A stretch of 58,715 nucleotides of DNA, filler included, from Ionaspis alba (GCA_964255285.1; 6 parts of 6 records of this genome joined end to end with filler, not necessarily neighbours in it), one strand, 5' to 3'; shown: positions 1 to 58,715, counted from the first letter of the whole stretch. Notes: generated from the sequence alone by a model not told the origin. Program-made: numbers and translations.

Positions 1-314
1 GGGGAAGGGGGGATCCGTTTGAGGGGTTTTGATGGAGACTGATTGTGAGAAAGGGAAAGGGGTATATTGAGATTGATTAGCTTTAGTGGAATTCTATTTG
101 TTTCTCTTCGGTTTTGGTACTTGGCGCTGCGCATGGTGTGTAGTGTTTATGATTCGTCCCGTTAGCTAAGTTGAGAACCCTGCATGAGACCTCGAGGTAC
201 AATGTCCAAGTTTTGTCACTTCCACTGAGGCAGAAACTCTGCTCGAAGATCCCTTAGTCGTATTCTCATGATCCCATCCATCTAAGCCTACTCAGGCCAC
301 ACCAAGGGCGCTCT

Positions 315-1361
315 CTAGCTTGCACGAAGTTCCGTTTCTCTTTGGCTTTCCAATGCTGCTTGGAGCTCTGACTCATATTCTTCGATCTCGTGCATCTTCT
401 TCTGTAAGAGCTTTTGATCTTGCTTCAGAATTGACTTCCTTTGGCTTAACCACGAGCTCAATTCTACGACGTTTTCACTGCTAATCGTGACCAGTCCGGC
501 ACCTTTTTCCATTCTATCCTCTTCACTCTCGACCATGCTTGGACTGCTAGCTCTAGATACCATTCGACTTGCCATCTCAAGATATCGATCTATGGCAACG
601 AGTGCCTGATCCTCCATTTCCGGCGGCCACTCACGATAGGTCGGATCGATTCGGGCATGATGGACAATATTCACTGCTACCAAGTGATTGCAGTAAAAGT
701 GGTCAAGACCTCGGATCTTGAGGAGTTGTCGGATGATTTTTGACTTGGACGGTGCTCGGAAAAAGTCGATCCAGAGGTGCAACTGATCGTGTTCATCGCG
801 CGCTCCGAGAGGGGGGAATTCAATTTCGAGACTTTGTAGATTGTGACCGAGTGATAGTAAATTGAGAGCCTTCCAAAGGTAATGTCCTGCTAAACGAAAA
901 GCGTTGGAGCTATAGCCCGAAGTTTTCTCGACCGGCTCTGAAGGACAATAACAGAACTCCAATTTCTCAATCTGGATTATGATATGCCGGAGGCGCAGGC
1001 GATTCTGAGGGCCAATCAATTGGAGAAATATATACATACTTGTTATCGAGCAGTCGTCGATATGCTGGAAATTATGACTTGTGTTATAGCATTCTTCGCA
1101 ACAGCCTCCATATGTTTTGTAGGCGATATCGTCGAAAAGAAAGACATTAAGGCCATAGAAGATTGCGGATGCCTCCACGCTGATCTCCTTGCATGTCCTT
1201 AGCAGGCCGAGCCTGTCAGAGAAATTGACCTCCTGGTAGCTACCACCATGTAGTTGCCGACTGTGGTTTGGATCTGGAACAATCTCATGTCCAAGACTCG
1301 CGAAGAGTATTCTGTAGATGTGATTGCGTATCTCCGATGGTAAGGATTGAAACCTAGACAT
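315..1361 (-). CDS. Hypothetical fungal protein with N-terminal F-box-like (2EXR/DUF7730-type) motif
   Basis: Single-exon 348-aa ORF beginning MSRFQSLPSEIRNHIY, with LLRTCKEISVEASAIFYGLNVFLF typical of this fungal family. Confidence 0.7.
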   Translation of the reverse strand: MSRFQSLPSEIRNHIYRILFASLGHEIVPDPNHSRQLHGGSYQEVNFSDRLGLLRTCKEISVEASAIFYGLNVFLFDDIAYKTYGGCCEECYNTSHNFQHIDDCSITSMYIFLQLIGPQNRLRLRHIIIQIEKLEFCYCPSEPVEKTSGYSSNAFRLAGHYLWKALNLLSLGHNLQSLEIEFPPLGARDEHDQLHLWIDFFRAPSKSKIIRQLLKIRGLDHFYCNHLVAVNIVHHARIDPTYREWPPEMEDQALVAIDRYLEMASRMVSRASSPSMVESEEDRMEKGAGLVTISSENVVELSSWLSQRKSILKQDQKLLQKKMHEIEEYESELQAALESQRETELRAS

Positions 1362-2241
1362 GATCAGGCAAAGTCGAAGCTACAGCCGTTAGATGAAGCT
1401 TAAGAATATAGAGTTTACTTCCCACCCACCTAGACTACATAGTTTTTAGAGGCAGAGAGAAGGGAGTGCTCATATCTGGCGCCAAGTGACGCTCATAGTG
1501 GAGTTGTGGATTGAGCGATAGAGGATCTCAAAGCTCAGATCTCAAGCACAAGAAGAATGCCTAGATACCGCTCATTCAAATAGCAGTCCTGAGATATGAC
1601 GGGGAAAGTTTGACACGATGGAAAGCTTGGGATGAAATCCACTGTTCAGGAACATAACAGTTAAGCGAGGTGAGTGCTACGCTAACGCAGTCGCGCTCAG
1701 TCGCGCCAGCCAAGAACATCACAGACCATTCATCAATGGTTTCACGCCACTTTGCACGAAGCCGGCTAAAACCTAGATATACATCTGAAAGTCCAACAAG
1801 CTTGCTTGTCATGCCCGTTCGTAATGGCAAATTTTCGAACTCGGTTGCTAGACATTCCTATGCCTTCGTCACGATCGTGACTGGCTCCCTATCATGCTTC
1901 CATCTCATGCTACTAAAGCCCTTTGCCCTTCTGTCCAATGCTGGGTATCATTCTCGTCCCCGTCCTAGGCCTATGCTAATGCCAATGCCAATAATGCCCA
2001 TTCCGTTCTTATGCAATGTCATCCAGTCCCAATGCAGTATGTTCTCTTGAACTATGCCCACGAAATCTATACCCTAGCCTCAATGCCCTGTCCCCCAATG
2101 CAACCCATTATCATCCATGCCGTGAGAGCCGTATTGTTTCTCATCCAACACACTGGAGGTCCTCTATCCTTGATGCACCCTAGTCCTTACCTTGAGAAAA
2201 CCCTTCGATGCCGCCCAAAAAAGTACCTCATTGTCATACAC

Positions 2242-3226
2242 TTAAGCATCGTTCGTCCCATTATCAGCGTTACTGTCACCCACTTTGCCTTCTTTGACCC
2301 CAACTTCGTTCTTCTGGAACATCGAGTAAACACTCTTCACTCCCAACGGCTTAGCAGACATGGAGAATCTCGCTTCGGGTAACCGTCGACCAGCCTTGAT
2401 GCTCTCGAGGACCCTATCATACCATCAGTGGTCCCTCACCATAAACAACTTCCATACAGACTCACCACTCCACACTCACGAACTTCACGCCCTTGCCTCC
2501 CACTTTTCTCAACTCTTTCTCGATCTTCCCTCCAGCCAGTCCTCCTCCCGCTCCCTTCCCTACTCCACTATTCGGAACCCCGAGGATCACATGCGTAACA
2601 CTCCGTCGTCCTAGCGCAATGCTCATCCTGGCACCGTGTTCGGAGAGGAGAAACTTGAGTTTGTGGTCCGAGACCATAGGCGCGGTGGAGCCGTTAATGT
2701 AGATAGTCAAGTTGGCAAAGAGAGGTGCTTTGTTATTCGTCGAGAGCCTTTGATTCGTAATCCCTGTGTCTGCCACCTCTTGGTCAAGTAGTGACTCCTT
2801 ACCATTCCTCCCAAGCCTACAAATTGCCTCCTCGTCCTCCTGCTCCATTCCTTTCTTCCCACCCACAGTCCCCACACCACTCTTCTTCACACCTCCTAAC
2901 CACAACCCCAGATCCCCATCCCCCAGATCCCTCCTGGCCGCTCTCGCCCCAGCCACCGTCCTCTCATCCCACCCTCCATTCTCTTTCCTGCCATCCAGAC
3001 CAAACTCCTTACTCCCTGCGCCGACAGTATCATACAAGCGCTTACCGCCGCCCCTACCCGAAGTGAATTGTTCACGGAGCTTCAGCGTGCGGGAGTCTCG
3101 CCACGATGGGGAGCCAGAGAGTCGGTTCTCGGCGCGTTGATGCCCTGTTGAGGAGGAGTTCCAGGGGTCGAAATTTTGACGCTGGGGGACGGCGGCCGAG
3201 GGGACGACCGGATGTCGAGGGGGCAT
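2242..3226 (-). CDS. Small stand-alone BRCT-domain protein (2 exons: 3226-2466, 2413-2242)
   Basis: LFANLTIYINGSTAP..VTHVIL..VKFVSVEW joined across a GT-AG intron (2465-2414) to VLESIKAGRRLPEARF, which completes the BRCT Trp motif; TAA at 2244-2242. Confidence 0.85.
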
Positions 3227-3500
3227 TGTTGATGGGATTTGCAAGGCTGGTGGCCGGGGACACCTTAGGGTATGCGTGTTTTGGGATTCTGGACGAAAGT
3301 GAAGAATTGATAGATGCGCTTTGTGATGAGGAGTATTTGTTTTGTTGCGGCGTGCGGGACTGTAATTAGATCTCCTTCACGCAAGACAATTCGTTCGTCT
3401 TAGACAGGAACGCCTTGCACTCAATGAGCCTCTTTGCAATCAACTTGGAGCACCTTCGAAAGCGCGCCTCCCTCATCACGATTCATCCTGAACAAGGCGA

Positions 3501-3510
3501 CGACGCGTCG
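3501..3510. promoter_or_regulatory. Possible MCB-like box (ACGCGT within the palindrome CGACGCGTCG) upstream of the BRCT gene
   Basis: ACGCGT at 3503-3508, about 280 bp upstream of the ATG; short motif that could occur by chance. Confidence 0.3.
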
Positions 3511-5287
3511 TCGTTCCACAGTTGTCGTTGCTCGAGGTAACACACCCACACCACACCCACCCAACGCACACCACCAAAAAATGACATCAACGACACCATC
3601 GACACGCCCCAGAAAGGCGCCCAAGCGACCCCTTAAGATCGCATCCTCACCCCAACCCGTCCCATCTCGGCCACCGACCGCAGCAGCAGAGTCCTGTCCG
3701 CAATCGCTAAGACCATGCAATGCACTCGCACGCAAGATGACTTGCATCGCCGCTTCTCATCACAAGCCCATGTAAGCCAAGGCAAAGCCGGCCTGCCTAG
3801 TTTTACATTGCGATGACCTAAAGAAGGTAAGGGGCTCGGACCCGAGGCGGGGTGACAGAAGTACATGTTGTGTGCACATGGTTGCATGTACTGCTCCTGC
3901 TGCTGCGCGACATGTGTGCATGGGCGCGTGCCTTGCTGTTCGTTTCCTTGCTGAGCTCAGCGTGAGTGGATAGGACGTTTGTTTATGTATATGTGTATGC
4001 AAGGACGTTGGGGATTTGGTATTTCCTGGAGGCCGTGCTTGAGATGCTGCCATGCTGGATATGCGCGCCATATCGCATATTGCGTGCTGCATGTGAGTGT
4101 GAGGTTTTAAAAAAGGAGGCAGGGAGGCGGTGGTTGCTGTGTGTGCATTGGGAATTGGTCCTGGTTGTCGGCAACAGGGCATTTGGGATCGAATTTGGTA
4201 TATTACTGTGGTCTATATATGGAAGTGGGAAAAAGGGAGGGTCTGTGGTATGTTTGGGGTCTGGGTGAATCGATGTAGATAGGGGTGGAAAGATGGGAAA
4301 GAGTCTGTGTATTCCAGATTGGTTCAGACCTCAAAGTCAGTCACAGTATCAAGCACAAGAAATCCAAAATGAGAAAAGTCCGCTTTTGCCATTACGCTCC
4401 AACGGGCAAGAACAGTAGCCAAATACCTAGTAATACCGGCCACTTCCCTGCGGAAGCCCGCCCACGATAATGGAACCAAGAAGAAAAAGAACAACAAGAA
4501 AAGAAGAACCTCTAAATGTTTTTTTCGTTCCCGCCAGCTCCACCATTCACCGATCATCCCCTCCCATGCCCTAAGCGCTAACAACGACAAACGCTTTCAT
4601 CAACATCATCATCGTTCCACCCGTTGCCCCATTCGATGCCCATCCGTCCGTTCACCCTATCACCTCTCCAACCTTGGGATCATGACAAGGCCTCTCCCAC
4701 CGCCCCTTTTTGTAGTTTGGAATACGGCGCCGATGAAAGTAATGCACCCTGAGAAATTGAGAAGGTTCTCTCTCTCATTCCCCCATATCCCATTTCCATC
4801 CCTCGTACACAAAAGCCAAGAAAAAACATCCTCGTAAATCGCGGAAGTCGTAATCGTCACACCCGCAAGGGTGGAGTCGTAGATAGAATCGAAGGGGTCA
4901 TGTCGTTAAAAGTCGTTAGAATAATGCCGCGGAAGAACCAAAAGAAAAAACAGATAGTTGAAGTCGGTGGCAGTGTGTTTCGTAGCAAAGCTTTAGAAAA
5001 TAGTCTTTGGAGAAGCTGATTCACAAAAGGAAGGTTTGGCAATATATTGAAGGTGAAGTATCGGCCTCGATATAGGAATTCCTGCAATGGCCACCAATAT
5101 GTCAATCAGTTTTTGGTGCGAATATATTAAAACTGAGCAGGGACGGCAGAATTTCAAGCTCGCTGCGTTACGGGTCGTCATAAGTCGCAAATCCAATACG
5201 CGAGATTGTTCGTCAGATTGGCGGATATCGTAAGATGATTTTGGACGGGGTGAGTCGTGGTGAGTTGTGGTTAGTGCCTCGTTATTA

Positions 5288-7474
5288 TTACCGTCCTCTT
5301 TGGATGATAGTGCTCTTTGTTCGGCTCAAGGGTCTTCCGTCTCGATCGAAAGAGGTTGCAGTTGGTGTGCTGATACTGCCTTCCCGAGCAGTCTTTCGTC
5401 GCTTCAAAGCTTCGATGTCGCCACCGCTACTCGGATGATTGTGATCCTGGTCCTCATCATCTCGTCCTCGCTTGGCCGACGGCATTGCGCCATTCATGCC
5501 TGTCGAAGCGTATCCAGACGGCAGAGGTGCAGCTGTGTAGGCATCGGAAACGGAGGTACCATTGGTCGCAGCACCACGAGAGTCACTCATGACATTGTAG
5601 AGATTGCTCGACTGAGCAGTCCGAGGTGGAGTATTGTACCCTGAAGCCCATTGCGGTTGTGGAGCAGTGGTGTTGCGAGGTGTCCCTCTGCCAGATCCAT
5701 TCTGATGAGATGGGGACCCGTTCACTTGCTCCGGGGAGAGGTGAGGATGCTCTCCGTGTAGTGATCCGATAGCCGGACCAGGGTTATAGGCATATGAGCC
5801 ACGGTTGGCATTGTAAGCAGCGTTGTTGTCGTGGTATTCGGTGTCATGTTCGTGCTCTGCTTCTTCCTCACCCGTTCCATGGCCCACTTGCTCGTTTCCC
5901 TGGCTGTGTATGTAGGGGTCAGACTTGATATCAGCATGTTCCCCTTCAGCTCCACCGCCAGTTGATCGTGATGATGGAGGTCCCATCTCGCTCTTCATGT
6001 ATGGATTTGACTGCATTGGTTGACCAAACCTGGCGAGGTTCTGTTGCGCAACATTTTGCTGGGACGCATAATGGTTCTGTTGCTGGGGAGCAGCTGAGTA
6101 CATGGGTCTTGAGGCGTCATAAGATTGTTGATTCTGGTACGGCTGCATGTTATGCATGGAACTGCCAGGTGGAGTTGTGGCGGGAGTTGTTGGCATCGAA
6201 CGTGTATTGCTCAAGCCGGTGTCGATCGATAATGGTTGTGTACTTTGAACACCACTATTCATGTTCTGAGTTCCCCATTCATATGAGCTGCCTTGGTTTC
6301 CGATGATGCTGGAGGCACTCGTTGGTGGTGTAGGAAAAGTGTGTGCTCGATCTAAACCTGGCCTACCAGCTCCTGGATGAGGAGCTATGGAGTGGGGAGG
6401 CTGCGAGACGTGAGATCCCATCGAGTTGTTCATAGAATGGTGGTGATGAAGTGCAGGAGGTTGCGAGCCTGGAGGACCAAGCATAGCGTTTTGATGCTGC
6501 TGTTGCTTCTCCTGCATTTTTCGACGCTCTGCAGCTTGCATGACCATATTCGTTCGGTTGGAATTGGTCGGATGATACAGGAGCGCGCCGATATTATGGA
6601 CGAAAAGAGGGTAGAGCAATTCAGTGATCTTCTCACGGTTGGCAAAGTCCAGAGCACGCTCGAATGGGATCCTGTAGGCGAATTAGCTCTGCGAATACAA
6701 ACTATCGGTTGATCAGTAACACACCAGACACCCTTAAGATGCATCGGTCCAATCTTGACCACATGGCGAGTCTTCTCGCTCTTCAAGATACCATCACGAC
6801 GACCACGAGTCATGCCAGCTACGTTGAGAAGCTTGGTACCATTGATCATATGGTTATCTAATCATTGTGTCAGCCGCTGCCAAGATGTACTGTGCCACGT
6901 TTCTTGAGGCTTAATAAACATGCATATGCATATGATGCAGATGCGGGTTCTTACCTTCTCGTCGTGCCACGCACACGCCCTTGGCTTCGACTTGAAAACA
7001 AAGACTTCCCTCGTCCTCCCATAGGGTCGCTGTTACGCGGGGTTTCATTCCAGGCGGAGCAACTTGACCACTTGCATCAAATGTAGGCTGCGGATAACCT
7101 TGAGTCGGACCATTAGGACCGCCGTACGGGTGCTGCGAGTGTCCACTTGGTGGCATGGCTAGACAGAATTAGAGTCTTGAGGTGATTGGATGGGAAATGG
7201 TAGGGTTACCTGGCAAGGGGAGGAGCTGGTTATTCATCTGAGGAGCCGAGACCTGTCCAACATTTTGAGGCGACGACACACCAGTAGCATAGCTATATTG
7301 AGGGTACGAAGGAGTTGGACCATAAGAACCATGTGTAGGCTGAAGCGCTGGTGCTGACTGCTGGTATTGAGGATAATGCGACATGCCGCCGGTGGTTTGA
7401 GGCTGAGATGCGTAAGATTGGCCGCTGGACATGTGGGGATGCTGAGCATCCAAGTACGGCTGATTTGAGTTCAT
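5288..7474 (-). CDS. stuA: APSES transcription factor StuA (4 exons: 7474-7210, 7158-6955, 6857-6725, 6671-5288)
   Basis: Spliced APSES domain [57 protein letters not shown]...[30 protein letters not shown]-terminus [20 protein letters not shown] resembles Aspergillus StuA; all three introns are GT-AG and keep frame. Confidence 0.97.
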
Positions 7475-9741
7475 CGTGCCGCCGTATGAGTCGTGCTCTT
7501 GGCCAAAGGCCTGAGAACTATGAGCCTGGCCAGAAAACTGTGGCTGCTGCGCTGGGTCCTCGGTTTGAACGGGAGGTAGAGTGGTTGCGGTCTGCAAAGC
7601 TGGAGATGGTGAAGGAGTTTTCAGACCAATTCCAGAAGTCGCACAAGGGAAAGAAGATGCGCTTGTCAGCGAAGAAGTATATTGAGTGCCGCTGTAATTG
7701 GGAGATGAGTCCAATGATCCGATCCGAGTAGAAGATGTCCCAGAAGAGGCACTGGCGGGGTATGTTTGCGGTAATTGCAAATTAGGCAATCGATCGCTTG
7801 ACAGCAGGGAGCGCTGTGCGGAGTGGTGATTGTACCACGGCACGTCGGTGGGACCTCGAATGTGAACCTGGGAGATGGATGGCAGCTCCAGCTTTTCGGT
7901 ATTTTTGTGAAGCGGCCGTGAGCGACCAATTGACAAGTCCTGCGCGGAATGGATATACCGGAGCTTGTTGAATGAGTTGACCGGCAGGATATAGTTATCA
8001 GGTCCAAAGTCAATTGAAACCCTAGCAATATGTACCGTCTCCAATGCTTATCGAGTCTTACTTTGTCGCGGATGTTGTGGAGTTCAGTGAATCGTCGAGG
8101 CAAGGCCGTGGCGCAAAGCAGTGAGGCTGGTGTACAGTGAATCGGAAGCAGGCTCCGTGATAGGCAATGCGACGCTTGGGCTAGATGATGGAGGTGGTGA
8201 ATCAATTGCTGCAGTGATGGGGATCCAGAAGTGCAGTATCGTATGGCTCGTTTCAGGTCATTAAAGAGGGAAGCCCTGAGGCTGTTTGCTCGTTTCAATG
8301 CAGAGGAGAAGGCAAAGGGAAGTATGTCTTTGGTACTGCTTTATTGGGATAGGCGGAATCGCGAAGGTGAAAGAAGAAGCGCTTTTGTGCTGCGCGTCTA
8401 ACGGGTACTGGCGTCGTCGTGCAATGAAAGATCGTGAAGAATCGTATGTATCATTGAAGTTCGTAGAGATGATGCTTGCGGCGAATTGGACCTTTGGGGA
8501 ATGGTTTCCCTAGGTGCTGCAACTAAAACCTAGGCAAGCTAAATCAGCGAGGAGCGGAGCTATGGTTTTGAGGGCTAGCTAGTAGCAGCGAATTGCGGCG
8601 ATTGCTCACTGATTAATGAAATTGCCAGGTCTCTTACCTCCCTATCACCTTGAAGAGAGTCATCAAAGGGGGTGGAACCAAATCGCGAAGCGCGGATTGG
8701 GGAGAGAGGGGAGAAAGAGATGGAGATTGAGAGGATCAACGGGCAAAGAAAGTCAGAAGAGGAGGTTGGGGTGCGTTGGTTGGCCCTAGCGCCAAAAACT
8801 GCCTGGCGCGATTACACCGTACCTTCTCGATATCCAATTATCCTCTCTGATACGGTCTTGCAACCCCCGAAGCTCAAATCACACTGGACTGGTTGCTCGC
8901 GCGGTCGCAATGGCTGATAGGGGTAGGTGGTATGGCCGTCAAGAATTGAGGGTTTCCTCTGTCGAAATGGCGACGAGAGTGGATGATTATGAAATGAAAG
9001 ATTGAAATGTAGGTACCGTTGCGCGGTCGTTGGTCGACCAGGTCCTCGATACTCCAATTGGTGCAAACGGCCGCCTGGGTAAAATCTGGCAGAACCGCGA
9101 AACCAGAGATTGTCTCTGCAGCAGTGGTGGCAGAAGTTAATTCCCAGTAGAGGCAAGGCAGGGCCAGAAAGGACCGACGATTCTGCTGCGATTGCGTTGC
9201 GCAGTGCAGCGGCGGAAGAACGGACCCTTTGTACACAAGATGCAGGATGCGGGACGGCGCGCCAAAGGGTGGGTAGGGGAGCTTTTTTACACTACTCTCG
9301 TTGGAGCCGAAAGGATAGTATGATATCGCTTCAGTGGCCGCGTTCGAAAATGGAGAAGTTGGTCCCGGTCGGCTCAGCAGAAGGGGGAACGAGGTAACCC
9401 CAGGTCATGCACTTTGCGAGCTGCATATCAGATGCCTGCCAGTTTGCCCAGAGCTTTTCTCTTCTCTCTCTTGATCGCTCTCGACGATGGACAGATGAGT
9501 GGTTAACACCCCGGTGTGGTGGCTCCGCAGAATGGGATAATTATGGCATCAAGGGAGGGGGGCACAGCGAACAGGGCAAGTACCAGAACGGTCTGTGTGC
9601 CGTTGGAGGAAAAAAAGGCAAAGGGCAGGACTGGCGTTCTAGTCGTACAAGCGTCGGCTTGCGTCTGGGCTGCAGCGGAATCGTCGCTCGACATGCAGGC
9701 AAGCGAGGGATAATCAGGATCCGGCTGGGGCAGGGGGGAGG

Positions 9742-9841
9742 NNNNNNNNNNNNNNNNNNNNNNNNNNNNNNNNNNNNNNNNNNNNTTAATTAATTAANNN
9801 NNNNNNNNNNNNNNNNNNNNNNNNNNNNNNNNNNNNNNNNN
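9742..9841. other. Artificial contig linker (N44-TTAATTAATTAA-N44)
   Basis: Stop codons in all six frames inside exactly 100 bp; recurs five times. Confidence 0.97.
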
Positions 9842-9965
9842 AGCTTGCAGTGACAACAAACTCTTCTCAAACGGTTCGTTCACGCTTCCTCTTCAATATC
9901 TCGGGAAAGCCCTCCGATTTCAGACATCATCACCAAGCCTAACTTTCCGAGGCAGCACTTCCACA

Positions 9966-11120
9966 TCACCTTATAACAAGGCAGCTCACAGCCTTAGGTA
10001 TGTGTATGCCCTGCGGTCCCTTCCCGTGCATCTTAGATTCTCCAATCTGTTCTTGATAAGCGTCCCCTAGCACCAACTTTCTCACCACCTCCGAGCACTC
10101 GTTCAATTCCTTTTCTTTTCTGCTATTGCACCATCCCGCGACCAATTCGAGCCCAAATGCAGCCAACCGGAGTCGCTGAAAAGCCAGAAGCGGCCCTACC
10201 CAGTCTTCTGCTAGATCCACTCGCAGAGGGCGTTCATTGACCTGCAGGAGCACTCGAAGCTCTTTGAGTCCGGGCAAGCAGGTACCAATGTCTTGGCAGA
10301 ATTCATCCCAACGCTCATCGTGCGCAGTTTTCCAGTGCACGTCCTTGGTTCGGCACGGTTCGCCGTAGGTTGCGTGCTGTATGTAGATTCGCTGGATCGC
10401 TGCGGCTGCCATCGGCCCAATAGATGAGAGGAATCGTCGCATAACATGAAGAGATGTGAAACCGAATGAGCTCTTGCCGTAGAAGACGGTCGTGGCCTCA
10501 TTACGTACTTGGTGACAAGTTGAGAGCATTGATAGTAGGCTGTTGGTGTATTGAATCGGTAGTATGACACCATCGACAGTCCTGCGTTTGATGTTTTGCA
10601 TCCGTCGCACCCTCGTAGATTTCTCGCTCACTCTTGGCTTCCAGAAGAACGACATCCATCCGCTATTAGCAGTTTGTGCAAGGCAGCCCCAGCCAAACCT
10701 TGGGTCAAGAGTTGATCGTTCTCGCAGATACCGCCAATATGACAGACCTGTAGACTTTTTGATTTTTCGAATTTCGAAGTCTTGTCGTGGAAACGCAAGT
10801 TCGTATATTTGGTTCCGGATCTCTCCAGGGAGAGAGAGAAAGCTTGTAGGATGGCTCGTGAGCCTTCCTTTAGTATCGAAGTTTTCTGCATCTGCACAAT
10901 TGACAACGTTGTTGCTGACTGGAATATCGGTCTTGCTAAGCGGAGGGAGGTCATTCTTATCGGGCAGAAGTATAACCTCGTCTAGTAGTTGGAGATCCTT
11001 CTTGTTGAACGCGAGTTCATCTTTCTTGTATATGATAGGAAACTCTTCTTTGTTGTTTTGCTTTGCCTGACGACCAACACGTTGACCCGTAGCGGCTGCT
11101 TTGGGAGCTCTTCTCGTCAT
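9966..11120 (-). CDS. Hypothetical protein with F-box-like/DUF7730-type motif
   Basis: FLSLPGEIRNQIYELAF and LLSMLSTCHQVRNEATTVFYGKSSFGF motifs; likely start MTRRAPK at 11120 (the ORF track runs through an N gap upstream). Confidence 0.75.
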   Translation of the reverse strand: MTRRAPKAAATGQRVGRQAKQNNKEEFPIIYKKDELAFNKKDLQLLDEVILLPDKNDLPPLSKTDIPVSNNVVNCADAENFDTKGRLTSHPTSFLSLPGEIRNQIYELAFPRQDFEIRKIKKSTGLSYWRYLRERSTLDPRFGWGCLAQTANSGWMSFFWKPRVSEKSTRVRRMQNIKRRTVDGVILPIQYTNSLLSMLSTCHQVRNEATTVFYGKSSFGFTSLHVMRRFLSSIGPMAAAAIQRIYIQHATYGEPCRTKDVHWKTAHDERWDEFCQDIGTCLPGLKELRVLLQVNERPLRVDLAEDWVGPLLAFQRLRLAAFGLELVAGWCNSRKEKELNECSEVVRKLVLGDAYQEQIGESKMHGKGPQGIHIPKAVSCLVIR

Positions 11121-11869
11121 GCTGAACCAGAGCTTTCCAGGAGCTGCTAGTCGTGTAGGTGTAAAAGAGACTCTGAGANNNNNNNNNNNNNNNNNNNNNN
11201 NNNNNNNNNNNNNNNNNNNNNNNNNNNNNNNNNNNNNNNNNNNNNNNNNNNNNNNNNNNNNNNNNNNNNNNNNNNNNNATTGATAGTGGTCAATAGCAAC
11301 AACTGAATATGCACTATGCTGTACCGACAATAGGACCCAAACAATTGCGTCGTTTGATTGGTCAATCTCAGTGAGAAAGGAGCCTTGACCTGAACAGTAC
11401 AATGCTAAGAGAGCAGGGAGGAATATCGCGCTAGACGTGTATGTACTCAAAGTAAACTTCACCTCTTGTAATGGATGAGGAAGCTGCAAGGTAGTGAGCC
11501 TAGTCGGCCAGCCATCAATTGAACGAGGAGAAGTCTAGTTGACAGAGCCTGATATCATGTCGTCGCTAAGTCTAACTGCACCGTGAGGATTGCACCAGGA
11601 TGGGAGGTGGGTTGGCCCCAGGGCCATCCAGCACGGATGGAACGAGCTCCATGCTAGACCGATATTGTCGAAATAATGAACGATATCCTTATGCAATGTC
11701 GATAGAGCAGTCGCGTTCCGCAATTGTTTTGATGCCGAAGTTGACTTTACGAATGGCGAAGCCTAGCATCGACGTTGAGAAGTCGATGTTCAAGATTCTC
11801 GTGACGTCGATCCTCCACCCAAACCCCAACCTCAAATAAACAACATCCTTACATGGTGAAGTAACACTC

Positions 11870-13025
<1,156 letters not shown>

Positions 13026-13325
13026 AAAGGGCGGACCTCTTGGAAACATCCACCTTCATAAGACCACTATTAGCTAGAGATGCGAGCGGTGTATCATAGG
13101 GGCACGAAACGTTCAGGTGGGTAGACGGCCACAGGCATTAGATTCTAGAATTTTGGAACAAAGTACATCGACTCTCTCTGCCGGTGTGCATGCTCAGTGG
13201 TGCTTGTATTGTGGTGATAGTTATCCACACAGAAAGGCTACACATGTTGAATATCCTATTTAGCCGAAGAGGTCTCCTCCTTAGAATTCACAGTCCCGCT
13301 GAGAGCTGCCATCAACAAGCGCTAT

Positions 13326-14821
13326 CTAGACGTAATTGTATTCTGCAATAGGCCCTGGGCATGGCACGCATGGCAAATAGCTCGATACAGTCTGACCCAT
13401 CATCTTAAAGAAGTGTTGCCTGATGAGACTGATCTGCGTGTTATTCTGCACCGTGTTTAATGGATTTCCATACTGAAGCGTGAAAGTATCAGTGTGATTG
13501 ACGTATATCTCACAGTTCGGCACATCGTGCATGAACAGAGACCAAAATTGATCTCCCGCCACCACCGGATTGGGGAGAGTTTGGCGACTTTCGATGATGC
13601 CCAAGAAGGATTGGAGGGAGGATGCCGCGGTAACTCTTCCGGTCCAGTCATATTCTCCGACTAAGTAGACCTTGTTGACACTCTCGACTAGTGCTATGTC
13701 TCTTCGTAGCTTGCCATTATCGGGAGGGTAGTAGTGGTCTGAGAATATATCGATTGGTGCAATATTCAAATGAGTCTTGTTGACACCGTACGTTCCATCG
13801 ACGACAAGCTTGTTAGGGGCCAACTGTTTAATGAAGCTCTACCGGGCATCAGATTCATGACTCAAGGACTTCATGGTACAAACTCACGGCAATTTCAGTA
13901 GTCCACGTGACCGGGACATCTTGATCACCTGAAACATTAGAATCAGCAAGGCGTGTTCTTGCGATGACGACCTCCAGCTCACCGAATATTGGGCCGCCAA
14001 GTTCGTTCCCAGTCTCGTAAGCAAATATCGTGGGGTCTTCACCATAAGTTAAACCGGTGTAGGGGTTCTTGTGAGTGATCAGATGCTCGATATAGTTCTT
14101 GAAGTCTTGGACTATGGTCTTGTTTGTATAGAACTGCATGACCAATGGATCAACTTTGGAAGCATCACTGGATTTGATATCTATCCCTCGAAATCTTAAG
14201 AAGTTGAATTTCCCGCCATGATAGTAGTCCTAGAGCCATCAGAAATGATCCACCGTGGTAGAGAGGATGTCTTCATACATAGTTATCTGTTAGAGGAGCC
14301 ATGATTCTGATACCATGCTGGCGAGCTTGAAAGACCGTCCAGTCAATTGTCTCAAAGCCTTGCTCGTTATACACGCCTAAAGCAGGCATCACGCTCAACG
14401 GATTACCAACGCTGACTCCGAGGGTCTGGCTTCGTATTGTGCGAGCACCCATGGTTTGAAGGGTATTCATGATCTCTGTGATACGTCCCTTGGTCGGATA
14501 GCTGGCGTTGAAAGGCTCATAGAAGTGCTGTCCAGCAGGAGGGATGACATTCTCATCCAAGCCGAGCCAATAGACGTTTGCACCACTGGCAGTCCATGGC
14601 TTACCATTTAGTCTGAGTCTGGCTCCATCACGATATACATAAGAATTTCTTTCAATTTGCACAGTGACTGGCTCAACCAAAGTCTGTATCAACTCGGGAG
14701 TGATGGCGCCTAGCTTGTGCGTGACCGGTCCGAGCTGAGCGACTAGGGAGTTTATAAGAAAAGCTGCTGGTAGCTGTGCACTAGCAGCAGTGATAAATAG
14801 AAAAATGATGAAAGCGACCAT
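13326..14821 (-). CDS. Secreted glycoside hydrolase family 5 (beta-mannanase-like), multi-exon
   Basis: Signal peptide MVAFIIFLFITAASA; GANVYWLGLDEN; acid/base motif IFAYETGNELGG; SDHYYP; nucleophile motif LVGEYDW. Confidence 0.88.
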
Positions 14822-15951
14822 CTTTTGACTTTGAAATGGCAAGGCACAAGCAATGGCAACAGAAAGAAGTGCAGACTCGATCAATATATCTCCATAACTT
14901 TAATGATTTCTCTTAACATAATGGTGGAAGCTCGAGAGATCCCGTGAGACATGCTCCCCGCAGCGCAGATCCATGTAGTGCATCATGACTAGGCATGTCC
15001 GATGGTACTATGAAGCAAAAGCTGAATTGGAGAAGACCTTGATGAGTGCCTCTTCCCCGCCCTTACGAGACATTGCATCTGTGTCTAATCTTTAGTGTCC
15101 GTTATCCGGAAAGCAACTCAACTCGACGAAATGTCCGAGGCTTTGCAAGAGGCGGGCGAACCAACGTCGCCGATCCCATTGCTGGTTGAAGAAGGTACAG
15201 CGTCCCATGAGCAGCTGCTGTGCGGACGGAGCACATCGGCCAATCATGATCGGCTAAGGCGAGCCACCTGTTCCCGGCTTTAGCGGTCCGGGGTAACAAT
15301 CTTTAAAGACAACCTCAAGCCACAGAAAATAATATAGATTCTATCATCAAGGTTTTCCCTGGGTCTTTCTACACTATGTGTGAGCTTGTTGGTAGCTCAG
15401 CAGCTGCGATATGGCATAGAGGCCCCTGAGTGATTGCGAAGCACCAGAGAAACATGCGTTCCAAGGAGACTGCTCTACTTCACGATCGCTGCTATAGGGA
15501 GTCCGATCTCTATGATTTACTGTTGAATTTCACAAGATTTTACTGATCTTCGCGCGTTTGACGCGGTCAAGAATACAAGATGCATGTTATGAAGCCTTTG
15601 CAGAAATTCAGCCAGCACCCTCGAAGCCTTGGACAGTTTATCAAAGCTCTCTGCCAACACTGTCTATATTAGCCCATACTCTAGAGGATGAATATGGCTT
15701 TTCAACATGTTAGCATGGGTCTAACTCTTCATCTATTTCATTCTGTGATTCACAATTCTTTCAAGCTTTCTCCTGCTTACTGCTTCAGTCTCTCGAGTCT
15801 TTATATTCGGCCCAAAAGAACGAACAAGTACGAACTTCCTGTAGTTTCCTACCACTCTTCCATCTCCTGCCAGAATTCCCCCCTCTATGCCACGGTGGTG
15901 GCACTCAACGCAGCCTTGCCTCTATACCAAGTATCCACACATCTAAACGTC

Positions 15952-16611
15952 ATGCAGCTGGTCCTGCAGAGCGTACTCCGAAACTATTATCGATCAGCTT
16001 ACCTTCGGTACATGCATACTACTGGTGGGCTCCAGCCGGAACCTAGTGTAATGGTCAGGGAGACCTGCAAATATCAAGATGAAGAAGGAAGAATATGCGG
16101 CCTGGCCGTCGATTTCGACATCTCGCCTTTCCTGCAAGACGGCCCTGCCTGGTGCGAAAGCTGCATAGCAAAGGCTACCGCTCGAAGGCAAGAGATACTT
16201 CGGGAAATTACCTCTATGTCCTACCCTCGCGGACGTTTCGCATCTCTACGGTCTCAGAGAACCAGTAGCGGACGCAGCCAATCTTACACAAGCCTTGAAG
16301 AGAACGATACAGGGAGTGACCAGAGACACGTCAGTAAAAAGAAGAAGAGAGTCCGATGGAAGGACGAGATCGAGTCTCTTGGCTTGGCAACTTCAACTCA
16401 ACATGCTCGCTCTTCCGCTAGACACAGAACCGCCTTACCACAACCTCACCCAGGAGCGATCCGCCACCGTCGATTGTCCGCCACTGTTCAGGAGCTTATG
16501 CTCGTTGTCTGGTTGTTTAGTTACTTAGGTTTAGCTCTCATGTTTTGCAAAATGTTTGTTCATTACACCATGGAGCTCCGTCAGATTGGGTTCATGGAGG
16601 CGAGCTTATAG
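15952..16611 (+). CDS. Hypothetical protein (Cys cluster, basic KKKKRVRW motif, C-terminal TM); start uncertain
   Basis: Part of a 307-codon open frame; C..ICG..WCESC motif and hydrophobic C-terminus; no recognised family. Confidence 0.35.
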   Translation: MQLVLQSVLRNYYRSAYLRYMHTTGGLQPEPSVMVRETCKYQDEEGRICGLAVDFDISPFLQDGPAWCESCIAKATARRQEILREITSMSYPRGRFASLRSQRTSSGRSQSYTSLEENDTGSDQRHVSKKKKRVRWKDEIESLGLATSTQHARSSARHRTALPQPHPGAIRHRRLSATVQELMLVVWLFSYLGLALMFCKMFVHYTMELRQIGFMEASL

Positions 16612-17326
16612 GTCAGCTACCAGCCGGCTCTGGTAGACTGTCTGGATGTGCAGTTGCTGGCGGGTTCTGGATTCTTGGATGCAGGATTTCGCAGGATCTT
16701 TACGTCTCTGCATTCTGTCGGTCACATGTCATGTCCATCATCTTCGGTTCCGTACGTATCACAAAAGATTGACAAGGAACCTGAGTGTCTTTGATGTCTA
16801 GAATACCATTCTCTCGACCCTCGAGCTCGAGCCTTGGTTTTCTTAACAGCAAATGGAGATCAAGTACTCCTACGCTCTCTCTAACCTTGTTGCCTCAACA
16901 CAATATATCTATATTCACAGGTGGTTCACATGGTATGCGCTAGCTCAGCATACCGCAAGAAATGTGACTGGTCAGCCTATCTAAATCTTTTCCTAGCATC
17001 TCATCTAGCACCCTCTCGACAGGCTCTACAGTATTACCGTTGTTTGCTTCTGAGCCAGTTCTAGCAGCTTCTCATGTAGCAAACAACTATCGGAGTCCCA
17101 AGAAGATGTGCCAAAAGCTCGATCATATCTGACCTGCATGACCACTTCAGGTTCCTTGCTCAAACACTTCTCTTCATTAAACTCTAAGTCGGTCAAAACA
17201 TATTCTGGCCAAATTCACAGCTTACCATTCGACTTGAACTCAATAGTGCGTACAACACCACATTCACCTCCATCAAGCGCCACTCCATTTCTCGCCAGCC
17301 TGCTCTCTGAACTACTTGTCCCAGCC

Positions 17327-17707
17327 ATGTGCTACCTACCCTACAGTATTTGCCACGACCGCCACAGTCACATTCTTGTCCAAAGCCCACAGCACTGCAA
17401 AAGACCCAAGCACTGCCAACCAATCCAGGTATCAGTACAAGGTCCCTTAGAGTGCCAGCAGTGTCTGAGCACAAAGCCGCAGAGGGAGGCTTTTGAGAGG
17501 AAGTGCCAGGAAGCAAAGGAGGGACTAAAGGAGAAAATCGATGACCTCAAGCGGAGAGAGAAAGAGATCGCAGACAGCATGGCCGCCTATTCGACGATCG
17601 ATTTGGCCTGCTTGACGCCTTTGCCGGGTGACCGGGCAGAGCAGCCGGCCTACGTACAAGATGTTTGGAGGGAGAGGCAGCGTACGTGGGGTTCTCGACC
17701 ATTCTAG
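17327..17707 (+). CDS. Small Cys/His-rich orphan protein with coiled coil
   Basis: MCYLPYSICHDRH..HCKRPKHC..ECQQC followed by a charged helical segment; good context GCCATG. Confidence 0.5.
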   Translation: MCYLPYSICHDRHSHILVQSPQHCKRPKHCQPIQVSVQGPLECQQCLSTKPQREAFERKCQEAKEGLKEKIDDLKRREKEIADSMAAYSTIDLACLTPLPGDRAEQPAYVQDVWRERQRTWGSRPF

Positions 17708-19553
17708 TGGAAGAAGGACCGGTTTCTATTGGTGTGAAGATTCATTCTGGGTTTGATCGATAGTACTTCACCAGACCAGGCTAGGTATCCGAGAGGAATT
17801 ATCAGAACACAGTGACAGATATCTCTGGTTCAAATCCAGCTTCCTGTCTCACTTTGTCTTCCTATGCACACCTTTTCTGCAGTCGTCATCTTCGCAATAG
17901 CGGCAAAGAAGAAGACAGCAGAGGAGAAGGCGGCAAAGGAGAAAGCGGCCGAGCTGGCCAAATGAGGAGCTCGGAAACAGGAGCAACACAAGACCTCCTT
18001 GAAACGAGAGTGGGTGATATCGGAGTGGCATGAGCACGCTAGCGATTTGGGCGTGCGAAGTGAGCTTACGATGAAATAGGAGTGGAAGTGAGGATGCTTT
18101 TGGCATGAGCATGCTGCGAAACAGCAGAATCTGTGCTGTCTGTTGCGCTTGTTGCATCTATACGAATTCTGCATGAGTTCTGCACGGAACGTATAAGATT
18201 ACACAACAGCTGTATTTCCGTATCCGATACAGTACGTCTACTGCTTTGTTGTGAGTGTTGCAGACGATGAGTGAAACTTGGTAACTGCATCTAACCAGTG
18301 CAATGTGAATCACCACTTCTGGACTCCACTAATTTTCCTTGGGTTATTTCACAAGCAGCAGGATCGATAGCTCAACGTAGCTTCAGGGAGCAAGAACGCA
18401 CCAGCGAACTTGACCGACAAAACCCTTGACAAGTGTTCCGAGATAGACAGAGATAAAAACAACCTAGCACGGTATTACCAAACCTTTCCGAGAAATACTT
18501 CTTTGTACGCATTCCGTTGGCCAGAATTCCTTGTCCCTGAGAACACCCAGCATACCAATACCAAGTCTTGCTCGCCAGACCGTCTACCACAAGGTTCCTA
18601 TATTCCCCCTTCAATGAGTTCATGCCCTCAGTGCCCGGAGCCACGCATTTCAGTCTCGCCATCAAAGTGTGTACTCGCCCAGCGAGTGGACGGGCGGCTG
18701 TAGACAGGGACTGAACCACACACACGCACCGAGCGATGCAAACGCGCAGTGGACTGCGAAAATGCCTATGCCGTAGTCTCGGTTCCTCAGCCTTGGGTAC
18801 TCCTTGTGAAGGCCTAGCGCAGGCGACCGCGACAGAGGAGCAGAAGAGCGGAGAACAGGCGGGAAGATAAGAGAAAGCAAGGAGGAGCGTGGAGACTGGT
18901 GTTAGAGAACTGGGAGAGTACGGACTGAGCAATATGGACTCGAAAGTTCATTTCAACTGGACCAGAAGAGGAGACGAACGTAGGGAGTATTTGAGGTATG
19001 GTCCGGCCCGATGAGGTAGTTGTGTTATATGAGCTGGGAATCTGGCATTTGGATCTGCTTGAACAGGAGCGTAGGAGGAAGTCGTACTGTGGGGCGAAGA
19101 CGCTGCTGATTTCGCTGGGCATACATACACATGGAGGAGGCATGGAATGAGACTCTGCGGACAACTGCAGAATTATTCAACTGCTTAAAATGGGAGAGCA
19201 TCGACAAGGAGCTTCTAGCAGCTTGCGACGAATTGAAGTCATCAGCATCAGGAAACCATGCAGAAATGGAAGTGAGTAGGACCGACGAGGGGTCTCTTGG
19301 TAGGCGACTTCTCCAATCGAGCATAGAACGTATAGTATGCATCAGAACAGTACTTCCTTCAAAGCTAATGCAACACTGTCCGTACTTACAAGCACACCGC
19401 AGAAAGAGCGCACTCCAGAGTCTCGCCTTCCCCCTCTGCCCTCATTCCTCTCACGAGCATCCTCAAAATCTCGCATCGAGACTTAGGCGGCAGGCACAGA
19501 CAATGCCTTCATTCTGCTCCAACAATATTGAAAATAAAAAGCTCTAAACCGTT

Positions 19554-19653
19554 NNNNNNNNNNNNNNNNNNNNNNNNNNNNNNNNNNNNNNNNNNNNTTA
19601 ATTAATTAANNNNNNNNNNNNNNNNNNNNNNNNNNNNNNNNNNNNNNNNNNNN
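19554..19653. other. Artificial contig linker
   Basis: N44-TTAATTAATTAA-N44. Confidence 0.97.
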
Positions 19654-21025
19654 GGGTTTGGGAGGGAAGAGATTGGACGCTAATTTAGGGTGATTTCTTT
19701 TTCGGGTCGTGGCAGAAGTGTCCGGGCGATGATGATTATTATCGATTATTATTGCTACAGTACGAGGGGGTCAGCCCATCCGTAAGGGCAGCGACGAGTT
19801 TGATTGGCAGGAACAGGGCCATGAGGACGCTACAGAATACGAGGCTCAGTACTAGTGTATCAATAATACCGCAACGATACGTCCTCGCTTACTCGTGCAT
19901 GATACGCAAAGCATGGGGCAGGACTGTATAAGGGAACAGGAGGGCAGTGCACGCATACATCATGTACGACATCATGTACGGTTGAAAGCACTCTACGCCC
20001 CCTCTATCATCTGCCTTGCATTATCAGTATTATTGTTACCATCATAATTGTTGATATGATCATGTCGATCCCATCACAAGCACTGGAAACCGAACTACCA
20101 GTACAAGTAAGTTGTAGTATTACTGATTTGTGCCCTGCATCCGCAAGGACGATTTTCGATCTGTCAAAAACCCGCTGTCGGGAAAGGGAAAGCATTACCG
20201 AATCGGCGTAAGTCGCGGGTGCTTGCCCCTCGGGTGGATGATCCCTTTCGGTTTCGTTGGATGACGTTCTTCCTTGCCTATAGACTACGAGTACTACTAT
20301 CCTGTACTTTCCACCACCCCTTCCACCTTTCCCACCAGCTCGGAAGCCCTCTCGACTTCCCGGGCCAATGCCGATCGTCGCTGGTCCTGTTGGTGGTGAA
20401 CGAGCCGAGCGGCCAGACGGGCGACCCATCAGCACGGTAGAGCCTAGTGGACGCCTTTCCCTCTTCTTTCTCCATCTCCCTCCTGTTCTTGCCTATCGGT
20501 TGTACCCAGGATCGAGAAAAAGCTCCTTGGACTGCCGGGAGTTGCTTTTGAGGCTGCCGTGGGCGTGCTTCTAGGTGGCTTGGGTGGGTCTGCCGCCTGT
20601 AGAGGTGGAGGAGCCGGGGTGGGGGGGCGATCTGTCACGAACGTACGAGGTATTGCTCGATTTGTCACGGTCGCAAATTATGAGAGCATCGTTATTTCGA
20701 AGAAGTGCATTCATTAACAATTGTACGGAGCAGACACAGTGGATTATTCTGCCTACCAGCGCGACGCGTCTGATCAGCAGACCTTGGCACCTTCATGGCG
20801 AGATCGGGAGGGTCTGATCCTTGTGCCTGCCAGAATTAGCTGCGCACCAGTTGACCCTCAGACTCTCTTCCGCTCGAGGGGAGATGTTCATTCTTCATAG
20901 CACCGCAAACTATAGGAAATCAAATACTGTATTGAACTCGTCAAGAGTCCCGCTATGCTGAAATACAATACAGTCACCGCAAATGCCATCCTGAAATGAT
21001 ACAGGGCATCCCTTCTCCATCCTAA

Positions 21026-24000
21026 TCAAAACCCAAAAGAATCCAACAGACTACCCACATCCGGTTCCTCAAATATCTTCGGCGGCACACCTTGATCCCT
21101 TCCACCAGATTTCATAGTTGTCGTCGGAGACTTCGGGACCGGTAAATCATCGACTACGAGACTACTTCTCCTCCGCAGCATCCGGCGGGGATCTGGGATG
21201 GTATCGATGGATTTCCTCATATCCTCGGGTCTGAGGAAGTCCCAATTACGCACTTGGGTCTGTGTGAGTAAATGAGGGTCTCTGGATAGAGAGAAAAACG
21301 TACCTAGGTCCAAAGCAAGGAGATCGCAGCCCATGCGGTCGTAAAGACGGGCCGTTTGCATCACAAACTGCCACTCAGCTCGTGGGGAGATTTTTGAAGC
21401 GCCTTTGAGCGTTTGAAGAGTCTTGTCCCGTAGTTGCTTGTACAGGACTACCAATGCCGGATCAGTTGTCAAGTAGGACTTGGCTTCCTGAGTAGGAGTC
21501 TCTGGCGTGTCTAGGAGCATGTAAACTGGAGACTGCGACCTTTGTCAGCATTGATCTATCGTAGAGTATCATGAGGAAATGATTACGATCAAAGCTCGAA
21601 CAGCCATGTCCCTCCTGCCGAGCATCCAAAAGGTCCACATCGCCAACCAACGATTACCTTGCAGGGCGGCCAGGGGAAGGATCTTATCCTCGAGCAGCTC
21701 CCGAAACACAGGACCTTCGTCTCCTTCGTAAACCCGGGCGACGGCAACGGCTAATTGTAGATCCTGTAGTTGATTGGAACACACGTGGACGGCGTCTCGT
21801 AAATTACCAGCAAGAAGGAAGAACGCTACAGCATATTCTGGAGCCGGTCAACGCACGTCTCTCTGCTGAGCCAACTGTTGCAGACGTACCAAATCGTCGT
21901 TTGCCAAGCAAGGCATAAGCATTCTTGAGAGCTGCCGTCTTCCATCGAGGATCACTGAAATTGTTTGATAAAAATTTCTGTGTCGATGATTGTTCTCTAT
22001 GCCACGAGGCCATCCTCCAGAGTCCCACGAGAACCGTCTTCTTCTTCAGTGCTAAATAATATAGACTGCAGTCGATGGGGTTCTTCTCGTCGGTTTTGGT
22101 GTATTCATTCCTTGCGATGATCTCAAATTGAGCCCGCTATATGTATGTCAGTCCTGCTAGATAGACGGCTCCAATGCAATACGCACAAGGGCAGTGATAT
22201 CCGTCATCCACATGAACATGCCACTTTCCCTCACATGTTCCCAGAGCATTCGACCTTTAAAGGATCTTGACACTAGGTCCACCAGGATATCTTGGCTCCC
22301 ACTCTGAAATGCCCATGCAATCTCTCTCCATGTGATGCCGACCTGCCGTTCCGGGGCTTGCGCTTTTCGGAGCATGTGCTGTCGAAAGAATAGTAGATAA
22401 CGCATGGCATTGTCGTCCATGGAACGTCTGTGTCTCTCTGCTGTTGCCACACACTCTATTAGGTCTGCTAAGTCAAACTGTTCTGGACTTGTCAGGTAAG
22501 GTATTGGAAGTCTGGCCAGGATCTCGTTGAGTGTGGCGGCTAGTTCTTCCGTGACATTTTCTGGCTCGTCATCGTCCGTAAAGTCGGCGTAGGCAGATTG
22601 CATTTCTTTATGACTGATGTGCGTGATGACCTGTATTCTCTTAGTATTGTATTTGAAGACATACACAATGTGTTACCTGTTGCTCCTCATAAAATTCGTT
22701 CGCCGAAAGACCAAGCAAACTATTCAAGTCTTCGCCATCACTGAAAAACTTCAAGGTCTTATTGAGATTGACGATGATCTTCTGTACCAGTGCGAGTTTG
22801 CCTGCTAGAATACATTGGGCTAGGAATTGTGGATGAAAGACAGGGAGGGGACCATTCAGTAGGGCAACAACGTCAAACAGATTCATAGACTCATGCTTGT
22901 GAGCAGGTATCGAGAAGTCACGGATCATCTCATCTGTAGTGGTAAGAAGTTTGTCATACACGAACAATTGGTTGCCAGCTCCAATGACTAGGTTGCCACT
23001 GCCCATCCAAGTACTATCACCAATTATATGTGGAGTTGAGTCCCGAATGTGGATTTCTCGTATTGGAGCCCACGCAGGGCCTTTGTTCAGATAATCATAT
23101 CGTATCTGTGCGAGAATTACTACTCTGTGAGGGAAGCCAACGGCTAGAATCGATTGCTGGTCAGGTGTTGATGTCCAGTCCAGATCTTGAATTGTTTCGT
23201 GTATGTTCCGATCATTTTCGTATTCCAATTGACCACTAGTGGTATCCCATATCGAGAGGCCATTCCTAGTCGAGTCGACAAGAGCTATTTTGCGAATAGA
23301 GCTGCCGCTTGCCAGCGTTGGTCTCTCGATACCTGTTTCGACTGTTGCCGTAACTAGCCAGTCCACAGAACCAGCTTCTACGTTGATCTTGGCCGTCCAT
23401 GCACGAAGCACGCCAGCGCTGGTGTAAGATATTGCAACGTCCTTGGCGAACGTGTCGAGGAAGCCCGCAATAGTTGGCGATGACCCAGCGGGATCGACGG
23501 GAACAACAGATAGGAGATCCTTTTGCTCCCCGAGATTGAATGAGCAGAATTCTTTCATCAGCGGACGTACAACACTGATTCTTCTGGCACTTTGTCCTCG
23601 GCCTTGATATAACTGAATTTGCCAAACAACACCTTTCATGTGTGAAGATATCGTCGCTAAATAAATGAACGGCGTATTTTCTTCTGGAGAAGGAAGTTGT
23701 AAAAGGCAGAGCGGTTTCCCATCAACTGTGAACTTGCACGAAGCCACTTGATCTGCTGCAAAGTTTCGTGCATCGAACAGCGTTGTATGGCGATGGTGCA
23801 GATTTGCGACAATGTTTCCGTCATCTACGAGGCACGTCCTATGGATATGCTCGGAAGAATCCAAAAAGCTGCATCGAGATAAGCCCATATCATTCTGGAC
23901 ATCCTGCTGCTTCCAGATCAAAGCTTGGTTGTCATTGGTCCGGGATATGAGAGCTCTTCCGCTAATGGTTCGTATGATTTTCTTGATGGGGCCTTCGTGG

Positions 24001-25348
24001 CCAGTCCAGAGAGCCTTGACCTGCATTCCAGTTTGGCCAGCAGAAGGCGCAAAGAACTCATCAAGCTTGCCACCTAGCCAGACTATTCTGCCATCAAAAT
24101 GATGCACCAGTATCGAGTAATTGGATCCAGACTCATCACCACAGAAATTAAGGAACCTGACATGCTCGTCGCTCGGGCCCGTCGCTTGTGGAAATAGAAC
24201 CTTGAAATTCTCGACATGTGCAACGTTGAAAACATCTTTGACAGTCCGAGCCTTAGAACCAACTCTCTCTAGACCCCATGCAGACATATGTCCCTTGCTG
24301 TCCAGCACTACACAGACTTCCGGCTTCCGCTCTGCGATATCGAGCAGATGCTCCAATGCGGGTTGCTGTTCGGCTTGACTGATAGTAAGCTGGACAGCAT
24401 TATCTATCGCACGACTGAAGTCATGACTATCAATGATGAAGACGTAGCGATCCCTTGACTGAAAGGCATGTTCCAGATATCGAGGCTGGATAGACTCTTG
24501 AGCATCAATCTCCGCCCAGAGCTGCAAAACCTGCAGACCATGTGGGTCCGTAGCGGCCCAGACTCTGACCCTATTGTCGGCACATATCGTATAAAGCACA
24601 TTATCAATCCCTTGCTCTTGATGCCCAGATTTGCGCCAATGTATGCCAGTGATCGTCGCGGGATGAGAAAGGTAACTAAAGTCGAACCGAACGTCGTCTG
24701 AAGCATAAGAGAGCCTTCTCCAGATCTTGACCAGGCGGTCATGTCTTGCCGTCGAAGCTATCAAACTGGCGTCATGGGAGAAGTGTGCAAAGACCACTGG
24801 GCTTGAGAGCGAACGACTCCAGATCAAGGCCTCTTCTCCATTAGTCTGGTAAAGTTTCAAGGATGACGAGCCGACCAAAAGCTCTTCTGAAGTGCCCCAC
24901 GACAATGTGCACGGAAAATTCTTGTCCTCGCGAATATTGAAGGTGTGCTGAAGCGACCACTATGTTAATTAGACCATCAGCACCATTCTGTCAGGTTTAT
25001 AATGCTTCTCCTATCCACCTTTAAGACGCCTTCCTTCTCGCCGAAAGGTCGATGGATCTGTACAGTCCCTCCCGAGCAAGTAGCTATCTTCCCGGTATGC
25101 TCATCGATGATGACAGCATCCAAGTCACTAGAATCATCATGGTAGATGGTCTGTAAGAGGTCGTGCGGTCCCGCCAGTATCACTAGAGCATGGCCGGAGA
25201 TATAGGCCTAGTATGACTCGAGTCATCAGCAGGAACATATACGTTCAGAGTGGAACTGGTTCCTTACAACGAGGCGCCTTCCACCCCATTTTGCAGTACA
25301 GACGGCCTGTAAAGTCGCCTGTGGCTTACCTGGGAGGACGGCTCGCAT
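21026..25348 (-). CDS. RAV1: RAVE complex subunit Rav1 (WD-repeat, rabconnectin-3/DmX-like), multi-exon
   Basis: Start MRAVLPGKPQ; WD repeats; C-terminal motifs LNGPLPVFHPQFLAQCILAGK, WREIAWAFQSGSQDILV, WKTAALKNAYALLGKRRF, LYDRMGCDLLALDL, SLLDSFGF*. Confidence 0.93.
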
Positions 25349-25933
25349 AGGAAGAACTGGAAGTGCTAGATGCACCAGTTCTCCAGTATTGCATTGACGT
25401 ACTGCGCATGATATGGAAAGCTGTATGAACTGTCAATTCCGACAGATAGGCCAGCGGTGATCGTCAAGATATTGACGCGGACACGGCTCCGAGATCCGCT
25501 CCCAAGACCATGCCGCGACGTCACACGATAAGAGTCCCCATCTTTACTCTTTTTTGGGGGAGGAGCGCGGATTGGTAATATACAAGGTCGGTAGGCTGAA
25601 GCAAAACTAGTAAGAGTCGCTACTCTCACAGACAGTATGTATTATCATTACACTAAGTAAACATCGAAGCTCTGATTTTAGGGCTTAAGATAAATCCCGC
25701 CAACCACCTTTGTGCATATGCGGTGAATCTCGCGATGATCCGAAACCAGATCTTAGCCTTTTCCACGTTAAGCGCACTGGGTATCATTCAGCTCCATGAC
25801 TACCATATCCAAAAACTCCAAGCCCAAGGACAGGCGCATTCAAAACCAAGACACCCCTCAACCCTTCATATCAATCATTCTCTCGTATCTGCCGTGCTTG
25901 GCTCACCCTCCTGGATATATCGCTAAATCCAAC

Positions 25934-28900
25934 CTACCTAAGCCCACCAAGAGATCTGCCAAAGTCCTGTGTGCCGAGTTCAGTTCGGCGCGAGAGGCGA
26001 GATTCCGTGGCAGGCTGCATGCGGAGTCTTCTAGGCAACGGCGTCCCAAAGATCGATGGGGTCGTAGGCGTCGGCAGAGCGCGTGTCAGTGCCCTTGCCC
26101 GAGCTGCACGTTTGGAAGGCGTGCTGAGGTAGCCAGGCAAGGGGGTATTGCTTGATTGAGCTTCCAGAGCCGGGATCAATTCGGCGAGATCGAAATCGTC
26201 CTTCAAGTCTGTTACCTGCCGAGGGAACGGTACGGTTTGGTCAACAGCACTTCCCATTGCTGTTCGCCAGGATCGCGTTGTTCTGGGGAAGTTTGGCTCC
26301 GCCAAGCCACGGCGTTCTGATGTCTTCTCTCGCCATATACGGACAAGATTTCGCAAATGCCGCTTTCTGTTCCATTGCCCAAGGGCTGTTGCAGCCTCGC
26401 TGCGGCTCCCGAGTTCTAGTCCTCTGATCCTTAATGACCGTAGGCACTCGTAAGCGATCTTTTCAACATGTGACATGGCGAAATCGTCCGCCTTTTCCTC
26501 CGCTGCTTGCTGTAGTCGTGAACGGTCCAACCAGACTTGCAAACAGCCATTTCTGAGGTTCTTCAAGAATTGCCCGTTGACTAGTAGGTTTTGTTGAAGT
26601 GCTTGATCTAATTTGCCCAACCACCGGTGAAACAAGCCAGAACCGAGTTCTAGAAGTGTTTGTTGGTAGTATGCATGCGCTTGTTCTTGAAAATCGTTGA
26701 TTTGAGCTGCTTGACTATACCAACGTGATATCACCCGCCTTGCTAGATTCATCTTGACCTGGCGTCTAACTTCAGCATAAGCGGCTCTGCGCTTTTGCTT
26801 CTGGCTCTCAACGACAGCATTTTGCAATACTTTGAACGTCCTCGAAGCTCTGAAGTAGAATGCAGCATCTCTTGACCATGTATTGAGCTCAGCACATTGT
26901 TTGTACTTCGATCTCCACACCTGAAGTGTCTCTTGAGCAACATGAGGAGCATGAAACTCGAAAGAAAGTCGGTCTCGTTGGTGGTGTTCCTTTATTCTAG
27001 CACTCCAATGTTGTGTGAGCGCCTGCAACAATCGGCGATTGCGAGTATTCGTGACAAGTGTACATTGTTCTTCTCGATGTGCGTAAATGTCTTCCCATTT
27101 CTCTTTAAGCTTAAAAATTGCTCGTCGTTCTAGTCTCTCTTCGTATAATCGCCGGAGAAGTACCAATCGTTCTGCAAGCACCCATTTGTATAGAGCCTGC
27201 AATACTAATCGTTCGTCGATCTGTTGAGACAAGGTCTGCCACCGAACACGGTCGTTCCATTGAGTCCAAGCCTTTCTTATGATGCGTTGCCGGTCGACTT
27301 GTGCAGCTCGCTGTTCGAATGCAACGCGAAGACGTAGAGTTGAGAATGTGGTATACACCACTCTCCAATCCACCATGCTACATACACGGCGAGCTGGTGG
27401 TAGATGTCGGAGATGTAATTGGCAGGCGCCAAATATGCGCTTAATGATCGCTCGGCTGTAATAATATTCTGCGTGGTGCCTCAAGGCAAGCAGTTTTTTA
27501 GTCTTCTCTCGCCAGTGTGTCCAATAACGTCTCATGATCTTTTCTTCGTGAGAAAGAATGATCTGCACATTCAGCTTGGCGTCCGCGTTTGTAGCTGCCA
27601 GCCATCTGGTAAGAAATTGCTTTTTGAGTCTTGCTTTTCTCCATTCCGGAGCCCGTTGCTCACAGAAGTTCCAGAACCAGCGCCAGAAGATGGTCTGAAC
27701 TATGTTCTCCGAAAAGACACTTAGAGCTTTAGTGCTGTTCGCCCCAACGGAACGAAGCTTATGTTGCCAGAGGAAGAAGAATTTTCGGAGACTTCGACGA
27801 CGAACTTTGAGCTCGTTCACAGCGGTGATCTCAAGCCACGCATTGAAGTATCTTGTTCTGAGGATATGCCGACGAGCAACCGAGGTGCGCTGGACCTCTT
27901 CAGAAGCGCATTCTGCCCAGTGTGTGAACGCCTTGGTAAGAAGGTACAGATCTCGAGCCCTATTCGCTCTGCGCTCTAAATGGCCGAAGAAGCGTTCGGT
28001 CTCAATGGTTTGTCGTCTTAAAAAGTATGAGTTGTGCCATTGGTCAAAAGCCTGACGTAGGAGTATGTCCGAATCATGGGCTATAGCCCTTTGTTCCATG
28101 ACTACATGCTCGCAACCTACCTTTACGGCCAAATTCCGCCATGTTTGTATGGCATCTCTGGCGACAGCCCGAATCCGAAAGCTTTGAAAGACCTCAGAAT
28201 CGCGCAATAGCTGTGTTTCTGAAGGACGGTAGAGGATTTCCCGTGCCGAATCTTTGTAAGCTCGATCGGATCGACGAGACATCTGGCTCGACTGTGTATT
28301 ATCTAGTGTTCCGCTGCCCTCAAAATCTGGAATGAAGCTGTCGCGCGAACTTGCGAGCCTTCCACCACGACGCGCCTTTGGTATTGAGGCACAGTTTGAG
28401 CTCGAGAGATGTGCGGCGCGGCTCCCTTGACTCGATGTAGAAGCATGTCGGCGTTGGTAGTATGATAAATTATCTCTAAACTCCTTTGATGTCAATCTGC
28501 CACGACCAGGTGACGGAATGTTCGGCCGTGATTTCGCATCTCTGCGCTGATGTCGATCGCCGAGTCGTAGTGTTTCCGACGGCCGTGTGGTCGGCCTCGT
28601 TGACGATCTAGATTTCTGGTGGGCTCTTGCACTGTTCTGTAAACGCGACAAGGAAGCCCTCGACTCAGCGCGTCGTCGACTAGCGCGAGTGTTTTCTTCA
28701 TCGGCATCAATGAAGGAGCTGAAAGACGCTCGTCTCGATCGTCTGACAGGGGGCTCAGGGTTTTCGAAAACTTGAGACTCTTGAAGCGACGGCCCGCCTT
28801 TTTCTCCTGGGTCTTCAGTAGCATCGTCTTCTTCGCCAAAGAGGATACGGATTCCGAGATCGGCCAGAAGCGCCTCAAAGGCTCCGAACAAAGATTGCCC

Positions 28901-29203
28901 CGGCTCTCTCTCATCACCCAATCTAAACAAGAATCGCAAATAGATCTGATCATGGTCAGGGTCGAGCCCATGTTGCGCAAGGACCTGATCATATGCCGCA
29001 AATAAGGCGCGGAAGGGAAGGGTGTCGACGTTGGGCGATTGCTGCGCGGTGGTGATAATCTGGTGCAATATCTCGACATCTGCGCCTAACAATCAGCATC
29101 TCGGACAATTTCAGAGAGGGTTGGACGCGCCTGCATCAGTGAGAGGGGACAATTCTTCAAGAGCAGCGGTCTGTTCATCAAATGGCGGCGACGGCGGAGG
29201 CAT
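25934..29203 (-). CDS. SFI1: Spindle pole body half-bridge protein Sfi1 (exon 1 29203-29131, probable GC-AG intron 29130-29080)
   Basis: More than 1050 aa with many Trp-anchored helical repeats (LLRQAFDQW, LLTKAFTHW, ILRTRYFNAW, IIRKAWTQW); N-terminal LPFRALFAAYDQVL..DHDQIYLRFLFRLG; C-terminal TPLPGYLSTPSKRAAR. Confidence 0.88.
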
Positions 29204-29354
29204 CGATTCCGCCCACAACGTCTTCTGAGAGGCATGAAGAAGGCAAAAGACAAGAATCAATAGCAATGTAGCAATAGCAAATAGAACAACGAATTTCCAT
29301 AACGTGTAGGTGCGCTTGTAACTGGATATGTTGTGGCACTCTCTTGCCGGGACC

Positions 29355-29454
29355 NNNNNNNNNNNNNNNNNNNNNNNNNNNNNNNNNNNNNNNNNNNNTT
29401 AATTAATTAANNNNNNNNNNNNNNNNNNNNNNNNNNNNNNNNNNNNNNNNNNNN
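29355..29454. other. Artificial contig linker
   Basis: N44-TTAATTAATTAA-N44. Confidence 0.97.
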
Positions 29455-30295
29455 GGCAGGGTCCCCGCCGCAGGGGTGACGATCACGGGGGATTGGAGGG
29501 TGGGTGTACGTGTGGGAATCCTACCGATTGACTGAAGCATATGGCAATGTAGATATCTGGCCATTGAAAGAATCTGTAGATGATTGGATTTCCCCTCCAG
29601 GAGTATGGAACACGGCCGGTTGAATATTCACTTGGCGGTCATTAAAGCGGTTTGCCCCTTCTTGGCCGTCGTGAGCTGCTATATAGCCAAGACTTCTTAT
29701 TTCTCGATCATGACACCCCCACGATCTACAGCTGTTCACTTACCTTTCACAGGCTCAGCGAACGGTCAGCGTGGCGATAGCGCTGTCCTCTATGATAGGT
29801 TCGAGCTTCAAAGCCCCCCGAGCTAAGCGAAGCGGGGAAGGCTGCTCAGCCCTGGAGCAGAATCCCAGCAGTCGGAGATTTGTAGACTATTGGCTGTGGG
29901 GGACACGGCAAAGGATTGCCGCTTCATGGGCTGGTGAAGTGTGCGGCACGGCAGAGAAAGGGTCTCACTAAGCCCCGATCCTTAGAGTAGCATTTGCACG
30001 TAGTTAAATCATCGAACTTTGCACGCTGTCTATTCTAGTCTATGTCTTATAACATAAGAACGCCTGGATTCATCCATGAAAGATCATTGCGAGTTCATGC
30101 CATCGTGAATTCCGCAACTCCCGGCTCGACAGAAATGTAATAAGAGTCACGAATACTCGGATTAAAGATGCCCAATTGGCAGTGACAAAAGCGAGAGACA
30201 AACTCAGCACGTTCAGACCCAGTCTCGATTATCCTTTGCTTGACACGATGTAAGGAAAGCGCGAAAGGTGTGGGAGAGAGAGAGAAGTCTGCTGC

Positions 30296-31203
30296 TCAAA
30301 CCTTGCTTTGGATCATCCAGCCGCTGTTCTCCCAGGTCTTGTTGGTCGTGGCCTTTAGCTCGCGCTGTTCCGTGGCGGAGAGTGGTTTTTCGGTGCCGCG
30401 TCGACGATTGAGGGATTCGGCTGTCTCGATCATACTGGCGTGAGTGCCTGTTTCGTTGACCATTTGGTACGAGCGGACTTCGGTGTTGGCCCAACCGGTG
30501 CCTAGGTTTGTTCGTCAGCTATGGGTTCATCGTCAGCGGAGACGAGAGAAGAGACGGACCTGCGAAACATGTGATCCCGACCCAGTCCTCGGTGATATAG
30601 TGGAGGTATCCGCCATGGGTTACGAGGACAATTTCTTTCTCTGGTCGTGAATAGAGCCATTCTCTTGCTTCTGTGGCACGCTTGTCCAGCATGGCTGCCT
30701 CTGATGACCATCTCCCTTGATGAGTGTTCCAGTCTTTGGGCACCAGGTGCAAGTCCACGGACTTGTTCTTCATCTCTTTTTTCAGACTGTCGATGTCGCT
30801 TCCCGTGTCGCACGGAAGTTCACTGACTTCCTGCACTTCCGGCAGGCAGAGGACACGAAGGCCGCGTTTGATTTCCGGCTCGAAGGCAATGAGAGTCGTA
30901 TAGATGGTCCGGCGCATAGGAGAGGCGACGAGCAGCTCGATGTTCTTGTGGTGCTGAAAATGTTTGGCGAGATATCGGCATTGCTCTTCACCGTATGGTG
31001 TCAGGTTTGGGTCAATAATGTCGTGGTTCGCTTCGTTGAGGTTGTGATACCCCTGCGGCTATCAGTCAGTGCTGGGTGGGATGTGAGATCTGCTCTGGGA
31101 TATGGTACCTGAGCATGACGGACACAGTGGACGATTGGAGGCACTGGATGGCATAGTCAGTCGTTGAGATTCTCAGGTACCGTCGGCAATGCAGGTACCT
31201 ACT
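30296..31203 (-). CDS. Histidine phosphatase / phosphoglycerate mutase-like protein (exons ending 31203; 31143-31109; 31052-30560; 30501-30296)
   Basis: Spliced MPPIVHCVRHAQGYHN (RHG-type motif), VASPMRRT, CDTGSD, VLVTHGG, GTGWANTEVRSY; ends IQSKV*. Confidence 0.9.
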
Positions 31204-31624
31204 GTTGGTTGGGGTGGATCTCTGGATCACTGTTCAAATAGCCGCGGATCTGGTTCAAGGGACGGTGGTGTCAGGTATCTGTAGACGATCTCAACGAGGA
31301 ATGGTTTTATGACCCACTGGTTCGCTTTCGAACAATTTTATAAGTTGGGCTGGTAACGACTGTTGGGTGAGTTGCAAGAAGACGGGTAAATCACATGCCA
31401 AAGCGACTCTATCCGAGAAGCTTCTACTCAGATTTCCGTAGTGTCACGATACTACATAACTCAGTGCCATTGGCTTATCGGAAGAAAGTCCGTTCTGCCA
31501 AGGGCGGTGACGTCTTTGTCGCCAATAATCCATCCCTAGGGCTGGACAGTGAGCAAACTATTTTCTGATTCTTGCAGCCCAAGACTTCTTGCTCTGGAGA
31601 TTTGGCATCAGCGATCGCAATGCT

Positions 31625-32867
31625 ATGCGTCAATTTTGCTGGCGGTCAACTACAATCTTCAATGGATCACGGGTGAACGCCTTCATTGCTCGCGGACCCA
31701 GGACTACTCAGCAACAATGCTTCTCCACTCTTGACTTGTCCAAGCCTCATCACGCGGAGGTCCAAGTCGGCTCGTCCGGTACGATCATCCTTGAGTAGGC
31801 CCCCTCTTCCCCACCTCGAGACTCGTCCAGCTCTGACGAAATGCTACAGTATACTCAATCCGCCTCGGCCTACGCAAGCAAATCCCGTCATCTTCTACTT
31901 ACCCCGCGGGCCTTTCGCTCAGGAGACCAGCCCAGAGCCTCATAACCTTTCGTCGCTAGGCTTCGACGCCAATGCCGTCGTTGTTCGTGTCAACTATCGC
32001 TTCTCGGCAAAGCATCGATTCCCTACGCCTGTGCACGATGTCTCAGCTGCCTATGACTGGGTGCTCACACATCTTCTTCCTCGTTCCACAACCTATAATG
32101 GTTGGTCAGACTCAACCAGTACGGTGGGGTTTGGAGTGTGTGGAGAGCTGCTTGGAGGCAGCCTCGCCGCGATGCTCGCTCTGACCGAATGCCACGCTGG
32201 CAAAACTGGGATACGAGCAGCGGCCTTTGGCAATCCGATCACAGACTGGACAGCTATGCATGTTGTTCACAACAACAAAATCGCAGACTCGCCCAGCAGT
32301 GCGCAACCTTTACCCACTGTCTCGACAAAGCGTGCACCTCGGAAGGTTGCAACTCCAGATTCTTGGACTGCCTTCTCCACTAACTCTACTCTTCCCTCAT
32401 CTTCTCTACTTCGAGCCCGCCACAATCTCTTTGCGATGCCAGAGCACTACTTCGACCCTTTCGCCTCGCCACTGCTTTTTTTTCGCACAGCAAGCAGCGA
32501 CATGCCTCCTGACCTCGCATCCGAAGACCCGATCGTTGACGATGACTCTTTGCTCGAATTCATCAGGAAACGCAGGGCTCATCGACGGCATCCTCCTACT
32601 GGGTCTGGGCTTCTTCTACCAAAGATCCGAGTGCAGCTGGGAAAGGAAAATCTGCTGAAGGATCAAGGTATTGAGCTTGCAATGAGTGTGATCCGTAGTT
32701 TCGAGGTCAGTTCAAGGGATAGTGGAGGAGATCTTATGTCGGGCAGGAATTCTGCTCGTGAGGAAAAGATGGTCGAGGTTGTGGAGTCTGGTGGTTTGGG
32801 TCTGTGGACGGAGGATGATCTCGCGAACATTGGAATCTGGTTTGGGAATGCGCTACGTTCGTCATAG
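31625..32867 (+). CDS. Alpha/beta-hydrolase-fold protein with degenerate catalytic motifs; intron 31795-31849
   Basis: VVRVNYRFSAKHRFPTPVHDVSAAYDW (HSL-family signature), GELLGGSLA at the nucleophile elbow, YFDPFASPLLFFRT; Arg/Ser/Thr-rich N-terminus. Confidence 0.85.
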
Positions 32868-33134
32868 AACAGAGTTGAACCAATACTATCATGATATCAT
32901 GGGGTTTGCTATGGAGATACCTAGAGATTTGGATTCTGCTAGAGCTCGGCCATTCCGATGTTTATGGGGCGAGTCTTAGCGCGTCGCGTGTGTCTACGCG
33001 ACCCTTGATCGTATGACGCAAAGTTGTTAGTCCACCAATCTCACTGCTTCCATCAAATGCTGCCCTTCGTTATCCAATCGCTGAACTTTCCCAACTGCTG
33101 CAGAAATTTGTGAAAGTCCAAAATTCCGACCGCC

Positions 33135-34544
33135 ATGAATCAGCTACCAGTTGAAATTACACGTCAAATATGTTCTTTGCTATCAACTTCAGACCTGAAA
33201 AGCGTTCGCCTTACTCGCAAGGCCCTAGCCGATATTGGTGCCGAATTTCTTTTGCCTGAAGTTCACCTTGTATACAAGAGACACAGTATCGTAAGACTCA
33301 AAAAGATCTCTCTTCATCCGATCTTCAGTCAACACGTCAAATCACTCTTTTACGAAGGTGATAGACTGGATTATTATGTCAACAGGTGGTATTGGGAGGA
33401 AGATGGTGTGGAGAAATCATGGAGAGCCCGAATGCCGGAAAGACCTCCCCAGGGTGCACCAGAAGTAGATACGGAGGCATTTCGGACACAGCTTCGCAAG
33501 TGGATGGGAAGTCCCAAACACTCCTACACGAAGCCCGAGCTCAAGAATGGTTGGCTGAAATACGAAGCCCTATACAAAGAGCAGGACAAAATCCAAGACC
33601 GCCTGATGGATCACCGGGAGATTAGCAGAGCTATAATGCGATTTTCGAAGCTTGATACACTCAGGTTGTCCATCAACCATGGGCTTTGCAAGGCTACGCC
33701 TTATCTGATCAAATCGTACGAAGGCGCTCTTGTAATGCCTGCCGGCGAGTTTTATCTCAAGCCACACGAAGCCCCGGGCTATCGACAGTTTCAAAGTCTG
33801 ATGATGGGTGCTGCAACCCCAGAGCGGAGGGATATCAAGGCATTGAAGAAAAGAGGAATTTCATTACCGGATACGCTCGACGAACGAAAGAAAGTGACGG
33901 AATTGCGTGTTCTGCATGCTGCTTCAGTGAGCTGGTTCATTTTCCACGCTGTTTCGGACTCAGTGCTGGCTGAACAGCATCGATGCTTAACGCATCTTCA
34001 AGACCTGAAGTTACTTCTCAACACTGGTAAAGAGAACATTCGGGAAGGCGAAGAGCTTGACAAGTGTGCTGAAGCGCTTCGGGAGAAGGGGAAGATGCGC
34101 AAGTGGCTAACCGCGTGTCGGAATCTTGAGAAGCTGCATATTGAGTTCAACCTTATGAATTCACGCCATCAAGCGACAGAACTCAGACACATTGTAGGGA
34201 AATACACTTGGGTCAATCTGAGAGAAGTCACCTTTGGCAAATTCTTTGCGCGGGAAGACAACCTTCTCAACTTCTTCGAGAGGCACAAGTCGACCTTGCA
34301 GTGTCTCACAGTCAATGGACTCACCATTGAAGGCACTGGCTCATGGGCTCGTGTATTGAAGGGGATACGGGATGTGATCCAATGGAAGAAGGCATCTGTC
34401 CATGGCGAATTGTTGCTCAAGGACCGCGATGAAGGCCAGCAAACCTATGTTGTCTGTCCGGATGATGGTCCAGGTGTATTGATATACAAGATCCAGGACT
34501 ATCTCATGCGGAGGTCATCAATCAATCCACTAGATACTGATTGA
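33135..34544 (+). CDS. F-box domain protein
   Basis: MNQLPVEITRQICSLLSTSDLKSVRLTRKAL; 469-aa single exon with LRR-like C-terminus. Confidence 0.8.
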   Translation: MNQLPVEITRQICSLLSTSDLKSVRLTRKALADIGAEFLLPEVHLVYKRHSIVRLKKISLHPIFSQHVKSLFYEGDRLDYYVNRWYWEEDGVEKSWRARMPERPPQGAPEVDTEAFRTQLRKWMGSPKHSYTKPELKNGWLKYEALYKEQDKIQDRLMDHREISRAIMRFSKLDTLRLSINHGLCKATPYLIKSYEGALVMPAGEFYLKPHEAPGYRQFQSLMMGAATPERRDIKALKKRGISLPDTLDERKKVTELRVLHAASVSWFIFHAVSDSVLAEQHRCLTHLQDLKLLLNTGKENIREGEELDKCAEALREKGKMRKWLTACRNLEKLHIEFNLMNSRHQATELRHIVGKYTWVNLREVTFGKFFAREDNLLNFFERHKSTLQCLTVNGLTIEGTGSWARVLKGIRDVIQWKKASVHGELLLKDRDEGQQTYVVCPDDGPGVLIYKIQDYLMRRSSINPLDTD

Positions 34545-35045
34545 TAGTGGCCATAGATATGGTGTGTATCTCAAGTTTTGTAAATAAAGTTCAGGGCTCA
34601 GGCGCAGGAGTCGGCTCTGGAGAGCTGATTCTGGGTCAATATGTCATCCATCAGTGAATAGGATATCAAGAGTCCACTATAATTGTGTTGATATTTCATC
34701 GTCTTGTGAAGCGCATGATTCGAGTCAGATCGGGCAAAGTGCGCCAATAGCCTTATGCACAGACCCATCGCTGGGTGAACCTCTAAAACACGCCTGTCGA
34801 TGCTTCGTTGCTCAAACAACGCTCGGAGCTCCACTAGGCTTTCAACATCTACATACATCAATCAAACAAACAACCTTTCCAAGACGGAGATCCTGGACGA
34901 TAGCTAGCTTCACGACCCAGGTTATCCTTCGACACAAGCGCCGCATGACCGGGTACTCGTGTCTTGCGCACTCTTCGGAGACGGCCAAGGTCTGAGTGTG
35001 CTTGTCCATCCACAGCCAGCATCTTAACAGCTCCTGACCCTAGAT

Positions 35046-38000
35046 ATGTTGCTCGAAGAGTCAAGAAAACTCGAAGACGGCGAAAGTCTAGTCGAAGGGT
35101 CGCCGGAGAGGCCAAATACTTATGGCACAGCAGTCGGAGATAGGGACGTCAGCCTGATGTGCGACCATTCAGAGCCTTGTGATCGGCCAGCGATATCTGA
35201 GGCCACGGGCGGTGAAGGTCCTGCGGATAAGCTGTCACAACTCTTAAGGGGCAAAGACAAGGAGTGGGCTGCGACAGTAGAGAAACAGCGACCGTTACGA
35301 TTGCTGGACTTGCCTGTCGATGTGCTGAAGGAGATTATCAAAGAGGTAACGACACTCAACTTTTCGGGGAAATGTGTGGCTGATGATTCCTAGGTCACGC
35401 ACACGAACGATCTGACTTCGCTTGCTCTGACCCACTCTGCTCTACACAATCTTGCAATCCCGTACATATACTCTCGATTCGACATCGTCTGGCCAGAAAC
35501 GCAAGTGACTTCCGATCCACGGACTGGAGTTGACGCATTGACATATGGTCTTTCGACTTTGGTCATGTCAGAGGACATTTTTGCAGATTCCGCATCGAAA
35601 TATCCCTGTTACTTTTGCAGCCATTGTGGAAAGCAAAGCAAGATACCTAAGAACGATTTGCCTGAAGACAGGCATGCATATTCTGGTAGGAGGCGAAAGG
35701 GGAATGATTTCGCACGATATGTGAGGAAATTCAGTTTGGGCAACGGGCCACCAGATTGGGTGCAGGAATATCTCATCTCCAAAGAGAGCGGCAAAATGCT
35801 TGGCACATTGGTCGCCTTGGCCATCGCCCGTATGCCGAATCTCGAGACTTTCGTGTGGGATATGCCAACAGGCGTTCTCCGAGACGTTTGGTCAGCTCTC
35901 GCTTCTTTGGGAGATCGACGAGACGGCGAGAGAGCGAGGCTCGAGCGAATCTGGATACGGTGGCATGACAACAAGAACGTTATAACCCCCACGAGTTCGC
36001 AGCCAGCAGGAGCATCGCCTCACCCGCTTCCACTGGGAGTCCCTTCTCACTCTTCAACTTTGTCCACGAGCACCCCATCCGTGGATGTGGCTTCCAGCCA
36101 AACTATACTATCACGATCGTATCGCAACGTTGAGCATCCCAATTTTTCAGTCTTGCCTCCATTGCGAAGCGTCACAGTTCTGGATATCGACGAGCCTGCC
36201 TATTTGGATGAATTATCTGTCTTGGTTGAGCGGTCCTCGAGCTGCCTCCGGGAGTTGAGAATAGGCTTGGCTCCTGTTTTCCTTGCAATGGGCTGGTCCG
36301 GTACTATGCAGAGTAGTACGGCCGTTCCGATACCTCCGGATTCGAGTATGGCTCATGCTGCGTCAGGTGGTGTGCTGGGGATGATCATGTCCAAACTTTA
36401 TGATTGCAGAATACAAACGACTTCGCTCAGCAGTATCGTCCGGGAAGCTGAAGTCCCTGCTAAGCAAGTCGAGGCCGAACTCGTAGCTGAAAATGCGCCA
36501 CCTACACTTCTAGGGTCAAGCCAGCCGGAGCTCCATATTGAAGACCAACCAAACTTGACGACGACAGATCTTGCAAACGCCCAAGCGAAACAGGTTTCCG
36601 AAAGCGATGTATCTTTACCGATTGTTGTTCCTCTGCCCTCAACCACCCCTCCCGTACCTCCGAATGCATCGGATCAAAGGCTTGCGGCTCCTGCTCAAGG
36701 TTCGCCGTTACCGGATGTTGATGATATAAATACCGAATCATCACCGAATCTGAATCCTGAATTACCCGTAACGACACTGCCCTTGAGGCCTGCCAAAGCC
36801 TCAGTCATCAATGCCAACGCTCCTCAGCCCTCACCTTCGAAGAAACAAGCTTCAAACCCAACAATACCTCCTGAAACGTCGACAACGACAGCTAAGCCTG
36901 TTGCCAAGCAGAAAAAGCTGAAGTTGGAAATCTTGGAACTGGAAAAAGTACCGATATACGTATCGGTATTGCTGAAAACGATAGATTGGACAGTATTGAC
37001 AAGTTTGACACTCTTGAACTGCGATTCCGACGAGGAGCTCTGGAAAGCTCTTCGGCGCACATATGCCCCAAAGTCAAACCCTATATCCACTCCCTTCTCC
37101 ACTCATTCAACTCTACGACGTACCTCTTCCCATCCCAGGAAGTCCTCGTCCACATCTCCAACCGACTATCCTTTGAGACTGAAGAAAGTACACACGAATC
37201 ATGTTTCGCCTGCTTTGGTTGCATTCTTGAAGGAAGCACTCGCGCCTAACAGTCTTGAATGGATGTTCCTGCAAGACGGAGGCGCTCCTGCATCCAAGGT
37301 CACAATAGATTCCATATATCGTGGCCCCTTACGGCGTCATCGTGCAAGCTTGAAGAAAGTCTTGATCGATAGTGGTGATAAGAGACAGGAAGGTTCATCT
37401 CGAAATCAGAAGTGGAAGAAATGGATGTTTACTCGTGAGGTCCTCACATTCATTACAAGTGGGAAGATGACTTGCCTTAGAGAACTCGCTATGGCTATTG
37501 ACTATAAGGACTGGGTAAGATTCATCCTAGCTACTATGCTTTACATTAGGCTAACACCACTCTAGCATTTCTTTCTTCAGAGACTACCCCAAATTCCTTA
37601 CCTGCGATCTCTATATGTGCCCCATATAGCAGATCACGTTCACGGACACCATTTCGACGCCAGAGAGCTCGCTCTGCAAGTCGTCGACATCGTCACCCTT
37701 CGGCCCGAAGTCGAGATATGCTACATGGGCATCTCAACCAAATGCTTCGAGATCCTGGAAAATAAGAGCGCTGATGATCAAACCACTTCGTACCACGACT
37801 CTGCCACTACGTCCGCCAACACAGGACCAGGGGGCGTTGGTGTTGGCGACCCAGAAGACGACAGCGACGTGGATGATGACGACCACGATGAAGACGATGA
37901 CGATGACGGGGTCCAGGCGGCAACGGCCATCACAGGTGGCCATCCTACTAATGACTCGGATACAGCTGATGACAGTGAGGGGAATTCGGACGATGATGGG

Positions 38001-38102
38001 CTGGGTAGTGAGGATGGGAAGAAGCTCAGGCTTAAGCTGAGGGAGATTCTGTTTTACGATGATAAGGTGTCGATTTTCAAGGCAAGGCATGGGCAGTTGT
38101 GA
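35046..38102 (+). CDS. Fungal F-box protein (introns 35346-35393, 37515-37565); start 35046 or 35158
   Basis: PLRLLDLPVDVLKEIIKE|VTHTNDLTSLALTHSALHNLAIPYIYSRFDIVWP; acidic tract; C-terminus LREILFYDDKVSIFKARHGQL*. Confidence 0.88.
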
Positions 38103-38979
38103 GTGGTTGTGAAAATTTTGGATCGTGTCATTTAGCGCGGTGTTTTGGAGGTGGGAGGGGAAAGGAAAAGGGATATTGGGTTATGTGTAGTGTTAGCATG
38201 TTTGGGTTTGGCTGGTATATATCCACAGCTGATACGTATCGCAACAAGTACATTGTGGTTTGGCCTGGTGGACTACGGTCGATAGCTGTGGCAATGCCTC
38301 ATTGATCATATTCCGGCTCTGTACCTCCATTTTGCGGGCTATGGATATCAATTGATAGCACGAGTTGAGGCATTGGTACCGACGTGAGACCAGCTCTATA
38401 TAACGACTGAGACTGTAAGAAGTCACTTTTCCGGAGAAAGGTTGAAGTCCCAGAGCTTGTTCCATAACCCGCGGGCTGATAGAGTCAAAAATTCAAACGC
38501 TTCCAACTGTCTTTGATCATTGTATTGAGAGGAGACATGATCTTAAGCCATCCAATCTTTTGGTCCAAAAGCCTTGAATCTGCCATGCTGCGGGAACGAA
38601 GAGCAAAGTCGTATGTTTATAGGAACCAGTCACTGCGATAAGCTCTGTCCTCGGAAATAGATTAATTGGCTCCTGCCAGTTGTTTGTTTTCCTTGGCTAA
38701 AAACATTAAGCTTCGGAGGAGATCCGGGAAATCCCTGGTTAAGATCGTCATCCGCTACGCTAGGGTCGAGCTGCATCTCTCCAGCCTTCTAAACGGTCAT
38801 TGGCACATACACTTCTCATCTGCATCACGACATCGATTCATCCTTATTCTCTGTAGTACATTGTGCACAATGCATCTTCAAACTCCTCAGAAAATACAGC
38901 ATCCCATCTAAGCTCTTCAATTTCTATCTTCGACCTTCCCAGAAGCTAGTCAAACGAACGACCGGCGTTCCGTCATTCA

Positions 38980-39151
38980 ATGTCTCGACCAGCAGCACCC
39001 ACCATGGCAACCCGGCCCGGTACTGGTGGGCTCGTTGCCAGAACACCCATCATCATGTCATTGGTGAAGCTGCTGATGCTGGGAATTTTCAATCTTCCTT
39101 TCCTTCGAGCTGCACCGACGCGATTTCCTCAATTTGTTACCTTTGCGGAAG
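38980..39151 (+). CDS. 5' fragment of a membrane protein, possibly MAM3/CNNM (DUF21) type, truncated at the contig end
   Basis: Hydrophobic IIMSLVKLLMLGIFNLPFLRAAP resembles N-termini of filamentous-fungal Mam3 homologues as I recall them; the diagnostic domain is not visible. Confidence 0.4.
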
Positions 39152-39251
39152 NNNNNNNNNNNNNNNNNNNNNNNNNNNNNNNNNNNNNNNNNNNNTTAAT
39201 TAATTAANNNNNNNNNNNNNNNNNNNNNNNNNNNNNNNNNNNNNNNNNNNN
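39152..39251. other. Artificial contig linker
   Basis: N44-TTAATTAATTAA-N44. Confidence 0.97.
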
Positions 39252-39453
39252 ATTTGAGTTTTTATATTCGAGTTTTATAAGTTTTAATATATTGATCTTT
39301 GTTGTCGAAGCGTGGCAGCGGCGTTTGTCGATCGAGATCATACATTGGCAACATGGATGAGATTCCCCAACAGTGCCAGCTACGGTTTAGCAGCGCCGTG
39401 AAGACAAGGCTTATACCTGATATATTTCCAACTTGCAATCTAGCTATAAAATA

Positions 39454-39831
39454 GGGAGGTTCTGCAGCGTCCGTAAAATTAAATTCCTTATCTAATTAAA
39501 CCGTAGATAATAGTTAAAAAGCCTAATCGGGCGTAATCTAACGTATTTTTTCTGGGTAAAAAATCGGATTTTTTATTTAATCGAGCGATTTTAAATAATT
39601 TCGTGATTTAATTAAACGATAAATTATAATTAAAATATAAATTATCGCGATTTTATCGTGAATCTATTTCAAATTATTATATATCTCTTAAATCAACGTT
39701 ATAACGGTTTAATTTTTCAATAATTGTCAAGATCAAATTATATAATATATCTAATATAACGTTGTATTTTATCTGTATTTATAGATTGGATAAAGGAAGA
39801 ATTTAAGCTAACCGACGCTGCAGAACCTCCC
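39454..39831. mobile_element. MITE-like non-autonomous DNA transposon (378 bp) with TA target-site duplication
   Basis: Perfect 18-bp TIRs GGGAGGTTCTGCAGCGTC (39454-39471) and GACGCTGCAGAACCTCCC (39814-39831), imperfect extension inward, TA on both flanks, very AT-rich non-coding interior. Confidence 0.85.
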
Positions 39832-40366
39832 TAATATTACACTATAGCGCGGCAATACCAGCAAATTCTTTTGGGAAAAATTATTTTTATAAACTGACAA
39901 ATTCCATAATAATCTAACGTTATCGAGTTTATATTATAAAATATAATATCAGTTTACCGTTTTTTATTTTATTTTTAGTTTCTATTGTCAATTGTAGCGG
40001 GCGCATTGTGTTCATAAAAAAAGATAAAATTTGGCAGCTACTGTTGAACAGGATTTGAGATGTTCCAGGTCTAGCCACACATAAAGCAGAATTCTCTTGG
40101 TTCGCAGACATTTAATCTGGAACAATGGAGTATCTCTACCTCAATCAATACAATCAATTGTACATCGCCAATACACTGCTACCTAACAGCCATATACTTC
40201 GGCGAGAGCTCTATGTAGTGGTTTCAGGTCCAATGACCTCTATAGCTACAGCTCTGTGAGCTACTGTATCACACATCAACCCATGCAGCACCCCCTTCGG
40301 CACCTCCTACAGTGCCTCTCCGCCCCTGTCAAAAGACTCATAATTGAAACGCTTCTGCTGGGCACT

Positions 40367-42130
40367 CTACTGTTTTCGCGGAGTAAACACTAGCTTCTGA
40401 CTTCGGTCTGCCATCACCAGGCCACCCTTGTGGATATTCTTCGGTCGTTCTGTCTGCCCTGGGGGGTAAGAAACATCATAATTGATAAGAATATTGGCAA
40501 GAACCATCTTGATTTGAGACGCTGCAAAGAAGCGACCAGGACACGCGGTTTTACCTTGTCCAAACGCAAGACTTTCTGGCCCAGTTGTAGCAAACTGGTG
40601 ACGGTGCGCCTCGGTCTTGGCCGATATTCTCTTGTTGTAGAAGCGGAGGCCGTCAAATTGATGAGGATTCTCATAAATATCGGGATCATGGGCTACAGAG
40701 TCGCTTGGCATAGTGATGTAGGTGCCGGCAGGGAGTGTGGCGCCATCAGTAAACTTGATGGGCTTTGCAACCCTACGGTTGAAAGTCACTATTGACCCAA
40801 GTTAGAACCCCAAGTGTCCGGGCATGTAAGTGATGCGTGGCAGAGTTACTCACTAAGTACGGTCTGATTCATCCGCTGTGACTCTTTCATGAAGCTATCA
40901 AGCTTCTTCAAGCTGTTGATGGCAGCCAGTGTAAAACCTTGTTCTCCAATGACCCTCTCGGCCTCTTCCTGAAGGCCCCGCATGTACTGAGGCGCGGCGC
41001 AGAGGTCAAAGAGCACATGAACAAGGGTTGCTGAGCTTGTATGCACTGCCGCCAAGGACATGAACAGCATGTTGTGGCACAGGACATTGGCATTCCTGTC
41101 AGATCCACGTGCTGACTCTGTCATCCACTGTATCATGTTAATGGGCTTCTCTTGGCTCTTATCCTTGACAGACGATGCCAAGGTGAGTTGGTGGTTGAAT
41201 TCATCTTTAAAGACTCTCTTGGCCACCTGCAGATGACGGGCAAGTATTTTGGTTCCGTCCAACCAGGGAGCAATGAAGGGCCGCATGAAAGGCGGGTAGG
41301 GACGTAATTGCATGGCCACGGTGACTACGTCCATCGAGTAGTGAGCTGCCGTTTCAAGCCATTCCAAATCCCGGCTGACCCTCGTCCCTCCAAGCATTCT
41401 GGATGCAGTTCCGGCTATGATTCGTACCATAGTCTCATATGCTTTGACTTCCGTTTTCCCGCCAATGCGTTGTGATAGCCAGTAACTGGCTTCTTCGTTG
41501 AGTGGACTGATCAGAGCATCTTCCAAAGAGTCAGTCATGCTTTAGAAAGTCTGGATATGAAAGATTGAGTCATTACGGAGGTTGCGGGTTAACTGGTCTT
41601 TGCAAACTTCGATGTGCATCGGGCTCCGAAAAACTACATCAAGATTTGTTTGAGAAGCCATCAATCTCTTTTCGCATAGTTCAGCAAACACGCTCAGACC
41701 CAGACACAATTTAGACAGCTTACCTCCCGTAGTCCGTCGACCATGTCCAGGGATCCATCTGGGACAGTTCTGTTGATTTCCTCGATGTATTTTGGGCTTA
41801 AGACAACTCGCGGCACATTCAATGTTTGAACCAAGAACATGCCGTTTTTATACTGGAGATAGAGCATCAGTACAGCTCGCTCAGCCATAAATGGATTCTT
41901 TTTACCTTGTTGTAGCCTTCATTGATTATCTTAGGCCCGTTCTTGAGAAAGTCGCGTTTTGCTCCAACTAGGCTCAGCCCAAACCATCCTGGACCCTTTC
42001 CAGCTCGCGGAATCCGATCCAGGTTTGGGCCTGCGAGAAAACGATAATACCCCAAAAGGAAAATCACCAATGCGAGTCCGAATGCCCCAAGTGTTTGAGT
42101 CGCATTGTCGCGCTCAAGATAATCGTTCAT
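40367..42130 (-). CDS. Cytochrome P450 of the terpene-modifying (ent-kaurene-oxidase-like) type, 5 exons, about 510 aa
   Basis: N-terminal TM; I-helix SLAAVHTSS; LKKLDSFMKESQR (ExxR); FDGLRF; heme motif FGQGKTACPGRFFA. Exons 42130-41906, 41852-41724, 41667-41577, 41519-40854, 40788-40367 total 1533 nt in frame. Confidence 0.95.
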
Positions 42131-42538
42131 TTTGGCTATTGTGCTTGCTGTCGTCGACAAAAGTGATCCGCGTTGTCCACTTTTTGGGGGATGTCTGCAT
42201 GTGAAACTGATCTGTATTGATTGTGAGGTGTTTTCCCAATTGCTGAACGACTCGGAACATGTATGATAGTTATGTGCGGTCCGACAATAATCGGATATCT
42301 AATTGAGGCGCCCCGGCCTGGCCGATTGCCAAGGTGCGTAATCTTTCCCTGCACCGACCATGCCTTTTTGGGCCGTCCGATGATCATCGGCAACTCGGTA
42401 ATACTGTATAAACCCTCCCAAGGTGGATTTCTTTATTCGAACCGATGTGAATGTCATAGTCTTCGATATATCAATACTTAATTTCACCATCATCGATTCT
42501 GAAAGGCATATTTCGAACCACGGCTCATTTTGTCTATC
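42131..42538. promoter_or_regulatory. Bidirectional promoter with two CCGA-N6-TCGG palindromes (42281-42294, 42377-42390) and a TATA box (42407-42412)
   Basis: CCGACAATAATCGG and CCGATGATCATCGG read directly; TATAAA lies about 125 bp upstream of the synthase ATG. Confidence 0.7.
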
Positions 42539-45500
42539 ATGGAAGTCGTCAACCTTGCAGACAACGCCAGGGCGTTGCTCCGAAGAACCTTGTCACATTA
42601 TGACGAGCAGTATGGGCTAGGCGCAATGAGCTGTGCTGCATATGATACAGCCTGGGTATCTTTAGTCACCAAGACTATCGATGGAAGCAAGCAATGGCTT
42701 TTCCCCGAGTGTTTCCAACATCTCTTGGCCACACAATCAGACGAGGGTGGTTGGGCGATTGACTCGGGAGCCCAAATCGATGGAATCCTGAACACAGCAG
42801 GTCCTCTGCTGGCTCTCAAGCGCTATGCTGCAGAGCCTCTCCAGCTTCAGCACAATGCTCAAGAGATTGCCGGCCGTATCGGGAAGGCGACACTCTCATT
42901 ACGATCCCAGCTGGCTGCTTGGGACGTATCCACAACCAACCACGTCGGCTTTGAAATCATTGTGCCGGCCATGCTTAGTCTTCTGGAGAAGGAAGACTCA
43001 TCACTAGTCTTCGAGTTTGAAGCCAAGGCGGCTTTACTGAAGATACATGGCGCGAAAATGTCACGCTTTCGACCAGAGGCACTGTACGGGCCAAAGCGAT
43101 TGACGGCACTCCACTCGTTGGAATCTTTCATCGGCGACATCGATTTTGATAAAGTCAAACATCATACAGTGCGAGGCTCTATGATGGGATCGCCCTCATC
43201 GACCGCAGCATATTTGTTGCATGCTTCGCACTGGGACGATGAATCCGAGGCTTATCTTCGACATGTGATTCAATTCGCTGCTGGCCAGAATAGCGGCGGT
43301 GTTCCAAGTGCTTTTCCTTCCACGCATTTCGAATGTGTTTGGGTGAATATCGCTCAGGGGCGATTATCATGACCAGAAATCTGACTTGTCGTGCTGCAGA
43401 TTTTGTCAACGTTGCTCAGAGCGGGCTTTACACCATCTGATTTGGAGGGTGTAGAGTTAACAAAGATGACAGAGATACTGGGCAATTCATTTCGTAAAGA
43501 AAACGGTGTTCTCGGGTTTGGTATGGCCATTTCATCAACAGGCATCCTTCTCAATACTTCAACTGATACCCATCACAGCCCCCAGCTTCGAAGCTGACGT
43601 GGATGACACTGCGAAGGCCATCAGTTGTTTGAACGTACTCGGCCGACCTGTCAGCCCAGAGAGTATGATCCAAACATTCGAAGCAGATACTCACTTTCGC
43701 ACTTATGCAGGCGAGAGAGATCCCAGCTGTACTGCAAACTCCAATGCACTACTGGCGCTTCTGCATCAGCCTGACGTGTCCCTATATTCTAACCAGATCC
43801 TGAAGATCACCAAGTTCCTTTGTGATTACTGGTGGACAAGCGATGGCAGGATTGAGGACAAATGGGTATGTTGTAGAATGTGTCGCAAGATACTCATTTA
43901 CGAACTGACTATGATCCATAGAACATCTGTCACCTCTATCCATCTGTCCTCCTAGTTGAGGCTTTGGTGGACTTGCTCTTCTTGATAGAGCAGAATAAGC
44001 TGCCTGGGGTGTTCAACGAGGATATACAGTCCCGAGTTGCCGTTGCGATTTTTCAGGCCTGTTTTCGAACTTTATTGGACCAACATGCAGATGGATCATG
44101 GAACCAATCTCTCGAGGAGACAGCCTACGCCGTCCTGATACTCACCGAGGCTCGACGGCTAGCTTTCTTTGATAGGCTCGAAGAACCCTTGAACGACGCT
44201 ATAGCTCGTGGTGTCGTCTTCATCAACTCCATCAGCGACCGGCCCCTGAACTACATCTGGATAGAGAAGGTCAGCTACGCGTCACCTCTCCTGACAGATG
44301 CGTACGTACTCGCAGCGCTGATGGCTGCCACCTCTCCACCTGGTCCTTTTGTTGGACGTAGCCTCTGGCCCGAAGGATATATGACGCATCTGGACAAATA
44401 TGTCAAAAATTTCCATGAGACTCCCCTCTTCCACTCGCTCCCTTATTGGGAGATGGAGGGTTCGATGATCGAGTCCGCCCTATTCCTTCCACTCCTGAGA
44501 GCACAGAGACTAGTTGTGTTCCCATTCGACGATGCAGAGGACATCAAGTACTTCGATATGTTGCCAATGTTCTGGACAAGTACGAATAATCGTCAGCGTA
44601 CCTACGCGCCTACCACGTTCTTGTACGAATTGGCTTTACTTTCCCTCTTGGTCTTCCAGATTGACGAGTTCATGGAAGATGTGGCGGCATCCTTATTCGT
44701 TGGTCAATATGATACCCTCCGACAACTCATAGAAAATCTCTTCGTCCAGGAAGACCACGCAAAGATCAATGGGTCTGCAAAGATCAATGGGTCTGGGAAG
44801 ATCAATAGCTCTGAAGGTCTGCAATTCGTCGACCCGACCAAGCGTAGTAAACTTCTCGGTAGCTCCGAGAAAGTAACCTACGAGGAAGTCGTTCACTACC
44901 TAAAAAAGTTCATCAACTACCTTGAAGATCACCCCTCAGTTCGGAACGCGAGTGCTTGGGACAAGGACATGCTGCATCGAGAATTGCGAGTCGCCCTCCT
45001 GGCTCACACACAACAAGCAGATGATAGCTCTCGCTATAACGATGAGCGAGGATCAGAGGGTCAAGTGCGAAAACCTACATCGTCCGATACGTTCTTCACC
45101 TGGGTTCGGACCACGTCTGCAGACCATGTAGGTTCCACTTACGCCTTCTACTTCGTAAGCTGCATCCTTGGTGCTTCACATACGCCTGGAGGCGGTGGTG
45201 AGGACTGCTTTCCTTCCGGGCAGGAGAAGTACCTCGCGAATGCCGTAATGCGGCACATGGCTACCATGTGCCGCATGTACAACGATCTGGCATCTGCGGA
45301 AAGAGACAACGCCGAGGGCAGTTTAAACTGCGTTGATTTCCCCGAGTTTGACCAGGAGGGGTCATTGGCTGCCAGGAAGAAGGCAGTGTTTGAGGTTCTG
45401 AATTTCGAAACCAATGGCTTCACTAATGCGTTTGCGAGGCTTCGTCAGGCGGCAAGGGATGCTGCAGTCAAGAGAAACGACAGGGAAGCAGTGAGACTCG

Positions 45501-45604
45501 CTGACCGACGATTGGATATCATCGAATTCTTCGCAGACCAGATGGACCTCTATGGTCAAGTGTGGTGCAATGCGGATAGATCACGGCCACTACCTGGGGT
45601 GTGA
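42539..45604 (+). CDS. Bifunctional class II/class I diterpene synthase (fungal CPS/KS-like), 4 exons, about 964 aa
   Basis: [18 protein letters not shown] and QHADGSW QW-like motifs, class II DxDD (ADVDDTAK), class I DEFMED and NSE/DTE-type [15 protein letters not shown]. Exons 42539-43342, 43400-43520, 43579-43865, 43922-45604 total 2895 nt in frame. Confidence 0.96.
44762..44814 (+). repeat. In-frame 18-bp tandem repeat x3 ([18 protein letters not shown]) in the diterpene synthase
   Basis: aagatcaatgggtctgca / aagatcaatgggtctggg / aagatcaatagctctga. Confidence 0.85.
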
Positions 45605-46227
45605 GCTCATCTGTAGCGCATTATACTGAGGTTTTAGGGAAGTGTACACCCAATCTAGTATAGAGGTCAATATTCCCATACATTTTGACATTCGTGAATA
45701 GAGTGATTTTATTTGACCGTATCACATACTCCGCATGGTCCATAAGCTTCCGCCCGTACCCCCGACATTGAGCTCATCAGGCTGTTGACTTTGACCGACT
45801 CTTCGGTACTCTTCCCTGGTTGCCCCCGCAAGGCATACACATGCGAGTCGGCTATGACCTGCAGATATCCATGTTGGGCGACTTACCCCTCAGCGTTCCG
45901 AGACAGTTTTGCTACCTTCTCCAGAGACCAAATTCCAAACTTTGAAGCCACCTAGATCGAGATGAAAATCTTGGGCGCGCAAACTCAAGGCCAGGTTAAA
46001 CCACTTGTCAAGTGCCGGTGATCCCAAAGATGATCAAGGCCCTGGAAGCCCTGCAACATCGTCAAGACGAGGAAGGGCGTGATCCCCATCCCAAGGTGGG
46101 CTGCGACGTATACATTATGGAATCCCGTCATGCCGATAGTGTCACCGAGGATGCCTGACGGAGCAATCGAATCCCAGCCATTCTTGCTTGTATCTTCGAA
46201 CTGGCACTTGGTCTCCCCACAGGCGCT

Positions 46228-47021
46228 TTAGGGGCTCGTTCCACGATGCCTGGACAGCCAGTACTGGGCGGACAGTCCATCCAGGAGGTGAAGTGCTGGA
46301 TACCTTCTGTGGGCAAGATTAAGGAAGTCTCTAAGCACGGGAGGGCAGCGCTGCCCAACGATGCGGTAAACGGACAAGACCATCCGTCCCAGAACAGCTC
46401 GTTTATTCTTCAGCCGTATGCCATTCAGAATGCTGCCAAAATGCCACAAGTAGGCGCCGCAGGCTGGCACAGAAACTTCGTCCAGGGCGCCGGGCAGGAG
46501 TTCATGGAAAGAAAGTAGGGCGGCAATGCTGAGGATGGCTTGTTCCGAGAACTGAATGACTCGCAACCCGGCTATCGATTGTCGGTACCACTCACTGCCA
46601 TCCGTCGAAGCCTTCCAGCTCCGTAGGGCTTGGTCGACAAATCGTGTATTTGTACTGTGGCATAGGAGGATCCGGATACAGTTCTCAGAGTTCTGGAGCG
46701 AAGGCACCTCGATGAAGATTCTGGCCCTATATTTTGTCAGCAGGGATTCTCGGCGACTGACGTGTGGGCTTACGCAATGGGGATGAAGCTTTGTATCGTT
46801 TCGAACTTCAGATTGTGCGCCCTGTCGGTGGGTATATTCACCATGTCAGGCGCCGCAACGGGGATGAACAGCCGGATATGCCTTATTATGTCGACCGGCT
46901 TGACATCGCCAGCAAGCCGAGTTTGAGAAAGAGCTTTCTCCATTCTTTGCGCATCGAAGTCTCCGAATTGTTGCTGCCTCCGTGACGCCAAAGAGATGAC
47001 CAAGCCTTGCAAAGCTCTCAT
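46228..47021 (-). CDS. Hypothetical two-exon protein (intron 46773-46727); 5' end uncertain
   Basis: Two ORFs join in frame across a consensus intron (GTAAGC..GCTGAC..TAG); no recognised family. Confidence 0.5.
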
Positions 47022-47470
47022 TTACTGAAAACCGCCCGCTGAACCGTCCGCGGAGCTGACGCGGTGTTTTGCCTTTCTTGATGCGAGAGGAGTTGAAGAG
47101 GCCGTGAAACAGCAACAGATCGTGAATCTCTGCTTCTAGGTCTATTGCTGACAGAACCCCCAACGCAAGGTCCTCCTTCTGCCGGCAGAGATCCTCGAGG
47201 CGCTGGATCTACCAACCCAGGCCAGCCCTAACAGGCTGCCATGCAAGGGCATTGTCAACGTCACCGATTAAGTTAAGGCCAAGTAATCAATAGTCCCAGA
47301 AGAATTCGGCAAGTATGTGATCGTCGGAGGCCTGANNNNNNNNNNNNNNNNNNNNNNNNNNNNNNNNNNNNNNNNNNNNNNNNNNNNNNNNNNNNNNNNN
47401 NNNNNNNNNNNNNNNNNNNNNNNNNNNNNNNNNNNACCCACTCAATCAGCATCAACAACTTTGGGCGGAG

Positions 47471-48362
47471 TCAGTAGTCGCGGTAGTATTCCTCGAGGCC
47501 CGTGCTAGTGTCTGATAGGAGTCCCATGCGAGCATTCCGGATAAATCGACCGACAGCCTTCTGTCTTGCGGCCAAAGGGCCGTACTTTCGAATCTCCTCC
47601 TCGCTTGGCAAGGACACATCATATCGAGGATCTTTGTCCGGGAATAATGCCAACCCTAAGAGTCCATAAGCTCTAGTAGATTGTCGAGTCCATAAAGAGA
47701 TTTTCCAAAAGAGAGGATCCTAGCCCCTTGCCAGTCGACAAGTCCCATGCGGCCGTCATCATCCATGAGGATGTTCGTTTCGGAAAGATCGTCATGAGCC
47801 AGCACGGATGGGTACGATGGTACGAAAAGCATCCAGAGCTTGGATTGTACTTTGTCTAGGACTTTAGAAAACCGATGGGGCAATGACTCGCGAAGAAGTA
47901 CCAGATCCTCTGTGTATTCCCGTTGAACTTCCTCGATATCATGCGGTGGCTGTCGATGAGTCCAAGATTCAGCCGAATACCTGAGAAGTAAGCGCCAAGC
48001 TTAAGGTGGTGTAGATGTCTTAACGTACTTAGCTAGGTCCACTACCGTCGTTTGGCGGTCAACGCTTTGAGCCCTTATAATGGCAATCCCTCTCATGTGT
48101 TCCATCTCATAGACCGACAATGGCGATGAGGACCCGATCGTTCCGTGCTCCCTGTAAGACAGTACGATTCGTGGATGAATCTGCACGGCAAGCCTCGTGG
48201 TCTCTATATCTATTTGGATGTTCCTGCTCGAAATTGGAGGATTTTGCAGTTGTTACGGTTACTGGCGGTGATAGTATAACTAAACTGGGCCGGGATAGGA
48301 ACTGGGTCAACAAGCGGCCCAACAAGACGCTGAGCAAGCTCGTCGAATTCTTGTCGCAGCAT
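47471..48362 (-). pseudogene. Degraded APH/choline-kinase-like phosphotransferase
   Basis: VPIPAQFSYT..ILQFR then a frameshift near 48210; VLAHDDLSETNIL..GLVDW (Brenner-type motif); in-frame TAG at 47656-47658 before GWHY. Confidence 0.75.
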
Positions 48363-48937
48363 GTTTGTATGGTCGCTGAAGAAAGTCTCGATACATCTGT
48401 CTAGAGAATATATAACATATTGGGTGCCATCGTATAGAAGCGGAGCGAATAATAGGGAGTGTGTTGTGTTCCGTGCGAGTGCGGATTCAGGCCCAGTGTT
48501 CCGATTTTCTCATCGTGTCATCCAACCAAAATCCTCGGCTAATGTCTAGGCTACCCCGCCTTTCGACATCACCCTGCATCAGCCGACATTCACCCGTCAC
48601 TCAGCCGTGTCGCGCGACAAATACCCGGCTCACGAGAGGTTAGGGCGGCGCTCACCCCAATCCCAAAGGGAATGGAGGACGACGTAGATTTCTGTCCCCT
48701 TAGCATTGGCAATAACGCGCCTCGAGATCGGCAACAGGGGGGGTGGCAATACAAACAAAGCAGATCGGCAATTCTGAGCTGCACGGTACATTACTGAACT
48801 GCTTTCTGAGCTTCTCAAGCCATTGCGCGAGCCTCCTACTTGGATGGACTTCCTTAAGTCTGCTGTTGCTTCTGCAATTTCAAAAGGCCCTCCATTTCCG
48901 TATTCCTTTGGCGACAAAATCGACTTGGAAGAGTCCA

Positions 48938-49037
48938 NNNNNNNNNNNNNNNNNNNNNNNNNNNNNNNNNNNNNNNNNNNNTTAATTAATTAANNNNNNN
49001 NNNNNNNNNNNNNNNNNNNNNNNNNNNNNNNNNNNNN
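48938..49037. other. Artificial contig linker
   Basis: N44-TTAATTAATTAA-N44. Confidence 0.97.
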
Positions 49038-50371
49038 GCCTCCTCAACATCAAAACCAATCAACCCCCTCACATCCACCTCCCTCCCCCTCAAACCCTTG
49101 ACCTCCCAAAACACCCCCTTCGACTCCAACCTCCCTCCACTCACAAACGCCTCGCAAGCCTCTCCCCAATTCCGAAAACACATCTTCGCCTGCGGCGACC
49201 TAGCAAAAAGCAACGGAAACAAATGCGGCATTGCTTCATACTCCTCCCACCACACACAAACACCCTGCTTAGCAGCCGTCTGCGCAACAATCTTCGCCGA
49301 GTCAACGAACTGTTCCTGACCGCAAGCAAACCACATCGGTGGGGCTCCGGTCCAGTCCGTGGTCGCGGAAGGACTGACGAGGGGATGATAGAGCATGGAG
49401 GAATCGCAGTAGATGTGGCCTCGGGGTGGGGACGATGGCCAGATATCATCGGCCTGGAAGTCAGGCTTGAGAATTGGTGTCTCGCTTGGGAAGATGTCGG
49501 TGATTGCATTGGTGGTCCAGGAGGGGAGAGAGAGGGTTTGGTCTAGGGCTGCGCTGATGGCTGTTAGGCCGGCGGGGAGAGCTAGAGGGACGTTGCGGCC
49601 GTGGAAACGAATGGTTGAGGTGGAACGAGGGTGGAGGCGGTGCGCTTTGAGGAGGACTTGGAGGAGGGAAAGACCGATGCTGCTTCCGATGCTGTCGCCG
49701 GCTATGATGATTGAGGAGGGGGAGACCGCCGAGTGGTAGGAGCCCGGGGGAGGGGAAAGGAGGGAGAGGTAGGCGATGAACACGTCCAGCAAAGCGGCTG
49801 GGAAGGGGTGCTGAGGAGCAAGGCGGTAGCGGACTGAGAGACATCGGCCTTTGGTGAGCTGGGCTAGTTTTGCTACTGTTTGGCGGCTAGTTGCTGGGCC
49901 GTTGAGGCTGCGGCGGATGACCAAGGTCAGCGTCCCAAACTTATTGAACGGATGTTGCAGGGCATACTAGAAGGCTCCACCGTGTATATAGAGGATCGTG
50001 AGAGGGTTCGAGGTTTCCCTCATCAAGGCATCATATTTCTCTGCTTCGGAGATCAATAGTTCTTTCGCTTCCGGGCCAACACCTGGCCTATAGCCCGTCC
50101 ATTCAGCAGCCACAGCTACTTGCTCAGGGACCGTATAAGTTTGACCAGTGTCTCCAAGCCTCTCAATGACTTTCAGCAAAATCTGGCGAGCATCATCTTC
50201 ATGAGGACCCCGGAAAGACACTCGACTGACCCACATCGGTCCTTTGGCTCCGGGGTCTTTCAACGTCAATGTCTGCCGCTCAGATACTGTCTGCATCTCA
50301 GATCTGGTTGTTATGGAAGCTCTCACTTCCTTAATAGCTCTCTTGATCGAGGCTGGCGAGGTGAAATCCAT
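49038..50371 (-). CDS. HSL-family lipase/esterase, 3'-truncated at the contig end; 5' end uncertain
   Basis: ILYIHGGAF, YRLAPQHPFPAALLD, GDSIG nucleophile motif, EAMPHLF; one intron after HGGAF. Confidence 0.9.
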
Positions 50372-51239
50372 GCTTGATATCAAGAATCACAAGCCAGAAA
50401 GTTTTGAACAGAACTGATCTTTGATTCTCAGGCTTTAAACCTTTGATTATCGATGTGATGCTATGAAAAGAAAGCTCAAGTCACTCAATTTCCTCGTCTT
50501 TTTTTCTGCAACGCCTCAAAGTTTGACACATGCTGAGGTCGCATAATTGAACATCGGCTATTCTTAGGATTGCCTGATATAGAAGGAGCCATTTCTAACA
50601 AGGACATCTTCTTCTCNNNNNNNNNNNNNNNNNNNNNNNNNNNNNNNNNNNNNNNNNNNNNNNNNNNNNNNNNNNNNNNNNNNNNNNNNNNNNNNNNNNN
50701 NNNNNNNNNNNNNNNNCCAGCAGTCCCTATACATCTTACGACATAGGTGAAGTTTTGTAAAATCAAGCAGTTGTCCGCTAGTCACATTTCATACAGTACT
50801 CAGGCAAACTAAAACAAAGCCGGAGATTGTCTGTGCTGGAAGGGAATGGTTAGCTTACCGTATTTGATCGCATTTCAGGAGTCAGATGTTCCACATGACA
50901 AAAGTGCTAAGAATCAAGGCGGAGAGTTATCGGCTTGCAATATGATTCCACTCCCTCCTTTTACCTTTATTGACGTCTAGCATCTTAAGAAAGGTTAATC
51001 GTTAATTGCAATGGAGGAAATTAGACCCTAGACATTCAATCAAAGATAAGCGATCAATGCTAAGATCGCAACTATGCCCTAGCTCCCGTGCAACAGCAAG
51101 TAAGCCCCAAAAGCCAACCCGTTGATATCATCCCTCATCATCCCTCGTAATTCATGTCCAACTCATAAACAAGCCTATGTGCGAGCGGTCGTAGCTCAAT
51201 AAATCATCAGATCATCCACCCATTCATCGCATTATCAAA

Positions 51240-53046
51240 TCAGACCTTGCCCGCAGTAATATCCTCCGATCCCCTTGAAGACGCCGCATCCGAAACATTG
51301 ATCTTCTCCCCCTCCTCAGTCTTCGTCTCCCTGACACTCCACCTGCGAATCACATGGCCCTTCCACGCCAGCACTCCCACCATCATCCCAGCAAAGACGC
51401 AAAAGAAAGCCGCCATACCGAACAACCACCCAGGACCACCGACAGCCTCCTTCCACGGCTCAAAGAAGAACGGCAACGCGAGCCCGAAAGCAATGCGGTA
51501 CATGTTGAAAGCGATAGCTGTCTCATTAGGCGATGTGATGTAGCACTCGATGAGATAGTTGAGCCCCACCGGAACCGACAGAATAGCCGTGAAATTGACG
51601 ATGTAGGAGCCGAGCGCCAGGACCATGTAGTGGAGATGGTATTGAAGGGCGGCTCCGAAGATGCCAAGACCGATTGGTGTGAGCAGGACTGGGAGGAACA
51701 TATTCCAGAGTCTGTACTCGGGATGCCAGACGCCGTTGCTGAAGCGGCGGGAGGCCCAGAGGGGGATTTTGTCGCCCATGAGGACGCCGGCTAGTTGGGC
51801 GCTGAGGAGACCGATCCAGGCTACGAATGTGACTGTTACAGAGGTCTAGTATTAGAACGTCTTCTGCAAAATGGCTGTCAAAGGATGATTCGGGATTTGT
51901 GACTTACAGTAAGCGTTTCGTAGAGGAGTAAAGCCATAACCTCCGGCTGAAGGAGGCGTTTGCAGAAAGATGGTACTCAGGACTGTGAGCATTATGGTGA
52001 AGCCAAATGCCACGAACGTGTAGCCACCAGCAATGATTGCTATTGGTGAAGCCGCAATCTTGAATGGTGCAATCGCGCGTTCGACCTAGAAATCGCCATC
52101 TTCAGCTCCTACACATGAAACTATAGCTGGATAACTCACGAAGTCAGCACCACTAATGCGTGGCACAACCTTAGTTCCAGGCAAGAAAGTAGCAATCCTA
52201 TCAGGAACAAAGGACTGTGGCCGATCCGGGTACCGCACCGCGACATCTCCTCTCGTGAACCCGGTTTCCTTCAAGAAAAAGAAGACCAGAATAACCGCCA
52301 GCCCAATCGGACCTATAGTCCACCAGAGGGTATACGGCCAGGGATTATTCTGCACGATAAACCCGCCAATAGTAGGACTAGCCACAATCCCCAGCACAAA
52401 ACTCAACTCCAAGCAGGTAAACGCCTTCCCACGCTGATGCAGAAAAAAGATATCCATAACATAAGACGGGGCAATCATAGAAGTCATCCCGCCAAACAAG
52501 CCAGCCATCATGCGCGACATCACGAACGCGATATAATCATTCGTATGTGTCATCGAAGCGCCCCAGATCTGGCAGACGATGGTGAGGAGCAGGCTCCAGA
52601 AGATGACAGAGCTTCGACCGACGACGCGGGTCAGAGGGAGGAAGATGAGAGGTCCGACGAAGAGACCTGCGACTGCGGCGGGGACGGAGTAGGAGAGTTG
52701 GATGGGCGTTTTGCCTATGTAGGTTTTTCGTTGCAGGACGTAAGCTAGTTGGTGGCAGACTGGGGCGAGGGTGCCGCCGAAGGAGGCGAAACAGAGGACG
52801 GCTAGCATGGTGTATTTTTTGCGGTTTGACCAGTTCTAGGATCTGTTAGCCGGGGAAATTCAATCTATAAGCTTAGGAGTAGAGTGGAGGCAGAAGTATT
52901 GGACGTACCAATGGATCTTGGGGATCATTGCTGGGCTGTGGGATCAGGACAATGGCACCTTGAGTGCTTTTGCGCGTGGTCTTCAGTTCGTGGTCTTCCA
53001 TGACTGCGATGTGACCGCTCTTGGTTGAAGACTCCAGATCACTCAT
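51240..53046 (-). CDS. MFS transporter (DHA1/HOL1-like), multi-exon
   Basis: LIPQPSNDPQDPL|NWSNRKK, VVGRSSV, DIFFLHQRGKAF, LKETGF, VWHPEYRL; many TM segments. Confidence 0.92.
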
Positions 53047-54347
53047 GGTAGCAGTGGTATTAGTACTGGACAAACAAGCGTTCCTTCCTCAATTGGATGT
53101 CTACAAGCCGAGGTTTCTTTTATTCGACTCCAAACAGTGAAAGCAACATTCACGCAAAGGAGAGCCGACGATGAGAGGAAACCCGACACGACGGACATTG
53201 GGGACCCAAGCGTCTAGATAAAGCCCTCATTTTAGCAGCTCGCATGAAAAAGTAAGTCTCGGACGCTTCGCAGCAAGCAAGGACGGCGAACGGACCAAAA
53301 CCCGTCGGGGAACTGAACGCGTTTAGAGTGCTTGGAAAAACGCAAAAGATCCCGGTAGACCATGTGTGGTTAGATGAACATGTCGAGGAATGCCGAAGGG
53401 CAATTGGATAAAAGGTGCGTGACACAGCATCGGTGGCAGAACCAGCCCCCGATGCGATGCAGGAGGTTGGGTCAAAGGGTATCCGCTACTGCAGCGATGA
53501 GTTGGAAAGGAAAACCTATAGCTATCGAGGCCCGTACAACTGGCATTTCGACGATAGCGCTTACTGGATCCAGAGGCTACAGAGACGCAATAGCCCAGCT
53601 CTTGCAGTGGGCTAGATTGTCAATTGGAAGATGAGCGCCATAGCCTGGACTTGGGGCCATTGGAATCTCTGTGTTGTCAACTGTGCGGCGAGTAGGAAGC
53701 GGCCCGTTGGCGGGTGCGATTTCTCGAGCTACTGCTTGCCATTTCACGCCAGTTCTACGCCATCCGCACCAAAGGTGTGGGAAGTAGTGACAGGGAGGGC
53801 GACGCAATAGCCGTTTGCTAGCTTTTCGACAAGGGTTACTAGCGTTAGATGGCTGACAGTCGCTCCTTTCGGGGAAGTCCCATTATTTATAAGCAACCTT
53901 TCCCGGCAGTTGAGAAATGAGTCGGGAGATTGCAAGGAAAACGTGGAGGATATACATCTGCGAAAGGCATTGAGCGACTTGAAGAAGACAAATCGTGTCA
54001 AAGCTTTGTTGTTGTAGTCGGAAAAGGATTTCATGTCTCGATGCATCGACAGCAGCACCACGGGAACGATAGCTAAGGCAAACTCGGCTAATAGTCAACA
54101 GTCGCCTGTGGCTTGGAAGGGCACAAGCTAGCACCGCGCACAACGTAGAGCATTCATTGAGCCCAACTGAGTTTGGTATAACGTTACTAATGTTATTCGA
54201 CGCGATTGACGCTGCCACGGGGAAGCGACGGAATAGAAAAGCTAAGTACAGATTTGTTGTACACCCCGATAGCGGAGCGTGGTCTTGAGATAATACTACT
54301 CGCTGTTGAGAATGAAGAAAGAGACGCTCTCAAATGCCCAGGAATGG

Positions 54348-55705
54348 TCAAAAGAGGCTGGATCGGCATTCCCTTCCGTCATCCTGTCTGTGAGCCATGA
54401 CCTTTTCGAGAAAGCTTGGGTGCTCCCAGCAGCGCCCTGCCTCGAGATCAGACGCTGCACGATCATCGATGCTTATCTCGGTGGTCTTGCTAATGCTGAA
54501 TCTTTTCAATGGAACGATCCTGTCTGTGCCACTTTCTGCCTTCTTGTAGGGATGGGTCTGGCCATTGAAGGCTCGTGCCGAGTTTTTGCCTTTGGTAAAG
54601 CTCGACTTGTCCAACCGTAAGGCCTTGTTGAAGAATTGCCGAAGAGCAGGCATGCATGCGACGATTAGACCGAGCCTCAACTCTAGGCTGAATGATCGTT
54701 TAGAGGAAGAATGTGTTAAATGATGTTGTGTCAGGGACTTACGAGGCCCAGATTTCGACCGGTACTAAGGTCCCTAGCAAGTGTGTCAGTGCGGTTGGCT
54801 GGATAAGAGCCTATTGGCAGAAACCCACAAGTGATGTCTTCGCCGAGGTACTCTACGGTCACGGTCTTCCCGATTGCACAAGCGGCGGTGCTACCACTGT
54901 ATGAGCCAAAATAGTCAACGATTCTTTGTTGTGCTTACATCAAGCCAAGGCCGATGATTACACAAAGCGCGACTTTAGTGCGCAGGTTGATACGGAGTCC
55001 CTTCAAGATGAAAATAGGTACAAGCACACACATAAAGTCTGTGACGGTGCCGATGACTAGACATCTTGTCAGCTGCTTATTGCTTGATAGAAATCCCTCT
55101 CTTACCACCAAACGCTCTAGTGAGCGCAGTCTCGACTTTGGGGTTGATGCAGCTGCTTGGTATGTGTTTATTCCAGATACCTTCGAATGGAATGCACTGA
55201 ACACACAGGGTGACGATCGCTGCGACTGTGACTGTGGTCAAAACAGCCATCATTCCATACACAACTTTGGTAATGATCCGATGAGTCCTGGACATGATCC
55301 TGAGTATAAAGAAGCAGACTGAGATCTTCACAAAGTAGACACCGAGATAGCTTGCTAGCACATCGATAGTGGTGAATTTGATCACTTGAGGGATGTCTGC
55401 TTTCTCAATGTACTCGATATGCCTTCCGAAGCCGTAGTGGACTTGAAAAGCACTGAAGACAGCTCCTGTGATCGAACATGCCTAAGCTTCGTTAGCCACT
55501 AGGACGGCTGTGTTCACCCTAGACAGACCAGTGCCACTAAGATTGTATAGTCAGACCAATCGAGCGCAGTGCGTAGGACGAGTCGGGTATACACCCGCAA
55601 CGAAGTTATACAGATGCCCAAAGCGACGGAAACCCAAGTCACGGTTAGTACTAATGGACCTCTATTCTCGTCAGGAGGCCAAGAGGAGATTGATGACTCT
55701 GCCAT
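54348..55705 (-). CDS. PTH11-like (fungal rhodopsin-domain) integral membrane protein without CFEM domain, multi-exon
   Basis: DENRGP..LRVYTR..LDWSDYTI, YGFGRHI, VKISVCFFILRI, QCIPFEGIW..C, TDFMCVLVPI, TKVAL, GLIVACMPALRQFF. Confidence 0.9.
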
Positions 55706-56304
55706 GATAAGCTAAGAGTGGGCAAAGGCAGAACATGCAAAGACCCTCACCTTGAGGCTGGGAGCATGGCTATTATAAGTAGAAGCCCGATGGAAGAGTT
55801 CCAACAGGACATCCAAGCACACTGCAAGCCACCATAATTGCAAAACACATCCTGGATTCTCATGTTGATACTTATCTTCTGCTGCCAGAATTGAAGCTGA
55901 TACTAGCTTGACAATCTGCCCGCCCCTGACGGGGGTCCGAGGGAGGTGCGAGGGGTTTGACCCTAGTTTTTGCTGCCTTATCGCTTGGCATGGTATGGCT
56001 TTGGTACATCCTTGATAGAACAAAAATAACGGTATTCTGCACTTCGTTGCCTTTGGCCTTTAGGGATGTTATTGGGAGCTTGCTGGTAGATCCTTCAGCG
56101 TGGAAGCCCAGATCGGCGTCATTCAGAGGCACAGCTTTGCAGCCCCTTCGAGGGGAAGTTTCAATATTGGTATCTCATGCATGATACGTTATCTTGCATC
56201 ACAATGGTATAGTCTTTCTTGCCAATCTGATAGCTTCGGCTGTAGAAAAGTTGTTGCAGAGCCCACTCATGTGGAAACTGTGGTGTGATGAGCCGGGATC
56301 GGGT

Positions 56305-56320
56305 AGCGGGTCGACCCGCT
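56305..56320. repeat. Perfect 16-bp GC-rich palindrome AGCGGGTCGACCCGCT
   Basis: Read directly; the flanking CGGG and CCCG extend the stem with one bulge. Confidence 0.8.
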
Positions 56321-56960
56321 CCCGTGGACATGGATGAGCAGATTTAAGGTTACACAAGCTTCAGAACCCCTGTGATTATGGTGCTCCCAAGAACGGAGCT
56401 TCATAATCACCGACTTTGTGAAGAGGCGATCCAACCTTTGATGCAGGGTCTAGTGATTGAAGATGTATGTACGGCACGATATACCCTGTGGTAGTGTTTG
56501 AAGGATGCGAAGGCGTCTGTGCCGCAGCCAGAAGCTCTCCATGTTTCCGCCAATGGAAGAGTAGATCTTAATCCACGCGGTCTTCACCAACTCAGAAGCC
56601 TGGAAGTTGTGTTTCAGAGTACGGAACCATGCTTAGAATGCTGCAATAATGGTAATAGAAAGACTTGCGAGGGTTAGTGTCATGGTTGATGCGTAGATGT
56701 CTGTATACCGTTTTCGACGTAGTCTGCCGGGATCCGGGAATGATATGTACCCAGTGGCCGGGATTGAATGGCATCGCCAGCTGGTATTCCAACGATCTCG
56801 CAGCGGTATTCTGGAAGATCCTGCAGCATAAGTCGCTGTCGACGATACGAAGGCAAAGATGAGTTGTCTCAAGCTAGTAGAAGTGCAAATGTCTTCAGAA
56901 ACAAAGTTCAAGCGTGTTTTTCATACCAGGGAGGCTTTGCGTACTCAGAAGGGGAAGTTC

Positions 56961-58074
56961 TCATGAGGGCTTTCTTCCGACAACTGTAATACGATCCATG
57001 GTCCAAGTCACTCCTTCGCGACTTTCTTCAACAGCCTTCACCAGCAGCTCACGACCGTGCATGCCTTCCTTCTCTCCAAGCCTATCCAGGAAAGCACGCG
57101 TCAGCTCATCATAAGTCATGAGAATGAGATCATGCTGGTAGGTGTAATGACTTGGAGTCGTTGGATGGCAGTCAGCTGTGACCTCTTCAAGTCCATTGGC
57201 TTTGAATATGGTTTCGAGTTTAGTGGCCCAGCTATGCATACATTTAATCAATACGTTCTACGGAGCATATGAACAACGATACTCACAAAGGGGTCTTCAC
57301 AGCTCCGGTGATAAATTTCTGTAACGCGACCACATTGTCGGTAGAATTGGAAGAACGGGCCCGGACAACCTTTCGTTTGGGGAGATCATATTCGCCCCAT
57401 TGTATAAACCCTCCTGGTTCTATAGCATGGCAAATCCAATTAGCGAACTCTCCACTCGTGACCAATAGTATACAGTGTAACCCGAGCAAAGGACAAGAAC
57501 GCTTTCAACTTACTGATCATTTTCATGAGGTTGAGTAAAGCTGGAGCAATTTCACTATCCTTGATGACGAGAATCATATGCCGAACGTGGACAACATCGT
57601 ATTGCCCAATCAGATGCTCAGGAATTGGTTTCAAAGCATCAAGCTGGTACATAGACACGTTCGGAAGTAGCCATTCTCTCGGAGGATATTGAGTAGTATC
57701 AATGTCAAAGCCATGTAATTGTGCAGTGGATGGGAGAGTAGGCGCAAGCTCCGCGAGCCAGATACTAGACAACCATCAGCTAAATGGAAAGACATCTTTC
57801 AATTCTAGTCCGTACCCAGTGCCGGTGCCAATCTCTGCAACCATCAAGTTCTCCTTGTCCACTGGAATGCTTGAATGTAGGAGATAGCCAACATGCTCTT
57901 TCCATATGTAGTGTTGCAAGTTCAACCTGGTTCAGCAAAATGAGCTTGGCTCAGAACCAAATGCTCCACCAGAGACGTGGGATCGAGGTTCATCTGCCGG
58001 GATGCCTACCTGACAGATGCGGCCACTCCTCGCGCGAGCAGGTAATCTCCTTCCTTAGAAGAATTTTCTGACAT
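56961..58074 (-). CDS. Class I SAM-dependent methyltransferase (LaeA-like family), multi-exon
   Basis: MSENSSKEGDYLLARGVAASVR|LNLQHYIW..VAEIGTGTG|IWL..LHGFDID..YDVVHVRH..EPGGFIQWGE. Confidence 0.9.
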
Positions 58075-58715
58075 GATCGCGTTTGAAGAAAGTTGGGGGG
58101 AGGATGTAGTTCGAGACAGCGGCCATCGAAGACATGTAGAATATTCGGCGCCATTTGATATAGAGCCTAGGACGACGAAGGATCGTCAATCGATCAGGTT
58201 CAATTCGCTTTAGAAACGTTGTGTGCATTAGCGCAGGAGAGTCCTCGAACATATCCCACGGTTGGCCTGCATGGCAGCATATGCATGGAAGTGACTGCAA
58301 ATATGAGGCGTACCCATGAGTGAAATGGGCTAAAACTGGGAGCGCAACGATAACGCGTCGAGGCTAACCAACCTGAGGAACGAAGGCTTCGACTTCTTTC
58401 CACCAACATACCTTATTTAATCAACATGAGATCGACGACTCACAGATGCCCGATTCCCAAAACCTGTAGTCGATGGAAAACACGCTGTTGGTGTTACTAG
58501 CAATGTCCTCCTCAAGATGTGTATGACAAGCCACAAACAAGATCATATCTCTCTGGGGGCCGATGTGGACGGAGGCAGCATCTCTGGTTGAAAAGTAAGG
58601 AGGTGGTATAGAAATGCATGTGTATGAGACATGAGTGGTGTCAAATCACGTCTTTATTGAAGTATCTTGTCCCTGTCCGCTCACAACTCGTACCTGCTCC
58701 TTTAGTCGACTCTGT

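Follow-up and report, generated by a model that had tools for sequence, protein, structure and literature searches.

Do two divergently transcribed genes of Ionaspis alba, one for a cytochrome P450 and one for a diterpene synthase, constitute an intact route to an oxidised diterpenoid, and to which branch of fungal terpenoid chemistry would it belong? Aphidicolin, pleuromutilin and the gibberellins are labdane-related diterpenoids of fungi, yet to our knowledge few fungal labdane-related cyclases have known products. The pair lies in a stretch of 58,715 nucleotides (filler included) that was analysed as a whole and is called the window here. The P450 gene (40367..42130, minus strand, 510 aa) and the gene for an alpha-beta-gamma labdane-related synthase (42539..45604, plus strand, 964 aa) are arranged head-to-head, and the 408 bp between the two ATGs (42131-42538) form a shared divergent promoter region. 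We consider it somewhat probable (roughly 55%) that the pair is an intact and transcribed two-gene module, in which the synthase forms copalyl diphosphate (CPP) and cyclises it further and the P450 oxidises the resulting scaffold.

Both gene models are supported by homologue alignments and transcript contigs. The P450 gene consists of five exons (42130-41906, 41852-41724, 41667-41577, 41519-40854 and 40788-40367) with introns of 53, 56, 57 and 65 nt, the synthase gene of four (42539-43342, 43400-43520, 43579-43865 and 43922-45604) with introns of 57, 58 and 56 nt. All seven introns are of the GT..AG type and 53-65 nt long, and the single in-frame TAA of the P450 gene is lost with intron 3 (41576-41520). 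The synthase model is collinear with 13 full-length homologues and the P450 model is collinear over its full length with nine, in both cases gap-free at the exon junctions. In RNA-type run contigs of 95-97% identical relatives each of the seven introns is exactly absent. The alignments took in runs X1, X2, X3 and X12 and left out the small-share runs X4-X11 and X13. Contigs of X1 cover both genes and those of the polyA metatranscriptome runs X2 and X3 cover the synthase; each of X1, X2 and X3 lacks the three synthase introns and record 1 of X1 lacks the four P450 introns, whereas the DNA-like run X12 retains the introns. The P450 is not covered in X2 and X3, which is no evidence of silence. 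Within the promoter region the transcript contigs of the relative reach 42201 on the P450 side and begin at 42451 on the synthase side. The region contains two putative CCG-N8-CGG sites (42281-42294 and 42377-42390), the second of which is a perfect palindrome (CCGATGATCATCGG); a function can be ascribed to them by conjecture only. The claim of the preliminary description that two intact genes stand head-to-head at a distance of 408 bp thus holds, with exact coordinates, collinear homologues and splicing of all seven introns in relatives.

The exons of the synthase gene match no Pfam family, even at E 0.01, and recognition of the enzyme therefore rests on homologues, a PDB profile and the fold. 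With a family profile, the fungal CPP synthase structures 8v0f and 9q3i are matched by the beta-gamma part at ~1e-180; for plant diterpene synthases the value is ~1e-27. An AlphaFold model of exon 4 (pLDDT 70.9) was compared by Foldseek, and all matches listed are class I terpene synthases except the prenyltransferase DabA, which has the same fold (probability 0.97-1.00, E 1e-3 to 5e-2). The predicted architecture is thus a beta-gamma class II part joined to an alpha class I domain. Confidence falls below a pLDDT of 50 at exon-4 residues 276-316, a disordered alpha-domain insert with an 18-nt tandem repeat of 2.7 copies (44759..44806, plus strand) that encodes an AKINGS peptide repeat. Its copy number differs by 36 nt in close relatives: X2 and X3 skip 36 nt and X1 repeats 36 nt.

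The motifs of both active sites are present in the synthase. AYDTAW is found at aa 34-39; its YDTA core is shared by all 33 rows of the alignment, one of which has YDTAR. The class II general-acid motif DVDD (aa 315-318; 43596..43607, plus strand) follows the form DxDD in every one of the 33 rows, and so does the class I metal-binding motif DEFME (aa 652-656; 44663..44677, plus strand) the form DE[FY]xE; PMC3323652 defines the class I site by DExxE. The second class I metal-binding motif, NDLASAERD (aa 858-866; 45281..45307, plus strand), is of the NSE/DTE-like kind and intact in 31/33 rows. It is lost in the homologues of P. brasiliense and Periconia, two of the five rows of the sub-clade to which the window synthase itself belongs. 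All five also deviate from a conserved C-terminal block, DLYGQ-x-YV-x-x-D-x-S, of which the Q-x-YV form occurs in 27/33 rows. By its motifs the protein reads as a bifunctional-type labdane-related diterpene synthase with an intact catalytic set.

The partner is a P450 by its Pfam matches (PF00067 at 1e-24 and 1e-13, in two exons), its ExxR motif (ESQR) and its haem-binding loop FGQGKTACPG (40535..40564, minus strand; cysteine codon 40543-40541), which was read from the sequence and is kept in 10/10 alignment rows, some with few substitutions. A Purpureocillium protein of 62.9% identity carries the source name 'Ent-kaurene oxidase-like protein'.

To which lineage the pair belongs was decided by phylogeny. 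In a tree with outgroups the synthase falls inside a clade of 24 rows (starred support of 99) that contains PaDC2 of Diaporthe (Phomopsis) amygdali. In a second synthase tree with PbACS as outgroup, an 18-row group that includes Purpureocillium is supported at 100/100 and the node without Purpureocillium at 88/91; the P450 tree shows the same sub-clades. Synthase and P450 genes adjoin in 11 other species, as judged by consecutive accession numbers or locus tags, and the module occurs in Xylariaceae, Diaporthe, Fusarium, Purpureocillium, Pleosporales and Xylogone. At the metagenome locus L001 the pair is again head-to-head, with a geranylgeranyl diphosphate (GGPP) synthase gene beside the P450. 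The pair is therefore a widely conserved, co-inherited module and not peculiar to the genome of the window. A bifunctional-type labdane-related synthase clustered with a P450, as proposed before, is borne out by the intact motifs, and the term minimal cluster has to be corrected to a module that is conserved in 11 species and at L001 and in the latter accompanied by a GGPP synthase gene.

The lineage named in the preliminary description has to be replaced. Gibberellin-type CPS/KS enzymes share their architecture and the logic of a synthase with a P450 with the window pair; however, the Fusarium oxysporum protein named ent-kaur-16-ene synthase is only 42.5% identical to the window synthase and stands in a distant, separate clade. 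An ent-kaurene or gibberellin reading was ruled out on these two grounds. Since the synthase belongs to the PaDC2 clade and not to the CPS/KS lineage, kaurenoic-acid-like products, which had been considered, are unlikely by this placement. Gibberellin-cluster genes are absent from the window, and Pfam scans of its ORFs found neither a second P450 nor a GGPP synthase or desaturase.

PaDC2 itself (PDAC2_PHOAM, B2DBF1 / BAG30962) is 58.7% identical over its full length and alike in three-domain layout and motif set, and its adjacent P450, N8I77_013310, is 66.5% identical to that of the window, so that synthase and P450 are neighbours in both. Differences are found in the second class I motif (NDLAS in the window, NDLGS in PaDC2) and at the C-terminus (QVWCNADRS versus QVYVIRDIS). 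The closest named protein is SonA of Paraconiothyrium archidendri (UOW59923.1, 952 aa), with 83.9% identity over 951 aligned residues and identical motifs throughout, the unusual C-terminus included. As a homologue this similar has a GenBank gene name, an orthologous cluster may already have been characterised; a search by name, accession or species found no paper on the SonA product in a literature that excluded most subscription journals, and reviews yielded nothing on son genes. No Paraconiothyrium orthologue of the window P450 was among 49 P450 matches, a weak negative as proteins of 388-2000 aa only were covered. Besides its cyclase, the aphidicolin cluster comprises two P450s together with genes for a GGPP synthase, a transporter and a regulator. 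Its core enzyme, the aphidicolan-16β-ol synthase PbACS from Phoma (Neocamarosporium) betae, is 46.2% identical and shares the motif set with the window synthase, but the PbACS clade is the sister of the PaDC2 clade (starred support of 100 in both synthase trees) and not the clade of the window. PbACS acts via syn-CPP (PMC4004862).

Conversion of the substrate would begin with GGPP supplied by a synthase that is encoded outside the window. The class II site between the beta and gamma domains (DVDD) would protonate and bicyclise GGPP to CPP, probably normal (+)-CPP, which we take to be the stereochemistry for PaDC2. At the class I site of the alpha domain (DEFME and NDLASAERD) the diphosphate would then be ionised and one or more further rings closed to yield a hydrocarbon or alcohol of the pimarane/isopimarane type or a related one. 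This scaffold would be oxidised by the membrane-anchored P450, which is expressed divergently from the shared promoter; conversion of a methyl group into an alcohol or acid is plausible. A plausible model for such chemistry is provided by the sandaracopimaradiene systems AsCPS plus AsPS of Arthrinium sacchari and CiCPS-PS of Cordyceps indigotica, which proceed via normal CPP and are clustered with a GGPP synthase and P450s (PMC10999977). They are likened here by description, and Apiospora (Arthrinium) homologues among the matches listed are only 35-39% identical to the window synthase. The product cannot be predicted from sequence, as had been stated at the outset.

Alternatively, the synthase might be active at its class II site only, with a structural or vestigial alpha domain, and make just CPP; the P450 would then accept a labdane, for instance copalol formed by dephosphorylation, or CPP would pass to a class I cyclase from another locus. 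PaDC2, whose similarity extends to the adjoining P450, bears the UniProt name copalyl diphosphate synthase and is tabulated in PMC4004862 as a synthase of CPP only. 'CPP' for PaDC2 is moreover the only product reported for any member of the module in the literature that we found, and with the sole product-linked enzyme of the clade listed in this way class I activity is not assured. The decay of the NSE/DTE-like motif in two of five sub-clade members and the non-consensus C-terminus of the window synthase and SonA point in the same direction, as do seven non-synonymous changes among 18 in the alpha domain compared to six among 22 in the rest of the synthase (among the 40 differences listed out of 219). 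On the other hand, the window synthase and 31 of 33 aligned relatives from several fungal classes retain both class I motifs, which is hard to reconcile with a dead site, and the alpha domain is predicted to fold as a class I synthase. PaDC2 was reportedly assayed in vitro as a recombinant fusion protein, and such proteins can lose class I activity in vitro. We therefore regard a class II-only enzyme as somewhat unlikely and retain the reading of an enzyme that forms CPP and cyclises it further.

The surroundings of the pair were screened for additional pathway genes. Pfam was applied to 79 ORFs of at least 110 aa from the entire window and to 92 ORFs of 60-109 aa from 37.5-58.7 kb, pair-internal ORFs excluded, and three flank ORFs were scanned again. 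Neither Pfam nor tblastn revealed a GGPP synthase, a regulator or a second P450 in the window, and the tblastn search for a GGPP synthase or a remnant of it with the L001 enzyme gave a best E of 1.2. To the right follow an APH-like fragment (47656-48000), the putative pseudogene of the preliminary description, which is cut by a masked N run at 47336-47435, an alpha/beta-hydrolase (49040-49966) and an MFS transporter (52086-52835). The earlier statement that no GGPP synthase, regulator or tailoring gene is present is correct for the GGPP synthase and for the immediate flanks; it has to be amended for the hydrolase and the transporter, which lie 3.4-7 kb right of the pair. An ORF at 46231-46845 has a best Atlas look-alike score of only 0.84, which is uninformative. 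Downstream of the P450, within an AT-rich stretch, the MITE mentioned in the preliminary description was recovered as an AT-rich, MITE-like element of 382 bp (39452..39833) with perfect 20-bp terminal inverted repeats (TAGGGAGGTTCTGCAGCGTC; two matches, none expected by chance).

Such a neighbourhood, with no GGPP synthase or regulator nearby and a MITE and AT-rich or orphan sequence around the pair, might be that of a decaying relic without product, silent or inactive, the more so as the P. brasiliense and Periconia homologues look degenerate. We find this hardly credible for the window pair. Its reading frames and catalytic motifs are all undamaged, both genes are transcribed and spliced in near-identical relatives, and its terminal branches are the shortest in the synthase and P450 trees (0.028 and 0.056). 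Of the 40 synthase differences listed (out of 219) 27 are synonymous and 13 non-synonymous, an excess that fits purifying selection.

The origin of the pair poses a question of its own. A housekeeping Rav1 ORF (22644-24959) is closest to lichen fungi: of the best 10 cluster representatives just two are named, one from Loxospora ochrophaea (57%) and one from Calogaya cf. arnoldii (54%). Paraconiothyrium proteins, in contrast, share 84-86% identity with the synthase and a Periconia protein 85% with the P450, and lichen homologues among the matches listed reach 27-42% (synthase) and 29% (P450). In the trees the pair nests among Pleosporales genes. The genome thus looks lichen-like, yet its pair most resembles genes of unrelated plant-associated fungi, which indicates either horizontal transfer or a chimeric contig.

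That the pair is foreign to its flanks, by an assembly chimera or a co-sampled Pleosporales-like fungus, and has no link to a lichen-like host, would account for these affinities and for two sequence variants in the likely source run, at 42322-42443 and 42682-42799. We judge it quite improbable. In tetranucleotide usage 40-45 kb correlates with the left part at 0.88 (sub-windows of the left part correlate mutually at 0.78-0.89), and GC3 and codon usage (RSCU) are inside the range of the flanking genes; a foreign composition was accordingly rejected, as none of the three measures separates the pair from its flanks. Related sequence is indexed in runs with eight organism codes from nine studies, and no assembly gap occurs across the window, the N runs being regularly spaced masking. 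An AU test in which three Pleosporales rows were held together without the window gave p = 0.040, which is marginal for a group named after seeing the tree, and we therefore make no claim on donor or direction.

Isopimarane acids and glycosides are produced by Xylaria and Paraconiothyrium. They are compiled in PMC9609704. It is conceivable, though in our view unlikely in all its parts together, that the pair is the best-preserved and naturally expressed copy of a chemically uncharacterised module which moved between fungal classes, that by exchange with Pleosporales it came to reside in a lichen-type fungus, and that there it yields an isopimarane- or pimarane-like diterpenoid acid derived from normal CPP.

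The pair belongs to an already known kind of system and is a sound but familiar target for genome mining. As a two-gene copy with introns verified by splicing in relatives it is a handy start for heterologous expression, and it could show whether the class I domain of the clade works and what the P450 does. Should the host be confirmed as a lichen fungus, the module would be one common to lichen and non-lichen fungi; if the reading of a transferred, acid-producing module is true, direct tests would become feasible for a diterpenoid pathway of lichens and for the chemistry of the entire PaDC2/SonA clade.

Intron-exon models of the two genes were assembled by script from stop-to-stop ORFs and the raw sequence. 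The P450 (minus strand, 510 aa) comprises exons 42130-41906, 41852-41724, 41667-41577, 41519-40854 and 40788-40367, and the diterpene synthase (plus strand, 964 aa) exons 42539-43342, 43400-43520, 43579-43865 and 43922-45604. All seven introns are of the GT..AG type and 53-65 nt long, and an in-frame TAA of the P450 is excised together with intron 3. Full-length homologues align end to end with both proteins, with 0 gaps at the exon junctions. The intact pair of the preliminary description is thus borne out by models collinear with full-length homologues, and the distance of 408 bp between the two ATGs (42131-42538) is the figure reported there. The shared promoter contains two CCG-N8-CGG sites (42281-42294 and 42377-42390), the second of which is a perfect 14-bp palindrome; judged by their sequence, they could be candidate targets of a zinc-cluster regulator whose gene is not among the neighbours. 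In the alpha domain of the synthase, a disordered insert contains an 18-nt tandem repeat (44759-44806) that keeps the frame and encodes AKINGS; other synthase homologues carry unrelated N/G-rich inserts at this position.

Four public sequencing runs with near-identical relatives (X1, X2, X3 and X12) were compared to the window. In X1, the four P450 introns are precisely missing from one contig and the three synthase introns from another; these three are also absent from contigs of 2444 and 2453 nt in X2 and X3, polyA metatranscriptomes of one sample labelled biocrust. The introns are retained in the DNA-like run X12. With identities of about 95.6-96.8% to the window, these sequences derive from relatives and not from this strain. 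The oddities at the exon joints, a His/Tyr substitution after LTRNL in the P450 and a Val/Thr substitution in FEC-x-W in the synthase, are both shared with homologues, and 27 of the 40 synthase differences listed (219 in all) are synonymous. The AKINGS repeat region is 36 nt longer in X1 and 36 nt shorter in X2 and X3. X12, which holds 95% of the words sampled from the stretch, has two contig variants at 42322-42443 (depths about 69 vs 31) and at 42682-42799 (56 vs 27), which points to the presence of two alleles or strains.

Pfam recognised the P450 but not the synthase. A search with synthase exon 4 returned 173 relatives at E ≤1e-10, led by an unnamed JGI protein with 92% exon-4 identity. 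The closest named relative is SonA of Paraconiothyrium archidendri (UOW59923.1; exon 4 80%, full length 83.9%), accompanied by homologues from P. brasiliense (81% and 85.7%), Xylogone (62% and 69.5%) and Periconia (57% and 69.5%), and by many from Xylariaceae (exon 4 about 50%). A search among longer proteins added a relative from Diaporthe amygdali, whose 90% cluster includes B2DBF1/BAG30962, that is PaDC2, named copalyl diphosphate (CPP) synthase and 58.7% identical to the window synthase. In our trees, the window synthase belongs to a five-row clade (100) with SonA and the P. brasiliense, Periconia and Xylogone proteins, which is nested in a 24-row PaDC2 clade (99) with aphidicolan-16β-ol synthase as sister; gibberellin-type CPS/KS and the Pyricularia enzymes are distant. 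The preliminary interpretation therefore stands in part: a synthase-P450 cluster is present, but the CPS/KS-like class proposed for the synthase gives way to the PaDC2 type.

The beta-gamma part matches solved fungal CPS structures at ~1e-180 (family profile), and the best Foldseek matches of an AlphaFold model of exon 4 are class I terpene synthases. DxDD and DExxE are present in all 33 aligned rows, and 31 of them, the window included, retain an intact NSE/DTE-like motif. The synthases of P. brasiliense and Periconia digitata are truncated at the C-terminus and no longer have this motif. A C-terminal Q-x-YV block is found in 27 of the 33 rows; the window protein and SonA read QVWCNADRS. We consider bicyclisation at the DVDD site to CPP, class I cyclisation and oxidation by the P450 to be the most likely reading, with a probability of roughly 0.55. 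The DVDD site would bicyclise GGPP to CPP, for which PaDC2 presumably has the normal (+) stereochemistry. A second site, made up of the motifs DEFME and NDLASAERD, would then ionise the diphosphate and allow further cyclisation, and the cyclised product would be oxidised by the P450. Alternatively, the window synthase makes CPP only. PaDC2 itself is listed in this way, a review tabulating BAG30962 as 'CPP synthase' (PMC4004862), and both the altered C-terminus of the window synthase and the decay of the metal-binding motif in the homologues from P. brasiliense and Periconia speak for it; that both metal-binding motifs are kept almost universally, however, argues against it, and we regard it as the main rival but a rather unlikely one.

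A search with P450 exon 4 found 49 relatives, the best of which are from Periconia (85.1% full-length identity) and Xylogone (83.7%). The accession numbers or locus tags of synthase and P450 are consecutive in 11 species, namely Xylogone sp., Poronia punctata, Fusarium oxysporum, Xylaria arbuscula, X. nigripes, X. hypoxylon, Xylaria sp. FL1042, Diaporthe ilicicola, D. amygdali (two assemblies), Purpureocillium lavendulum and P. takamizusanense. The P450 tree has the same sub-clades as the synthase tree, and the two genes therefore travel together. No Paraconiothyrium P450 orthologue was found among the 49 matches (proteins of 388-2000 aa); the module may be decaying in P. brasiliense and Periconia digitata while being intact in the window.

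The surroundings of the pair were searched with Pfam in 79 ORFs of at least 110 aa from the whole window and in 92 further ORFs of 60-109 aa within 37.5-58.7 kb (pair-internal ORFs excluded; three flank ORFs re-scanned). Both scans were negative for polyprenyl synthases, transcription factors and a second P450, in agreement with the initial view as regards a GGPP synthase and a regulator. To the left along the window, whose joined parts need not be genome neighbours, lie the housekeeping genes Sfi1, Rav1 and adenylate kinase, followed by an AT-rich stretch. The MITE noted earlier as a neighbour was recovered as an AT-rich, MITE-like element of 382 bp (39452-39833) with perfect 20-bp terminal inverted repeats, single copy in the window. 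To the right there are ORFs without a family, one scoring ≤0.84 in an Atlas search, and farther on an APH-like fragment, an alpha/beta-hydrolase, an MFS transporter and a fungal-rhodopsin-domain gene. The APH-like gene is cut by an N run (47336-47435). Five of the 14 N runs in the window are 44+12+44 blocks ~9.8 kb apart (9742-9841, 19554-19653, 29355-29454, 39152-39251 and 48938-49037) and four are 100-N runs, and we read the runs as masking rather than assembly gaps because of this regular spacing or a length of exactly 100 nt. Abhydrolase_3 genes lie on either side of the region (31677-32867, plus; 49040-49966, minus). An ORF at 9966-11177 (minus) matches the fungal family DUF7730 above the Pfam cut-off (E 1e-11, with a 2EXR match), and one at 315-1379 (minus) below it (E 2e-4, 21 bits).

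The sole metagenome locus recovered, L001, has a head-to-head synthase-P450 pair as in the window, with the order GGPP synthase (83-1297), P450 (3609-5437) and synthase (6155-9224). Its polyprenyl synthase (PF00348, 1e-71) lies about 2.3 kb past the P450. Identity to the window is about 51-71% for the synthase and about 60% for the P450, and one of the three window introns is seen in the L001 synthase (tblastn). The L001 intergenic region contains a CCG-N9-CGG site with the same CCGATG start as a window promoter site. No remnant of the L001 GGPP synthase was found in the window. L001 suggests an ancestral three-gene layout from which the window lost the precursor gene, the GGPP synthase partner being either absent from the lineage or kept elsewhere.

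Host placement among lichen fungi was assessed with one gene, the Rav1 ORF (22644-24959). Only two of its 10 best cluster representatives carry names, those of the lichen fungi Loxospora ochrophaea (57% identity) and Calogaya cf. arnoldii (54%). The synthase and P450 of the window fall among genes of Pleosporales and Xylogone (84-86% identity), and lichen homologues of the pair reach just 27-42% among the matches listed. The synthase is 83.9% and 85.7% identical to the two Paraconiothyrium proteins, which share 76.7% with each other; likewise, the P450s of Periconia and Xylogone are closer to the window P450 (85.1% and 83.7%) than to each other (78.8%). In the synthase tree as in the P450 tree, the shortest terminal branch is that of the window, and no composition break was found between the pair and its flanks. 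This mismatch in ancestry fits a horizontal transfer of the module between classes; a chimeric contig, which would also account for it, is less likely. As the host placement depends on one gene and the AU test is marginal (p = 0.040), no donor or direction is claimed.

The pair is a further member of the known PaDC2/SonA-type synthase-P450 module. It is widely conserved and has a named, 84%-identical homologue; the assets of the window pair are its natural expression, its clean two-gene layout and the discordance of the gene trees with the host.
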